A stretch of 60,477 bases of DNA, counting the filler, from Hausera hauseri (taxonomy: Eukaryota): assembly GCA_046269625.1 (NCBI GenBank). It is 11 parts of 11 records of this genome, joined end to end, with 100 filler letters (N's around TTAATTAATTAA, not from the genome) between each part and the next. Parts side by side here need not be neighbours in the genome. Positions count along the whole stretch, not along the records: positions 47,695 to 51,675 come from JBJURY010841857.1; positions 51,776 to 60,477 come from JBJURY010566561.1; 9 more parts are not named here. One strand, given 5' to 3'. Shown here piece by piece: positions 1-60,477 of this stretch (position 1 is the stretch's first letter; every line of letters starts with the position of its first letter). The translations under genes and the position numbers were made by a program. Below the pieces are notes generated by a model. The model was given only the letters and a program-made list of their open reading frames with translations, ran no database searches and was not told where the DNA came from.

Positions 1-986
1 TACAGTGTAGTTCCCAAGCTCCTAATAAGAGAATACGCTAAAGGGTTGAGAGACAAACCAGAAACGGAAATTAAAGTAAAGGTATCATCCGAATGAATGG
101 ACGACGAAGAATTTGAATGCACTACTTATACCACTGTCGCAGATATGAGACGGCGGATAATGGATATGGATGCTAAAGAAGGAGTTAATTACCGACTCTA
201 TTTCATGGGTAGGATACTAAATGAGCTAGAATCTTTAATAGACGTAGGGATCATACCCCACGAAAAAATCGAATAATAGCAAAAATCATTAGCGAACAAA
301 CCAAAGACAAAGCCATAAGGAAGGCACATACAGAACATTGCGTTGGAAAAATCATGGGGATTCAGGACGCCGCAATGTACTTTGAATACTTACAGACGGA
401 TGACGACAAACCGCAATACGATAAAAATCTAGTCCCTCTAGGTAAAACCCTGCAATCAACGAAACCAAAGCGACCGGTCGGAAGACCAAGGAAAATAAAA
501 GAAGTGGACTATAATGCAGATCTGATTAGAGAACTAAGACAACTATCAGTACCCACTCCGAGTTCAGATAATGAAGAATTAGTTAAGTTAATGAAAGATT
601 TAATAAGGATAGTTAATTATACCGGACTGCAAGGTGACATATTATCCGAGAAAGAAAGACTAATATATAATATAGCACGGACAATAAAAACTTCGCGATT
701 CAAATTATCTAAAAGTACCCTCTATGATGAAATAATAATTGATAGGATCATGATGGATAATACAATGGAAGAATTAAGGAAAGTCTTGATATATCTAGCT
801 GTAAGAATCAATCCTCTCCGAGAAAATGAATTCGACAAGACAGTCGGGTTAGCTAGGAAAACGGCGAGAAGGGTGATTAAAGAAATAAAATGCACTAAAT
901 TATTCGAAAAGGAGGACAATGCGAAAGGGACAAATAACTTAGAGGACATTGTACGAAACATCTCTTCGAGTAAAGGGAACGGACCT

Positions 987-2815
987 AATTGGTTAATCAA
1001 TCTACTGACAATAATGATGTCAGTGAAGCAGATAGGAGCAGTCACCATATACGACTGTGACAAATTCAAGGTGGGTCAGAAATACTCTCTGATGGACTTA
1101 GAAACATGTGAAGATGCAAGACCCCATAAGTTAAAAACAACAGGAAAGAAATACATACTGTACCAACAGCGTGAGTTAATCGCAATGGCTATAATAGAAT
1201 GCATGATACGTGGATCTCGCAGCATATTTCATTGTGGCAACATGCACGGTCACTCTTCAATAATCAAACCTACCACACCATTGATACCAATGAACATGGA
1301 CAGACAACATTGTTTAGTAGCCCGATCAACCGGTAAAATGGTTTAGGTCGGCATGGAATTGGAAACCCAAGAAGGAAAAATAATTAGAGCATACAAAGTA
1401 GCAGTGGAAAAATTAAATAATCACACCGGTTACTGTGTCGGAGCAGAATATGATACGGGAAAAGGAGTAGAAGGATGAATAGTTGTCGTAGATTTCTACA
1501 AAACCCAGCTAAGATCCTTAAAGGCAATGTTTCATAGCGTTACCAAACTATTCACCAAAAATCAAAAATGTCACATTCATGATGGTGCTTGCACGTTCCG
1601 ACGTTCAGTTATCGTACGAAATCCACCTTCCGAGAAGGATTGCAATTTCATCAAAATCAAAGAGTTAAAGTTTAATGAGACCACCGGAAAGCGTTATTCG
1701 AGCAAATTACATGTTAATACCAGATCAGGGGAAGATGTGATAGAACAGCCCATACCAACGATATTGATATCAGACGCACACGGGTTAAAATTTATTAGGA
1801 AAGATATGTTATCACACAGCGTTGTAGTTATGTATGCCACTAACTACGAAGCATTTTTTGTAGCGGAAACAGAAATCGATATGAAAACGCACGATCTGAA
1901 AACACAAAATGTGCGGATCAAGGATTACCTCAAAAACCGAGACGACTATTTCTATTACAAAGGGCAGACCGGGATAACAGAACTTTATCACAAAATAATA
2001 ACAAATGACTGCAGATTAGATAGTGAAGTCATGAGAACCAAACTGGCTCTGATTTACGCCAACACAGAATTGGCATCACCGAGTATACCAATGAAAGAAG
2101 GTGTTTTTGGACGGGTTATTGGAGAAGTTCTATTAACCTACGAATGCGAAAAAAGAGACGTTCCGATCAACGTAGAAGAAAAAAGATGCATGCAAGAACT
2201 ACCGGTTATTTACGAGAATATGCCAAGGCTACCGATGCCACTCGCCAAAGTATTACTGGAAAATGCGACGGAACCAACCATACTGAAGGAATGCAAGACG
2301 AGTCTGAGGGAACCAATGTTTAGACGCAGTGAAACCGACTGGATAAGTCTACCGAATTGAGGTACGGCCGCAGCTCCTAGTAAATTAACCGGGAAAAATC
2401 TAATCAATGGATTATTGGAAGATAGATTCGCAGATACAGTTAATAAAGGAATTTATAGGCCAAAAGACATAGAAGCTTTTAGGCAGTTTTTACAATTTTT
2501 ACGACAGCGAACTTATGAATTAAATCGGGCCATGTCAATGGTCATAGGCGACACCCGCTTTCAAGCGAAGTGAGAGTCGTTGCTCGGCGCTAATAATTAT
2601 CAAGGAGTAACTTCAGAGATATTGTATAAGATTTGGGGAAGGTTTTTAATTTTCGGACAAACCGCATCTGGATTTTAAGCTATCTACTTTCTAGTCCAGT
2701 TAATTAAAGCAGTAATCCAAGCTATTACAAATGGATATGAAATATTCACATTGACAGGATTCTCTTGCAAAATTTTGAGTGCAATTATTACACCCTTTGG
2801 AAAAATGCTTAAGGC
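987..2815 (+). pseudogene. Env-like fusion glycoprotein of chuvirus (Jingchuvirales) type, with in-frame stops
   Basis: Hydrophobic signal, then VTIYDC..YSLMDLETC..LYQQ..ECMI..RSIFHCGNMHGHSSII, LYHKIITNDC, GRVIGEVLLTYEC, CMQELPV, GIYRPKDIEAFR, and a C-terminal hydrophobic block IWGRFLIFGQTASGF*AIYFLVQLIK..NGYEIF..GFSCKIL. Motif order matches recalled chuvirus glycoproteins. ORFs 354, 1527 and 2751 share one frame. Confidence 0.8.
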
Positions 2816-3334
2816 CTATAAAGAAAATCGATGGAAGAATGACGTAGAATGCGACGTCGAGTACTATAACGGTAAACGACGAGGGAGACCCTTGATCCTG
2901 TATAAACGAAAAAACAAGAAGGTGATAACTTGGAGGGACAATTCAGACGATGTTGAGCCTAAGGGAGAAAAAGTGAGTTCCAGAAGAAAGATGCACAAAA
3001 CGTGTTCAGTAATTAATGCGCCACTACCCATAATGCCGCCCACAGCACCGATATATGAAGACTGCGACCGCAAATCAATTGCATCATGCAGGTCCGAAAT
3101 TTATCAGAAACCTATTACTTATGAAGATCCTTATGAAAAAACAAAGCAATACGGAGTACTACGGAAAATGAATGTTATCAACCAAGGACCAACAGAAAAT
3201 GACCACGAAATATTGTACTCAAAAGGATACCGCGTCACATAGAATCGGAATCAACGATCTGGGAAAACCAGAAACTATGTTCAGTCTCGAGTTCACTACC
3301 CCAGGAACCGCTCATTGACAGCCGCGTTACTAAA

Positions 3335-5206
3335 ATGACAAATAACCACTTGTACCCAAACGGAGAATTAAGACAATTAAGGCACGATATTATCTCATCG
3401 CCAGAGATAACAATAAATGGACATAGAGTCTCTACAACAAAGCAATCAAAGAGAGCGTCGAATTGTTTTGGGACAGTGATAGAAGGCAGACCTTTTGCGA
3501 AAATACACATTGAAGATTGGGAAGTGTATGCATTAATCGACACAGGATCAGAGAAGTCGTTTATAAAATATGAATCGATACCAATCACACCTCTAGAACA
3601 ACTATTCCCACTATTATCATCAGATCCAGGTAGCGTAGGAGCATTTGGACAAGCATCAAAGCCAAAATTTAAGTGGACTCCTATCGTTTATATGATGGGC
3701 CAAGCACTTCAACACGAATCTGCGATAATGGACCAATTAACAGATGATGTAGTACTAGGTTGCGATATATTGAAACAAATACCAGACCTGGCTATCGATG
3801 TGCATAACGGAAAATTAATTGAACTCGAACCAATAAAAGGGACAAAAGTAATAAAAGAAAGAAAATCAGGCGAAATATGGATTTCGGTAAATGAAGGCAT
3901 TCCGCCCAGAACGGAAATGAAAAATTTTGCACAAATTCGTTAAGACGAATATTTAACAGTATATTTTGAACCAATAGAGAATATCCACCCAAAGCTCATG
4001 TTTAGTAATGTCCTATCTAGAGTAGCGACGGGACGCATATTTATCAGATTAGTAAATAATGCACCAGTTCCCGTGAAATTGCACGCTAAAACTACTTTAG
4101 GTAACACTTGTAGAGTATCGGCAGTAACAAGAGAAAAAAAACCATACAAGTGTGCTGAATTTCGGCCCCATGTTGAAACCAAATTTTCTCCTGAAGCATA
4201 TTGCAAGTTCTACGAACTACTATGTAAGTACCGTTCAATAATCGCACAAAATGAGGAAGATGTAGGCACGGCGAAAGCCTTGAGATTAAGAATCCCATTA
4301 AGGAAGAAATCGATCTAGAAGAGCAGAAAATGCCTAAATGGTATCCACCTCCTCATTCACTGAGACCAGAAATAACTAAAGAGGTAGTGCGTATGTTAAA
4401 GGCTGATATAATTCGACCAAGCTACCAATCCTGGTACTCACCTATACTTATGATTAAAAAGAAAGGAACTACAAAACATCGATTTTGTATAGATTATCGG
4501 GCATTAAACACTCTGATGATGAAAGACTCGTTCCCATTACCACAAGTAAAAGAGGCATTGGATAGACTATCAGGAGCAAAATGGTTTACCACTCTTGACT
4601 TACAGCCGGGATACTGGCAGGTGGAGATCGAGGAAGAAGATCGATATAAGACAGCGTTTAAAACACACGATGGAGTATACTAATTTAATGTTATGCCCTT
4701 TGGCATCACTACAGGACCAGCTATTTTTACCAAAATGATGAATAAGATGCTTGTGGGACTTGACCATGCATTCGCGTACTTAGATGACGTGATGATAGCA
4801 TCGAAAACAAAAGAAGAACAATTAAGGGACATCGACGATACGCTCATGCGACTAGAACAAGCAGGATTGAAACTAAATCCAGAGAAATATAAATGGGCGC
4901 AGAACGCAGTATCATATCTGGGACATATAGTTGGAGAAGGAGGATAAAAGCCAGATAAATCCCTGCTGAATAAAATATCTGATTTTATAAAATCGCAAAA
5001 TCAAAAAGAGTTAAGACATGTGGTTATTATGTTACTTATGTACCGAACAATTCGAAAATTAACGCACCACTTTATCGTCTGCTTAAAAAAGGAACTAAGT
5101 GGAGATAGCGGACGTTTGTTGAAGAAAGCAGAGAAAAACTATTCAGTTACCGAATTAGAAACGTTAGCTGTTAAGGAAACACTCCGACCTTTTAACGTCT
5201 ATGTCT
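3335..5206 (+). pseudogene. pol: pol (aspartic protease, dUTPase-like spacer, RT, deleted RNase H)
   Basis: DTG protease, IPPRTE..IRLVNN..KTTLG spacer, YLDD RT. Stops, frameshifts, and an internal deletion near 5100 relative to copy B. Confidence 0.92.
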
Positions 5207-5306
5207 NNNNNNNNNNNNNNNNNNNNNNNNNNNNNNNNNNNNNNNNNNNNTTAATTAATTAANNNNNNNNNNNNNNNNNNNNNNNNNNNNNNNNNNNNNN
5301 NNNNNN
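5207..5306. other. Artificial contig spacer (N44-TTAATTAATTAA-N44); repeated at 10497, 16733, 22320, 28986, 33648, 37874, 41923, 47595, 51676
   Basis: Identical 100-nt linker with six-frame stops occurs 10 times. Adjacency across linkers has no biological meaning. Confidence 0.99.
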
Positions 5307-5607
5307 CTACTTGAAAGACGGTCCATATTTGGTTAACGAAGAAGGTGTGGCCATTTACGTACAAACTGTGAACTGGCTTGAAAGTAGACGTTATTCGCTG
5401 ATTCCGTTTACACCTTTGACATACAAACATGATACGAAATTTCTAATTCTCGGTCTTGAACGATTGACAAAAGCATTCAGTGTTAAAAATCGTCTCAACC
5501 ACATTCAACGGGAAGAATTGGGCTTGATCGAACGATCGTACGATAACCCCCACGAAGCCCTGAGTAGAATCAAGAGACATTTACTAACGAGTAGAAATTT
5601 TGAGGAA
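5307..5607 (+). pseudogene. PRPF8: PRP8 internal fragment
   Basis: [70 protein letters not shown] is close to the conserved PRP8 sequence. Homology stops abruptly at about 5607. Confidence 0.92.
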
Positions 5608-5862
5608 AAGAAATTTGGCAAGTTAGAAACGGATGTGGAATACGTTTCCCATAAAATTGAAACGAACCGAGCGAATTTGAACAAATTGGAAACCTCTCTG
5701 CTAGTAATGGAGAAGGAATTTGAAGACATAGGCGCAAAGTTAAATAAAGCTAAAAGAAATAAACAAAATCTCGAACAAGAAATAAACGAACTTTCACAAA
5801 AATTAGAATCATCCCGATCGAAAAAGAACGGACAAAAATCTTTGCAATTTGTCATGGAACAA
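5608..5862 (+). pseudogene. Coiled-coil fragment, possibly SMC4 pre-hinge arm
   Basis: Heptad-rich segment ending [20 protein letters not shown], reminiscent of the SMC4 arm just before the hinge. In frame with the PRP8 piece. Confidence 0.35.
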
Positions 5863-5864
5863 AT

Positions 5865-6440
5865 GCAGTTTAGCTATGCACCGTCATGGTGTGAACGACT
5901 CGGTAATTCTATCGTTGACGATAATAATTTTACCTTTTTAATAATTTATCTTCCGATACGACCTCATTATGGATTTATTTCTAAATCCAGTTGTATAAAA
6001 TTAATTTGAAACAAAATTCACGGGCTCACTCACTAACATTACACATGAAAAAGGTCGATAGTCTAGAGACACTCTACGAAACATACAGGCGTAACATTTA
6101 CAAATACCAGACAATGGAAGGTGCCAATGCCGAGATCCGATCGTTGACGAACGAAATGTTTGTTAACTATCTGGTGGCACAAAACTATAGTCATATGGGT
6201 CGAGTTTCGGATGCCTTAGAGCCATTGAAAACCAGCTGTATTACACACCGACTCTATTTGACCTCTATGCACTGAAAGGTCGTATTTATTACAATGCTGG
6301 GAATTGCCATTTAACGAGTAAGCGTTTAGACGAGCATAAATCAATGGACACAGCGGATCGATACATTAATTGTCTCTGCATCAAATACATGATTGAGTCT
6401 GGTCGATTTAAAAACGCTGAAGACATGGTCGCACTTTTGA
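5865..6440 (+). pseudogene. NAA15: NatA auxiliary subunit (NAA15/16) TPR fragment, frameshifted
   Basis: FVNYLVAQNYSHMG..ALE / HTPTLFDLYALKGRIYYNAG / MDTADRYINCLCIKYMI..AEDM match NAA15 YYLAQHY..TPTLIEL..KAKIYKHAG..LDTADRFINSKCAKYML. Confidence 0.82.
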
Positions 6441-6564
6441 GGGGAGATTCGACCACCCTGCAATTTGGGGCCCGCCGCGCCGGGGCGGAGGTCCCGTCCG
6501 TCAACCCTGCACCGGTCGGTCAGGCGGCGCCTTCCGCGTCGGCCCCAAAACACGCCCCAGGCAC

Positions 6565-9500
6565 TCTACGTCCCCCTCTCTATTTTCCTTTTCCTCAATA
6601 ATACACACATTTACAAACTCACTACACCACATTTACATATTGCAACCCTTCGTACCTTCATTTCTTTCTTATTTAACTCTTTCGAATTTTATCTCACCCA
6701 TAACGGCGCTACAATATCTCTCACCGGAACCCTACCATCTTTCTCAAGCCACACTTGCCTCCACATACATATCAGTATCCGTGGTGGCATGAACTCTTCG
6801 CCAACCATAGACACCACGGATAAAACCACCACAAAACCAAAATCTGTTATATTGATTCAAAAACCCAATCCTAACCATGCTAGCAACCTCCCATCCATTA
6901 CCTCTTCCGCTCCTTTCCCTAACTGCACGGAATTTTTTATTGACAACCAAGGCTCCAGCAAAACTTGGTTGCAATTCCATCATCCATGGCTACAGGCAAA
7001 TAACATCACTGACTCTTTAACTAAATCACATAATCTTCTTTTCTTACTGCCTAATAATATCAGAACACGCATTCACAACATCATCGAAGTCTTTGAACTT
7101 CCAGACCAATATTACCAACTTTCTAACGCAGTTCTTAAGATCACAGAACCTTCCATGGACACGATCATACAACGTTTCTTTTACGAAAGCGTTATAGGCA
7201 CCCAATGACAATCGGAATTCTTACGCACCTCTTTAGCACAACTACAACCCAGATCTACTGCGCCACTATTTCCTTAATGCGCTAACTATCCAAATCCGGG
7301 CCCTACTTACCGTGGTGGAGGACTCCACGTCGCTTGAGAAATTGGCCAAATTAGCCGATAGGACACACGATATCCTACACGTAAATTCTCCACCAGTTGT
7401 TTCAGCAGCAGTTGCCGCTAACGATAATACATCCATAGAACAACAGCTTAATAAGTTACGTGCTGAAAATATTGCATTGCATGCAACAATCAACAATATC
7501 AATAATGCATTAAACGAATTGTCTCTCTCCCGCGGAAGGTATTTTGCCTCTGATCGCGCCCGTTCTGCGTTTAGAAATCGCTTACCATCGCCTGCGCATT
7601 CGTCGATCTGCTATTACCACAGCAGATTTAACACTAATGCTTAGAATTTCTGCATAGGATGCAAATTTTATAACAAGAGTTTTTCCTCGGACACCGTTGT
7701 TTGCATCTACCATACAAGGTTCAAAAATCAGGCTTGTAAATGCATTCCAGATTGCATTTTCAAATCAAATACGAACGACGGACTTACTGCCTTTCCTTCT
7801 AATAGTCGTCCTAATTCACCCTTTCAAAAAAACTAAGTTTGCCGCCAGAAGTCACGGAAAACTCTGGTAAAAGCACTACTTCACTTTCTGAACGCCGGCA
7901 CGTCTCCTTTGCTGTCTTTACTCTAAAGGCTGCAATCACCGCTCCTACAACGCAATCTGTTGAGTTTCTCATCGGTACAGATGCAGCGATTTTTTTATTA
8001 CCACAAACCTTTCCTGTACAAAATTCTCCATTCAGAATTAAGCTCTTATACACTGCTTCAGGCCAACCGCTGCACATTTCTGGCATGGCTAAATTATCTT
8101 TCACTTTATCAAAATTTTCCTACACCTTTTCACTGGACGTTCACAGTCGCTAACGTCCAGATGGCAATTCTAGGATCCGAATTCCTATCACATTATAATC
8201 TACTAGTCGACTGCAGTCAACGACGTTTGAGGAACGGCACCACTGGCGACATTTCTAGATATGTCAATAGCATTTCGACTACCGCGAAGTCGACCGGAAC
8301 GCGGAGGTCAATTTTAAAAAGTCAATAAATAATTCCAATTTCCATAATAATAACAACTCTATTCGTAAATTTTTAAATAATAATATTGATATACGATCGA
8401 GGTTTAATGTCGATAATTGTGGTACTGCCATCAACGTTAATTTATTCGACTAAAATACTTCATCCAACACCATTTTCAATTCGACCATCTTACATCAAAT
8501 ACCACTTGATTGCACATCACCTAACAACTCACAAATGGCATCCGCTACCACTCAAGACGTTTCACCACTTCCACCAAATCTCCCACAGTTACCCACAACT
8601 TTACAGCAATTCGCCAACACATCATGTCCACGCGTACTTAAAAGAGACCGTACTTTTACTCCTGCAAACAGTACTTTACACCACATAGTTACACAACATC
8701 AACAACCCATACGCCAAAAGGTAAGACTCCTGCCACCTCGTCATAGACAGGCCGCAGAAGCCGAATTTCTTGAACTAGAATGTTCCGGCATAGTACACCG
8801 TTCCAAATCTTTACATGTTGTACAAAAAAGACAGTACTTTTAGACCATGCGGTGACTACCGACAGCTGAACAACTTGACTATCATGGATGGATACCCTTT
8901 ATCACTTATCAAGGATATCTTGCATCGTCTTAATTCAACCGCCATCTATTCGACCATTGATTTAGCTAAAGCATACCATCAAATACCGGTAGCACCCGAA
9001 GACATAGAAAAAAATGCAGTAACTACTCCTTTTGGTCTCTACGAATACCTATTTATGCCATTCGGTTTTCGGAATGCCGCACAAACTTTTCAGCGGTACA
9101 TTGATTCAATTCTTTCCGAATTCCCATTTGCACATCCTTATATCGACGATATTCTAATCGTTTCATCTTCAGCCAAAAAACACGAAGAACACCTTCGCGC
9201 AATATTCCAACGTCTTCACCACCATAATGTCTAAGTCAATTTCGACAAATGCAATTTCTTCAAAAAGCGCATTAACTTTTTAGACCACGTTATTTCACCA
9301 GACGGTCATTCTCCTCAATCAGACCAAGTCGAAGCTCCCAAAAACATCCAGTTGCCACGTACAACCACCGAAATGCGCAGCTTCCTGGGCACACTGCACT
9401 TTGTACATAAATATGTACCATATTGTTCGGAATTGACAGCACCATTCGCATACCTAAGCGGCGGCAAAAAACATCAGCCAATCCAGTGGACACCTGAATT

Positions 9501-10496
9501 GGTTAACAAATTTGATAAACTACGCGAAGGAATTAAAACCGTGGATATTCTAGCTTTCCCCAAGCCTGATGCAGAACTCATCCTTACTACAGACGCGTCA
9601 ACCACTGATGTAGGTGCCGTACTCCACCAAATCTACAAGGGAGAAAATCAACCACTAGAATTTTTCTCTCGCAAGCTAACAGCACCTGAAACCAGATATT
9701 CAACGTTCGATCGAGAACTATTGGCCATTGTTCTCGCTTTAAAGCATTTCTCCTACCTACTTGTCGCTCACCATTTCATTATACAAACTGATCACAAACC
9801 CTTACTTAACATCATGGCTATAAAACACCCTTCCACACGGCAAGAACGACAAATATCATACTTGTCGACATTTAACTTCGAAATTAAACACATTAATGGG
9901 GTTAACAATTTAGTTGCTGATTTTTTATCTAAGTCGGTTAGTTCGATTAATTTTTCACCGATCTTTACGCAATATCAACTTTAACAGAACCAGCCACTTC
10001 AGGACATGCTTAATTCTTTTAAATCTTGCACAATCGTTGACAGCGTGGCTTTAGACACCTTCAAACCAGGCCATTCCGTAATAATTCTAGCACCATCATT
10101 GCAAAGGCAAGCATTTTATATTGTGCATTCACTACACCACGCTGGTATGAAGCCACTTTTCGTCTACTTCATCGACAAATAATATGGCCATCAATGCGTT
10201 TTGATGTACAGGCATGGGTTAAGGAGTGTGTGGCTTGCCAAAAATACAAAATAGCTAAGCATTTAAAGCCACCACTATTCTACTTTCCCTGCACATCGCG
10301 TTTCGAATCCGTGCATATCGACATCGTTGGCCCTCTTCCTACAGACAACGGACATCAATTCATCCTTACCATGACGGACCGTTCCTCGCGATGGCCAGAA
10401 GCCATCCCTCTGCGGAGCACAAATAGCGACACTGTAGCTGACGATTTCATTCGCACATGGATTAGCAGGTTTGGATCACCTCGCTTCATCATCACG
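6565..10496 (+). mobile_element. Decayed CsRn1-like Ty3/gypsy element: Ubl-Gag (two CHCC-type motifs), PR, RT, RNase H, IN
   Basis: Gag (IRALLTVVE..LEKLAKLADRTHDI; CYYHSRF..C and CIYHTRF..CKC..C), PR remnant (FLIGTDA, ILGSEFL), RT (FRPCGDYRQLN, PYIDD), RNase H (TDAS, YSTFDRELLA), IN (HIDIVGPLP). Confidence 0.9.
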
Positions 10497-10609
10497 NNNN
10501 NNNNNNNNNNNNNNNNNNNNNNNNNNNNNNNNNNNNNNNNTTAATTAATTAANNNNNNNNNNNNNNNNNNNNNNNNNNNNNNNNNNNNNNNNNNNNTTTT
10601 GTAATCGAC

Positions 10610-10870
10610 ATGAGTGCATTTCTGAAAACTGGAATCGGTAAAAGAATTTTTTCTATAATGGAAAGTTATGTTAAGAATATTATCAAACATTCTGGTCCGT
10701 TGAGTATACATCATTTTATGAGAGAAGTTTTCACTAATCCAACAATGGTAAATATTAATTCAATAAATCCTATGGTTATTATTATGACGGGCTATTACAT
10801 GAATCAGGACGTTTTTGGTAAAACTGGTGATTTCGTTACTTCTCCTGAAATGTCTCAAATGTTCTGTGAA
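10610..10870 (+). pseudogene. NDUFAF7: NDUFAF7/MidA methyltransferase 5' exons only
   Basis: IIKHSGPLSIHHFMREVFTNP..GYY..DVFGKTGDFVTSPEMSQMFCE. A 42-nt GT intron at 10748-10789 ends in ACG (acceptor apparently broken). GTAAGT donor at 10871; no downstream exon recognised. Confidence 0.85.
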
Positions 10871-10891
10871 GTAAGTTTTTATTTAGGCATA

Positions 10892-11714
10892 TGTGTGTAC
10901 TTGTTTTGGATTCTTTTACACTCCAATGAAATCATGAATGTTATGTATCTGAATGGTATTAACTTGATGAATTACAAAACTGTTTTATCTAGAGTTCCAA
11001 ATACAATTTTGCCAAATGATGAAAATGTTATCGAATTGATATCAGAAAAACTTCAACATCCAGATGATAATACATTAATATTAATGTTTGATGGTTTTGA
11101 TGTGTTTAGCATTGGGCCGTCATCGATGGTTTTTAAATCGAAACAAAGAACCGAATTTCAACATCAGTAATATTGACAATACTCATTTTGTTTTCGAAAC
11201 TGAAGAATACCTTATAACGGCCGAAGGTCGGACGAATATTCCATCCAAGAGAATGTGTTCCAAATACTTCGTTAACGAAAATATATCGAAGAAGAATACT
11301 CGGTTTACCGTACACGATCCGAGTGTTTTTTGTATAAATTGTGAAGATTGTGAAATCGCGATTTTTTTATTAAACTTATATATGGAAACTTACTTTTGAA
11401 GTGACGTATCTATCATAGTGATATTTATTTGGTTTTTAATCGGAATTGTTAATACAAAATTTCTGGATACATATTGTTTAATTTATGCTATGTGTGTAAA
11501 AAGTATTGAATATAATATGCTATGTGACTTTGGACAATACATGAGAAATTCGACTAATAGCAGAATAAACTATTGCCGTTTTGGCATCTAAATGTTGGAC
11601 TTTATTTATTATTACAGTAAGTTGAACGAATTTTTAATGCCACAATGTGGTTATGATGATGTTATTATGTGTGTGCTTGTTTTGGAATCTTTTACACTCC
11701 AATGAAATCATGAA
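10892..11714. repeat. Pair of ~47-bp direct repeats (10892-10938 and 11668-11714)
   Basis: tgtgtg.cttgttttgga.tcttttacactccaatgaaatcatgaa occurs twice. Confidence 0.85.
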
Positions 11715-12639
11715 ATTCGTAAACAATCGTTTTACGTCCAATTATTTTGACCTCGTTAAGTGACAAAAAAAATTACAAAATCGTTTTATTTTAATGTAAA
11801 ATAAGGTGTTGGGAAATTTCGGAATATATGCCATATATTTTTTGAACGTAACAAAATTAACAAAAAGTCAATTTAACACTCTGCTTTACTTTTTGTCATT
11901 TATGACGAATGTAAAATGTCTAATTTATAAATATGAAGAGAAAAATGTTCATTTTCCATAAACTCAATAATTTTAGCTTATTCTTCATTGACTATGAAGA
12001 TTTGTTAAATAATGTAAGACATCCTATAAGCCTTTATACAGCTCATAGTTCCTTGTTAGTTGCTAGTTTCATCGAAACCTGTTACAGTAAAAAATGTAAA
12101 AAAAAACAATTTGAAAAACCAAAATATCAATATTTTTATTCGTTTCAACAAAAGATTTAAATGACAAATTTTGTTGCTGCGCATGTACTATCGACAAATA
12201 TGTGACAGAATCCACATTTTTGGCCAAAATTTTAAAAATATCAAACAGAAGTTTGATCTCCGACAATAAACCAAAATATCAACATCGTATTTATTATTGT
12301 TCAAAATTAATGAACCGTAAAATTGTTTATTGAAAGGGATATAAATTTTTTACATTCTTCTATAATTGATAGAATTAAAAACAGTTCCAGTTGATGCCGG
12401 GTATTGTTATCATCCTGTTAGTGTGATCAATATCAGAAAACCAAAACCGAATGAACTAACCTGCTTATTTATTAATCAAACCGCTGCTTATTATGATCAA
12501 TTTAACCGGAAGGTTCTCTTACCCACTCCACTTTAGACAATTATTTGAAACCTTTTAATTAACTAGAACATTATATATTAAATAGATGTCATTTCATTGA
12601 ATCTAAGTAATGGTCACACTTTGGTCTTCCTTAAATCAT

Positions 12640-13000
12640 TTCCGCAGGTAATGTTTGAATTGTTTTCTGGCAAATAATATTTACCATAAATTTAATTTCT
12701 GGAAGAATTTCTTATGTTTTATCTATTAAACGAATACGCAATGTATACCTTATCGTTCTGAACTGCCATTCCACTTGTCCATTTTCTGAATGAAGATATG
12801 AACTTGAATATACAATTGTGCGACCATAATTTACCGCAAATGATCTCATCAAGTTTTCTTTGAATCATTTACCCCTATTATTATGAATTAATCTTGTGAC
12901 AGCAGTCTTCTCTTCTTGGTTCGATGTTGTTTTCATAGAAGTATATTTTTTTTCCTGATTGAATATAGCATAATTGTACTTCTTCCCATTAAAAGTGGGC
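12640..13000 (-). mobile_element. Degenerate retrotransposon integrase core fragment
   Basis: IHNNRGK*FKENLMRSFA..IVYSSSY..NGQVEWQFRTIR..LPEIKF resembles rve (D.G.F..NG.VER) and the integrase at 21050. Confidence 0.55.
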
Positions 13001-13109
13001 TGTAATAGATCACAATATAGATTTATTGGAATATTCCATGGTCTTGAATATGTTATATTGGTTCTTTCGTTAGAGCTATAAAAGTCTTCAGTGTTTGACA
13101 ATTAAAGCA

Positions 13110-14350
13110 TAGGGTTGTCTCCGATGAAAACACCAGTCTCTTGTATATAGATGTAAATAATTTGTACGGCGGGGCTTTATCACAACCTCTGCCATTTGCA
13201 ATGAGAACGTCTTGACCAGTCTGATCCAACAGTTGCCTTTTATTTACTGTGTTAAGGAAAAACGAGGCTTAGTGTTTGAAGTTGACTTAAGCATTCCGGC
13301 TGACAAACATAATAAGTTAGACCAACTGCCTCTAGCTCCAATCAACCAATGTCCTCCTGGTTCTAAAGTAGAGAAATTGTTGCTGACACATGAGCGTAAG
13401 TCCAACTATGTTGTTCACTATCGGCTCTTACAATTATACATCGAGTTAGGCGCTGTAGTTGAGAAGTTACATCAGGCCGTTGAGTTTGACCAGAGTCATG
13501 TCTTTCAGGATTATATCGATCTAAACACTGCAAAGAGGGCTGAAGCAAACAATCGTTTTGAAAAAGGTTTCTTTAAGCTTAAAAACAACAGTTTGTATGG
13601 CAAAACCGTTGAGAATCTGCTGAAAAGGTCAAATTTGAGACTGTGTAATAATTCTAAAAAGCTTATTACTTATACAAGCAAAGCACAGTTCAAAGAAAGT
13701 ATTATCATAGCCGATGATCTGGTTGCCGTTCTTCTTGATAAAGACATGGTTACATTAGATAGGCCCTCGTACATTAGTCAGGCCGTACTCGATCTTTCCA
13801 AATTGCGGATGTATGAGTTGAATTATATCGAGTTGCAGAAGTATAGACATCGGTTTAAATGTGAAATAAATATTATTGCTGGTGATACAGACAGCTTTTT
13901 CATTGATTGCCGTGGAGTTAATTTGCGATCACAACTTTTCTGGCAATGATAGCCGATGAACAGTTGGACACGTCTAATTATGAAAAGCGTGACCCTTTTT
14001 ATTCCACTCGTTTCTCGTCTGTAATAGGGAAATATAAATATGAAAGCAAGGGCTGTGTAGAGTACCTAGAGGCAATTTTCTTGCGGCCAAAATCGTATTC
14101 GTTGAAAACGCAAATGACACCTGTCATGAAATGTAAGGGCATAAATCTCAAACAGACAAATTTGCAGCATAAGAGCTATGTACAGTCGTATGAAAATGGA
14201 TGTGAACAATAGTCGAGCAGGAGAGAATTGGGAACAAAAACCATCAACTAATGACTACCATCTCAAAAAAAAGCATTGGACCCATTCGATGACAAAAGGC
14301 AGTGGATACTGAAGAACAAAAGTGTTGCGTATGGACATTATTGCATTTGA
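13110..14350 (+). mobile_element. polB: Protein-primed family B DNA polymerase (Polinton/Maverick type, family A), C-terminal half, disrupted
   Basis: YIDVNNLYGGALSQPL, FFKLKNNSLYGKTVEN, GDTDSFF, LRPKSYS, KCKGI, FDDKR..AYGHY. Confidence 0.9.
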
Positions 14351-14439
14351 CTGTTTGATTTTACAGTAAATCTTTTTTTGATTACTTCGTATGTCATACC
14401 AATAAAAATTTTTAATCTGTCTTATGATGTTTTTGTTAG

Positions 14440-14843
14440 TTAGGCTTTTCTGGTCATAGTAAATTTGTACAATTTCCGTTATAGTGCATTTACTCTCCGG
14501 GCATAGCATTACGTTAGAACATTTATGACAAACAAATAAATGACCGCACATTAAGAATACCGTATCTACTTTATTTTCTTTACATTGTACACACAAAATG
14601 ACACTGAATTATTTTGTTCTTTATTTTCTTTTTTACGTTCTTCACTTCAGCATGTAACGTTTCAACAGTATTGAAATATTTTGTATCATACAATCGGTGA
14701 ATGTACATTTGATTTATAACAGTAACTGGATTTTCTATAGATGTACACTCCGTTTCTGTCATCAGTGCTATTGATGCTAAATCTGCCTGAAATTCTAAAT
14801 CATTTACTTTTGCAACTAAGTCAATATTAAGTATTTCCACCAT
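14440..14843 (-). pseudogene. RING-finger (IAP/MDM2-type C3HC4) protein convergent with polB
   Basis: CVQC..VFLMCGHLFVCHKC..LCPESK (last Cys lost). Upstream ORF 14580-14843 probably joined by a frameshift. Confidence 0.7.
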
Positions 14844-17800
14844 CTTACCAACTCTAAAATTGGTAGATCATCAAAATTTTGTAATTGCTTCAATTGATCT
14901 GCTAGTTCCATGATTATTGTTATGCACACAACGTACTTATAATTTTAACAATTCACACAGTGAAATTTAAACAAAAATATTTTGCACGAAATTCAAAATT
15001 TTAAAAACCATTCCAAATCCATACTGTACGCCTCATTGAGTATCCCTTCAATGCCTCCCATCTCCGCCATATTAACCGCACGTGTATATCAATTTCTATC
15101 ACCCATGACTAATCCTCGAACTACACCGACTCTAACTACCACTGGAGGTCTGATCTCGTGCCAATAAGTATCTACTTCAACTGTTTCTTCGCTCCATAAT
15201 TCAAATCTAATTCGGATACATCACCTACACTTTTTAATCTGATCCCCTATTTAATTTGCAATGTTTAGTTTTAATAATTTCGCCATTTCGAGATTTGATT
15301 TTTTATTTAAACTTTCAAGATTTATAGGTTTTGCAGCTATAAAACTATATGAAGTTTTAAATCTCTAATTCTAAACAGAGCTTTATGTGAAGGAATTAGT
15401 CTGAAAAATCAAGAGTTAAAAGTAAAACTATTAAAACACATTACAGTGTCTGAATCTGAGCAATGACCTGAGAGCACAGAGTTTGTATCATATTTAAAAG
15501 TCAATAATCATTCACGTGCCTAATGAAAGCACTGATGTAATAGGAATTCATTTTAACTGGTAGGAAAATCCATCAGCACTAAGAGGCTTTTCAGTAAAGC
15601 TGTGGATCATATCTTAATCAGCACAGGTACCGAAAGCCCCCATCTGAGGATCAAAAACAACTAACAAGGCTTTCAGAATAAACAGGAGCTAATTTGCTTA
15701 AAGAGGGTTGTGTTAATGTTTCATGCTCCCTGCTCCAGTTGTTCCCATCCCTCTTTATTCAAATTGAAGTTAAACGACATCTCTCATGACTTCTAAATGT
15801 ATTATGAGAAGCATGGGCTAATCAGCACTGATGATAAATTCTAATGTCAACCACTTAATATGCTGAAATGTTCCCAGAATGCCCTGGGAAACAGACAGAG
15901 CTCTGTGTGTTCCTAATGGAGGAAATATAGTTGACAGTACCTCGTGGATAATGGTGTTTGACTCATATACCTGAAAGGTAAACATGACAGCCTTCTTTCA
16001 TCATAACAACTTCAACACAGACGTTAATAGACGACCCTGAAAAACAAAATGAAGAAGAAAAGATTAATCTTCATCCAATCTCCACTTCCTTCTTCAAGTC
16101 ACAGTCAGCCATGACGTAATCATTAAGCTTAGGACATTAAGGGAAGGGGGCACTTTATTTTATGGTTTATTAATGTCTATAGTTTGAATTATACTTGGAG
16201 GCACCAAAACCTTTGAAGTGCTTAGGGCATCTAAGGATGTTAATCCGGCCCGGAGTTCGAGGCATGCGCTTGTTGATCTTGCATACATATGTAAATCTGT
16301 CACAACAACCTCGAGTGACACGCTTTGATCAAGCAGCTAGCTGGAGTTGTTGTTGTCTCCATCTCTTTCTCCATTCTCGTGTATTTGCTTGAGTGGCACC
16401 TGAATCCTGTGCAACATTCTAGCCATTTTAAACAAAATGAACAAAACCTCTACTCCAATGCTTGGGGAAAGGGGTGTTCGAATCATAGTTGCCTGTGCAA
16501 CTCTATTTAAGACTGTTAGCATTGTTAGACAGGACTGGCTTAAAAGGTGTAACTTGGCGTGCTGAAGAGGATACAAGTGTAATGTATACACATCGAACAT
16601 GTCGTAGATACCATACTACTGCTAATTCCGGTTCATTCCACTGACGCAACAAAGTGCCATCACTGTAGATCTCTAGCTCTTACGATCTAATAGATTTATC
16701 TTTTCTAGGTTCTTGTTGGTAAGCTAACCTTCNNNNNNNNNNNNNNNNNNNNNNNNNNNNNNNNNNNNNNNNNNNNTTAATTAATTAANNNNNNNNNNNN
16801 NNNNNNNNNNNNNNNNNNNNNNNNNNNNNNNNATTTGACTGAAGAATTGAAGAAAGGGGATGACAACACACGAGCCCTACATTGAATACGTCGTGACACT
16901 TGCTCTCATTAGTTCCTAAAAATGTGCTTTAACAATGCGAGACAACCCTTACACGTTTATTTACTACGAGTGTTGCTGAATCATCTGAGATTTCAAACAG
17001 TGTAAGTAAATGCGACATTCAATTGTGAACAAAGTGAAAATGTGTAGCCGTGTTATTTTAGATTTACACAAGAGATCATTCTCTTCGAGACTTTTCCATG
17101 AGAAAAGCATTTTAATAAATTATCTAGGTCAATTCCAAAAATCAGTGTATCACGCATGATTAATATGCATCATGCCAGTGTCTGCAGTTTCAGTTGCGAG
17201 CTAAAGAGAACAAAAGCTTACTTAAGAAATGGGACTACTTTTAACAGAATATACTCTGCTGAATTACCTTGGGTATAAGGGCACTTTTTTTAAAAAAAAA
17301 ATTGTTCAGTTCTTAGCAACAAAGAAAAGAAATCAATGACAAATTTGAAAGGAAAGCTGTTGAGCCCGTATGACTTTGTCTTCTTGATGTAAAACGCAGG
17401 AGAAAAAACAGCAAATTTTCCTGAAAAAAATTGCAACTTGGAAAAACGTAATTTTGTTACGTCACACATGGTGCGTCTAATGGCCACAAAATTGAGTCCG
17501 AAATATTTTAGCCGGAAGAAACGGAGGTAGGCAAAATAGTGACCCAACACCGCAATATAGTTCGTCACAAATTTGAGCTCGTTACATTCCCCACAAAGTG
17601 GTCCCGGAACAAGTAGACTGTTAGTAGGCCATTGGAAGAAACGTCTGGTTCAATGTGATTTTAGCAAACGAAAGAAACACGCTAGAAGACAAAAATATGA
17701 CCAGCAGCAGGCAGACTCAAAATCAACACAGTTCGATAAAGTAAGTTGAGCTTCATTCACAAATATAAATAGTCAATGGTTTTATTTATGGCAATTTGGT

Positions 17801-17894
17801 AGAATGGAAAATTGTGAATTAAATACGTATAGTTTATCAGTCTTATTTTCATTGACTGTACGGTTTTGTTCACAAGAAAGCAGAAAAAAAGAAA

Positions 17895-18370
17895 GGGAAA
17901 CTATTCGAGTCAAATAGAGATGATGAAACATTGGAAGGATTTTGGAAAAGTTGGAGAGACGTAACAGGTCAATAGATGAGGCATTTGTTTATAAAAAGAA
18001 TGATGCTGGAAAATGTTGGAGCTAAATAATTGAGTTTGAAATGGATGATTTCGAATTAGTTATAATGAAATGGTTCAATGAACTTCATCCACTTTACAAT
18101 TGGTTACATGGGTTTGTGACGTATTGCTTGGGTAACTATTACTATCGAATGTTCAACTCAACATGGCCGATACCTGCTCATATATTGGGTAACCTGTGGG
18201 GTCAGGAAATGCAGAATATATTCTCCATCATTCAGTGGTGTAGAGGACGACTAAACATGGATTATCAGGAGGAAATAAACAGAAACCACAAGGGATATGT
18301 ATCATTTTGCTGATGAATCCTATGAATCATTTGAAATGTACACAAATGACGAAATACAAATGAAGGACCC
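17895..18370 (+). pseudogene. ACE: Angiotensin-converting enzyme-like (peptidase M2) fragment
   Basis: FESNRD..FWKSWRDVTG, FNELHPLYNWLHGFV..WPIPAHILGNLWGQ. Contains stops and an internal deletion; no intron seen. Confidence 0.85.
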
Positions 18371-18972
18371 TTTCATCGTTGTGACTTAATGTGCAACGAA
18401 TGTTTGATGATTAATCACAAAGAATGTATCATGAATGAGTACCGAATGATTCATCTCAAGTCAAAATATGAAAGCAAATTGTAATAATTCTTCAATATAA
18501 TTATTTATTTCTGTTAGTAGATCGCGTTTCTACTATTCCGACCTCAACGTCACTCGATGATTGTAAGATTGAATTCTGCATAAGAAATTTATTATAAATG
18601 TTTGTATAACAATTATCTCCTTCACTCATTAAATGATTCTTCTTTTCAACCTGTTTTTGAATTTCCTAAATTTATATTGGCTGTTTATTGATTTAACTTT
18701 GAATTAAATTTAAACATTAATATTCGTTTAAATTCCTCCTCATAGTACTAAAATACTTGTCGCGGACTATACTACACATAATACACAAATAATTTGTACA
18801 ACTTTAATTTAAATTCCTTAACGTAATTCATGGAATTCTAGATTTTATAAAAATAATTTTTGGACATATTTTGGACATCCTGTAAGAAGTATCCAATATA
18901 AATTTAATTAATTATTTACGTAAAATTAATAAACTTCATTTAAACAACAAAGGTTATAAATTATCAGTTAAA

Positions 18973-20358
18973 ATGAATTACAACGGAATAATTAATGAAA
19001 ATATTCAAAATGATTATCATTATGTTGATGAAAATTTGCAGCAATTCAATATTGGATATATGCCTACGGTTGACCAGCAATGGCCAATCCAATTGCCTGA
19101 AGCATACCAATTCATGGATCAAGGAAACATCATACAGGATGGCCAAATGTTGCCACAAATTTACCAATTTATTGGAGAAGATGGTAATTTAATTGACGGT
19201 CAAATAATGCCCGAGGTTTATCAATATGTTGACCAATACAATATGATCGAAGGACAGATGTGTCCAAATAATGATTATTCATATCAATACCAGACATACG
19301 ACGATACTCAAATAAATACAGCGTTGCCACAAACTGAATTCGAAGAACGTTTTAACAATATTTATGACAATCTTGTATATTACGATGATCCCGCGTTGAC
19401 CAATATGGTTTATCCAGAAAACAGTGTTCCTGAAATTAATGCTAATACACCAAATAAAATTTTAATTAAAAATCCTAACGTTCCAATACCTATAGAATAT
19501 CAGTGCAAAAAGAAAGGTAGACCTAGAAAAGAAGGAAATTCGCTTCCAAATAATACTCCATTACCAAAGAAACGTGGACGACCTCGAAAAGTATTAAATA
19601 ACAGCAATATGAACGTGACAAATGGTGTAGAAAATGATATTGCAGATCAATCAGTAGTTGATTCTTGTGCAACCATACAAAGTAGTGATAATACACCGAA
19701 CGACCTGTCTAAAAATAATAAAACTGAGATCGATTTCGACGAATTTGAAAAGTTTAAGAATGAAATTTTGAATGCCAATGAGCATCTTGAAGAAATGATC
19801 AAGAATATATCAGATATAAACCAGACTAAATCTATGCAAAATAATATTTTAGAGGGAAGAAAACGCGGTCGGCCTCGTAAAGTGCTGACATTGAATTGCA
19901 ATAATTTGGATGGTACGCATGATCAGATTAGTCCACCAGTAGTTATAAATGATTCTGTGAATACAGTAACCAATCACCAAGAAGAATTAGTAAACATTAA
20001 TGTCAGTGGATTACAGAAAAGGAAGCGGGGTAGACCACAAAAAGAAATCGAAAATCTTGATGACTTTTCAAAATGGATTACAGAAGCATCCCATCAGTTT
20101 CTTGGTGCAGAAAAACCATCTACAGAAGCGTGCAATGGTCGAGTTGTAAAATGCGAATCACAAACTGAGAAAGCAAAACGTGGTAGACCAAGAAAGAAGA
20201 TAAAATTAGACGAAACAGTTGTACAGAAAGAAACAGTTCAAAATAAATTGGATTGCGACGGAATTCGGCGTTTGGATGGGAAGTTAGCAGTTGGCTTTCC
20301 TAGTGGATATGAATACGACGACCTTTTGAAGTTTGCCATGAATTTGATTAGTTGTTAA
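18973..20358 (+). CDS. Intact intronless 461-aa protein with five AT-hooks and Q/N/Y-rich N-terminal repeats
   Basis: KKKGRPRK, KKRGRPRK, RKRGRPRK, RKRGRPQK, AKRGRPRK; AATAAA just after the stop. Confidence 0.85.
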   Translation: MNYNGIINENIQNDYHYVDENLQQFNIGYMPTVDQQWPIQLPEAYQFMDQGNIIQDGQMLPQIYQFIGEDGNLIDGQIMPEVYQYVDQYNMIEGQMCPNNDYSYQYQTYDDTQINTALPQTEFEERFNNIYDNLVYYDDPALTNMVYPENSVPEINANTPNKILIKNPNVPIPIEYQCKKKGRPRKEGNSLPNNTPLPKKRGRPRKVLNNSNMNVTNGVENDIADQSVVDSCATIQSSDNTPNDLSKNNKTEIDFDEFEKFKNEILNANEHLEEMIKNISDINQTKSMQNNILEGRKRGRPRKVLTLNCNNLDGTHDQISPPVVINDSVNTVTNHQEELVNINVSGLQKRKRGRPQKEIENLDDFSKWITEASHQFLGAEKPSTEACNGRVVKCESQTEKAKRGRPRKKIKLDETVVQKETVQNKLDCDGIRRLDGKLAVGFPSGYEYDDLLKFAMNLISC

Positions 20359-21049
20359 AATAAAAAATTTTCGTTGAATTGTTTGTTTTTCTTTTCGCTT
20401 TGTACAAGCATATATTATTACTAACCATGTAAAATATTCTCAAAAAGTCAAAAAATTAAAAGTTTTATGAAACATTCAGTATAATAACATACACACCTTT
20501 AAATATAGATTTTCATTTCTCAACTAGATGTCCACGGTACTTAAGGCTTATTCGTCGTTGAAGAGTCTTCTAACATTCAGTGAGTGACATATGAACTAGT
20601 CTGAACTTTAGGAACTTCGTCTCCATGCTCATCATTTTCTTTGTCTTTCTTTTTTTTGCAATGTATGAAACGTTGCTACTTGTCTCTTAAGTACATTTTC
20701 TCTTGGCGATGACTCATAAACGAAACAACACCATTCTCCATATTTACAATTTCTATTTAAATAATATTTAAAAATTTGCGTCATTTCTTTTCTTTCATAT
20801 TATATGAATATTTATGAGTATTTCCAAATCTGTGTGCTCTGACAAAGATCATAATAAGATCGAAATATCAGCTTCGAAAAATTTGCAACATTATTGTTCT
20901 CAAAAAGATTCGTCACTTTATATTATTTCCAAATCTACAATTTCCATGTTTTCTGAATTCCCACTATATTTGTTTTTCAATCATAATTATTTGTCTGATT
21001 TTGTTTTGCTTTTTCATCCTGTTCGGTATTTGTGTTTTATTTTTATCCA

Positions 21050-21890
21050 GATGTTTGTATATGTAAAAACTCTTCTGTGATTCATTTATGTCCAGTAGTT
21101 CAACATTGCGAAGCTTGTCAGCGAAGCAAAATCTTAACAACGAGCACGAAGGAAGAAACAGTGAACCTATCAGCAAGCGAGCCATTCGAGAAAATATACA
21201 TAGATATCTGTGGACCAATGAAGGAGACATGGAGCAAAAGTACATTTTAGCAATGATAGATCAGTACAGTAGATACTTAATCCTAATTGCTATACCGAGG
21301 CAAGACGATGAAACCATCAAAGCAGAGATAGAAAAGAAATGGATCCTCAAATATGGTGCGCCAAAAGAAATACATACAGACTGCAGGAAAGCATTTGAAT
21401 CGAAATTGATAAAAGACATGGCATCGTCAATGAATATAAAAATGTTCTATTCAAGATGGTATAAACCAAGAGAAGGAACAGAAGGGAGGAACACAGAGAG
21501 TCAGGAAGGACCCACGGTAAAAGGACGTTTCGAAGTAGGGGATCAAGTGCTGGTAAGGAAGGAATCTGGAACAAAGGAGAAAGACAAATACGAAGGCCCG
21601 TATACGATCATGGAGAAAGTACACGGCAGACGATATGTACTACGACATAAAGATGGCAAAACCTAGGACAGAAATGTAGAGAAACTACGAAGATTCTTAA
21701 AAGGGGGACGTGAGGATATAATTGATAACAGAAATTCTAAATTTAAATTAGAATCATTTTTAAATTTTAAAAATTCGACCATGGATTTAATTTAAAAATG
21801 TAATATTAAAAGCATAATTTAATTTTAGAATTTTCGGAAAATTTGTTTCCAAATGAGTATTTCGATATACAATAAAATTTTCAACAACTG
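21050..21890 (+). mobile_element. Ty3/gypsy 3' remnant: internally deleted integrase, PPT (21699-21710) and probable short 3' LTR from 21711
   Basis: CEACQ, PFEKIYIDICGP, IDQYSRY, YGAPKEIHTDC, YEGPYTI; aaaagggggacg then TG; AATAAA..AACA near 21886. Confidence 0.8.
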
Positions 21891-22744
21891 GTGTTACTTT
21901 GCAATGAGTAATTACAAATGATCAAATTCTGCTTTAGCGGACATACCAGGGGCGGGATTTTCCAACCCTACCTAAGCTGTGAGACGATGTGGACGGCATT
22001 GATGCGCCCGCAGCCAACATACATATTGTGGAATCAACGAATTATATCCAGTTTGGACATTTGCCTTTATTAAAACCGAACACAACGAGAAGCAACACTT
22101 ATGCATCCAAAATATAAAATTGATGATTATGTACGTATTTCGAAATTAAGTTTAACGCCATTCATTAAGAATTTCAATCAGAACTAGAGTGATGAGGTTT
22201 TCCGAATTTCCGCAATCAATACGAAAGAAACACATGTTATGTATGTTTTATAAGATAAAAATGGTGAGGAAATACGTTGTAAATTCTACGAACAAGAACT
22301 GCATTTACTACTTGAGAAANNNNNNNNNNNNNNNNNNNNNNNNNNNNNNNNNNNNNNNNNNNNTTAATTAATTAANNNNNNNNNNNNNNNNNNNNNNNNN
22401 NNNNNNNNNNNNNNNNNNNGAAAGATGGGACCATTTACAATGCGGTATAGATAAGAGTGAGTCATGGTGTAATTTTGTGGCTATATTGGGTAAGGATTGG
22501 GTTGCAATGGTAGGAGTAACCAATTGAAGCGTGTTCTTTCTTTGTATAAATCATGTGCAATAAATACCATATATTCTGCATCCATCTTATTGGGTAAGAA
22601 GTACTCTGGATCTTTATAAAAAGTGTAAAAGGCATAAATCCGTTTTGACTGTAATTGAGGTCGATAGCCCCCAATACTATAGTACGAGATATATGCCAGA
22701 GATTGAGGAAATTTGAGGGTCAATCGGGTAAATTTCGATAATGG

Positions 22745-23086
22745 AGGAATTTTGGCAATTTGGACTTTCATTCAAATCTGTTTCGTGACTGAAATATTGA
22801 ACTTTCGACCAAATGTTTTTTGTAATTTGTAGAGGAGAAACGGACCTACAAGATTCTGTTATCGCTACCAAGTTAGCATGATTAGAAACATGAAAATGTT
22901 GCATTCAAAATTACCCCAAATATCGTGTAAATTTCCCTACTTTGAGGAATTTTGGCAATTTGGAACTCCATTCAAATGTATTTTGTGACTGAAATATTGA
23001 ACTTTCGACCAAATTTTTTTGTAATTTGTAGAGGAGAAACGGAGCCACAAGATTCTGTTATCGCTACCAGGTTAGCATTATTAGAA
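22745..23086. repeat. Two ~143-bp direct repeats, period ~199 bp
   Basis: gaggaattttggcaatttgg...gttagcat.attagaa at 22745 and 22944. Confidence 0.9.
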
Positions 23087-24251
23087 TATAGATTATATAT
23101 ATCTGAATATAGATTATAAAACATAAATTCATTTTAATAATATTAAAAATGAAAACCGAACAAATATATGTAAAATAAAATATTTTTTAATCTTTCACAT
23201 GCTCGCTGTCTTTTTCGCTGCACACAATAATTCGACTTGAAACGCGTATTTGATCTGCTTAGAAATTTTGAACAAACGCTTGTTTAAACAAAGGTTATAA
23301 GGAAACGGTTAAACTATTTTGTACACTGTAAACAGTTTATACTTATATATACAAATTACCCAGATTCTGCCCAAAACTTTATATCAGAGCATTAAAACAC
23401 CATGCATAATTTGTAAAATCTGTATATATCATTCATGAATTGATAACACTGTACTCAAATTGTATCGATTTTTTTGTATAAGGGAAAATTTATGTCAATG
23501 ATTTATATTTTCATTTTGTATACATTATTATTATGGTATCATAAAATATAAATAAATCTAAATTTGTTAGTTGAGTTCGTATTTATTTTGTGATTCTCGA
23601 TTTCAGTGGCGCTCCATAAGAGCTTTAGGGCATAAAACACTACCCTATGGAATCTAACTTCAAAAAACATTTTCATAGTATTCACCATCTAATCCATTTT
23701 ATTTTTGGTGGCGTTTTAAATTTTAAAATTTTTGTGCGTTTTATATCCATTTAACCATGAATACATTTGAAAATTTCATATTTGGTAACGCTATGCAAGA
23801 AGTGAATTTAATTTAATAATAAGCCAGTTACAAAACATTAAAAACGGGTTTTTTGGGCGAAACTTCATAATGACCCTTTAACTGTGAAATCTAAGATTAT
23901 TAAAACAAAATGCATGAATATAATATACAATTTGTGTACTGAATTAAAAAATTGCGTCGGGTGAATATTACAGGCTTAATAAAACGGTCATTGTGTAAAT
24001 GACTCGATCACATTCCAATTTTTGTTCAGAATTATCTATCTTCCATTTATTTTTATATAAGGAGTTCAAATTTGTTCAGGAGAACATGATGCATTTAAAG
24101 AGAATTTTTTATTATTTCATAACTTAATATTATATTTTAACTTTTCAATTATACAAATATATTATTTAAATTAATTATCTAATAGGATTTTGAAATTTTA
24201 TTCCAGTTAGGTTTAATGTTATGGTTTGATCTTCACTTGGAATTAGATACA

Positions 24252-24692
24252 GAGAAAACCATAAATATATTCATTGAACTGTAGACGTAGTGCCGTCATA
24301 CTTCCAAAACAATAAAAATTCAAATGTAATGTTCCCTGATACAACTTGATATATAAATATATATCCTTGGTTAGATTCGAAAAATATACAATACATTACT
24401 TTAAAAATATTGCATATTTGATTTATTTTAATAATTGGTTATGTAATGTACCAAGATCACTACACACATCATAAAGTGATATTGGTACATTACATACCCA
24501 ATTTTTAAAATAAATCAAATATGCAATACTTTTAAAGTATTGCATGGTACATTTTTCGATTCTAAGCAAGGATATATATTTATATATCAAGTTGTATCAG
24601 GAAAAGTTACATATTTTAAATCTTTATTTTTCTTAGAACTATATGACGGCACTACGACTACAGTTCAATTAATATATATATATGGTTTTCTC
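24252..24692. repeat. ~440-bp foldback / MITE-like inverted repeat
   Basis: Arms of ~210 bp (gagaaaaccata..ctgtagacgtagtgccgtcata.. / ..tatgacggcactacgactacag..tatggttttctc) around a ~12-nt loop near 24465. Confidence 0.92.
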
Positions 24693-24858
24693 GGAACAAA
24701 TTTCAAATTTTAGTACATTTAAATTTTTTCATTTCATGTTTTGAAATTATAGACAATGATAGGCGTTGGCAGCAATTCTTTAATAGTAAATGGATTTGTT
24801 TAAATAAAAATACCGTTTGTTACATTCAAATAATTTAAAAATTATTTTTAATTTGTAG

Positions 24859-27012
24859 GTCTGAGTCAGTTGATATAAGTGATGAAACACTGATAAGATA
24901 TTATTTACGTATATTTTTTTCCTGAAGTTAAATCACATTGCGATATTTAGAAGAACCTTTTACCATTGGTGCAAATGAATTGGTTACCAAGAATGCCGTT
25001 ACCAAATTTACTGTAACCAAAGTTAAATTGGATGACATTATTTATGATAATTCCAACGTAGAAAATGTGTATTTCAGGGTAATTGGTTGTTATCTAACTG
25101 TTAACTTTGTTTTTCAGATATCAAATGTGACACCCATTCAGTTTATTTACAATGGCGCAAGTCCTGAACCACTCTTCGCTTTGGATGAAATCGAATCAAA
25201 ATTGTCGGCAATTTTAGTGGGAAGTAGTAATGGAATATTCATTATTTCGTAGAATTAAGTGGTGTGTTTTGTCTTTATGGTCCAGAATGTTGAGGTAAAA
25301 CTCTTGCTAAAGAAAATTAGTCGATCATATCCCGATAAACACTTTCTGGTTTGATTTCGTCAAATTAACGTAAGAAATTTGTCTGTAATCCTTTATAATT
25401 TTACTATTCTTAGGGAAACGTATTTGAAAGAACCGTCCTACATTGATGAATTATGTTTAACAATTTCCTGTCTAAAGTTTGCCTTTCGATATTTGTAATA
25501 ATTCATGTTTGGCGTTGTTGATCTTCATGTGATTCTTATGGCCAATGCTGACATAATACAGAATGATGAGGCAAAATGTGTATACCGATGATTTCTAACA
25601 CTTTTGGTTAAACAGTTTTCTGTAACAACTCATTTTACCGACGTATAGGAAAAATGCTGACATTAATGTGAAAATAATAATCACAACAAGCAACTTAAAG
25701 CTCATGCATCTTTTAATCATGTCACTTTCGCATGAGTGCATTCTCATACGCTCATTGAACAATACAGAAAAGGCAGAATATTTAAAGCATCTCGTGCGAG
25801 TTTCAACAAAACGAACAGTTGATGAAGACGGTATAGATGAATTCGCGAAAACTTTGTACGGATTCACGGCTAAAGATATTGCGTTCCTCGTGGACCTGGT
25901 TTCCAGTGGCCATCCTGAATTGACTCTAAAAGATTTCCGCTAAATGTCCAAAGAATATCGATCATGTAACATTGCAAATTTTGTCGCCGATGTACAAAGC
26001 GTCCGTTGGTCCGACATTGGTGGTTATGATCACGTTAAGAGCCAGATGCTGCGGCATATTCAAATTCCCCTTTTGAATGACGAGAACATTCCAAGTAGAG
26101 TGTTGCTCTATGGACCACCGGGTTGTTGGAAAACGATGTTTGTAAAGGCACTGGCTACCGAATGTAATTTGAATATGTTTTCCATTACGCCACGGGATGT
26201 TATGAGTAAAAACGTTGGTGAAAGTGAGGCTGAACTGCACAATTTTCTCAATCTTGCATTGGCATCGGCTCCGTCGATCATTTTCATTGATGAACTCGAC
26301 GCACTTGTACCAAATAGGGATTCAGGATTATTGGATTTCTGTTGCCTTCTGGTCGTTATGTTCCATTTAGTCAGGCGTCATCTGTCGGTGATCGTCTGCT
26401 CAGTCAGCTGTTGTTGTCAGGTGTTGAGTTCTTTTCATTGCCGTTACAAATCATCGAGATAAGATTGATCAAGTAAGACGATTAAATATTTGTCGTGGTA
26501 AATTGTCTTCGTCAGGCATTGATTAGACCTGGTCGAATTGATTTGTCCATAGAAATTGGACTTCCTGATTTGACAGCACGACAGGAGATTTTAAAGATTG
26601 TATTTGCTGACAAAAATTATCAAATTGATGACGACGTACTGAATAACATACCGGACATTGCTGACGACTTGACGGTCAATCTGGTGCATATATTGTCAAC
26701 ATCGGGATGGAAATTAAACATTTCAGTGATGACTGTTCTGGTGATTCCGGTGACAGGCCAATTGTGACTATGACTCATGTCGATCATGTTCTCAATAACA
26801 TCGTAATGGAAATTCAACATTTCAATGGTGATTCCGATGATAAGTCCTTTGTTACTGTGACTCATACTGATAACGTTCACAACAATTCTGCTTTCTTCAT
26901 TGATTCTTTGTTCGATCAGTTGCGCTCGGCATGTAAAGTGATTCTAAGTTGTTTTGTAGCTGGACTTGGATTCGGTATTATGTATTGTTTATTAAAATAT
27001 AAAAATGTTTAA
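24859..27012 (+). pseudogene. Double-ring AAA+ ATPase (CDC48/AFG2-SPATA5-like) with short introns, disrupted
   Basis: D1 LYGPEC*GKT; D2 VRWSDIGG, VLLYGPPGCWKT, SKNVGESE, PSIIFIDELDAL, ALIRPGRID..IGLPD..RQEIL. In-frame stop at 25941. Confidence 0.8.
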
Positions 27013-29085
27013 CATTATTGATTTTGTTGGGTTTTTTTTTTCATATTTCAATAAGACTTCAAATATTTATTTTTAATTTAGTTTTCTTCTGTGTCTTTCA
27101 TACAAGAAAGGACAATTAATCCGAAAGGCGTTCAAAATTTCATACAGATTATTGATATGGAAAAACAATTTCCCAATGATGTCAAAATAAACCATTTTGC
27201 ACTTGTTCAAATCTCCCCTTCTACGTTTTGGAAAATCACCCATGACATCACAATCGTCAATTATGTAACAGTCTGTTGTATACTGGATGCTTCAAAATTA
27301 AACGATCAAGTGACAATTATTTTCAAAATAATTTTAGTTTTCAAAAAGTGGAGCATTGAAACATCTCTTATTTAAATTAAATTTTATTAAATATTTGAAC
27401 TCTATTAAAATATGAATTATTATTATTATTATTATTGTGTCGAGCAAAATGAAAACATTATAATCTGTATCACATAAATGATTGTAATAACTTTAGAAAT
27501 GTTATTAAAAAGGATAAAATAAAAGTGATTAGGTAATGCATTTAAAGTATCAATTTTATTACATAGAATATAGTATTGTTCGTCTTGGGTTTATTTATTG
27601 TCTCCAAATTCTAAGACCAATGTATTATAATTAATTTGATTTTACTCTATATTTTATCTCACTGTTTTGTTATTACTAGAAGACAATTTTTAATCGCTCG
27701 TTCAATTACGTAACTCACAGATCTTTCTGAATTAAAATAACTGATTAGCGACTAAATCGGCAAAACGGAAGCTCCGTAATTGCGTACAAGAGATATTGCA
27801 AAAATGGAGCACTCGAATGGCCAGATGTGTCGTTTTACTCAACTTCAATAAGGCCTCAAAACGTTATAAAATTCGCCAACTTCTATAACAGTGATTTGAT
27901 TCTAATATAAACCGGTCCAACGCTTTGGCCCCTTGCTTTCTTTTGCATTTATTTAATACTATCCAAATTCAACAACTACAAATTACTTCGTACCCGATTG
28001 AAACCAGATAAAAGAAAAACGACCGCAGTAGTGTAGGCCCGCTTAAAAGAAAACAGACAAATGTAATTTTATCAAAGTCAAAAAGAAGGAATTTTACTGA
28101 TCACGATTAAAAAAATTGTGGCAATTTACCAAATAGTCCACAATTTTCTAACTACACATAAACGATTTTTGCAAACAAACTATTTAGGGCCTTTAACTTA
28201 ACAAAAAGGACAATTAAAGTATCACACAAAAAAATAAAAGAAATAATTTAACACCCACTTGTAAAGGATACCGACCAGTCGAAGGTTTTCAAAATTGACT
28301 CGTGGTTATAAGTTACTGCCTATCTACTCAACAAAGACCATTTGCATTTTACAATTTATTTGCTTTCTACAATTTTTATGGGAAATACAAATTCTAATAA
28401 GCAATATATAGGATTAGTTTTTAAAAGAATGTAACAACTGTAGGAGATAATTATTACTCTTTATTCACAACATAACAATTGCGGGACATAATTACTACTC
28501 CGCACTTACAAAAACAATGAGCAAAGAAGCAACAGACGACAATATTCTCATAGCAACAATTACACGTGCCCACGAAACAATACTACAAAACGAGACCTCC
28601 GACCCGTCGTAAAAATAAACAATCACTAGACACTGTAATTCTTCCCTCTATTTCAACACAAGGCGTGGTGGGGGGTAGAAGATATCGTCTACCACTGACG
28701 ATGAAATCATAACTAAGGTGAGTCTAAAATAATTTGATCAGTCCATGAGGTAAAGTCATCATTATTAGTTTGTAAATCAGAGGAAATTGTTTTTACGGCT
28801 ATTTGATGGAAACTGTTAAGTGGCAGGTCATTCATTGCTGGACTATCAGAATCCGTGGGCACCACGTGAGACACTGAGGAAGCGTTCAAGGGTGGGTTTT
28901 CTAAAAACGAAAGATGGGACCATTTACAATGCGGTATAGATAAGAGTGAGTCATGGTGTAATTTTGTGGCTATATTGGGTAAGGANNNNNNNNNNNNNNN
29001 NNNNNNNNNNNNNNNNNNNNNNNNNNNNNTTAATTAATTAANNNNNNNNNNNNNNNNNNNNNNNNNNNNNNNNNNNNNNNNNNNN

Positions 29086-30045
29086 CTCAAAACCCAAACC
29101 AAACCAGTCCTCAAATGCAAGGGCATAAATCTCAAACAGACAGACTTGCAGTTCAGTAACTACCTACAGGCTTATGAAACCGGTTGTGCGACTATGGTGG
29201 ACCAGGAGCGAATTGGCAGCAAAAACCACCAACTTATGACAATCAGCTCAAAGAAGAAAGCGTTGGATCCATTCGATGACAAACTCCAGTGGATTGAGAA
29301 AAACAGATAAGTTGCTTACGGACATTATTGTATATGATTATTGTATATATTTCGTATTAATAAATATTTCATTGTTTACCGTGTTTGTTTTGTTAATAAG
29401 GTTTTTTAATCATTGTAAATACGTTTTGGTATTGTGAACTTTTATAGTGTTTTGGTATTGTGAGCATGTATAACATACAAAGATTAACATTTATTATTGA
29501 ATAAATCTTTATAAAAATATTACAACTGCACCAGTAAGAATAATACACACAAGTAAAACATTTCTCTGTCTTTTTCTAAATTCCTCTGTAATGTTTGTCA
29601 TCAATATCGATCAAACAACAAGTTCTACATAGTCTTCTTTTGACAAAAAGTGTTCATTCTCCAGTTCATTTAGAAATTGGATACAATCTATTTTCCCACT
29701 GCATATTTCATTTGTGAGCCTCTTAATTTCAGCTTCTAAATCTATTTTGTAATACTAAGTATATAGATAATTTCAGAGAACAGAATTAAAAACATACCAT
29801 TTGTTGTACTACTTCTTGAAACAACTACTTGCACACCTATATTTATACCCAATCACCAAAATTTAAACTAAAATTTTTTTCGCGCGAAAGTTAAATTTTT
29901 TAAGCCACTCCGAATTCATACAGTACATGTGCTTGTGTTATCCACTTTGTGACTGTGTCTCCTATCGCCACAATATTAATCGTGTATGCGTGTATAGTTT
30001 TTTCTACCCCATGACTCATCCGCGAACCAAATCAACTTTTCTCCG
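29086..30045 (+). mobile_element. polB: Second copy of family A polB 3' end (to 29337) plus remnants of convergent genes
   Basis: KCKGINLKQT..ERIGSKNHQLMT..FDDK..AYGHYC homologous to 14100-14350. 29880-30045 resembles 14990-15150 (VRG.VMG / EW.KKF on the minus strand). Confidence 0.8.
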
Positions 30046-30049
30046 TGCA

Positions 30050-33000
30050 GAGGGGGTTCTGGTCTGGCGCGGTCCCTTCCATCTACTTAGACTTACAGAA
30101 TTCCAAGGATGTTTTCAGCACATGGATGCTGACCAAATTCTCTGAATATATAGTGCTGCTGTGGACGTTGGGCTTGTCAATGAGCTTCTATGCCCGCTTC
30201 CACACACAGACCAACTCTATGTTGATCCTGTTGCGGATATTCGCCATGGTCTTGCCAAAACGCTGTTATTATACAGCTTAAACTGGACCTTCTCAAAATC
30301 CTTCTTGGCATTAGCTTGCATCTTCGTATTGAGGTCTATGTATGTCTGCAGCCATATGGTATAGCTAAACTGCAGGGTCCGATGGAACTTATTAATGCTC
30401 AGTCCATTCCTGACCGTTTGCTGGAGATTTATGTACAGGACTATGTACCTCTCCCTACTATCAGATGGCAGAGTAGTCTTTGACGTTTTTCATGGGGTGG
30501 AGGCTTGCTCTCAGACAGGAAAGACAGCTGTTCACGCCTCGTATGGATATTATGTGTATATTCAACATCCACATCCAGTATGTAGACCGTATTTCCACTG
30601 GGATCCAAGTCCAGTATAGGGATGTATTCAGGATGCTGGAACCACTTCAAGTCATCATATGACAATGGGACGCTTATGGGTAGGCAATATATGAAGATAC
30701 CTTTGCTCGATGGTATTCAGCCATACACTTGTTATTGGCCTCACTATACCTGTGAATGGCCTGGCATATTCCGCCTCTAATGCCTCGCTCAATCATGAGG
30801 ATCATGTCATAATCCTTTATGATCAGTAGCCTAATACCGGTATATCTCAGCATTGCTGCCAAACTCATCCCTGGATCCGTGAAGAAATAAGGTAGATTCA
30901 ATGCACGGCTCTTCATCGTAATATCCCGAAGCTCTCAAAGACATACGTCAGCAGTAGCACATCCGTCATGAGGTGTATATCGCTGTATTCTCCTAATTCT
31001 GGGCATTGGAATGCTTGCCAGATGTTCTGGGCATGCTGGTATTCCATATTACTGATATCGCTATCTGAGGGGATATTGTAAAAGTCCTTGGCCGGCAATG
31101 AGGTCTCATCCAGTGTTTCCAATGATGTTATGTAGTCACAAGGAAACACGTTTTTCCTCTTGACTATGCCAAATGTAGTGGAAAAGAACCGCTTCGTCTC
31201 CTTTAGTTCTTCTGCATGGAGGTTTTTCACTAAGCCGTCAAGTGAAGGTGACATGAAGCGGTAGCTCTCTACAAAGTGAAGTCGGACTTTGTCGACATAC
31301 TTCATGAAGGTGACGTATTTTTCTTCACTGTTTGCGTTGACATCAATGTTTCCTTCAACGTTTCCCAATGCTCGGACTATGAAACAGGAATCATAGGTAC
31401 TGAGATTGTTGAACACTACAGGCACATATGTACATGTCTTGCAGCGTAGATTGCAGTTGTTGCATGCCTCGTCTCGATATTTTGCCTGTAAAATGACAGT
31501 GATCCCTCACTTTCTAATTCTCCATGGTAAAAGACGTCTCGCAAAAGTAACATGCTGTTGCCTTGCGCCATTCTTCTTATTGCTTCTTGAACATGCTCAT
31601 TTTATTCTTATTCTGTTGCAACATATCTCCAATCATATGAGCCATGTCTTCAAATCGATTCATAAAATGAGCTTCTGCATTTGGAACCCTGAATAGATAT
31701 GGTTCACTATGTAGTCCTTTGGCATACATGCAATATGATGACAGCTCATGATATTGGTATGCCGTTGTGCTGGTACGTTGGGTATTGGGGCTTCAACTCT
31801 GAATTGGACGCACAGTAGCCTCAAAGTCGCGTTAGATTACTATTGGGACCTTGATCTTCTTCTCGAACTCCTTAAATTCAGTGTAGTCCTCACTGGGAAA
31901 TTCTGGCCTGATACAGCAATTGTTGTTGCAGTACATATTGTACTCTGCAAGCCTGCCCAATGCTGCATCACCACCGAAATGGGACAAGCATCGCTTACAG
32001 ATTTCAATTCTTCCATGATTTGTTGTTATTTGGGATCTTACTAGACGTTCAAAATTCTTTATCCAAACATAATGCTTCTTTTCTCAATCATCTGGTAGGA
32101 ACAAATCCCTATGTTTGTCCAATTCAGCATCACATATTTGCAGCGGATATAATTTGTTCTCCTCATCCAATCCAAAGATATTAATGGAAATGTTGATTTG
32201 TCCAAATTTTTTGACTTCATCTATGGATGGCGTAAACTTAATAAATTGGAAGTCATAGTTATTCTGCACATCCTTATATAGCCAAATTCGTAAAGAATGT
32301 TTTAGATTCGTTACGAGTTTTGATAAAACGGCATGCATGAAACACATGTTGTCATCATTATGGACATTGATGCATAACTTTTTCTGCTGAATCCATTTAG
32401 GGAGCTGAATATGGGAATTGCCCGCATGGGGGAAACTAATGCACGTGCACACAAATTCTGTTGATGGCTGTCAAGGTCCATTCGCTCTTCTTATCCTGGC
32501 TGTCCTCAGCCTCATGGATCAGCTTCGCATGCTCCTCATATAACCATTCTACTATATTAGTGCCTTCCAATATGGGCCTATCTTTTGCCTATTTTGCCCT
32601 TTTGGATTCTTCGCCATCAACACTAATGTATGTGGCCTCCAGTTTCATATTGACCTTAAGGGCCTTGAGCTCCGCCATGTTGTACTGGAGAATCCCTATT
32701 GTTTCTTCCGCTGTGTATAAGAGGAACTCTTGGATGGTTGTTTGGCCAATTGCTGCAATGACATAGCTGCGAACTTATCTCTTTAGTGCTGCAGCCTCAA
32801 CTGGCCGCTGTCTTTGACTTTTGAATGCAGCATCTGAAATATCTGCTGCTACGCGTTTTAGTCCTGTATCGGGCTGTGCGGCTACATCTGGCTTTGCTGC
32901 CACAGGAGGCTGCATTGTTGCAGCATTTGGCTTTGCTACCGCAGCAGGCTTTGCTGCTACAACTGCCTTATGCTGCTCATTAAAGATGGCCTTCTCTGAC

Positions 33001-33340
33001 TTTGACTTGAAGTCTGTTAAATGGGCAATATGATCTTCATAAAACGGTATGTATTCTCCATTACATACATCCTCACATCCTGGGCAAATATATTACAGGA
33101 TGCTGATGAATTTGTATTCATGGTAGCTTTTCATGGTATTATGACGTTCTGAGGGTTGTGTATTGCACATATATTTGAGCATAATTTTTTTTCGACTTGG
33201 TGAAAGAAATCATGTTTATGTCCATTGTCAAAGTCTTCATAATTGGTTTGGCACACAACCTCACATGTAGGGCATATGTAATACTCATCCCTGTTGTAAA
33301 GATGGCCGTGATTTTGGAAATAACAAAATATGTAGCCATA
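30050..33340 (-). mobile_element. polB: Protein-primed PolB family B (Cys/His N-terminus, endonuclease VII-like zinc finger, exonuclease, polymerase), 3'-truncated and decayed
   Basis: SHIQLPKWI..INVHNDDNMCF, RDHCHFTG, PVVFNNLSTYD, KNVFPCDY, TDVLLL, IERGIRGG, YNNSVFGKTM. Confidence 0.88.
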
Positions 33341-33747
33341 TCAACACATTGCCTAATTTATGGATTTTTTAAATTTTGAATTTATTGATTGAATTTTCGT
33401 TTATTTTCGAATATTCTAGAACACTTCCTTTTAATGCGTCAAATCAAATGAACGTCGGAACAAATTTCGATTTTCTTGTAGGTTTTTGGATATGGGGAAT
33501 AGAGTGATGTCATTAGATACTTTGAATAACGTACGCTTGACCGAATTTTTGGGTTCGAATAGCTAAATATTCGACTTTTAAGCTCTATTTCGAATATATA
33601 ATTTTATATTCAAATTCGCTATATATGGCTTCCTATCTGTATGAGCTNNNNNNNNNNNNNNNNNNNNNNNNNNNNNNNNNNNNNNNNNNNNTTAATTAAT
33701 TAANNNNNNNNNNNNNNNNNNNNNNNNNNNNNNNNNNNNNNNNNNNN

Positions 33748-35072
33748 CTCATGAGGCCTTACCTTGCGTCTCTAGACGTTTTCTTGACAGCGTGGATTTA
33801 CTAACAGATGATGTCGAAGATTCCGTTAGTGAGTACATGGCTTATACACATAGCATAGTTAATAAAATTAGTGCTCAGTACTTAGCAAAGGACAGAAAAT
33901 ATAACTACACAACTCCAAAGTCATTTCTGCAGAAAATCGACCTGCACAAAAACTCTCAGTCGAAAAGGACGAAGAAGTCAAACTGAAAATACAACGATTA
34001 GTTAATGGTTTTGAACAATTAAAAGATGCTGCCGAACAGACCAAATCATTAAAAGTTCAATTAGCTGACCAAAAAGTCGTTGTTTCAGAAAAAAAAACCC
34101 AGCTGCTAAAGAACTGATCGTCGTTGTCAGCGCCGAAGCCGAAAAGCTTAAAGCAGAAAAAGAAGTTGCTGCTGGTGATGAAGCAAAAGTTGCAGTAATA
34201 AAAAAAGAAGTCGAGAAACAGGCGCGAGAATGCGAAAGGGATTTATCACGAGCCGAATCGGCACTGATTGCAGCTCAGGAAGCTCTGAACACGTTGAATA
34301 AAAACAATCTGTCAGAATTAAAAGCCTTAGCATCTCCTCCACCCTATGTTGTCATGATAGCTCAGGCCGTAATGGTACTTATGGAAATGGATGGGAAACT
34401 TCCACGAGATAGAAGTTGGAAAAACATAAAAGCTGGTAATATGGGGAAACCTGATGGTTTTCTAGCAGCGCTTTTAAACAACGACTAGGAAAACATCAAT
34501 CAAATTAGTAAAGCTGCCGCATTAGTCCATGTTCATAAGCAGAGTTTTGAGCCGGAAATAATTCGAGAAAAGTCTGTAGCCGCAGCCGAACTTTGTGCGT
34601 GCGTCATAAAGATATTAAAATTCCACGATGTATACTGCGATGTTAAACCATAAAGAAATACTCTTGAAGCCGCCAACGAAGAATCACGGATGGCAACAGA
34701 AAAACTTGACGTCATCCAGCGAAAAATCGGGGCTTTGGAAGCATCTCTCGGTGTATAGACGAATTAATTCAAATTTGCCACTAACGAAAAATTTCGATGT
34801 CAAGAAATGGCAGATTTCACAGCTAAAACACTCGATTTAGCTATTCGATTAGTTAACGGATTCGCTTCAGGGAACGTTAGATGGGTTGCTCAAGTGAACG
34901 GAATTCAAACGTTAAGAGATACCATACCGGGTAATGCTTTTATTGCCACGTCATTTATATCTTATTACGGGTATTTTACAAAATATTTCCAAAATACATT
35001 GACGAACGATAAACTGTGGCCATTTTTGAAAAGTCAATCAAATCGCATACTAATTCGTGATAATATAGATCC
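33748..35072 (+). pseudogene. Axonemal outer-arm dynein heavy chain (DNAH9/11/17-like) AAA4-to-stalk fragment, intronless
   Basis: KYNYTTPKSFL, LNKNNLSELKALASPP, PRDRSWK, LAIRLVNGFASGNVRW, FISYYGYFTK. Stops and frameshifts. Confidence 0.88.
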
Positions 35073-36019
35073 CAATTCATCTCCTGCGTTAACCGAAACA
35101 CGAAAATCCAGCAGCTCATCATATCTACTTGACCAAATACAATCATCCCAAAATCTTGTTTATAGAATAATTGATTCCAGTTCTCCGGCAAGGTTGATTT
35201 CACTGTTTTGTCTAGCTCTGTCTCCGGACAATTTTGTGAATGTGATACGGATTCTGAGTAATTGGTTATCCAGTAGTTTCATTTCCTTCTATTTAAACAA
35301 TAGCGATAGAAGACAGATCGAAGCTGCCATTTTTGAGAATGTAAAGAAAACGAATATGATAAAGGAATCGGTTATTATTGTTCGTAATTAGAAAAGAAAT
35401 AATACAAATATTTTATGTAAAAGACCTACGCCAGTTTATGACGTTCAAACTGCACTAAGGCCTTTTCTTTGCCATCTTGGATATTTATGAACTAATGCTC
35501 TTCTTTCTGATCGAGCATCATCTGTTAAAAAAATGAATGGCAAAAGTGATTATATCGACATAAAAGCTTTTCGAAATCAAGGAATGGTTCCTCAAGTCGC
35601 AGATACTATTATACTCTCACCACAAAGACAGATCAAATCACACGGTGCCCATGTTAATTTAACAGCATTCGGTCCTGGTGAAAATTGCTCAGCGCAATCA
35701 TTTTGCATCAAAACCACATCGTCAATGATTGGTCATAATGAGGATACTGTCATGGCATTCAGCAAAACCACCTTCAGTTACAGATGGGTGAGATTTTTTC
35801 ATTGATTTGCCCCCACCAGTGTGACCATTTTTTGCGCATGTGCAGACCCTTCCTGGCTCAAACCATTTTTTATTTTAAAGGGTTTCTAAGCTTAACATCT
35901 TTGTATATTTCTTTATCCTAATGATGATTTGCCACCGCTATCCCGGCTGTACGCTCGAACCGCTTCTTAACCCAAAAGGTAACCGCCCAAGCCCCCGTGA
36001 ATTTTATCGTTCCTTTGAG

Positions 36020-36915
36020 ATGACCTCATTACAATTTTCTTTCCTGGTCTTTAGCTACAATCAATACATTACAACCTTACAAGCTCCACTCAACTAGACA
36101 GCACAGTTTTTATGTAACGCTTTGTCCTCATCATACAAAACTTCTGATTTCTATTTTACATACCAGGGTCTTATAATACATCCTTCAGACTCCCTCTTGT
36201 CTTTCGTATGCCACGAACGTCTAGACACCTATCTCATGCTCCATTTTCGCCTCCGGGGTGGATCGGATCTCAATCCGTCCTTCTTGGATGATAAATCGAC
36301 AAATACAGACAACGTCTATCATTTGTCACACTCCCAACAGTCATGAGGTTCATTAAATTTACCTTGTGTTGAATTTTTCCTCGACAAAAACAACTCCAGC
36401 AAACCATGGCTCCAATTCTACCAGTATTGGCTAAAATCGAACAGCATCACCGATTCTTTTGTGCGAGCAAATAGCCTCTTAATTCTTCTGCCTACCAATG
36501 TCAAACAGCAGATTAATAATATCTATGAGCTGCTACAATCCTCGACACCTTATGAGACACTCTGTGAAGTTATACTACATGTCACGGATCATTCGATTGA
36601 CAATATAATACAAAAGTATTTTAATGACCACGTAATAGAAAACCAAAAGCTATCCGACTTTTTCCAAACGGCCATTATGCAGCTCAGCGCTTTAGGAGTA
36701 ACACCTACGAATAACGCGTATTTAATTCGCCGTTATTTTTTATCGTCCTTGCCCACCTCAATCAGAGCCTTAATCACCGTTGTCAACGAGTCCACTGCCA
36801 CCGAAAAACTGGCAATAATGGCTGACAAATCCTTTGAGATTCTTCATACCAACAGTTCTCTCCCTGTTGCGGCTGTAACCTCATGTGCTCCAACTACAGA
36901 ATTAGATAAATACAA
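36020..36915 (+). mobile_element. gag: Second Ubl-Gag copy of the CsRn1-like family, truncated after Gag
   Basis: ATG at 36020 to HFRLRGG (36262), then Gag homologous to 6790-7420 (EFFLDKNNSSKPWLQFY, LLILLPTNVK, IRALITVV..EKLAIMADK). Confidence 0.82.
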
Positions 36916-37639
36916 GCCCCGAATGGCAAGACTGACATTTGTCAATGATGTCCCAAAATTTTTCATTTAATCATCTCTTTTCCTCACTGGTCAAAGGCTC
37001 TACATTGTAACTGTTACGTAAGATCGGCAGACTCGCAGTGCTGTTATTACCTTTAGTTCTTTTGTGTGAATTTTCCGTCAACACGATGCCTCACCTTACA
37101 ATGGAATTTGGGAACATAGTATTATAACGAGTTATGTTTGCAGCTGCCATAATCCATAAACTGTATCAACTATTTTTTTTAAATACCAATCTCTAGAACT
37201 TAGCAGAGAAATGGTTGATTTCCCTCTAACTTCTGTTTTTTTTTCCCAGGAACTGGCTGGGAACTGGGCATGGTTAAGGGCAAACAACTGTAGTACTCAG
37301 TGTGTTAATTAAATTTTTTTTTTCAACAATCCGTGGGATCGTAGGACTTGCTATTATGAGTTTGCACATTTCCCGTTAAATACTGTAAAAATATTGCTAT
37401 TTTTTACCAGATATCATCGCATGATGATCTCCAAAGTGAAACCCTTGCATATAAAAGTGGAGGAAACTACTCAAGCTGTGGATAATGCCCAGCATAAAAT
37501 GAACAGTGTGGAAAACAAAATGAAGGTAATGTGTTTATAATCTAAGCAATGATCAATCCTTTCGTATCATGTCATGGTTTACAGTAAGCCAGTCAAGTGA
37601 CATGCACAGTATATAGTACTTAGTTTCCTCTTCATGTGT

Positions 37640-37873
37640 GGGGCTCAATGGTCTTGAGGTAGGATGTCCGCCTCAAGTGCTAGAGGTACAGGGTTCGAAT
37701 CCCAAAGGAAGCACTTAAGATTTTTGTCTCCGGGATCCTCTAGTAAAAAATTCCCCAGATCTCTGGGTAGTGAGATCGGACGTCCGTGTTCATTGTCGTG
37801 CATGATAAAAATCCCTTGGCAGTTGGAAATAAAAAAAGGCTTAACGGCCGCTGTCCAGGAAAAATATACCCTC
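37640..37873 (+). mobile_element. tRNA-derived SINE-like element
   Basis: A-box-like TGGTCTTGAGG and B-box GGTTCGAATCC, followed by a non-tRNA body. Confidence 0.55.
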
Positions 37874-38339
37874 NNNNNNNNNNNNNNNNNNNNNNNNNNN
37901 NNNNNNNNNNNNNNNNNTTAATTAATTAANNNNNNNNNNNNNNNNNNNNNNNNNNNNNNNNNNNNNNNNNNNNTTTAGCAGTGCTTCCAACTGTATATGG
38001 CTGACACTACTCATTTCAAAAGTTCTTGTTTTTCTGTGTCACCCTGTATATATTTGATTTGAAGCATTGATGAGATGTTTATATTATTTGAAACATAAAT
38101 GATTAAGTGATCATATTGTTATGCTGAATCTTGGACAGATACAATACTTTTTCGCATTTTAACATTGCAATTGGGCTTTATAACCACATGGCTGATTCTT
38201 CGTGAAGTTGAAATGTGTGATCTTGAGTAATAAATTGGTAAAATTTCATAAATGTAATTGAGTCTCCTATAACGACTCCTATTTGTACCAGGATATTTTA
38301 GTAGGGCGAAAATGTCTGTTGGCCCTCACCTACTTCCTG

Positions 38340-39420
38340 GGGGAGGGATAATCGATAAAATGAATATTGCACATGTACCAATCTATACTGCACATGCAGC
38401 ACTATCGATCGGTAATGTGCTAAGCACATTTTTATACATTTCACAAATCGACTCCTGCACATTGCACAAGTGATCGAATCGATCGGGACAAAGAGCTAGT
38501 CGATAGTGCACATTAGTGCACATCGATTGGTGCACATTGCAGGTGCACTTCACATGTGCAAGTGTGCAAAAATCAATAATATCGGATGCAATCGAGTGCA
38601 CATACGATGCACTATGTGAATGTGCAATTAGAATTTAAATCGATCGAATGGTTTTCGAATAAATACCAACTGAGGGAGAACATGCATAGGCCTCTCCGGT
38701 ATAAAATAAAAATCGATAAAATCGATACTGGACATATACTGATCGGTAGTGCACCTGGTGCACATGTGCAAGTGTGCAAGAATCAATAACATTAGTTTTC
38801 CGATATTTCCAATATGGATGATTATCACGCGACCGGGTGTGTTTGAACACAAATACGATGCACTATACGAATATGCAATTAGAATTTAAATCTGTCGATT
38901 GATTTTTGAATAATATCGACCAAAAGTGCAACTGGGGAAGAATGCCCATAGGTTTTATTTGCCCTAAGAAAACAAAATTCGATATTACATTTAGCGGGGA
39001 CAGATAGGAAACCGAGTATGTAGATCTCGAATATCGAGTCGAATATTCGAAATTCGAACATTTTTTGGCTCGAATATCAAACTTTTCGAAAAATCTAACA
39101 ACGGCATTCTATTTCCCATGTCCGAAAACCCCTTGACGCATTAAAGTTATGCCATAAAAATGTGCTATATAGATATAAAATCAATAACTCGAATTAAGCA
39201 AAATGTGCATTTCAAGCTCAATGAAGCTGAAATCGATAAATCTTTAAGCGGGGCTGGATAGGAAGCCATATATGGCGAATATGACATCATATATTCGAAT
39301 TCGAGCTTTCAAGTCGAATATTTAGCCATTCGAACTCGAAAACTCGGTCAAGCATGCATTTTTCGAAGAATCTGATGACGTTATTCGATTTCCCATGCGC
39401 GAAAACCTATAAGCAAATCG
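38340..39420. repeat. Degenerate ~210-260 bp tandem duplications rich in TGCA/TCGA palindromes upstream of polB family B
   Basis: tacgatgcactat..gcaattagaatttaaatc twice (about 38600, 38855); cacatgtgcaagtgtgcaa.aatcaataa twice; agcgggg..gatagga..tttcccatg..gaaaacc twice. Confidence 0.8.
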
Positions 39421-39660
39421 AAATTGGCGCTGACATGCATTTAATCTATTTGATGCATTAAAACAAAGTGTTCTAGAATGTTCAAGAAATGAACGAACTT
39501 CAATAAATTCAAAATTTAAAAAATATATAAACGAGGCAGTGTGCGTTGATAGAGTTATACATTTCATTATTTCAGAAATCAGTTTCAAGAATGGTGAGTT
39601 TTTATTTGTGCTCGTCAAATAATTGGTTGATTTTGGATTTGCAAACTCTAGAAACAGTGC

Positions 39661-41922
39661 TTGGCTCAAATCCATGAGCCTGAAAATTGTAACAATATTA
39701 TGAAGAAATATTTCAGCCATCTTTACAACAGGACTGAGTATTATATGTGCAATACATGTGAGGTAGTGTGCCAAACGAATTATGAGGACTTTTACAATGC
39801 CAATAAGCATCACCTGATTTTATTCACCAAGTCGAAAAAACAGATATTCAATACGAATATGCCAATAATGACTTTCACGCCTAAGCAAAATCAAGGACTC
39901 AGTTTATACGTGCAATTCAACCCTCAGAACTGTCATAATACCATGAGGATATACTATGGATACAAATGCAAGTGGGTCCTGTATTATATTTGTCCAGGAT
40001 GTGAGGCTGTATGTGATAGAGAATACATGCAGTTTTATGAAGATCATATTGCACATTGGACAGATTTCACGTCAAAGTCAAAGAAGGCCATCTTTATTCA
40101 GCAACATAATCTTGATGCATCTGCTTCGCAATATTCTGCTCCACATTATGCTGATGGATCTGCTGCTGCAGCTGCGAAGCATATTAGGGAATTTAAACGC
40201 GCAGCCGCATCAGGTGCAGCCACATCAGACGCAGCGGCTCCACAAAAAAGTCATAGACAGCGGCAAGTTGATGCTGCAGAATTAAAGAGCAAATGCCGCA
40301 GATATGTTATTGATGCAACTGGCCAAACAACCCTCCAAGAGTTCCTCTTATACACAAAGGAAGAAAAAGAGTGAATTTTTTAGGACAACATGGCGAAGCT
40401 CAAAGCTCTTAAAGTGAACATGAAACTGGAGGCCACATACATCAATGTTGATGGCAAAGAATGCAATAGGGCCTTCAAGACCAAAAATAGTCCAATATTG
40501 GCTGCAGAATGGAACACAGAATGGCTGCATGTGGAACACAGGAAGCTGATCCACGAGGCTGAGGAGAGCCAGGATAAGAAGAGCGGCTGGACTCTGTCGG
40601 CCATACAAAGAGTTCGTGTGCATGTGCACAAGTATTCCCCCATGCGGAGCAGTTCCTATATTCAGTTCCCTGAATGGATTCGGCAAAAAAGCGCATGCAT
40701 TAATGTCCATAATAGCTATAACAAGTTCTTCAAGTATGCCATTCTATGTAAACTCATACGGGATCACATAATGCTTCACGAGTTTGTCTATGTAAGGATG
40801 TGAAGCACAACTATGACTTCCAATATATTAATTTCCCACCATCCATAGACGAAGTCAAAAAATTCGGGAAACTCAACAAAAATTCTATCCACTGCAAATA
40901 TGTGATGTTGAATTGGAAGATCATAGCGGTCCGCTCCTACTAGACGATGGAGAAAAGAAACATTATGTTTGGATCAAGAACTTTGAGCGTCTAGTCAGAT
41001 ATCAAATTACGAAACACACAACAAGAATTGAAATATGCAAACGATGCCTGTCCCATTTTAGTGGTGATGCAGCAGTGGACAAGCTTGCAGAGCACAAAAT
41101 GTATTGCAACAATAATTATTGTATCAGGCCAGAATTTCCCAAGTAGGATTACATTGACTTCAAGGAGTTCGAGAAGAAGATCAAGGTCCCAATAGTCATC
41201 TATTGAGACTGAGGCTATTCTCAGGCCAGTTCAGAGCTGCAGTCCTAATCCACAACATAGCAGCACAACGGCATACCAATATCATGAACTCTCATCATAT
41301 TGTATGTATGCCAAAGGATTGGACAGTGAACCATATCTATTCAGTGATCCAGGCGCAGCAGCTCATTTCATGAAGGGACTTGAAGGCATGGCTCACAGGA
41401 TTGGAGATATGCTGCAGCAGCATAAGGATACAATGAGCATGTCGAAGATGCAGGAAGAAGAATGGCGCAAGGCAACAGCATGTTACTTGTGCTCAAAACC
41501 ATTCACTAAGGATAATTATAAAGTCAGGGATCACTGTCATTTTACAGGCACATATCGAGGCGCGGCATGCAACAACTGAAATCTACGTTGCAGAACATGT
41601 ACATTTGTGCCTGTAGTGTTCCACAACATCAGTGGCTATGATTCCCACTTCATTGTTCGGGAGCTGGGAAACATTGTAGTAAACATTGATGTGATTCCCA
41701 ATAGTAAGGAGAAGTACATCACCGTTACAAAACATTTTGAGAAAATCAGTCTCCGCTTCGTAGACAGTTTACGTCTCATGTCGTGTTTACTTGACAGTTT
41801 AGTGAATAACCTCCCTACAAAAGAACTTAAGTAGACAAAGCGGTTCTTCCCCACTTCATTTGACCTCGTCAAGAGGAAAGGCGTGTTTCCCTATGACTAT
41901 ATAACATCATTGGAAATATTGG
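39661..41922 (+). mobile_element. polB: Protein-primed PolB family B, 5' part, decayed
   Basis: KSGWTLSAI, MRSSSYIQFPEWI, HYVWIKNFERL, CYLCSKPF..VRDHCHFTGTYRGAAC, PVVFHNISGYDSHF, KGVFPYDY. Homologous to 31100-33340. Confidence 0.88.
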
Positions 41923-42022
41923 NNNNNNNNNNNNNNNNNNNNNNNNNNNNNNNNNNNNNNNNNNNNTTAATTAATTAANNNNNNNNNNNNNNNNNNNNNN
42001 NNNNNNNNNNNNNNNNNNNNNN

Positions 42023-45000
42023 TGCCAAACTAACTGATTGCTAACAACAGCATATCATCCTCAATGCAATGGTAAAGTCGAAAGATTGAACTATACCGTG
42101 CAATGTATATTATCAGCTATGATAGACAAGACGCAAAAAGATTGGGACATCCACTTAAAAGTTGTGCAGTTTGCAATAGCAACCACACCTACTAGCTCAT
42201 CAGGATATACACCATTCAAATTAATGTATGATAGAAATCCATTGCTGCCAATGGACATCCAATTATCACCAGAAAAGAAAATACCTGAAGATTAGTCTGA
42301 TGAAGAAATACACGAAAGCGTTGCAAACAGTTTAGCAAATTGTTGGGAAAAAGCTAAACAAGCCATCAAACAATATAAACAAGAATATCAAGAGTACTAT
42401 AATAAAAAAGCTAAACCTCATAAATTCCAATCAGGTGATAAAGTAATGGTACATTACCCAGTAGCGAAACCAGGAAAATCATTGAAACTAACCCGCACAT
42501 TTAGGAGACCCTACTTGGTAGTAAAGCTCACACCTGAGAACATATTTATTGAAAAGGGCACTGGTAAAAAGACCAGAATTAAATGTATATTAGCCCAAAG
42601 AGTTACAAAAGGACCCAAAGATCCAAAAGTTAAAGAAGAACCTCAATACTCATTGCGATCATCGAAACAATTAGTTTTAAACCAGCTTGTAATTTAGAGC
42701 CGTTATTCCTTATAATCATGATTTTTGGCCTAATACTATCAACCACGGCACAAACCTTGGAAACAGACCCTATAAGTAAAAACTTAGAATTACGAGCAAA
42801 ATTGCCTGGCAAAATTCATTGGAATCAGTAAATGGACTATTCGTAGGAGAATCAAAGTACAAAGAAATCACTCAACTAATCTTACCACCAGAAATTAATG
42901 ATGCGATTTGGTTATCAACTAAACGTTGCTCAATCCCATTATTAAATGAGATCTGTCTTGTAGACCTTTACTTTCTAACAACTGAAATGTTATTGAAACC
43001 CAAACAGAAAATCCTGCCAATAGCAAGACAGGTATACGTAGAAAAAATTGGCCCTACCTTTTTCTTTACACAAGAAAAGGACAATGAACCAAAACTAATA
43101 GACAAGGTCATGATAAAAAGACCGACCTTAACTAATGATGTTGATTTACAAATAACATTATTTCCCAAGATTATTCAAACACAAGTTTGGCGAAAAAGCC
43201 TTAAACCTCCATATTCATATGCCATTACTGCAATTCTTTAAAATGAGACAAGAAATAATATCAACTATGACCACCTTATCTCCAACTAGTAATAACCCAA
43301 TTACTATATTCAACCTGAATAAAATACCCAATGTTACCATGATAGCAACAGACTCGTATATTGAGTTTAAAGTCTTTCAATTACTAGACTATCCTATTTC
43401 CATAACTTGTGTAGGAAAATATCATATCATATACGCCACCATAAAAAGCACGAAAGAATAACTAGATGCAGTGACCTTCAGCCTGACGAAGAGTATCTAA
43501 TCGTTTTCACTCAACACCATGCTGTAACAAGACATCGAACAATTAGAACTCAAACGAGAACTATAAAAAATTTAGCGCTTGAAGAATTTCTAATCTATAC
43601 AACCATACATCTAGTAACTAGTCCCACCACTCAAACCAATATGTTGAAAATCTTAGTACCCTCCATAATAATAGTATTCCTTCTACTGTCCATATCCACG
43701 CCGTTCGTAATAATGGAACTAAAAAGACTTTCTAAAAAACGAACCACTATGAATAAAACTTTCTTACTATCAACCAATCTAATATGTTTAGTAGGTTATA
43801 GTATGGAGTGGATAGTCGACGTTGAGGAATATAAAAAATTCAACCTAAACTATAAATATCCAAAAATACAAACAAAACAGTTGTATAAATTAGCACACCT
43901 TCAAAAATCAAAAAGCTTATACACACATAATTATATAACACATCAAAAACCAATAAAACTTGACTACAGAAAGTCGAGTACCACACATATTCAAAGACTA
44001 TATGAAGCTAATCACACCGTTCAGATTTCTTTTCAACAACAACAAAGTATGGAAACAAATTATTTTGACCTGGACTTGGATTTCTCAGCAGATAACAGTA
44101 TCAGCTCCGATGACTCAACCGAAACAGTAATCATCAACCCCAAACGAAGGGTCATTTTACCAGAAGAGGAACTAACAACAGTTCCCCAATCTGCAGATCA
44201 ATCGACAAATAATATATCAAATTTTACCTTTCGCAACCCATTACAAAGTGGAATTTCCAGAGGAATCCTAGCATCATCAAGTAATAAAAGAAATTGTCTA
44301 AGTTGGGATCCACCACGAAAATTTACTGCAGAAATCAGACGTAAATCCTTTACAATGGACGATCTAACACAACAAAAGAAATCGAAACTCTATGATCAAT
44401 TGGTAGAAAACGTCGAACAACTGGAACGAGATAGAATAGACAAAAGACCCTGGAATGAATTATATAACAAATTCGTTAAAATCTATCAACCAGAGAGGAA
44501 CATTTTTCCTTCCAAGTTCTATGCTCGATTTCAAGAACTAGCTGAAACATCTTCAGACATCTTTTATCCAGAATGTCGCTATATTGATAACACACTCAAA
44601 AACACAACAATTAATGAAAGATCATTCAGGATACTGCGTATTGAAACCCCTTCAATGAATATAAACCTCAAATCTATGTTGCATATAGACCAACAATTTG
44701 ATAAAGTCCTATGGCATGTAGCCCAAGGAAAACTACAATTCAAAGCAGATGCTGATATGTATGACGAATTAAGATTACAGAACTCATTGCTAACGTCCAA
44801 AATGACAATGAGTATCAAGGCTCCATCTTTCCAAACAAAAATACTAATGCGAATATTATTAACACCAGTAATCATAGGAGTCAAAATTTGTCAACTTTTG
44901 GATATCCACCTAGGTCTCCAGCCTCCAATATTCTATCAAACGCCCAAAGAATTGAATATGTGCAACTATCGGCTAACCAAAGCCAATAACTTTCGATACC

Positions 45001-46366
45001 TAGCTGTCTCGCTAGCTTACGCACCAAACGGTGATCCTATTCCCATAGAAGTAATTATAGCAGACAAAGCTAAATTGGTTATATTTCATGCATTCATTAA
45101 TCCACGAAGAAAAGTGGCGAATACCAACGAGAATCACCGTGGACTGTCAATGGCTTTAATTCAACAAGCCAAAGATGAAAAAATAGTCCGATCAGAGGTT
45201 ATCAAGTATTTATATGGATATATCGTAATTAGTGCTAACACCAGCACAATATTGAAGGTACTTCGTATACCTTCCACCTTTGCCTATGGTATGATGGATA
45301 TATTATCTACACCAAATACTAAAGCCCGCTTTGCCGAGGCTAAAATGAAACCAAACCTGACACAATTACCAAAGATGTATAATCTAATATACGAATTTCC
45401 AAAAGCTGCTGAACCTATCTTACAGTCCATTATCGAAATACATAACCAGCTGTTAGAAAACTGCACAAATGAATAATGGGAATGGAATTGGATCCCTCCA
45501 GATAACAACCTAATCAGTGACGAAGGATTTATGAAAATACCAAAACAATACCATAAAGACTATCAATATGAAGAATTACAGAAAGTAGATGAAGCTAACC
45601 AAAGCTCAACCTGTGAAAATCTAATACAACAAATGAAATGTAATACAATGAAATTGCTACAAAAAGCAATAAGTAAAAAAATTCTTATTCAATAGAACTA
45701 TCAATATTGTTATATGGACAAACACAACAAATCATTAATGCCCAGTTCATGCAAAAACATCTAACGGTTATAAACCAACATAGACAAATCCAGCCTAACC
45801 CCAGGCTCGGATCAATAGTTGAAATAGTGTATAAACACTCCACGAATAATACACTACATTTAGCGATAGTTGGGGCCCAACTTGAGACTATTAAAAGTCT
45901 TGACCACGAACCGGTATTGATAAATCAACCAATACCTATGCAGTTGGACCTAATTCCCACCCCTAAACCAAGGGGTACAAAGATCATCAAGTTGCAAGGA
46001 ACCTCCAGAGAAAAACTGAAGATGTTTTTGTATCAAAAAGAAGGCCGATTCCTATTGGAAAACGTTTACAACATTGAGGAGATAGTTCAAAACGAAGAAG
46101 AAATGACTAAAGACAGTATACCAATTCAATTTTGATATACCATTTTCTTTGTGTTTTTTACTGTATAATTCTCTCTATCTTTTATGTTTTATTGTATCTT
46201 ACATTTGTATTGACATTGTCGTAACTTTATTGACATTTTGTTTCTCTTTATGTCATATATATTATCACATTCTTAAAGTTTCTTTTATATACTGTCTTTG
46301 CTGATTTTTTCGAATAACCCAATAAAAACTAATTTTGTAACCAAAATTTTTTAAAAGGGGTAGAAA
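42023..46366 (+). mobile_element. 3' part of a Ty3/gypsy element: IN, then ~3.4 kb extra coding region (signal, FN3-like, TM, DEDDh-like), then PPT
   Basis: TAYHPQCNGKVERLN, GYTPFKLMY; post-IN region similar to 51776-52900; PPT aaaaggggtagaaa at 46353-46366. Confidence 0.85.
43407..45476 (+). CDS. 689-aa open stretch of the post-integrase ORF: FN3-like end, TM (43650-43715), cytosolic region, REX4/ISG20-like exonuclease fold (44991-45450)
   Basis: CSDLQPDEEYLIVF; ILVPSIIIVFLLLSISTPFVIM; VIFHAFINPRRKV....RGLS..LIQQAKDEKIVRSEVIKYLYGYIVISAN..ILKVL. Confidence 0.65.
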   Translation: MCRKISYHIRHHKKHERITRCSDLQPDEEYLIVFTQHHAVTRHRTIRTQTRTIKNLALEEFLIYTTIHLVTSPTTQTNMLKILVPSIIIVFLLLSISTPFVIMELKRLSKKRTTMNKTFLLSTNLICLVGYSMEWIVDVEEYKKFNLNYKYPKIQTKQLYKLAHLQKSKSLYTHNYITHQKPIKLDYRKSSTTHIQRLYEANHTVQISFQQQQSMETNYFDLDLDFSADNSISSDDSTETVIINPKRRVILPEEELTTVPQSADQSTNNISNFTFRNPLQSGISRGILASSSNKRNCLSWDPPRKFTAEIRRKSFTMDDLTQQKKSKLYDQLVENVEQLERDRIDKRPWNELYNKFVKIYQPERNIFPSKFYARFQELAETSSDIFYPECRYIDNTLKNTTINERSFRILRIETPSMNINLKSMLHIDQQFDKVLWHVAQGKLQFKADADMYDELRLQNSLLTSKMTMSIKAPSFQTKILMRILLTPVIIGVKICQLLDIHLGLQPPIFYQTPKELNMCNYRLTKANNFRYLAVSLAYAPNGDPIPIEVIIADKAKLVIFHAFINPRRKVANTNENHRGLSMALIQQAKDEKIVRSEVIKYLYGYIVISANTSTILKVLRIPSTFAYGMMDILSTPNTKARFAEAKMKPNLTQLPKMYNLIYEFPKAAEPILQSIIEIHNQLLENCTNE

Positions 46367-47310
46367 TGTGAGAGAATGATAGAAAAACCTTAGGAATGTT
46401 TTATTTCTTATTTATTATTTAAAAAAAACTTAGGAATTAAATACAATAATTAGTGTCCAATAAATTATGCACTTTAAAGTCTCATTTAGTTGATACACTT
46501 GTAAGTAACGAGACAGTATAGACTCATAAATGTTGTATGTTAGCATAAGCCAAACTGTCAGAGTCCAGTAACCAGCGTACTATGCTGCATGATATGTTGG
46601 AGAGCATAGCGTCAGAATTTGGTGACTAACGTACTGCAGTATGGCTAGAAGGTATTCACATGCATCGTTGGTCAAGCAAAGTGATACCACACAATATATG
46701 TTTATCATGGATTCATCAAAAATTAATACCACATAATTTAGTGTCGAAAAATAGTACTAATATACAGGGTAGTAAAAGTAGGTAACTAAACCAAAAATGA
46801 AAACTACACAAAGTATAGTTTATCAAACGAAAAACAATATAAAACCACGCAATTTAGGATCTTTACAAATCTTTTAAATAAACACAAAACAAAACCCCGC
46901 AAATTAAATAGGATATATATACTTAGCTTGAAACTTATTTAATCGCACAAAAATTGATGTCAAAATAATAATTTTTGGCCATTGTACTGTGCCGTTTAAT
47001 TCGGATACAAAGCTACAATCATTCCTATTCAAATTCACTTTTGTTCGGCAGAATCAGCAAGACGGTTTTTTTTCTTTGTAACACTGCTTGCTGTGGTTTC
47101 AATCCAAATAAATTCTGGTATTCGTTCAATTATTTGATTTTGAAGGAATCCTACGGAGATTTTGTAAGTATTTTAATAATCTATTTACGTGTTCATTTAT
47201 TTATCTTCTTCGTGAATAAATAAATTCGTTCCCATTAATTAAGAGCGACAGCAGCCGAACTACTAGTAGGCCAAGCTATTATACACAAAGTAATTAAAAT
47301 ATTACAATAG
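46367..47310 (+). repeat. Probable 3' LTR (starts TGTGAG after the PPT; right end uncertain)
   Basis: TG directly follows the PPT; non-coding with AATAAA signals. No second copy in the window to confirm. Confidence 0.5.
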
Positions 47311-47694
47311 TAAATAATTCTCTCTTGATTGAAATCCTTTCACTAGAGTGTTTTAAAAATCCTTATACAAGGGATCTCAACAAGGAAAAACAATCAAAGT
47401 TTCATTAACCATTTATGAAAAATTTTCTAAGAAATTTAAAAAACAGAATTGAATATTTAATTTGGATTATTGAAGAAAGATTAGAATTTTTCTTCGCAAG
47501 AAAAGCCATTGATAAGGAGATAAAACATCAACAAAAGTTAAATCAGCAACAAAGCTTTTAATAAGAGACAAGAATCCAAATTTTAACTTTTGCANNNNNN
47601 NNNNNNNNNNNNNNNNNNNNNNNNNNNNNNNNNNNNNNTTAATTAATTAANNNNNNNNNNNNNNNNNNNNNNNNNNNNNNNNNNNNNNNNNNNN

Positions 47695-47772
<78 letters not shown>

Positions 47773-47786
47773 AGAAGAAGAAGAAA
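47695..47786. repeat. (AG)n then (AAG)n microsatellite
   Basis: Directly visible at the contig start. Confidence 0.98.
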
Positions 47787-48110
47787 GTGCGAGATCGCGG
47801 CCGTAGCTGAAGACACGAGTACAGAATGCCGTTCCAGAGGCGATGTGATGCTAATGAAGAATACAATGAACTCCATAAAATTTTGTTCCATAAAAATCGT
47901 TCAGGCTATATTGCCCTGGAACAATACATATATTGTTATGTGTGCTCACGTAAATAGTTTGTCCTCATCAGTCGTTTTACGTTGGCCCTGCAGGAAACGA
48001 CACATCGATATTTCACTGTCTTTTATTTTGTAGTATTTGAGGCTTTGGTGCACACTATATCATCGCTGTCACCCACACGTATTCAACCAGTTTTGTATTT
48101 TGTTTATACA

Positions 48111-48305
48111 AAGTTTGCGGGTTGACCTTCGTTCATTAAACATCTGACTAGTTTGGTGGGTTGGTCGATGTTCGTTAAACACCAAACAAACTTAACGGGC
48201 GGATCGATAATCATTAAACACCCAGCAAGTTTGATGGGTTGGCCGATGTTCGTGAAACATCTAACAAACTTGGCGGGTTGGCCGGCGTTTGTTAAATAAA
48301 TTGTA
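48111..48305. repeat. Minisatellite, five diverged 39-bp units
   Basis: a.gttt..gggttg.c..tgttc.ttaaaca.. at a 39-nt period. Confidence 0.9.
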
Positions 48306-48534
48306 AAGTTTTCAATGAAGTAACCGATAATAAATGGTGGCTTGTGATGAGGAAGTTTAAACTGACTTCCATTCTCAGTGAAGTAAAAACACTTAAATCG
48401 TGGATGCATATAACTAACACAACGTTAGGACTACATAATCTTCTAGCGAAACGACGAGTGGAAAGATGATGTGGGTGTCACTACATATGGCCGCTTTACA
48501 ATATGCAGAGACACTATAATTGGTAGCTATTCAT

Positions 48535-48870
48535 TCCTGAATTTGAACTCCCGACATTCACTTTGATAGACCAAATGCCTAACCACTGTGTCTAAGCTGC
48601 GACTGTCAGGTAAAGGCAGCCATTCATGCCTAAAGAAGTATAAGGGAATGTAGTGTTAGAGTCCATATTTTACCTGACCAACGGCAAATATTTCAACTAA
48701 TTGGTCAGATGGTATTTATTTTTTGGGAGAATTTCTCCGCTCTCCATTCTCTCGAGGATGAGTGGACCCAGGAACCGTTTGGTACTAAGAAATAAATTCA
48801 GGCCACCAAAGCGGGGAATCGAACGCACGAGCCTGCAATTGGCAAGTGAGCGCACTATCCATAACACCAA
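48535..48870 (-). mobile_element. Two tRNA-derived SINE-like heads (48535-48600, 48801-48870)
   Basis: Minus strand AGTGGTTAGG..GAGTTCAAATT and GGATAGTG..CTTGCCAAT..GTTCGATTCCC. Confidence 0.45.
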
Positions 48871-49269
48871 AGATATAGTTAGTAATGATAATAGACAATC
48901 TTATGCCTGCCTATTAAGAGTCAGTTGATGATAATGAAAGCAAGGACAGTAAATAATCTGCCACAACTAGTCTTCTATTATATCGTTTGTAAGTTTGTAA
49001 GAGAGCATACCGTAGATATAGTTATAAAAACGCGAGCCTGTATTAGGGTTTGCTTATTATGAATATTTTAGACCGATTTAAGCAATCAAATATGAAACGT
49101 TATTACAGCAAATGTTCTCGTTTACCGCAAGCATCTCACAGAATCTAGGAAGCGAAACCTTTCCTTCCGTTAAGCCTGAATTTCAAAATTGGCTGGTGTC
49201 GATTTGAGGGCACCTCTTCCTCCCACACTGTAAATAAGGAAATGATGTTTCCGGCCACCATTATCGATC

Positions 49270-49640
49270 ACTTTTGTTGCTGTGTCCTTTCACGCTTCCT
49301 AAAGACGTCCGCTCATACCTTAAAAGGTCCAGTATGATGCTATCCATGGCAAGAAGTTCTGTGTCTTTCTCATCACGTGCGATATCCAACGCCGTCTTCT
49401 TCCCTCGATTACTAATTATAATGTCTTCCGTTCTGTTTCTTTTAACAGATCCTGCTTTTTTTGGACAAAATATTCGTTTGATCCTTCCCAGGCACTTTGT
49501 AAAGTTTTAACTTGTGATTCCATGCAGTCGAACACTCAGAACTTTGCTCTTAAATATCCTGATTTTAGCACCGTGATCTTGGCTTTCTCATTCTAAATTG
49601 TGGTTTTAAAAATCGTAATGCAGCGAAATTGAATGCGAGC
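49270..49640 (-). mobile_element. Degenerate RTE-clade LINE RT C-terminal fragment
   Basis: KIRIFKSKVLSVRLHG, TKCLGRIKRIFCP, RRRRWISHVMRK..SYWT resemble RTE ORF2 ends. Confidence 0.55.
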
Positions 49641-52600
49641 AAACAATGAAAAATAAAACATCACCGAGCCATACGTCGGAGGGGTTGTCAATTGCGCTTG
49701 GTAATATTGGGAAAGGCACCAAGCATATAGACGTTTGAAGAACTGCCAAAGTCGGCTGCTTGGGGGCCTCCGTACACAAGTAAACGGTTTTCTTGTAGGT
49801 TTGGGGAACCAGTTCCACGCCTACTGTAAATTAACACACAGACAGAAGCCATGGGGGATTTGGGGAGATCAGGTGTGGTAGCATTTTTCGGGGATGAGCG
49901 GTCGCACTTGGTCAGTGGCTCGAACCTGTCCGTCCACCTTGACCTCCCAAGTTCAGTGTATGGATCCCAGTAGCCATCTCCTAGTAACAGTCTCGACCGA
50001 CTGGCTAAACTACACTGAGCGCCCTGGCTCATGTTTGTGTGTCTGTGGTTTCCCACAGGCCTCAGACAGCGTGACTGCAAGACCATTCCTCATTCAGCAC
50101 TCTTAGTGAAGGCACCAGGGTGCATGACGTGACGATCCCTTTGATAGAGCACATGATTTCCCAGAACAAACATGGTTATATCCAGGATACAGCGGTCATC
50201 GGATGGCGGGGAATGCACAATGGTGAGCCCACTGGGTCTGTAGCTCCTGGAATGTGGGATGACTAACAGTAGGAAGGGGTTGAAATCGGGGACACACCAG
50301 CAGAAGCAATTTGGAGCTAGCAAAGGAAAATAAAATACTCCCCAGTGATTAGTGGTACAATGCCCACCATGCCCTGCACAAACTGCATGGGATAGAGGAT
50401 AACTACCGCCCCCTCCCCCACCCGACTATATTTATGCCCTACCATTTGTTCAAAAAAAAAACGAGCTCGAGACCCACAGACTACAGCAGGATGCAGACAT
50501 TGTACACACCAAAATGAGACAGTGAAGCACCACCTGCTGTCTTGCTCCACACTCCAGGAGCTGAGACAGACTCTACTACCTGACAACCCAAACATAGACA
50601 GTGCCTTATATGACAGACCACAGCAGTTTATTATAACTGCGCAGTACCACATACTGGCATCAAAGTCAACAAGAGCTGACACCTGATGACTGTGAATCAA
50701 AGATAAGACAAGAAAGAAGCCGTACCGAAAAGGGATGTATATTTCACAATAATCATCAGGTACCAAGCCATGCAGCGTAGGCTGCCTTAGATCACCATAT
50801 CTAGCGCTTTTATCATGTCTCCAATCATTTCAACCATTGATCGTTTTTCGATCCACCTTGTCACTTCACTTTCATAATATGCGCCTCCACGTTGTTCATG
50901 GATCTATATTTAGTATCATAATTAGGCCAACACCAGAAACAAACTGTTTTCAAATTTCTTGTACGAAACAGCTATTTAAGTTTAATTTCTCTCAACACTT
51001 GCATAAATTCGCCATTCTGGGTTGGCGTTTATCAGACATCGTGACAATATTTCACGTAATGTCACGCTATTTAACGTCTGTGCCACTAGCCTCGCATAAA
51101 ATTATGACAAGGACATTTTGCCACAGAAATAATTGCTTATCTCCTCCATAAAACTTCAGGCACGACAAATTTAATGGTCGTAATATATTACGGTACCGGG
51201 TGTCATTATACGAAGCTTTACATGGAAGAAGTTATGTGGAACCCTAGGGCATTTTTCCTAAGCGAAGAGTTATGAGACAGGCAGAAGTGTGTCCCAAATA
51301 TTTAAAAAATATATTCATATACCCCTGTAATAGTGTGTTGATCGTAGCTCACAAGTTATCCATTTAATTTCATCAGTCGCCTCCCCTTTTGGTTTGTGTT
51401 CACCTGCAGAGCAGAAATCACGCTTTAATGAGTGAATTCTCATAAAAGCCACCGGATACGCTGAGCTTATTAAAAAGACACTGAGCTGTTAAATCGACAC
51501 TGTGAAGGACGGTTGTAAATGTATTTTTAGGCCACAATTTGGTTATGTTAAAACTAGTACCGAAATAGAGATTTATTTTATGAATAACAAAGTTGTGTGT
51601 GGCCAGAACGAAACTGTCGATGTTCTATGTTGTTTAAACCCAGACCATGGAGAACGTATGCTGCAGAATCTTTTGNNNNNNNNNNNNNNNNNNNNNNNNN
51701 NNNNNNNNNNNNNNNNNNNTTAATTAATTAANNNNNNNNNNNNNNNNNNNNNNNNNNNNNNNNNNNNNNNNNNNNTACTGAGATCATTATATGGCATTAC
51801 TTCAGTTTTACTGCCAATAGTTCGTACTTTAAAAGTTTTAGGGTTCTTACCCTTTGCGGTAATTCTGATTATATAGTCATGTTGCGGCCGTAAGGACCTG
51901 CATTCAGTTTCCTGACTATTCTTTCTCAGGATCACAACTTGATTGGTATGCCAGGTGCGACATTCAATTTTAACGTCTCGATTTAACGTTTCTTCTGCAT
52001 AGAATAGAATTCTATCACTCTTGCCAAAATCTTGACTAGTATGTTTCCTGGCATTTCGTCTAAAGTGACGATCGTAGTAGTGAGAGTTGTACTTGGAACT
52101 GTAGATGGTCTTCTCATAGTGGTTGGGAAGGAAAGCTTTTATCTTCCGATTTTTGGACGCTATCCTCTTAAATAAGTGATTTATTCTCCGGGGTACTTAT
52201 TGTACAAGTCGAATTGTAACTGATAATCCTGTCCTGGTTGTATTACACAGCACGTGGTGGATCGGCGTCTGGCCAGGTAACAACATTTCGGGTTAGAAAT
52301 AGAAGCATTCAATGGTATAAATCGGACTGAAATTTGCCTATCTTCGGGCAGTTCCACCTTAGTTTTGATTCGAATACATTGGTTTTTTAAGTCCTTTGAA
52401 ATTCCAATAATCTTATAGTATAAAAGTCTCTTAAACGGGTCAGTGCTTCGGATTATTTTGTCCATCTTGGCATGGTTTGCGTCCTTTCGTTGGGGCATTC
52501 TTATTAAGAGTTCTGTAATTATATAAGCTTGAGCTCCAAACTGATTAGAATAAAACATTTAAAATCTGTACCCGTAGGCTTGTCCAAAATCTAAATCACA

Positions 52601-52999
52601 ACATCTTTTGTAATGTCCGTACGGAAAATCGCATGTCCTTATCGTGGATCTAGTTACAAATATTATTTGAAATTTCACATAACTCTGAATGGGTTCACTT
52701 GTTTCAAACCACGCACATCGTTTATTCCATTCCATATCGTATATTCTAAATGGCTGTAAGTTTTGGATATCTCTTCGTCTTTCCGCATATTGTAATTTTT
52801 CAGCTTGATTTATCGATTTCACCTTCGATATATACGAAGCGATTAACGGTAAGGCCAAGACTATTTGCACATAAGATATTGGTCTAGTCACTATTGATGA
52901 TGTTTTTGTTTCTTTATTTGTTTTGCACGAACGCAAATTATAGCGTTTGTATGGTCTTAGTTCCGTTTTAACTACTCTCCGAATTGATATTACCTCTTC

Positions 53000-55900
53000 C
53001 TTACCGTTTTTATTTCTATAAACTGTAGTTGGCATAATCTTGGTAACTTCACAAGATCTTCTACCTGTCCTGGTAAGCTTAAGAGATGTGCCTTTCTTTG
53101 ATACTGGATAGTGTACGTAAACCCAGTTTCCGGGTTCTAGATCGTGTGGTTTAGCCTTCTTATCGTATTGCTTCTTGAATTGTTCCTGGTATTCTTTGGA
53201 TAATTCCTTGGCTATTTCCCAACACTTTTGTAACCTCGATTATAATACTTGAACAAAATTCTGCTCTAGATCTTCCGTTTTTGTTGTGAGGGAATTAATC
53301 CTAAATCTGTAGGCAGGACAGCTTCTCTACCATACATCATAAAAAACGGAGTGAATCCTGTTGCAGGATGTGAAGTCGTATTAATGGCAAACTGTGTACC
53401 TTCTAAGAACTCATCCCAATCTTTCTGGTCTTTTGCGACTACTGTCGATAAGATTCGTATAACTGTCGCGTTCATTCGTTCGACCATTCCGATACATTGT
53501 GGATGATAAGCTATGGTAGTTAGTCGTTCGATCTCAAAAAGTTTGGTAATTTTGTTGAACAATTCGCTCGTAAAGTTCCTTCCTCGGTCAGTCAAAATTT
53601 GTTTGGGTGTCCCGTATCTTCAAATTATCTTCCGGACTACTAATTCTGCCAAGGTCTCGGCCTTTTGGTCTACTAACGTTATAAGCTCAACAAAGTGAGT
53701 TAATCTATCTACTCAAGTCAAAATATATTTATTGTTTTTGTGGATCGTAGGTAATGGTCCTAGAATATCCATAGACATTGCTTGCATTGGTCTATCGGGC
53801 ACGTTGATAGGCTTAAGCTCGCCGGCGTAGTTTTCACTTTCCTTTGTTTGGTTGCGCATACATCGCAAGCGTTCACCCAATTTCTCACATCGATATAAAT
53901 GCTCGGCCAATAGTACTTTTTTAATATCCTTTCCCATGTCTTTTTCCACGACATGTGTCCGGCTAAGTATAAATTATGTTCGGCCACGAGTACTTCTGTA
54001 CGCAATCCTTTTGGTATTATACTACCAATTTTCGTTCCTTTCGTTCGTAGTATAACACGTTTTCGTGGTTCAAATCTCCAACAACGCAGTATTTGCGACC
54101 ATATCGTCGTAGGTGTTTTCGCAGCTGATGACTCTTGAGTGTTACATTGGTGTAAACGAACTCGATAATCTGTTGTATAACCTTATCTTTTCTTTGTTCA
54201 ACAGCAATCTCCAATGCCTTATCCAGTGTGAGAGTTCGTTGTCTCTCTACCAAATCTTCAAGTTCGGCTTTCCTTATTATCATAACTGCGCTGGTTTTGG
54301 TTTTAAGTCTCGATAGTGCGTCGACGTCGACATGTTTATTTCCTGGTTTGTATTGGAATTCAATATTGTAACGTGAGATCTCTTCGATCCATCTGTTAAG
54401 TCTATAGGTAGGATTATTTGCTCTACCCTTCGAAGTCGTAACTGCCTTATGATCAGTAACGATTACGAACTTCTGTCCGTATAAGTATAGGTTAAAATGT
54501 CGCAGGGTTTCTTTCACCGCTAGCGTTTCTAACTCCGTGACGGAATAGATCTTCTCTGCTTTCTTCAAAGAGCGTCCTCCATATGCAATCTGGTGTTCTA
54601 GATCCTCATCCTCTCGTTTTTGAGCTAATTCATATCCGATGCCTTCCTTACTGGCGTCTGTTTTGATTATGAACGATAGATTAAAGTCAGTATATCTTAA
54701 AACAGGTTCACTAATCAGAATTTTCTTCATTTCATCTAAAGCCTTTTGTTCGACGTCGGTCCATTTCCATTTGATCCCCTATTTTAGGAAGCGACATAAC
54801 GATACCTTTATCTTCGCGTTATCTGGTACGTAGGTGGCGTAATACCCACATAACCCTAACCAGTGTCTTAATTCTTTTTGATTCTGAGGTTCCATGCAAT
54901 CTTGTATCTTGCATAGTAATGATTTTTCAGGCTTCGACCCTCCTTCTACAACTATGTGTCCAAGGTACGACACAGCATTCTGAGCCCATTTGCATTTCTT
55001 GGGATTCAGCTTTAGTCCAACTTGTTCCAGCCTCATGAGCGTACCTTCAATGTCCTTTAAGTGATCCGCTTCCGTCTCTGACGCAATCATGACGTAATCC
55101 AAGTAAGAGAACGCGTGTTCCAGTCCCATAAACATTTAGTTCACCATGCGGGTGAAGATGGCTGGTCCGGTGGTTATCCCGAATGGCATTACGTCGAATT
55201 CGTATAAGCCGTCGTGTGTCTTAAATGCCGTCTTATATCGGTTTTCCTCCTCTATCTCTACTTGCCATTTAGCTCCAGAGAGTCTGTCCAAGGCTTCCTT
55301 TACCGATGGTAACGGAAAAAATTCTTTCATCATATGTGTGTTTAGCGCTCCATAGTCAATACTAAATCGGTGCTTAGTAGTACCTTTCTTCTTAACCATA
55401 ATTATAGGCGAGTACCAAGATCTATAGCTTGGCCTTATTATGCCGGCTTTTAACATTCGTTCAACCTCTTTGATTATCTGTGGTCTTAGTGAGTGTGGAG
55501 GAGGGTACCATTTCGGCATCCTTTGATTTTCCAAATCTATTTCGTCGTTCGATAAAGGCTTTTTCTTAAGTGGAATCGTGAGTCTTAAAATCTTGGCTCG
55601 GCCAATATCTTCTTCATCTTTCGCCATAATTGAGCTATAACGACAAAGTAAGTCGTAAAATCGGCAGTACGATTCCGGTGAGAATTTAGTCTCAACGTAA
55701 GGTGGGATTTCGACACCCTTATAAATTTTCTTTTCTATAGTAATTGGAGATATTCTATACGTGTGTCCCAAAGTGGTATTGGCGTACAGTTTGGTCGGAG
55801 TTGGTGCATTATTCGTTATTCTGTTTGGTACGTGGCCTGTTGATAATCTTGTCAAAATATTGCTGAGTACAAGGTTTGGATTAAGTAATTCTTTCGGCTC

Positions 55901-56400
55901 GAAATATACTGGCTGATCGTCATCTTGATGTATTTGGGTATATATGAGTACTTCCGTTCTGGGCGGTATGTTTTTATCTACTGGGATCCACACTTCTCCG
56001 AACTTCCTTTCTTTAATGGTTTTAATACCTTTTATTGGGCCAAGTTCTATCAACATGCCTGCATTGAAATCGATTGCTATATTGGGTAGTTATCTCAATA
56101 AGTAGTATCCTAATACCATATCATCCGTTAACCGCTCCATTACTGAAAATTCCTGGTGAAAAGATTGTCCCATTATGTGAATCTCTGGTTTCTATCGAAA
56201 TTTACTTTTTGATGATTGTCCGAAGGCTTTCGGTACTTCCTGAATCTGTCGTAGGAGGTGGATACAATTGTCCTCGTAAAAATTTCGGTATTGAATCGTA
56301 TTTTGTCAATGATATTTCGGATCCTGTGTCTATCAGCGCATATACTTCCCAATCTTGTAATTGAATTTTTGCAAAGGGTGTTCCTTCAATTATTGTACAG
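53000..56400 (-). pseudogene. pol: pol (PR-RT-RH-IN), copy B
   Basis: Gypsy domain order. RT has an 11-codon deletion removing the LDL catalytic motif, and YLDD is changed to YLDY. Confidence 0.93.
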
Positions 56401-57089
56401 TAATAGTTTGGTGCCACATGACGGCGTCGGATCGTGGATATTTTGTAACCATTAATGGTGACTTCTGTGGTTTCGACTGGCTTGTCAATCAGCTGCCTTA
56501 ATTCTTCGATTAGGTATAGTTCATTAGTCGCGCCACTCGTGTTTTCTGCTCTTTGGTTTCTAACCGGCGACTGAACATCTTGGTTTCGGAGATTTCGTGC
56601 CTCACAGCTTCGAGTAAATGTCGATTGCGTTTCGTTTGGCTTAGTTATTCTAGGTGAGTAAATTATACCGTGGTAGTCGACTGCGGATCGAAGGGGTGGA
56701 GCCGAGGTCTCCTCCGTTTCGTGGATCTTGCGCAATATCCCATAGCGTTTTGTTTCTTCGTAAGGATCCTCTAAACTAAATAACTTTCAATAGATGTCTG
56801 TCTGGCACGAGCTCGTAGATTGTTTCTCGCAGTCGTCATATATAGTTGCTGTTGGCGGCAATATTGATAGTGGTAGTTTCGTAACAGAGTAATTTTTGTG
56901 CCTACTCGGCCTGAGGATGACGGCTCCCCCTTAAACTCGTCATCATCGGAATTTTTTTTATCGTGTTTTACTGACTATGAATTTTTGCCTATAATTGAAT
57001 AGATGTCTTTTACTTTTTCGGTTATGGTAGCCAACATGTCGCTCCACATCTCTTTTCCATCTACTTTCTTCATAAGCCTTTAAGAATTT

Positions 57090-58890
57090 GCCGAATGGTG
57101 TAATAACAGCCGTTAAAATTTTGCACGAAAACCCTATCAAGGTGAATATCTCGTATCCATTTATGACTGCTTGAATTATAGCTTTTACTAGTTAAATTAA
57201 GAAGTATATTGCTAAAAATCTTGATGCGGCTTGTCCGAATATTAGGAATCTTCCCCAGATTTTATATAATATTTCCGTAGTTACCTTTCTATCATAGCCA
57301 ACACTAAGTAATGACTTCCATTTTGCCTGAGAGCAAGAGTCCTCTAGTACTGTATGCATCGCTCTGTTTAATTCATGTGTACGTTGGGGGGGACAAACAA
57401 GAAATTGTTTAAACGCCTCTACTTCTTTTGGTCGGTAAATACCTTTTGTGGCTGTATCCTAAAATTTATCATCGGTTATTCCTTTTATCAGGTTTGTTCC
57501 TGTCAGATTGGTAGGTGGTGCGATAATACCACCGTTCGGTAGACTTACCCAGTCGGTCTCGCTACGTCTGAACATCGACTCTCCTAAGCTAGTTTTACAG
57601 TCTCTCAAAATTGTCGGTTGAGTGGCATTTGCCAACAACACTGTGGTAATCGGTGTTACTAATCTCGTACGTCCTGATATATCACTTGGAGTTCTTGTAT
57701 ACACCTTTTCTCTTTTACATTAATCGGCACGTCTTTCTTTTCACATTCATAGGTCAATAAGACCTCTCGAGTTACTCGTCCAAAAACGCCCTTCTTTATT
57801 GGAATTACTGATGATGCCAACTCCGGATTGGCATATATCAGGGACAGCTTAATTGTCATGATTTCCAAGTTTAATTTACAGTCATTTGTTATCATTTTGT
57901 GGTACAACTCGGCAATTCCGGCTTGTCCTTTATAGTAAAAATAGTCGTCTCTGTTCTTCAAGTAGTCTTCAATCCGGATGTCCTGAGTCTAGAGTTTGAA
58001 CGTTCTGGCGTTTATTTCTGTCGCGGCTACAAAAAATGCTTCATGGTTGGTGGCATACATTACGACGTCGCATCTGGTGAGCACAGATTTCTTTACGTTT
58101 TAATCCATGAGTATAAGAAATCAGTATCGTAGGCGTAGATGTTTAGGCTACATCTTCTAGTATTTTAGAATTAGTTTCCATTCTACATATTTATCGCTTT
58201 CATGTCTTCTCGTTGAATTTAGGTTCTTTGATTCTGATAAAATTGCAATCGGTCTTGCTGGCGGTTCCCAAATTACCACGGAACCTCGAAACGGGCATGT
58301 GCCATCTTAAATGTATCACTTGTGGTTCTCGGTGTAAAGTTTGGTAACGCTATGAAACAACACTTTCTGTATACGCATTTATGTTTCGTAAAAATCCACT
58401 ACTACGATGTTTGACTCTAACCCCTATACGGTATCGTATTCCGCACCGCAACAATGTCGGGTGTGCATATATAGTCTTCCTGCTGGCACTTTATTCACTC
58501 TGATTATTTTCCCTTGCTGCATTTCCATCTCCATACAATCTCATTTTATTCGCCCCGTTTTTCTAGCTTGCTTACAATGCTGTCGCTCTAAATTCATCGG
58601 AATTAGTGGGGTTGTTGGCTTAATTATTGACGTGTGTCCATGTACCAATCCACAATGGAAAATGCTGCGAGATCGCCGCAAAATACATTCTACTCCATTC
58701 AAGGTAAGTAGTTCGCGTTGCTGATATAATATATAACTTTTCGCTTTTGTCTTTAGTGTGTGGGGCCTCGCGTCATCGCACATTTCCAAGTCCATTAACG
58801 AATATTTTCGGCCAAGTCTGATTTTGTCACAATCATATACTGTGACTGCACCCATAAACATCATCATTGTCAAAAAATTGATTAGCCAGT
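57090..58890 (-). pseudogene. Chuvirus-like glycoprotein, copy B
   Basis: AVTVYDC..YSLMDLEMC..RSIFHCGLVHGHTSII; LYHKMITNDC; EVLLTYEC; IWGRFLIFGQ. Confidence 0.8.
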
Positions 58891-60477
58891 TCGATTCATT
58901 TCCTCTGCGATTTCCGGTTACATTTCATAGCAGATCTCCGAATCTATTGTTATCGAAGAAGAATCCACTCTGATGCTCTTCTTCTTTCTCCAATACCTTA
59001 GACCAGTCCACTTCTCGAGGCATTTTCCTGGTAACCTATCTTGTCAAACTAGTAGCTTTGCTAATTTCATTTTCTCGGTTCGGGTTGGTTTTGATGGCTA
59101 GATATAGCAACGCTTTTCTTAATTCTTCTATGGTATTTTCTACCATAATCTTCTCGATTATCGTTTCATTGCTTAAGGTACTTCTGGATAATTTATATCG
59201 AAGGTTTTTCATAGCCTTTGCGGAGTTAACTATGGCCTTCTCCTTCTCATCTACTACATCACAGCCGAGATTAGAGTGGTTCACTACTCGTATCAAAATT
59301 TTCATAAGTTCGTTCAGTTCCTCATTATCCGCATTAAAGGTTGGTATAGACATTTGTTTGAACTTCCTGATTAAATCTCCATTATAGTCGATTTCTTCCC
59401 GCGTTTTTCGTGGTCTACCGACAGGACGCTTCCGTTTTGTTACAGTAGGTATATTTCCATTGATCGACACTAATTTTTTATTGTATTGCTCATTATATTC
59501 ATCTGTCTGCAGGTACTCAAAATATACTGATGCATCTCGGACTCCTATTATTTGTCCTACCTGCTGTTCTGCTTTAGCCTTCCTTATAGCCTCTACCTTT
59601 GTTTCGTCGATAGCAGTGAATATCACTAACCAGTTTATTTCGTCTGGAATAATTCCAACCTCTATCAACAACTCTGACTCGTCTAGTATCCTTCCTCTAA
59701 AATAAAGTCTATATCTCAGCTCATGGACGTATCCATTTTCCTTCATCCACAGTAATACATCCTTGACAATGGAGCGCATAGTAAACTCTTGTTCTCTCTC
59801 GTCCATCTAGTCTGATACTATATTTACTGAAATCATTTCCTCTGCCTTTGCCTTTAAGATTTTAGCATATTCCTTAAGTAAAAGCTTAGATACTGTACTA
59901 GAAATCGTACCTTTGCTAGCTAACTTAGTTACGGTAGGAACTAAATGTCTCAATTGAATTTCAGTAAGGTTCACTTCAGTTAATTGAATTAAATCTTTCT
60001 CGGTTTGTACCGGGTCCAGGAGCATTTCTACGTTGAACCTTTGGTCTGGAGAGTATATCTCCATTTCCTCCAATCGTATTGGGGTTTTCGGATTCTCGGC
60101 AGTCATTGCGTCTAAATAGGCTTCCCAATCTGGTTCATTTTCATTATCCGGCAGTTGATAGCTCCTCGACGGTGTATTAGTTGACCTGTCTACACCTGCG
60201 GTCCACGTAGTTTTTCTGAGTTTTTGTAGTTTTTGTTGTATTTGGACCATTTTCGTCGTTCGGAAATATCGTCCATTAGCAGACGTTCGGTGGAGCAGTG
60301 TTAACAACGAACATAATTCTTCGGGTGAAATTAATCCATTTTCTTGATATTTCGTTAGTTTAGACGTGACATCTCTTTGCCATCTTTAAACGAATTGTGA
60401 CCTGTCAAGTTTTTCTGCTTCTGTAAGAGCGTATTTGTTTTTATAAACTTCGAGTTCTTTAGCTAGTTCGTCTAATC

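What the first reader, a model, noticed from the sequence alone, without database searches (positions are those of the whole stretch)
5307..6440. Intronless chimera of host gene fragments (PRP8 + SMC4-like + NAA15) directly 5' of the Ubl-Gag element
Seen: apparently three unrelated gene pieces (PRP8 and NAA15 clear, the middle one tentative), all sense, joined without spacers (the first junctions in frame within ORF 5311-6009). They end ~130 bp before the Ubl-Gag with no visible LTR in between. Inference: serial mRNA capture by RT template switching into the element leader, or Pack/Helitron-type shuffling.
Basis: partly seen in the sequence, partly recalled or inferred. Interest (0 to 1): 0.7.

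Follow-up and report, generated by a model that had tools for sequence, protein, structure and literature searches.

The report
Host-gene scraps at retrotransposon's front end
Broken pieces of ordinary host genes (PRP8, an unidentified coiled-coil gene and NAA15) sit end to end directly in front of a dead jumping gene, probably picked up as messenger RNA while the element copied itself and likely lodged where its terminal repeat should be, an unusual position for a known kind of gene capture.

Summary
Real, but dead and close to known biology. The window joins 11 contigs; the finding starts at the first base of contig 5307-10496, so the element's outer end is missing. PRP8 (5308-5607) and NAA15 (about 6040-6454, frameshifted) are confirmed, sense and colinear with their homologues. 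A NAA15 intron present in 36 of 41 intron-bearing homologous loci is absent. The middle piece (5608-5835) is a coiled coil, but SMC4 was not supported; 5836-6039 may be more NAA15. No LTR fits between NAA15 and the Gag; a CA-then-TGG site at 6461-6468 looks like an LTR end plus primer site, but no tRNA was available to test it. Downstream lies a decayed CsRn1-like Ty3/Gypsy element. A contig from a public run, about 87% identical, spans the NAA15-element joint. A second related element in this window has different cargo (1.3 kb of uninterrupted dynein) in front. Best reading: mRNA pieces captured by reverse-transcriptase template jumps, likely into the LTR position (0.5). Capture into the leader, or later juxtaposition, remain open. 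Earlier scan notes report the same pattern, including PRP8::NAA15, on other pieces of this genome.

The parts
5308..5607 (+). PRP8 fragment (human residues about 794-893), cut by the contig start, with changes at conserved residues
   Evidence: PDB phmmer E 1e-43, ungapped; decay
5608..5835 (+). Coiled-coil fragment of an unidentified gene, in frame with PRP8; SMC4 not supported
   Evidence: heptad check; only generic coiled-coil hits
5836..6039 (+). Possibly the diverged upstream part of the NAA15 fragment; unassigned
   Evidence: 7 of 500 shuffles, near-colinear; not significant (12 of 60); one run-X1 contig links 5944 with 6234 (table 5)
6040..6454 (+). NAA15 (NatA auxiliary subunit) fragment, frame broken at about 6221, lacking the conserved K|HAG intron; ends within a few codons of a second conserved intron site
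6455..6468 (+). Candidate LTR tip (CA at 6461-6462), 3-nt spacer and TGG start of a candidate primer-binding site; unverified
   Evidence: motif scan; no tRNA available to test it
6466..6580 (+). GC-rich (76%) element leader, high copy; folds no better than shuffles
   Evidence: composition; depth rises about tenfold in bin 6351-6524; z -0.44 for 6435-6570
6600..6788 (+). Ubiquitin-like-looking segment ending in RGG, directly before the Gag ATG; fold unconfirmed
   Evidence: motif in both elements; low-confidence model; no fold match
6789..7755 (+). Decayed Gag, DUF7041-like, with a C-x2-H-x9-C-x3-C motif at 7702
   Evidence: Pfam E 0.007; atlas 0.90; motif
8794..10496 (+). Decayed pol in Ty3/Gypsy order (RT, RNase H, integrase), broken into several frames and cut by the contig end
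   Evidence: Pfam E 5.9e-25, 1.1e-28, 2.2e-9
33750..35073 (+). Sister element cargo: decayed, uninterrupted axonemal dynein heavy chain (DNAH9/17-like) fragment
   Evidence: 681 nt for 226 codons
35076..35787 (+). Sister element: RPAP3_C-like piece, then an unassigned nearly open frame or a short LTR, ending in an att-like TTACA, 2 nt and TGG
   Evidence: Pfam E 0.0014; 16 of 5000 shuffles equally open; motif
36122..36970 (+). Sister element RGG segment and Gag, 47% identical to the Gag of the first element over the aligned part
   Evidence: tblastx E 5e-42; alignment

Best explanation
This is a dead copy of a CsRn1-like Ty3/Gypsy retrotransposon with a stack of broken, sense host-gene pieces directly in front of its leader, which were likely copied from co-packaged mRNAs by reverse-transcriptase template jumps and likely occupy the 5' LTR position. 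Inferred steps: (1) tRNA priming starts minus-strand DNA at the site near 6466. (2) This short strand must jump templates anyway; instead of going straight to the element's 3' end it lands on a host mRNA (NAA15), then on others (the coiled-coil gene, PRP8), in one round or over several. (3) A last jump returns it to the element's 3' end, so the cargo becomes part of both LTRs while gag-pol stays in place. (4) The unit is copied onward, and this copy then decays. Shown: the identity, order, sense and decay of the pieces, the missing intron, the lack of room for an LTR between cargo and Gag, and a second family member with different cargo.
For: Pieces are partial, sense and colinear. The K|HAG intron is present in 36 of 41 loci with an intron at either tested site, out of 67 fetched, and is absent here. 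No poly(A) tract. gag-pol is retained directly downstream, unlike retrocopies that replace internal ORFs (PMC5131818 section 5). The last CA..TGG before the Gag lies at the cargo's 3' end in both elements: 6461 and 35781, the latter also matching the CsRN1 3' att consensus of PMC3601003. A run-X1 contig of 267 nt covers 6346-6607 with 27 other letters and 8 gaps, so a diverged copy has the same NAA15-element joint (table 8). At 7 of the 8 listed PRP8 sites 6-9 variant contigs lie on the cargo, and 5 at the eighth (table 3), which hints at several copies. The sister element has 1.3 kb of uninterrupted dynein plus further pieces in the same slot.
Against: The primer site is unverified: no tRNA was in hand, and CA..TGG occurs 12 times in 5307-6800 and 9 times in 33748-36300. 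The CA at 6461 does not match the CsRN1 att consensus. Neither end of the element is on the contig, so no LTR head, no 3' LTR and no target-site duplication were seen. In the sister element 35416-35782 could be an ordinary 367-nt LTR (TGTAA...TTACA), which would put its cargo outside that LTR. The parent genes are not in hand, so intron loss rests on other animals and microhomology is untested. The PRP8-coil joint is not shown to be bridged by 31 letters on both sides. Depth from contigs is no copy number (one search's own caveat).
Confidence: 0.5

Rival explanations
1. Ordinary internal LTR-mediated retroposition: the mRNA pieces were captured by template switching into the 5' leader, between an unseen LTR plus primer site (beyond the contig start) and the gag gene.
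For: Fits every shown fact except the placement of the CA..TGG site. Multi-gene internal chimeras are published: a two-gene fly retrocopy, a four-gene 'Super' retrocopy and maize Bs1 (PMC5131818 sections 5, 6, 10). The contig starts inside PRP8.
Against: In the published fly cases cargo replaces internal ORFs, while here gag-pol is kept. Both elements have a CA..TGG right at the cargo's 3' end. Unchecked scan notes place cargo behind a fixed LTR head on other pieces.
Confidence: 0.22
2. Later juxtaposition: the chimera arose as an LTR-cargo-LTR retrocopy or inside an upstream tandem element, and was joined to this gag-pol by a deletion or recombination that removed most of the intervening LTR.
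For: The sister element may keep a normal 367-nt LTR between cargo and leader. Run X1 shows deletion-like joints nearby (5944 to 6234, 6484 to 6577). Note e1-9342549 reads another piece this way (unchecked).
Against: A diverged copy shares the same NAA15-leader joint. The sister's candidate LTR is also a nearly open reading frame, reached by 16 of 5000 shuffles, which suggests coding origin.
Confidence: 0.16
3. Assembly chimera of unrelated repeats and genes.
For: Short, fragmented assembly. Run X1 holds only 0.45 of the words. The PRP8-coil joint is not shown to be bridged, and the narrower read check was not available.
Against: An independent contig spans the NAA15-element joint, and one contig covers 5828 with 33 letters to its end. 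The pieces carry frame breaks and changes at conserved residues that live genes would not have. The same layout recurs in a second contig.
Confidence: 0.07
4. DNA-level capture by a Pack-type or Helitron transposon, with the retrotransposon inserted next to it.
For: Such elements stack gene fragments (review PMC13317346, passages).
Against: A conserved intron is missing, 1.3 kb of dynein is uninterrupted, all pieces are sense to the retroelement, and both cases abut the same Gag family. No long inverted repeat in this contig was among the 25 longest listed, apart from the spacers.
Confidence: 0.05

Closest known systems
LTR-mediated retrocopies of animals (Tan et al. 2016, PMC5131818; abstract and sections 5, 6, 10 read), including CG4799_CG11924_r and the four-gene 'Super' retrocopy
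   Same: Partial mRNA pieces from several genes, fused to LTR-element sequence, no poly(A), apparently multiplied afterwards; template switching as mechanism.
   Different: There the cargo replaces internal ORFs between two LTRs. Here gag-pol is kept and the cargo lies upstream of the candidate primer site. Microsimilarity and flanking LTRs could not be tested here.
Maize Bs1 (as described in PMC5131818 section 10 and PMC13317346 passages)
   Same: Exonic pieces of three host genes stacked in one LTR element.
   Different: Bs1 cargo is internal and forms a transcribed, translated chimera. This one is decayed and may lie in the LTR slot.
BARE-2 of barley (PMC13317346, passage in section 6)
   Same: An abnormal template switch put foreign sequence into the LTR.
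   Different: The foreign sequence came from another retrotransposon (Wis-2), not from host mRNAs, and was not a stack of pieces.
CsRn1 clade of Ty3/Gypsy elements (PwRn1, AgCR; PMC2582038, passages)
   Same: C-x2-H-x9-C-x3-C Gag motif, RT-RNase H-integrase order.
   Different: An extra RGG-ending segment precedes Gag. A tRNA-Trp primer site, a 4-bp target duplication and a roughly 380-nt LTR were not seen or not testable.

Membership tests
LTR-mediated retrocopy (Tan et al. 2016) | Partial host coding sequence lacking parental introns | tested here: inconclusive
   Conserved intron absent, 36 of 41 intron-bearing loci of other organisms have it; the host's own parent gene was not available
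LTR-mediated retrocopy (Tan et al. 2016) | Joined directly to LTR-retrotransposon sequence | tested here: met
   3' side; the 5' side is cut by the contig start
LTR-mediated retrocopy (Tan et al. 2016) | No poly(A) tail at the 3' joint | tested here: met
   No A-run of 8 or more in 5307-6800
LTR-mediated retrocopy (Tan et al. 2016) | Cargo replaces internal ORFs between two LTRs | tested here: not met
   gag, RT, RNase H and integrase follow the cargo; LTRs are not on the contig
LTR-mediated retrocopy (Tan et al. 2016) | Microsimilarity at switch points | not testable with these tools
   Parent genes and the uncaptured element end are not in hand
CsRn1 clade (Ty3/Gypsy) | CHCC Gag motif C-x2-H-x9-C-x3-C | tested here: met
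   Found at 7702; definition from PMC2582038
CsRn1 clade (Ty3/Gypsy) | RT-RNase H-integrase order | tested here: met
CsRn1 clade (Ty3/Gypsy) | tRNA-Trp primer-binding site | tested here: inconclusive
   TGG after CA at 6466; no tRNA found in the window or in 60 of 67 loci scanned
CsRn1 clade (Ty3/Gypsy) | Paired LTRs with 4-bp target duplication | not testable with these tools
   Both element ends lie beyond the contig
CsRn1 clade (Ty3/Gypsy) | RT phylogeny places it in the clade | not tested
   No reference elements were fetched (empty)
SMC4 (middle piece) | Sequence match to SMC4 coil or hinge | tested here: not met
   No SMC4 or hinge hit; only generic prokaryotic SMC/Rad50 coil scores of about 19 bits against cut-offs above 560. 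A short diverged piece could be missed.
Pack-TIR / Helitron capture | Captured pieces keep introns | tested here: not met
   (judged against other organisms' introns)

The most novel reading that the evidence does not exclude
A Ty3/Gypsy lineage routinely builds the body of its LTRs from host mRNA: the obligatory first strand transfer lands on co-packaged transcripts, so each element carries a changing stack of sense gene fragments between a fixed LTR head and the primer site while keeping gag-pol and staying mobile. That would be an exon-shuffling conveyor built into normal replication, and would mean the integrase tolerates an almost wholly host-derived U5.
Probability: 0.3. Interest if true: 0.72.

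Novelty: new variant of a known kind. Interest (0 to 1): 0.4.

Why it matters
This copy makes no working protein, and multi-gene capture by LTR elements is published. What would matter is the position. If cargo sits in the LTR, it is doubled at each replication, costs the element none of its own genes and lies next to its promoter. That would make gene capture a routine by-product of the first strand transfer and not a rare accident, and it is directly testable by comparing the two LTRs of full-length copies. It also warns annotators that PRP8, NAA15 or dynein hits in this genome may be transposon cargo.

Tried and rejected
No whole genome is held, so parent genes and full-length sisters could not be read. 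Searches for sister elements found nothing: Gag in viral contigs, metagenome contigs and the protein collection; RT in viral contigs; exact look-up, 0 of 10 proteins; scan notes by sequence or relatives. The middle piece was not identified; the single library hit was a repetitive precursor protein. A NAA15 homologue search gave nothing at E 1e-10, so homologues came from a motif scan. No RNA holder was listed; this is no evidence on expression. A closer look at the joints in run X1 was not available, so bridging of 5608 stays open. Rfam found nothing in the leader, and it folds no better than shuffles. The two elements' leaders do not align convincingly. No tRNA was found to test the primer site. 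The ubiquitin-like fold was not confirmed. Selection for the in-frame PRP8-coil ORF was rejected: at most two in-frame joints arise by chance 1 time in 9, and conserved residues are hit. As a control for host introns, a NDUFAF7-like start at 10611 has a 42-nt GT-starting interruption without an AG end and a GTAAGT donor at 10872 (and the sequence); this is only suggestive. Literature searches (listings only unless cited) showed no title or abstract start on stacked host mRNA pieces filling an animal LTR; the library lacks most subscription papers, and supplements were not read.

Full report
Setting. The window is 11 contigs joined by N spacers. The finding begins at the first base of contig 5307-10496, which ends inside an integrase. 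Neither end of the element is present, and no whole genome is held. The other contigs hold retroelements, DNA-polymerase-B elements and host genes, so the source is a repeat-rich eukaryote. Earlier scan notes call it a probable flatworm (unchecked).

The pieces. 5308-5610 aligns without a gap to human PRP8 794-894 (E 1e-43). NAA15 is found in two frames (Pfam NatA_aux_su) and aligns without a gap to human 394-473. A frameshift-aware alignment to a profile of 20 homologues gives one break at about 6221 and ends at 6433. 5608-5835 is a coiled coil (73% hydrophobic at a/d positions) and does not match NAA15 (325 of 500 shuffles score as well). SMC4 is not supported: no SMC4 or hinge hit in PDB or Pfam, one spurious hit in 1.84 billion proteins, nothing at 0.9 in the atlas, and only generic coil scores in NCBIfam. 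5791-5946 matches the part of NAA15 just upstream, within about 24 nt of colinear. 7 of 500 shuffles reach it and 28 of 1000 with a smaller profile, but the gain in the full alignment is reached by 12 of 60 nulls. One X1 contig ties 5944 to 6234. So there are three pieces, and NAA15 may start near 5836.

Introns. A motif scan fetched 67 NAA15 loci. Two could not be read at the K|HAG site and one was unclear. 36 have an intron there and 28 are continuous, of which 5 have an intron at the next conserved site. So 36 of 41 loci with an intron at either site have it; the remaining 23 continuous loci show no intron at either site and may be transcripts. The window is continuous there. A further intron near reference residue 204 shows as a DNA gap between flanking matches in 6 of 29 genomic loci examined, and the window has no insertion at the matching place. 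The NAA15 piece ends within a few codons of the FTR|E intron site, where 30 of 67 loci have a GT. Tan et al. noted a switch site always near an exon junction in one fly family. These tests use other organisms; the host's own genes were not available. 5932-5990 could hide an intron remnant.

Decay and copies. One public run holds the stretch (X1, 0.45 of words). Its contigs lie on all 30 bins; depth is 58-111 over 5307-6350 and about 1000 from bin 6351-6524. Of 900 variant rows only 40 were shown. Among the 8 in PRP8, 6 change the residue, and at 5 of these the other copies carry the residue of human PRP8 (read). In NAA15 this holds for 2 of 5. X1 contigs also differ by one-letter indels near the frame breaks. 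This copy has therefore decayed. 5-9 variant contigs per PRP8 site hint at several copies, although the tool warns that depth is no copy number.

Joints. A 267-nt X1 contig covers 6346-6607 with 27 other letters and 8 gaps, so a diverged copy has the same NAA15-leader joint (table 8). Only one contig covers 5828, with 33 letters to its end, as expected of a rare joint between commoner pieces. The distance-to-end values at 5547 and 5550 both point to 5608, which suggests that many PRP8-bearing contigs stop at the PRP8-coil joint (my reading of table 3). Bridging of that joint by 31 letters on both sides is not shown, and a closer look was not available.

The element. Downstream lie a DUF7041-like Gag (Pfam E 0.007; atlas 0.90) with C-x2-H-x9-C-x3-C at 7702, the CsRn1-clade motif (PMC2582038, passages), and then RT, RNase H and integrase in several broken frames. 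A segment ending in RGG precedes the Gag ATG in this and the sister element. Its ubiquitin-like fold is suggested only by a weak model and was not confirmed. Between NAA15 and that segment lie about 150 nt, mostly 76% GC, with no polyadenylation signal. PwRn1 LTRs are 381 nt, so no LTR of that size fits. The last CA..TGG before the Gag is at 6461-6468, right after the cargo. It is one of 12 such sites in 5307-6800, it does not match the CsRN1 att consensus (PMC3601003, passages), and no tRNA was found to test it.

A second case. Contig 33748-37873 holds a related Gag (tblastx E 5e-42). In front of it lie 1.3 kb of decayed DNAH9/17-like dynein (681 nt for 226 codons, so uninterrupted), a RPAP3_C-like piece (E 0.0014) and a nearly open frame of 137 codons (16 of 5000 shuffles; unidentified). 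That frame ends in an att-like TTACA, 2 nt and TGG. It can also be read as a 367-nt LTR (35416-35782), so the sister supports the family-wide link with cargo but not the exact placement.

Mechanism. Established (PMC5131818, sections 5, 6, 10): reverse transcriptase of LTR elements switches onto co-packaged mRNAs and back, yielding partial, multi-gene retrocopies that can be copied again. There the cargo replaces internal ORFs. Here the ORFs are kept and the cargo lies 5' of the candidate primer site. I infer that the short minus strand, which must jump templates anyway, landed on NAA15, then the coil gene and PRP8, before reaching the element's 3' end, which would place the cargo in the LTRs (0.5). 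The placement idea came from earlier scan notes and was only partly testable here. Rivals: capture into the leader behind an unseen LTR (0.22), later juxtaposition (0.16), misassembly (0.07), DNA-transposon capture (0.05).

Novelty. Multi-gene LTR capture is known. Foreign sequence entering an LTR by template switching is known for BARE-2 (PMC13317346, passages). My searches (listings only) showed no report of stacked host mRNA pieces in an animal LTR. The scan has noted this pattern on several other pieces of this genome, including a PRP8::NAA15 fusion (e1-9896520); those notes are unchecked and are not counted as evidence. Verdict: a real, dead chimera, a likely new variant of a known process, with the distinguishing feature unproven on this contig. 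Interest 0.4.

Noticed in passing
window 225-5206 (+) and 53763-58924 (-): Two related decayed Gypsy-order elements carry a Monjiviricetes-type fusion glycoprotein gene upstream of protease-RT-RNase H, not in the usual 3' env position (Pfam PF24664).
   Followed up: no
window 17900-18480: A decayed, apparently uninterrupted angiotensin-converting-enzyme fragment (Pfam Peptidase_M2, E 4.8e-16) lies about 400 nt before a 490-codon ORF with repeated RGRP motifs and an integrase core; possibly cargo of a different element.
   Followed up: partly
window 35392-35787: A nearly open frame containing C-x14-GHNED, which resembles the C45 autoproteolytic hydrolase motif as I recall it; no library confirmed this.
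   Followed up: partly
window 6600-6788 and 36122-36262: Both Gag genes are preceded in frame by a segment ending in RGG, which could be a ubiquitin-like leader cleaved by host proteases; fold unconfirmed, and no matching paper appeared in the listing.
   Followed up: partly
window 10611-10890: NDUFAF7-like gene start (E 5.7e-13) with a 42-nt in-frame interruption that starts with GT but has no AG end; intron remnant or local duplication.
   Followed up: partly
window 13161-13949, 29086-33647 (-), 37974-41922: Related decayed elements with protein-primed DNA polymerase B and an endonuclease VII domain, Polinton-like.
   Followed up: no
window 22420-28985: The contig begins and ends with the same 77 nt and holds a long inverted repeat around 24324-24612; an assembly loop or a tandem unit.
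   Followed up: no

Follow-up and report, generated by a model that had tools for sequence, protein, structure and literature searches.

The 3' accessory region of a Ty3/gypsy element of Hausera hauseri encodes a protein whose C-terminal domain very probably has a DEDDh exonuclease fold of the REX4/ISG20/SDN1 group, and in which the catalytic acidic residues are missing. The reading favoured here, with a probability of roughly 55 %, is that this is a dead DEDDh-fold accessory protein of the element, which binds RNA rather than cutting it. Binding rather than cutting appears likely because sister copies of the element keep the same non-acidic residues at the position of the ExoI motif.

The host element and its long open frame

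The window, i.e. the whole 60 477 nt stretch of DNA analysed, is a string of unlinked contigs joined by N spacers, and the feature of interest lies on the contig at 42023–47594 (Table 1). The other contigs were rejected as context for the ORF since they are unlinked and joined to it by spacers only; no second copy of the pseudo-nuclease ORF was found on them.

Table 1. Features on the contig at 42023–47594, with positions counted along the window
Feature	Position	Strand	Basis or remark
Ty3/gypsy integrase, C-terminal part	42038..42697	+	This copy interrupted by a stop at 42293
Signal-peptide-like hydrophobic stretch, in another frame, overlapping the integrase end	42703..42750	+	Three-frame translation; by eye
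Ectodomain-like ORF, in pieces and shifting frames	42780..43461	+	Breaks near 42796 and 43442
Open frame, 701 codons from stop to stop	43371..45476	+	Holds the transmembrane helix, middle domain and DEDDh-like domain
Predicted transmembrane helix, same frame as the nuclease-like domain	43653..43721	+	Kyte-Doolittle 19-mer mean up to 2.46
Candidate start Met and acidic Ser-rich N-terminal stretch	44049..44354	+	A at -3, G at +4
Middle domain	44475..44957	+	Weakly common to P0001; phmmer stretch 143-394
Putative DEDDh-like domain without catalytic residues, 172 aa, pI 9.4	44958..45473	+	ESM Atlas, PDB, Pfam, NCBIfam
ExoI-equivalent strand YLAVSLAY, no Asp/Glu	44997..45020	+	HMMER alignment; sister copies
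ExoII-equivalent ISANTSTILKVL	45228..45263	+	HMMER alignment
Probable ExoIII-equivalent helix KAAEPILQSIIEIH, no Asp	45402..45443	+	Register by eye; beyond the HMMER-aligned stretch
Two further short ORFs, 72 and 152 aa	45477..46135	+	Translation
Polypurine tract	46353..46366	+	Sequence; TG directly after, at 46367

The contig begins within the integrase of the element. This gave weak rve_3 and MLVIN_C matches in Pfam, and shows 53 % and 44 % identity (E 1e-25 and 1e-21) with the integrase on the contig at 51776–60477, where a related element has the order gag-like ORFs, gB-like env, RT, RNase H and integrase. The gB-type env was seen only on that unlinked contig and is absent from the one under study; by analogy with the related element, env may once have been present in this copy too. 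The TG that follows the polypurine tract is likely to be the start of the 3' LTR, and no paired 5' LTR was found on the contig. Judged by these sequence features, namely an integrase closing pol, a polypurine tract and a 3' LTR starting with TG, the element that carries the pseudo-nuclease ORF is a Ty3/gypsy element, and the ORF lies between its integrase and its polypurine tract. This agrees with the preliminary description of this DNA, which had assigned the domain to the 3' ORF of a retroelement.

Upstream of the long frame, the last part of the ectodomain-like ORF resembles a fibronectin type III domain by eye only; a Pfam search with this ORF gave no useful match, and insertions or deletions are among the differences between sister contigs in this region. 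For the two short ORFs downstream, Pfam returned no match for either and NCBIfam no match for the 152 aa ORF.

The open stretch, previously given as 689 codons, measures 701 codons from stop to stop. From 43443 onwards, this frame contains no stop in 677 codons, whereas the remaining five frames have 34–62 stops each, and it stays open while the integrase and the upstream ORF of the same copy are broken. The accessory protein itself is likely to start at Met 44049, which would give a product of 475 aa.

Fold and catalytic positions of the C-terminal domain

The DEDDh fold is assigned because four libraries agree, with no single strong match among them. In the ESM Atlas the RNase_T set accounted for 27 of 30 matches, the best scoring 0.94 with 189 shared features and a recognition value of 3513; the third match was named RNA exonuclease 4-like, and one mixed RNase_T/DNA_pol_A_exo1 cluster stood at rank 13. 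When a two-sequence profile of the domain was compared with the PDB, four of the five matches were DEDDh, namely SDN1 (E 0.015), ISG20L2 (0.029), PolC exonuclease (0.031) and DnaQ (0.77). Pfam and NCBIfam contributed Arena_ncap_C (E 0.009) and dnaQ (E 0.017), respectively; like all the alignment-based fold matches, these lie under the curated cut-offs, and each is weak alone. Pfam RNase_T gave no match to the domain at E<=1, and single-sequence searches of the PDB returned no nuclease. On the ESM Atlas and PDB results, the REX4-like pattern noticed in the preliminary description is beyond chance.

AlphaFold models had pLDDT values of 32 (single sequence) and 31 (two sequences), and Foldseek and VIA-align searches with them gave nothing usable. 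Comparison with five E. coli DEDDh domains by hhalign was not significant, and the DEDDh positive control was equalled by 51 of 60 shuffles. Since that control failed, the hhalign tests are without power, and this applies equally to those made against AlkB, a domain that has reportedly been published in orchid Ty3/gypsy elements. Against 52 AlkB proteins the middle domain scored 11.5, a value matched by 40 of 60 shuffles, and the positive control also failed; for the nuclease domain the AlkB comparison gave 16.5 (1 of 60 shuffles; probability 0.6 %), which was taken as chance. In the ESM Atlas, the middle domain brought weak gag-like leads only (best 0.82, recognition 1786).

DEDDh enzymes carry Asp-Glu-Asp-Asp in the ExoI–III motifs together with a His (PMC9157404). 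In the HMMER register, the ExoI Asp and Glu of SDN1 fall on Ala 45003 and Ser 45009; in a register drawn by eye, two residues further on, they fall on Ser 45009 and Ala 45015. The strand holds no acidic residue in either register. At ExoII, the Asp of SDN1 corresponds to Ile at 45249, there is no Asp or Glu in the surrounding 28 residues of the window copy, and the SDN1 Gly-His pair is likewise changed. After 45299, the last 58 residues of the window copy contain no Asp, and their sole His lies near the C-terminus. Because a catalytic form of the ExoI, ExoII and ExoIII motifs was found at none of the three places, the domain cannot be counted among the active DEDDh enzymes. Loss of ExoI by itself is expected to abolish two-metal catalysis. 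The peptide quoted in the preliminary description lies where it had been placed (with F at 44991, and YLAVSLAY and ISANTSTILKVL as in Table 1), and its statement that the acidic residues are missing holds in any register for ExoI, for the ExoII stretch and, as regards Asp, for the last 58 residues.

Sister copies and the remote homologue P0001

Sister copies were compared over 44970–45071, using 13 contigs of run X1 and one of run X2; the sisters were read at ExoI, and ExoII and ExoIII were read from the window copy. Thirteen differences were listed over ExoI, of which 11 are silent, one is L>I and one is D>E; they stem from a small number of contigs in a single run, lack independence and fall in about 12 codons, and differences near contig ends are outside this listing. 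The main contig has 14 differences, including six outside the listing. With an expected silent share of 0.28–0.35, the binomial p is 4e-5 to 3e-4. In the codons for Ala 45003, Ser 45009 and Ala 45015, sister differences are confined to third positions. All eight changes listed for a subfamily contig (depth 50, about 85 % identical), which fall in seven codons, are silent, and one loose contig end likewise reads Y-L-A-V-S.

Among 1.84 billion representatives, P0001 was the sole match at E<=0.001 (E 1e-6, 27 % identity over 231 residues). As called, it has 333 aa. At ExoI it reads LAVNLA, with no Asp or Glu, and the sequence ends before ExoII. The DEDDh-like domain scored 50.8 bits against P0001 (shuffle maximum 22.3) and the middle domain alone 22.3 bits (shuffle maximum 20.4); between the two N-termini there is a short, non-significant match (E 2.2). 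Word-index protein searches, with longer proteins outside their scope, returned nothing or only P0001, and no related loci were found in metagenome or viral contigs.

The preliminary description had left room for simple decay, with the catalytic residues retained in sister copies. None of the sisters compared has Asp or Glu at ExoI and neither has P0001, and decay of one single copy was rejected for ExoI on that ground. The ExoI loss is considered old and maintained because the sister differences are mostly silent and P0001 also lacks the acids. A family-wide loss of catalysis under purifying selection is, from these sequences, probable.

Contigs of run X1 have a summed depth of 88–484 over 44058–45461, those nearly identical to the window copy having depths of 5–8. 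Many copies of the ORF clearly exist, though depth is no copy number. Over the integrase and the upstream ORF, the summed depth in the same run is 7,000–32,000, about 100 times that over the pseudo-nuclease ORF; most family members therefore either lack the ORF or are more than 20 % different there, and the ORF may either characterise a subfamily or change rapidly. Inside the long frame there are seven best-supported differences, three silent and four not, and at five of them all the covering depth differs from the window copy, as expected if the window copy itself has drifted. One contig joins 43966 to 45393 and is possibly a deleted variant.

Proposed role and relation to known systems

In the proposed mechanism, an ancestor of this Ty3/gypsy lineage would have captured a host exonuclease of the REX/ISG20 type. 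Catalysis would have been lost early, because P0001, only 27 % identical, is also without the acids, and the basic substrate face (pI 9.4) would have been kept, with RNA bound through that face. The protein would then bind RNA 3' ends and protect element transcripts against exonucleases or small-RNA factors of the host. The preliminary description had likewise suggested an RNA binder or anti-silencing decoy as candidate roles. By analogy with other inactive DEDD folds, RNA binding by the domain is rather likely; that it serves specifically in protection or counter-defence is put forward more tentatively, at somewhat less than even odds. The proposal in its full form is doubtful. It holds that in an envelope-bearing Ty3/gypsy lineage the captured REX4/ISG20-type nuclease is a dead RNA clamp, linked to another domain of enzymatic origin and perhaps membrane-anchored, which blocks host RNA decay or small-RNA silencing.

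The residues conserved with P0001 (the ExoI strand, PIE, INP/IAP and YGxI) are mostly core residues and suit any fold-dependent role. The dead fold might thus be a protein-binding scaffold, docking on the partners of a REX/ISG20-like host nuclease or on the particle of the element without binding RNA, and the change in the SDN1 ExoII Gly-His pair points the same way. However, the domain is basic, with 21 K/R against 14 D/E, and published dead DEDD folds bind nucleic acid (PMC5408684, PMC13659232); a scaffold is considered unlikely, at about one chance in four. A comparably low probability is given to the domain being the cytoplasmic end of a membrane-anchored polyprotein, made up of ectodomain, helix, tail, middle domain and pseudo-nuclease, which could hold element RNA at membranes for budding or cell-to-cell transfer and would be compatible with RNA binding. 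The 106 codons from the helix to Met 44049 contain no stop, for which the chance by base composition is 2e-4, but G at first codon positions is not enriched in this stretch as it is in the coding parts (0.12 against 0.22–0.24), and depth falls about hundredfold just past the helix. The sequence around Met 44049 is also favourable for a start, and no upstream helix is present in P0001 as called.

Three acidic positions, E33, D38 and D75 (numbering of A2), are common to the domain and P0001, and might form part of a remodelled active site in a domain that is still a nuclease, an idea put forward for Maelstrom-type folds. This is most improbable: in PolC exonuclease the residue aligned to E33 is a Glu outside the catalytic set, the aligned part has no His or Cys in common with P0001, and the last 58 residues are without Asp. 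There is also little probability that the ORF is a neutral relic, that is, a captured exonuclease in decay with no present role. The window copy is broken upstream and most of the family depth stops short of the ORF, but the silent-site excess over ExoI, the 677-codon run without a stop and the same loss in so distant a sequence as P0001 all argue against neutrality.

If the ORF product does block host RNA decay or silencing in this way, it would be a retrotransposon counter-defence protein made from a host defence-type fold. Few retrotransposon proteins of animals are known to oppose host RNA surveillance. A dead nuclease that is conserved, small and soluble is a candidate that lends itself to direct tests of RNA binding and silencing suppression.

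A DEDDy-type ORF3 is described in the bdelloid Juno and Vesta LTR retrotransposons and in Athena/Terminon (PMC5408684, PMC6431247). Like the ORF reported here, it is a DEDD-superfamily exonuclease gene forming an extra 3' ORF in a Ty3/gypsy-like element of an invertebrate. The bdelloid precedent cited in the preliminary description is therefore real as regards a DEDD exonuclease ORF in LTR elements, but not as regards its type: the bdelloid enzyme is presented as a DEDDy nuclease of the RNase D kind that retains its DEED residues and lacks a transmembrane region (PMC5408684), whereas the element here shows matches to DEDDh REX4/ISG20/SDN1, no longer has the acids and carries another domain upstream. 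Because ORF3 is DEDDy-type with intact residues, it is an analogy from another family, and the capture reported here is likely, from the sequences, to have been a separate one. If so, LTR elements would have acquired a DEDD nuclease for a second time. The literature yielded no account of an LTR element with an inactive DEDDh ORF, with Repbase, subscription journals and supplements outside the scope of the search; within the literature searched, an inactive DEDDh variant of the DEDD-carrying LTR elements seems undescribed, the bdelloid DEDDy ORF3 being already known.

As to the host element, GAG-ENV-POL errantiviruses with a gB-type envelope are reported from nematodes, bryozoans and flatworms (PMC13524379). 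The element on the contig at 51776–60477, whose integrase is the relative noted above, has the errantivirus gene order. The terms 'exonuclease', 'DEDD' and 'accessory' are absent from the main text of that paper, supplements aside.

The best matches of the domain are to cellular REX4, ISG20, ISG20L2 (7yw5), SDN1 (5z9x) and RNase_T (PF00929), with about 110 residues aligned, from ExoI to past ExoII. The cellular DEDDh exonucleases are host genes with Asp-Glu-Asp-Asp plus His (PMC9157404), residues that the element domain is without. The C-terminal exonuclease of the arenavirus nucleoprotein (PF17290) is a host-derived DEDDh fold used against host defence (PMC7968707). Unlike the domain here, to which its match is weak (E 0.009), it is an active enzyme, and belongs to an RNA virus. 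Maelstrom and EXD1 are dead DEDD folds that bind RNA (as cited in PMC5408684), and the PXL domain of PML is an exonuclease fold without catalytic residues that acts by nucleic-acid binding (PMC13659232). The domain here resembles these three in its predicted exonuclease fold lacking catalytic residues, and in its proposed RNA binding. Maelstrom, EXD1 and PXL are host defence or regulatory proteins, whereas the pseudo-nuclease is encoded by the element. If the proposed role is correct, the element protein would have a counterpart on the side of the host, in the dead DEDD folds that act in transposon control or bind nucleic acid.

Depth border and a candidate splice acceptor near the accessory reading frame

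Summed depth of contigs from sequencing run X1 drops about a hundredfold across 43590-44057, and this interval is a sharp border that divides sequence very common in the family from a rarer or more variable part. The pyrimidine-rich stretch at 44060-44091 (see table) is, judged by eye, a candidate splice acceptor. The S-x-D-x-x-I-S-x-D motif is weakly common to the accessory ORF and P0001, its remote protein homologue.

Features in the window
Feature	Position	Strand	Remarks
Decayed Ty3/gypsy element	225-3943	+	gB-like env between gag-like and pol ORFs
490-codon ORF	18886-20358	+	several AT-hook-like K/R-R-G-R-P-R motifs
Inverted repeat, MITE-like	24261-24681		arms 138 nt, gap 13 nt
Decayed element copy, DNA polymerase-like translation	30900-33650	-	by eye
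Decayed element copy, DNA polymerase-like translation	39270-41922	+	by eye
Signal-like hydrophobic stretch, then ORF	42700-43730	+	downstream of integrase, contig with DEDDh-like domain
Pyrimidine-rich stretch, AG at end	44060-44091		directly before S-x-D-x-x-I-S-x-D motif
Signal-like hydrophobic stretch, then ORF	51776-52900	-	downstream of integrase
Decayed Ty3/gypsy element	52922-60385	-	gB-like env between gag-like and pol ORFs

Envelope and putative second surface protein

The gB-like env of the two decayed Ty3/gypsy elements, which are 52-55 % identical to each other, matches Monjiviricetes_fusion (E 3e-16). By eye, the end of each post-integrase ORF, at 42700-43730 and at 51776-52900, resembles fibronectin type III, followed at 42700-43730 by a transmembrane helix; BLASTP between the two post-integrase regions gave no match. 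This ORF may encode a second surface protein in addition to env.

Other repeats and contig joins

Eleven contigs make up the window, with an N44-TTAATTAATTAA-N44 spacer at each join, and contigs on either side of a spacer have no linkage. The two decayed copies with polymerase-like translations are approximately 80 % alike. By eye, their translation, and likewise 13161-14355, resembles a Polinton/Maverick-type, protein-primed DNA polymerase of family B.

What the first reader, a model, noticed from the sequence alone, without database searches (positions are those of the whole stretch)
51776..60477. Single giant polyprotein with coherent alternating membrane topology
Seen: all 8.7 kb of copy B is coding on one strand, broken only by sporadic stops and shifts, most of which differ between copies. 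The frame is still coding at the window edge and no Gag is recognisable in the ~1300 codons before PR. Inference: the hydrophobic segments give cytosol (Ubl/AT-hook), lumen (GP), cytosol (Pol), lumen (FN3), cytosol (exonuclease-like, taken from contig 9). This is a flavivirus-like signal-peptidase strategy that would tether Pol to membranes at 1:1 with Env, unusual for LTR elements.
Basis: inference. Interest (0 to 1): 0.8.

Follow-up and report, generated by a model that had tools for sequence, protein, structure and literature searches.

The report
Decayed Burro-like enveloped retroelement polyprotein
This is a broken copy of a virus-like jumping gene whose intact relatives encode capsid, a viral fusion protein and replication enzymes in one giant protein, a layout already published for flatworm "Burro" elements; the main addition is a fibronectin-like module after the integrase that is likely a second membrane protein.

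Summary
The observation largely holds. Contig 11 (minus strand) is a decayed Ty3/gypsy element: Ubl, AT-hook, a tentative Bcl-2-like helix bundle, signal, gB/chuvirus-type glycoprotein, TM, PR-RT-RH-IN, second signal, FN3-like units. It is cut at both ends. Intact natural relatives carry this order in one ORF of 2,600-4,800 aa, with Gag in frame upstream, so the "missing Gag" most likely lies beyond the contig edge. The single ORF with Env between Gag and Pol, plus Ubl and BCL2 cargo, was published for planarian Burro/GYPSM1 elements (PMC6431247); GAG-ENV-POL order is also in PMC13524379. The alternating topology is supported up to the FN3 module: one TM after Env in 13 of 13 natural relatives, and signal-FN3-TM after integrase in 5 of 6. 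One relative inserts an extra signal-FN3-TM pair that keeps Pol cytosolic. This rests on simple hydropathy only. The fifth segment is not in this copy: the exonuclease is real in the lineage but is a separate ORF in both intact loci. I did not find the FN3 module or the topology in the texts read. This scan has noted Burro-like elements repeatedly on other DNA, once with the FN3 protein.

The parts
59629..59998 (-). Helical segment plus ubiquitin-like domain (one stop inside)
   Evidence: Profile from L001/L002 units only hits here, iE 2.2e-6; profile incl. window rows hits ISG15 (E 9e-7) and ubiquitin in PDB; Pfam ubiquitin alone only E 0.12
60000..60477 (-). Open helical coding stretch running off the contig edge; Gag expected beyond it
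   Evidence: Sequence; knuckle-to-GP gap 233-824 aa in 7 relatives, 542 codons available here
59405..59431 (-). AT-hook-like motif
   Evidence: Pfam AT_hook E 0.32, below cut-off; similar GRP[RK] motif in copy A, P0006, P0016; position
58960..59350 (-). Helical domain at the position of the Bcl-2-like domain of relatives (tentative in this copy)
   Evidence: The 4 natural relatives in A3 hit Pfam Bcl-2 (best E 2.3e-5), the 2 window copies do not; relatives-only profile hits copy A only, iE 0.041; B is 50% identical to A here; models too poor
58850..58891 (-). Internal signal-peptide-like segment S1 directly before the glycoprotein
   Evidence: KD19 1.47 in B, 1.57 in A; 1.63-2.19 in 7 of the 11 relatives scanned, not flagged at 1.6 in P0151, P0006, P0004, absent from truncated P0008; aligned junction
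57230..58849 (-). gB/chuvirus-type fusion glycoprotein ectodomain, broken by stops and 3 frame changes
   Evidence: PF24664 E 3.2e-19 and 1.2e-18 in two frames, copy A 2.9e-56; copy A's GP nests in the 99% SH-aLRT set of 16 polyprotein GPs
57093..57218 (-). Glycoprotein TM (H1, KD 2.35) followed by a weaker hydrophobic helix (H2, KD 1.77) and a basic stretch
   Evidence: in 13 natural relatives H1 KD 1.79-2.43, H2 0.78-1.58
56050..56420 (-). Aspartic protease (DTGS at about 56330), one frame change
   Evidence: Copy A hits RVP E 5.1e-4; A/B 54% identical; position
54368..55500 (-). Reverse transcriptase and RNase H; dead copy (33-base in-frame deletion near 55268, altered YxDD motif, stops)
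   Evidence: RVT_1 E 2.8e-19, RT_RNaseH E 1.9e-27; deletion; 36-41% identical to 8 intact relatives
53280..54017 (-). Integrase (zinc finger, core, tail) over three frames
   Evidence: Integrase_H2C2 E 4.5e-17, rve E 8.9e-12
52814..52870 (-). Second signal-peptide-like segment S2 after integrase
   Evidence: KD19 1.66, weak; matching segment after integrase in 6 of 6 ORFs that run past it and in contig 9
52184..52810 (-). Cys-containing predicted lumenal stretch, possibly two further FN3-like units (tentative)
   Evidence: Motif seen by eye; not detected by the relatives-only profile
51776..52016 (-). FN3-like unit; contig ends just after it, before any TM
   Evidence: Relatives-only profile iE 8e-9; 12-unit profile hits neogenin E 8.7e-4, IGF1R 1.3e-3, Dscam, fibronectin, gp130 in PDB
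1..5206 (+). Copy A: diverged sister family, Ubl to RNase H
42023..45476 (+). Contig 9: another related family; integrase tail, signal, FN3-like unit, TM (43641), then in-frame exonuclease-like region lacking the first acidic motif
   Evidence: blastp to the L002/L001 exonuclease ORFs E 5e-6 and 7e-6; Arena_ncap_C E 0.012

Best explanation
Contig 11 is a decayed, two-end-truncated copy of a Burro-like Ty3/gypsy element whose intact relatives encode Gag, Ubl/Bcl-2-like cargo, a gB-type Env, Pol and an FN3-like module in one ORF, which is likely threaded through the ER membrane four times and likely cut by host signal peptidase. Shown: domain order, single ORF in relatives, decay of this copy. 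Inferred mechanism: Gag and cargo stay cytosolic, anchored by S1; signal peptidase frees the Env N-terminus; the Env TM returns the chain to the cytosol, where PR-RT-RH-IN fold; S2 opens a second lumenal part (FN3 units plus Ser/Thr-rich stalk) anchored by a final TM with a short tail. The element's own protease would then release the enzymes. The FN3 protein would be a second envelope protein, most simply for attachment. The exonuclease is an accessory that is usually a separate ORF.
For: GP followed by protease in one ORF in 11 of 16 hits scanned (16 chosen from 150 as long or top-scoring), plus P0151 and the L001 and L002 ORFs of 3,426 and 3,655 aa. Gag knuckle in frame upstream in 7 of 13 checked; Retrotrans_gag or Ty3_capsid weak hits in P0013, P0014. 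Purifying selection in all 10 modules compared, linker included. Contigs of run X1 differ in length at 7 of B's 10 frame-change sites, so those breaks are not shared by all copies. One TM after Env: H1 KD 1.79-2.43 and H2 below 1.6 in 13 of 13 natural polyproteins. Signal, FN3, TM after integrase in 5 of 6 ORFs that run past it. L001 inserts a complete signal-FN3-TM pair (KD 2.2 and 3.0) between Env and its main protease, keeping Pol cytosolic. Published Burro layout matches.
Against: Topology rests on Kyte-Doolittle windows and a recalled insertion scale; the same scan also flags beta-strands inside protease, RT and FN3, so segments were assigned with help from domain identity. In B itself S1 and S2 are weak (1.47, 1.66) and H2 passes the threshold (1.77); counted as a TM it would put Pol in the lumen. 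The flank before H1 is basic (2-5 K/R), not what positive-inside predicts. Sequon density does not separate predicted lumenal from cytosolic parts. P0012 has no FN3 hit; the second segment of P0151's insertion is not flagged. Two stops are shared between A and B, more than uniform chance. Copy A's GP sits on a long branch of a quick tree. Splicing or subgenomic expression was not tested.
Confidence: 0.7

Rival explanations
1. The ORF is continuous but most Gag, Env or FN3 protein is made from spliced or internally started RNAs, so the 1:1 membrane-tethered precursor is a minor product.
For: A capsid needs far more Gag than Pol in many retroelements (own knowledge). Accessory ORFs may exist alternatively as subdomains of the polyprotein in Burro, and the exonuclease is separate in L001/L002 but fused in contig 9.
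Against: S1 and S2 lie inside the ORF with no conserved stop between modules; the frame is kept across all junctions in distant relatives; single-polyprotein Atlas virus is a precedent.
Confidence: 0.2
2. The post-integrase module is not a virion protein but a host-modulating surface protein (receptor mimic or superinfection block), like the Ubl and Bcl-2-like cargo.
For: Best PDB hits are receptor ectodomains (neogenin, IGF1R, gp130, Dscam); unit number varies from 1 to 3 and one relative lacks it.
Against: It is co-translated with Env and kept in 5 of 6 long ORFs and in contigs 9 and 11; the hits are weak and reflect only the fold.
Confidence: 0.3
3. H1 and H2 both cross the membrane, so Pol is not on the Env tail as drawn and would need recoding or re-initiation.
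For: H2 KD 1.77 in B and 1.71 in P0013 with a free window; 8 of 53 stand-alone GPs have H2 at 1.6 or more.
Against: H2 is below 1.6 in 13 of 13 natural polyproteins in the anchored scan, with 2-7 K/R after it; a lumenal RT/IN could not work.
Confidence: 0.07
4. Chance assembly: a chuvirus-like glycoprotein EVE or host FN3 gene lying next to an ordinary gypsy element.
For: Stand-alone GPs of this family are common.
Against: Same order in copy A and in many intact ORFs; GP groups with polyprotein GPs; run X1 covers all 30 bins of the 8.7 kb with 16,227 contigs.
Confidence: 0.02

Closest known systems
Burro / GYPSM1 giant gypsy-like LTR retrotransposons of planarians (Arkhipova and Yushenova 2019, PMC6431247, section 7 read in full; Grohme 2018 and Jurka 2007 not seen)
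   Same: One giant ORF with Gag, Ubi/SUMO-like, BCL2-like, mononegavirus-type Env in frame between gag and pol, PR, RT, RH, IN; decaying copies with stops and frameshifts are mentioned.
   Different: The text names no FN3 module, signal peptides, topology or exonuclease for Burro. No MATH, BIR or ankyrin seen in this copy; only one protease here against up to several in relatives. No Burro sequence was available for direct comparison.
GAG-ENV-POL HSV/gB-type errantiviruses of Platyhelminthes, Bryozoa and Nematoda (Chary and Hayashi, eLife 2026, PMC13524379)
   Same: gB-type Env before Pol; ectodomain flanked by signal plus TM or by two TMs. The Schmidtea (Platyhelminthes C1a) Env rows of supplementary file 3 look like my relatives by eye, the bryozoan rows do not.
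   Different: No mention of fibronectin, Bcl-2, ubiquitin or exonuclease in the 7 supplements searched, nor of fibronectin or exonuclease in the main text.
NERV nematode endogenous retroviruses (Sacco et al. 2022; not held; continuous gag-env-pro-pol ORF recalled from the abstract)
   Same: Env before Pol in a metavirus, as cited in PMC13524379.
   Different: Nematode-restricted and without FN3, as far as recalled; not checked.
Atlas virus, Belpaoviridae (PMC9094657, passages)
   Same: Single Gag-Pol-Env polyprotein of 2,828 aa with envelope glycoproteins that in related viruses are cut by cellular proteases.
   Different: BEL/Pao class, Env after Pol, class II phlebovirus-like fusogen.
DEDDy exonuclease ORF3 of bdelloid LTR retrotransposons (PMC5408684, abstract, section 10, passages)
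   Same: A DEDD exonuclease carried as an accessory ORF downstream of pol.
   Different: Here Pfam RNase_T type, in an Env-bearing lineage, and degenerate and fused in contig 9.

Membership tests
Ty3/gypsy (Metaviridae) | PR-RT-RH-IN order with gypsy-type RNase H and H2C2 integrase | tested here: met
   no BEL/Pao-type families among the hits
Ty3/gypsy (Metaviridae) | LTRs, PBS, PPT, target-site duplication | not testable with these tools
   Contig 11 is cut at both ends, no genome held; no direct repeats in L001/L002, which also lack ends
Burro/GYPSM1-like | Env in frame between Gag and Pol in one ORF | tested here: met
   Met for intact relatives; for this copy Env-Pol continuity is supported and Gag lies outside the contig
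Burro/GYPSM1-like | N-terminal Gag with CCHC knuckles | tested here: inconclusive
   Absent from the 542 codons held; present in 7 of 13 relatives at 233-824 aa from the GP
Burro/GYPSM1-like | Ubi/SUMO-like domain upstream of BCL2-like domain | tested here: met
Burro/GYPSM1-like | BCL2-like domain directly before Env | tested here: inconclusive
   Pfam hit in 4 relatives, not in the window copies; weak profile link; models uninformative
Burro/GYPSM1-like | dUTPase-like region between PR and RT | tested here: inconclusive
   A conserved ~95 aa region is there in B, A, L001, L002 but has no PDB hit at E 5
Burro/GYPSM1-like | RT or Env clade shared with named Burro elements; size above 25 kb; planarian host | not testable with these tools
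   No Burro reference could be loaded; resemblance of relatives to Schmidtea rows judged by eye only
HSV/gB-type errantivirus | gB/chuvirus-type ectodomain flanked by signal and TM | tested here: met
   PF24664, hydropathy; fold not modelled
Flavivirus-like signal-peptidase processing | Cleavage by signal peptidase at internal signals, odd crossing number before Pol | tested here: inconclusive
   Hydropathy and parity fit; no predictor or experiment

The most novel reading that the evidence does not exclude
Burro-like elements are two-glycoprotein enveloped retroviruses built from one multi-pass polyprotein: a gB-type fusogen before Pol and a previously unannotated FN3 type I attachment protein after integrase, both released by signal peptidase, with Gag and Pol clamped to the ER membrane as in flaviviruses. 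Lumenal cargo is gained only as signal-plus-TM pairs, as L001 shows.
Probability: 0.4. Interest if true: 0.6.

Novelty: new member of a known kind. Interest (0 to 1): 0.3.

Why it matters
The headline layout is published, and this copy is dead and truncated. What may still be useful is the conserved signal-FN3-stalk-TM module after integrase and the parity-preserving insertion in L001. Together they turn the Burro domain list into a testable processing model, name a candidate attachment protein, and bear on the open question of whether these elements form infectious particles.

Tried and rejected
Own genome not held. Word-index protein searches for longer relatives found nothing for the GP or contig 9's ORF, although the full HMMER scan found long relatives, so those blanks mean little. 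First metagenome scan and GTDB scan found nothing. A profile of the whole pre-GP alignment had no PDB hit. ESM Atlas on P0004 15-125 gave only sub-0.9 leads; two later Atlas requests did not complete. AlphaFold models of the pre-GP region (pLDDT 39) and of the Bcl-2-like region (pLDDT 44) were too poor, and the fold search was meaningless; FN3 was not modelled. A 4-relative Bcl-2 profile missed both window copies; hhalign gave probability 3.8%, score 20 against at most 16.1 in 30 shuffles. FN3 units give no Pfam fn3 hit singly. Non-standard genetic code rejected: only 2 of 25 unshared stops face Trp and all three stop types occur. Shared stops as module borders or a programmed signal rejected: different codons, inside domains, open in relatives. 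In one search the copy B row was mis-anchored, so B's values are taken. The FN3 hits are by construction; one search is the leave-out test. No RNA holder listed. A bulk Pfam scan of the other contigs failed on output size and was not repeated. First words search of earlier findings was empty.
Full report
What is there. The window is 11 contigs joined by spacers. Contig 11 (51776-60477) codes on the minus strand from edge to edge. Pfam on the three frames gives a Monjiviricetes (gB/chuvirus-type) fusion glycoprotein, then RT, RNase H and integrase; copy A in contig 1 adds the protease hit. Copy B is dead: about 26 stops and 10 frame changes on my track, plus an in-frame deletion in RT. A and B are separate families: synonymous sites are saturated (pS 0.69-0.84) while pN is 0.10-0.36 in all 10 modules compared, the GP-PR linker included. 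Two of A's 9 stops coincide with one of B's 20, more than uniform chance, but with different codons and inside domains. One public run holds the family along all 30 bins (16,227 contigs, mostly 85-95% alike), and its contigs differ in length at 7 of B's 10 frame-change sites. One more length difference, at 52804, was seen in a single contig.

Intact relatives. A full HMMER scan with copy A's glycoprotein gave 524 hits. I scanned 16 of the best 150, chosen as long or top-scoring. In 11 the glycoprotein is followed by protease in the same ORF; three end in or just after the glycoprotein, one is a stand-alone type and one has integrase upstream. P0151 (4,844 aa) and two metagenome loci add full examples. 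L002 reads Gag with two knuckles, two helix-plus-Ubl units, a helical domain, signal, GP, TM, two proteases, RT, RH, IN, signal, two FN3-like units, stalk, TM, short tail, in 3,655 aa. A CCHC knuckle lies in frame 233-824 aa before the GP in 7 of 13 relatives; copy B has only 542 codons there, so Gag most likely lies past the edge. In a quick tree of 47 GP rows (30 of the stand-alone hits kept) copy A falls inside a 99% set with all 16 polyprotein GPs, on a long branch.

Cargo. Ubl: a profile from L001/L002 alone finds B at iE 2.2e-6 and the joint profile hits ISG15 and ubiquitin. Bcl-2-like: four relatives hit Pfam Bcl-2, three of which I had picked for a BH2-like motif; the window copies do not, and the link to them is weak. 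FN3: a relatives-only profile finds B's last unit (iE 8e-9) and contig 9 (0.0065) and nothing else in the window. The 12-unit profile's 34 PDB hits at E 5 or better are all proteins I recognise as FN3-bearing (label recalled), best E 8.7e-4. Two further units in B are tentative.

Topology. By hydropathy, natural polyproteins show a signal-like segment before the GP, one strong TM after it (KD 1.79-2.43) and a weaker second helix below threshold in 13 of 13. All 6 ORFs that pass integrase have a second signal-like segment (borderline in L001), and 5 continue with FN3, stalk and a final TM. L001 inserts an extra signal-FN3-TM pair between Env and its main protease, which keeps Pol cytosolic. Against this: the method also flags beta-strands; B's own signals are weak and its second helix passes the threshold; the flank before the TM is basic; sequons do not discriminate. 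No topology predictor was on hand and both structure models failed.

The fifth segment. Contig 11 ends inside the FN3 module. Contig 9 is a related but different family. Its exonuclease-like region is real: it matches the RNase_T ORFs of L001 and L002 (E 5e-6, 7e-6) but lacks the first acidic motif. In both intact loci the exonuclease is a separate ORF after the polyprotein's stop, so it should not be drawn as part of this polyprotein.

How it likely works. One translation product is threaded through the ER. Signal peptidase would cut after S1 and S2, leaving Gag and cargo anchored by S1, Env anchored by its TM with Pol on its tail, and a second type I FN3 glycoprotein. The element's protease would then free the enzymes. 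Synthesis would be Gag:Env:Pol 1:1:1 unless RNA processing changes it, which is untested. All of this paragraph is inference.

What is known. [quoted passage not shown] PMC13524379 (abstract, section 5 part 1 of 2, sections 6 and 14, passages, word searches in its 7 supplements) reports GAG-ENV-POL gB-type elements in flatworms, bryozoans and nematodes; its Schmidtea Env rows resemble my relatives by eye. PMC9094657 (passages) gives a single Gag-Pol-Env polyprotein in a BEL/Pao element. PMC5408684 (abstract, section 10, passages) gives accessory DEDD exonucleases. PMC12440569 (abstract), PMC8532177 and PMC13238120 (passages) added nothing on this point. Sacco 2022 and Grohme 2018 were not held; their figures and supplements, and Fig. 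2A of PMC6431247, may already mark the FN3 module. I found no mention of it or of the topology in searches or word searches. Earlier notes of this scan reach the same family on other DNA, one of them with the FN3 protein; I had reached Burro from the papers before that call. A flatworm host is likely but not shown.

Verdict. A real and well-supported layout, but a new decayed member of a described kind. The residual interest lies in the second membrane protein and the processing model. Interest 0.3.

Noticed in passing
L001 4754-5320: A full signal-FN3-stalk-TM module is inserted between degenerate protease repeats and the main protease; P0151 has a shorter signal plus hydrophobic pair at about aa 2088-2140.
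   Followed up: yes
L001 10617-12107; L002 12169-13473: Separate downstream DEDD exonuclease ORFs (RNase_T E 1.4e-5 and 1.1e-3) next to small coiled-coil-like ORFs.
   Followed up: partly
P0012 aa 115-295; P0015 N-terminal half: An exonuclease-like region upstream of Env; P0012's motif resembles the arenavirus nucleoprotein exonuclease (recalled, not tested).
   Followed up: no
P0003, P0004, P0005, P0006, P0151, L001, L002: Two to seven aspartic-protease-like repeats in one ORF, some after integrase; P0151 also has ankyrin and C2H2 hits.
   Followed up: no
window 94-96 / 59809 and 1344 / 58543: Two stop positions shared by copies A and B with different codons; the first is followed by Met-Asp in both.
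   Followed up: partly
P0001: This polyprotein is filed in NCBI as a hypothetical protein of a Flavobacteriaceae MAG, most likely animal DNA in a bacterial bin.
   Followed up: no
window 5307-10496: Decayed unrelated gypsy gag-pol (27% to B's RT-RH) beside a fragment that looks like PRP8 (recalled, by eye).
   Followed up: no
window 18886-20358 and 21067-21666: 490-aa ORF with several AT-hook-like motifs, followed by an integrase-like fragment.
   Followed up: no
window 10597-16732, 29086-33647, 37974-41922: Fragments that look like Polinton-type DNA polymerase (by eye); contigs 6 and 8 are 75% identical over 2.3 kb.
   Followed up: no
window 22420-22496 and 28909-28985; 24237-24706: Contig 5 begins and ends with the same 77 bases and holds a 470-base palindrome; an AAA-ATPase-like fragment lies near 25900-26400.
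   Followed up: no
L004, L005: Two IMG/VR records with stand-alone GPs of this family and large ORFs, laid out like chuvirus genomes; their GPs fall outside the polyprotein set.
   Followed up: partly

Follow-up and report, generated by a model that had tools for sequence, protein, structure and literature searches.

The window that we analysed is a stretch of 60,477 nucleotides from Hausera hauseri made of 11 contigs joined by 100-nt spacers, and the two retroelement copies that it contains, copy A (1-5206, plus strand) and copy B (51776-60477, minus strand), are therefore separate, end-truncated contigs. Their DNA is 66-68% identical over two long aligned blocks. Both contigs end inside coding sequence, with their 5' ends downstream of the expected gag position, and no CCHC motif was found in the three plus-sense frames of either copy. 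A neighbouring contig of the window encodes an axonemal dynein. A Prp8 fragment is also present in the window and matches many eukaryotes at 70-77% without a close match; the contigs may differ in organism. The features are the following.

1-989, plus: copy A, ubiquitin-like domain (97-273), GRPRK motif (480) and helical pre-env region (family HMM, E=2.8e-4; Pfam ubiquitin, E=0.084)
990-2831, plus: copy A, gB/Monjiviricetes-type fusion glycoprotein in a single frame with five internal stops (PF24664)
2832-3242, plus: copy A, tail/linker in frame with env, frame break at about 3221 (frame analysis)
3203-5206, plus: copy A, protease (RVP, E=3e-5), inter-domain region, RT (YLDD present) and short RNase H remnant, up to the contig end
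42038-46900, plus: third, related element, 3' end only, beginning with the last part of the integrase (tblastn, 44-53% to the copy B integrase end)
51776-52894, minus: copy B, a second membrane protein predicted after the integrase (signal-like stretch, FN3-like units); the contig ends before any TM
52895-54020, minus: copy B, frameshifted integrase with H2C2 zinc finger, core and C-terminal part (Integrase_H2C2, E=1.1e-18; rve)
54300-55513, minus: copy B, RT and RNase H in one frame with stops (RVT_1, RT_RNaseH)
55700-56089, minus: copy B, domain of about 130-180 aa between protease and RT, at the Burro dUTPase-like position (aligns to the same region of P0003, P0006 and P0153)
56202-56786, minus: copy B, frame without stops from the env tail/linker motif through to the protease ALIDTGS (open frame)
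57070-58900, minus: copy B, gB/Monjiviricetes-type fusion glycoprotein, reaching from an internal signal-like stretch to the TM and interrupted by stops and frameshifts (PF24664; tblastn with P0003, P0006 and P0153; hydrophobic segments)
59039-59806, minus: copy B, weak ubiquitin-like domain, GRPRK AT-hook-like motif and helical region at the Burro BCL2-like position (family HMM, E=4.2)
59810-60385, minus: copy B, 5'-most frame, helical region found in relatives ahead of the ubiquitin-like domain (HMM, E=0.012)

Copy B carries RVP, RVT_1, RT_RNaseH, Integrase_H2C2 and rve in gypsy order, and this PR-RT-RNase H-IN arrangement of gypsy-type domains identifies it as Ty3/gypsy (Metaviridae), in agreement with an earlier note on this DNA that had called it a gypsy element. 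Its RT has a degenerate YxDD motif and lacks an 11-aa stretch found in copy A and in all the relatives. Pfam gave no match for the region between its protease and RT. Both copies contain many stops and frameshifts, including many further single-base breaks besides the one near position 3221 of copy A. An alternative genetic code was ruled out: all three kinds of stop occur, mostly at codons that differ between A and B.

The glycoprotein precedes the protease in both copies. In copy A it matches PF24664 over residues 5-609 of 614 (E=3.6e-56) and has 14 cysteines, three N-glycosylation sequons, a predicted hydrophobic signal-like stretch at the N-terminus and a predicted TM at the C-terminus. 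The env of copy B is scattered across several frames with many stops, and both fragments tested (58541-58924 and 57659-57988) match the same family. Furthermore, when an env profile of 129 sequences was compared with the PDB, 39 of the 41 matches were to herpesvirus gB (best E=2.4e-4), a single-sequence search of the PDB having returned none. The earlier note had described a Cys-rich, chuvirus-type fusogen with signal and TM before the protease, and the profile comparison that it proposed thus did find viral fusogens. All these data indicate that env is predicted to be of the gB-like class III type with a signal and a TM, an assignment made from sequence profiles only, as the single-sequence fold was unusable (pLDDT 31). 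The env proteins of A and B are 64% identical over 575 codons, with a pN of 0.21, which is inflated by frameshifted stretches of copy B, and a pS of 0.83; for the RT the identity is 78%, with a pN of 0.12 and a pS of 0.80. The dN/dS ratio suggested earlier is not computable because synonymous sites are saturated, and pN and pS were used instead; they reveal that env has evolved under purifying selection, similar to pol.

The junction between env and protease was followed in both copies. In copy B the frame 56202-56786 has no stops from EDPYEETKRYGILRK to ALIDTGS, and thus the open run described before is real, with its end at 56786 rather than 56735. At this composition, 150 open codons would arise by chance with a probability of about 2e-5, and this copy stays in frame across the junction site for 194 codons. 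The EDPYEETKRYGILRK motif of copy A sits in the env frame, which meets a stop at 3240, and the relative frame of A and B changes permanently at A 3221/3222, confirming the 1-nt shift that had been placed at the A-run. The EDPY... motif lies about 110 codons behind the TM, within a poorly conserved tail/linker and outside the glycoprotein proper. The TM and the protease of copy B share a frame, but the stretch from one to the other is interrupted by six stops and by two short detours into other frames; neither copy alone therefore has an open env-pol frame. At the level of predicted frames, the continuity of env with the protease is shown by A and B combined together with intact relatives. The claim that env lies upstream of pol is therefore correct, and that of its being in frame applies to the intact relatives but not, as an open frame, to A or B alone.

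These relatives were found by a full HMMER scan, word-index searches with env having given none, and no related loci were found in viral contigs or in JGI metagenome contigs. Among the 16 best env matches by E-value, 14 are proteins of 748-3243 aa. Pfam places env and then protease in one protein in P0003, P0005-P0008, P0010, P0013-P0016 and P0153, the last of these being a protein of 4844 aa with ankyrin repeats, and gag motifs precede env in P0008, P0015 and P0018. In a tree of the 124 matches (of 151) retained by length, the window env falls within a clade of 15 retroelement envs that has a support of 0.997. A protease follows in the same protein in 11 of the 14 database members of this clade (10 by motif, P0016 by Pfam), and the remaining three end at or within env. 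The intact database polyproteins thus confirm that the predicted env-pol fusion characterises the family and has long been under purifying selection.

Upstream of env, an HMM of P0008, P0017 and P0018, searched among 1396 window peptides, gave the match of E=0.012 to the 5'-most frame of copy B. The family HMM E-values for the ubiquitin-like regions of the two copies, together with the weak Pfam match of copy A, point weakly to a ubiquitin/SUMO-like domain. In the relatives a Bcl-2-like segment precedes env (E=4e-4 to Bcl-xL). The window pre-env region gave no direct Bcl-2 match; an hhalign comparison for this homology gave an alignment at the expected place with E=0.018 and a probability of 2.5%, and an atlas comparison of the pre-env ORF returned nothing informative.

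This arrangement resembles that of Burro/GYPSM1, the giant Ty3/gypsy elements of dugesiid planarians, in which an env homologous to mononegavirus fusion glycoproteins lies in frame between gag and pol, and likewise between upstream accessory domains and PR (Arkhipova and Yushenova 2019; PMC6431247). According to the parts of that paper considered here, Burro also has a ubiquitin-like domain upstream of env, as in copy A, and an extra domain between PR and RT, as in both window copies; the order of the ubiquitin-like domain (window) and the Bcl-2-like one (relatives) is that of Burro, and decayed copies with stops and frameshifts were described as well. The gag, BIR, MATH and ankyrin regions and the 25-30 kb size of Burro are beyond the reach of the truncated contigs, and the window copies differ from it in having a short env-to-protease linker with a single protease. 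GAG-ENV-POL gypsy elements with a gB-type env have also been reported in Platyhelminthes, Bryozoa and Nematoda (Chary and Hayashi 2026; PMC13524379), a paper that notes chuvirus-like glycoproteins adjoining gypsy pol as well. Its HSV/gB-type errantiviruses (Platyhelminthes_C1a, Smed_errantivirus_1-6) carry a gB-type env upstream of gypsy pol, as here, and by eye the domain I-II motifs of the window env are nearer to the six Schmidtea rows than to the Bryozoa, Nematoda and Insecta rows seen. The motif Y.[VIL]YQ[EQ], seen by eye in five of those six rows, is present in copy A and in nine of the 14 clade members and in none of the 110 other matches; copy A lacks two of the four Schmidtea-derived motifs tested. 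Those published elements are intact and often multicopy, whereas the window copies, broken and 66-68% identical, are decayed relatives that fall outside the inclusion rule of that study (intact ORFs, multiple near-identical copies). Membership in the Burro type is likely from domain order and by-eye motifs, the trees having been built without Burro or Schmidtea sequences.

Two other known systems were considered and rejected. BEL/Pao elements with a chuvirus glycoprotein carry the same Pfam fusogen family but belong to a different superfamily and have env in a different position (Dezordi et al. 2020; PMC7642597); the window has gypsy pol domains and an env before the protease, and its env clade excludes P0032 (env after DUF5641) and P0070 (env after integrase). 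A nematode host with a nematode-type ERV does not agree with the axonemal dynein on the neighbouring contig or with the env rows, which are unlike by eye. Nematodes are not known to have an axonemal dynein; their non-canonical ERVs reportedly have a continuous gag-env-pro-pol ORF. The nematode non-canonical ERVs do resemble the window in having env before pol in a metavirus (Sacco et al. 2022, cited in PMC13524379), whereas the nematode env rows in PMC13524379 show no by-eye resemblance to the window env.

Taken together, the window very probably holds two copies, dead and truncated at their ends, of a Ty3/gypsy family that likely belongs to the Burro-like type of flatworms, with a gB/chuvirus-type env upstream of PR-RT-RNase H-IN and likely translated with it as one polyprotein. 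The earlier note had instead proposed that this gypsy lineage captured an RNA-virus fusogen independently and represents a new enveloped retrovirus-like group. The window env has a long branch and shares no more than 24-31% identity with its best-matching polyprotein relatives, the RT is 37-48% identical to those of the relatives (in an RT tree of 10 taxa, too small to test monophyly and without a Burro reference), and GAG-ENV-POL elements are not monophyletic (PMC13524379), all of which would suit such a capture. However, env nests within a clade of retroelement polyproteins and not beside a virus, and is therefore inherited rather than a new acquisition of this lineage; those relatives also have the ubiquitin-like domain and the post-integrase module, and the layout has already been published (PMC6431247, PMC13524379). 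We thus regard an independent capture as improbable, and the proposal of a new group is not supported.

It is slightly less probable still that env and pol are translated separately in this family, with a programmed frameshift at the A-run near 3221 as their only link, and that the junction of copy B is open merely through accidental decay. LTR elements often shift frame before pol, copy A changes frame at this point, shortly before the stop of its env frame, and the stretch from TM to protease is not open in either copy, but the site has no X XXY YYZ slippery heptamer, single-base breaks abound elsewhere in both copies, and both the in-frame junction of copy B and the single ORF of 11 of the 14 clade members speak against it. 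A glycoprotein that came to lie beside gypsy pol by chance, as an endogenous viral fragment or a nested insertion, would have a precedent in the Jingchuvirales glycoprotein fossils common beside gypsy fragments in arthropods (PMC10084718). This explanation is the least credible of all and was ruled out, since env holds the same position in two copies with saturated synonymous sites, has been under purifying selection like pol, falls in the retroelement env clade and has the same order in intact relatives; in this respect the glycoprotein is, as first proposed, common to the family.

If the two copies represent a polyprotein-encoding family, translation would start in gag, upstream of the contig ends, and an internal signal sequence would send the env ectodomain into the ER, where signal peptidase would free env from the accessory domains ahead of it (a ubiquitin-like one and perhaps a Bcl-2-like one). 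The single TM anchor would then stop transfer, leaving tail, protease, RT and integrase in the cytosol and tethered to env, until the protease cuts the pol proteins free from membrane-bound env during assembly. Each env would in this way be accompanied by one set of enzymes, and the result could be enveloped particles passing between host cells. A second signal sequence after the integrase would release an FN3-like type I membrane protein. We infer this processing from the anatomy and from the workings of signal sequences and retroviral proteases; the copies found here, with their many stops and frameshifts, are incapable of these functions.

In copy B the post-integrase signal-like stretch (52838-52894) is in the integrase frame and is followed by two C..[LI]xPxxxY FN3-like units (52184-52426 and 51792-52019). 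This region gave a Pfam fn3 E of 0.11, atlas leads to Ig/fn3 of 0.78-0.80 and five PDB matches, all to FN3/Ig cell-surface proteins (E 0.34-1.6); four of the six sequences tested, including the P0003 post-integrase stretch, had no Pfam match. The third element has an FN3-like unit (43455-43562) and a TM (43641-43697), followed by a DEDDh-exonuclease-like tail (44991-45473) with an Arena_ncap_C match below the cut-off (E=0.0076) and no support from a PDB search; a purine tract (46353-46366), seen in this element only, is then followed by TG, which puts the probable LTR start at 46367. A signal peptide, FN3-like and TM module after the integrase is therefore predicted in copy B, in the third element and in full-length relatives. 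We found no published description of such a protein, although related papers may contain one: the parts of PMC6431247 considered do not mention a membrane protein after the Burro integrase, and PMC13524379 does not mention fibronectin, FN3, dUTPase or polyprotein.

The FN3-like protein could, on this weak support, be an attachment partner for the fusogen. Tentatively, and with less than even confidence, Burro-like elements may be two-glycoprotein enveloped retroelements, with a gB-type fusogen before the protease and an FN3-like type I attachment/trigger protein from the post-integrase env slot, both from one polyprotein, to which some members would add a DEDDh-like exonuclease or a Bcl-2-like domain as counter-defence. 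If true, this would parallel the fusion/receptor-binding split of herpes- and paramyxoviruses and would answer the question of how gB on its own could bring about cell entry. According to PMC13524379, it is not known by what mechanism gB-only errantiviruses enter, and the FN3-like protein is a testable candidate here.

Finally, the window copies add a divergent, decayed family to a known, little-studied kind of element. The layout with env upstream of pol is already known, and the only part that is possibly new is the predicted post-integrase surface protein. As Burro1 has been called planarian-specific (PMC13465017), the finding would gain weight if the host is not a planarian, or if the post-integrase FN3-like protein proves to be an attachment factor.

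The window joins 11 unrelated contigs through 100-nt spacers, and the features compared here are the following.

Element copies and shared stop positions
1-5206, plus strand: copy A, a decayed Ty3/gypsy element with env upstream of pol; fills one contig, both ends cut off
51776-60477, minus strand: copy B, of the same layout; fills one contig, both ends cut off
Within the contig 42023-47594: 3' end of a related element (the third element)
A 94-99 (plus) and B 59804-59809 (minus): shared stop position 1, with an ATG directly after the stop in both copies
A 1344 (plus) and B 58543 (minus): shared stop position 2

Across two long blocks, the DNA of copies A and B is 66-68% identical. A fourth contig contains an unrelated gypsy pol, which in RT-RNase H shares 27% identity with both. 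Neither contig of copies A and B contains gag or an LTR. Both copies are dead, with many stops and frameshifts, and in copy B an 11-aa stretch is missing from the RT, whose YxDD is degenerate. At the two shared positions they carry differing stop codons in the same aligned codon. Because three relatives from the protein databases read continuously through the first of these, decay seems likelier there than a stop-start junction.

The env of copy A (990-2831) is a single frame with five internal stops that, translated with X at the stops, gave an almost full-length match to Pfam PF24664 (Monjiviricetes_fusion; E=3.6e-56), a family also matched by both copy B env fragments tested. Furthermore, 39 of the 41 PDB matches of a 129-sequence env profile were herpesvirus glycoprotein B (gB; best E=2.4e-4), across the central helix, and so were all nine matches of an 11-sequence profile, every one of them weak. 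A single-sequence structure model reached a pLDDT of 31. Judged by its sequence, this frame is a real fusion glycoprotein. One of ten non-polyprotein matches checked was virus-named, the glycoprotein of Tacheng tick virus 4 (23% identity), a chuvirus. The chuvirus-type label of the earlier note is thus fair at the family level, with no virus closely related. Another protein, P0084 (1000 aa), has immunoglobulin domains fused upstream of a Monjiviricetes-type fusogen.

It had also been proposed that env lies in frame with pol. Copy B is free of stops over 56202-56786, from EDPYEETKRYGILRK, an env tail motif ∼110 codons downstream of the TM, to the protease motif ALIDTGS; in copy A the equivalent motif shares its frame with env, and the register between the two copies shifts permanently at A 3221/3222. 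This much of the proposal stood, but neither copy alone is open from env to pol, copy B because six stops and two short detours lie between TM and protease. Intact relatives settle the continuity of the frame. A full HMMER scan with env returned 538 matches at E<=0.001, and 10 of 20 scanned with Pfam, picked by rank or length, contain env and then protease in one protein (five of these with RT, four with integrase), as does P0153 (4844 aa). Gag motifs precede env in P0008, P0015, and P0018. In an env tree of copy A and the 124 of 151 matches retained by length, the window env falls inside a clade of 15 (support 0.997), in which protease follows env in the same protein in 11 of the 14 database members and the other three terminate at or inside env; envs located after integrase (P0032, P0070) are placed outside it. 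Among the relatives, P0003 (HBK71150.1) is an intact 2627-aa env-pol polyprotein. Its 9-kb contig is filed under Flavobacteriaceae, with the product entered as a hypothetical protein, but it is probably animal DNA that was mis-binned with a bacterial genome.

Between copies A and B, pN is well below pS both in env (0.21 and 0.83; 575 codons) and in RT (0.12 and 0.80), synonymous sites being saturated, so selection maintained env, as it did the rest of the polyprotein, until the copies decayed.

Several accessory regions accompany this core. An HMM of three relatives detected a ubiquitin-like domain upstream of the copy A env (E=2.8e-4 among 1396 peptides; Pfam ubiquitin E=0.084), with weaker, correctly ordered matches in the pre-env region of both copies. 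Four relatives have a Bcl-2-like segment directly upstream of env (E=4e-4 to Bcl-xL), of which a helical region in the window is a possible counterpart. Between protease and RT lies a domain that can be aligned to the relatives but gave no match in a Pfam search. Two to six aspartyl-protease-like repeats lie behind env in P0005, P0006, P0007, P0008, P0013, P0015, and P0153; by eye, further ones apparently also follow integrase in P0006 and P0153.

The layout of env upstream of pol is already in print, so copies A and B add a member to a known kind of element and are not the candidate new group that had been suggested. Chary and Hayashi (2026, PMC13524379) describe GAG-ENV-POL gypsy elements of Nematoda, Bryozoa, and Platyhelminthes whose env is of the gB type, as well as 114 arthropod gypsy elements with chuvirus-like glycoproteins. 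By eye, in two of 114 file parts and the search rows of that source, the window env is closer to six Schmidtea rows than to the Bryozoa, Nematoda, and Insecta rows seen. Copy A carries two of four Schmidtea-derived motifs tested, one of which occurs in 9 of the 14 clade members and in none of 110 other matches. The window elements are Burro-like in their working, as in the giant planarian elements with env in frame between gag and pol (PMC6431247), and copies A and B likely belong to Burro, judging by domain order and by motifs compared by eye. The trees consist of non-Burro sequences, and the RT tree, of 10 taxa, has no bearing on monophyly.

As for the host, every protein listed for a Prp8 fragment shares 70-77% identity with it, and an axonemal dynein fragment on a window contig argues against a nematode, since nematodes are not known to have axonemal dynein; the contigs may stem from different organisms. 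In the contig 5307-10496 (plus), the Prp8 fragment continues without a frame change into a coiled-coil stretch, and behind it lie a second fragment resembling a host gene and a gypsy element. Elsewhere, two decayed copies of one element, 75-77% identical (31110-33637, minus; 39257-41922, plus), resemble by eye Polinton/Maverick-type DNA polymerase B fragments, 24237-24706 is an imperfect palindrome (470 bp, 83% self-complementary), and in the 490-aa open frame at 18886-20358 (plus) AT-hook-like GRPRK motifs recur (Pfam AT_hook E=0.011).

Domain order, env family, and selection are observed in copies A and B and their relatives, as is the single ORF in the relatives. Env and pol would then be translated as one polyprotein, with the internal signal sequence and one TM threading env across the ER membrane, while protease, RT, and integrase would remain cytosolic and tethered until the protease frees them. 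A second signal sequence behind integrase could release a membrane protein of type I, and enveloped particles as well as spread from cell to cell are plausible.

Behind integrase, all four full-length relatives (P0003, P0006, P0014, P0153) have a hydrophobic stretch that resembles a signal sequence and, further on, another hydrophobic segment; a C..[LI]xPxxxY motif occurs there in three of them, in copy B (twice), and in the third element. Pfam fn3 matched one of four such stretches (E=0.11), the Atlas leads were Ig/fn3 (0.78-0.80), and all five PDB matches were FN3/Ig cell-surface proteins (E 0.34-1.6), a weak yet consistent hint of an FN3 nature. In the third element (42038-46900, plus), ∼3.7 kb separate integrase from the purine tract and include an FN3-like unit, a TM, and an open frame of 701 aa, the last part of which is DEDDh-exonuclease-like (Arena_ncap_C E=0.0076, below the cut-off), although a PDB search gave this no support. 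No description of the predicted membrane protein behind integrase turned up in the literature searched, which covers the relevant papers incompletely. It is possible, if rather doubtful, that this protein serves the gB-type fusogen as its attachment partner; if so, it would speak to a question that PMC13524379 poses as open.
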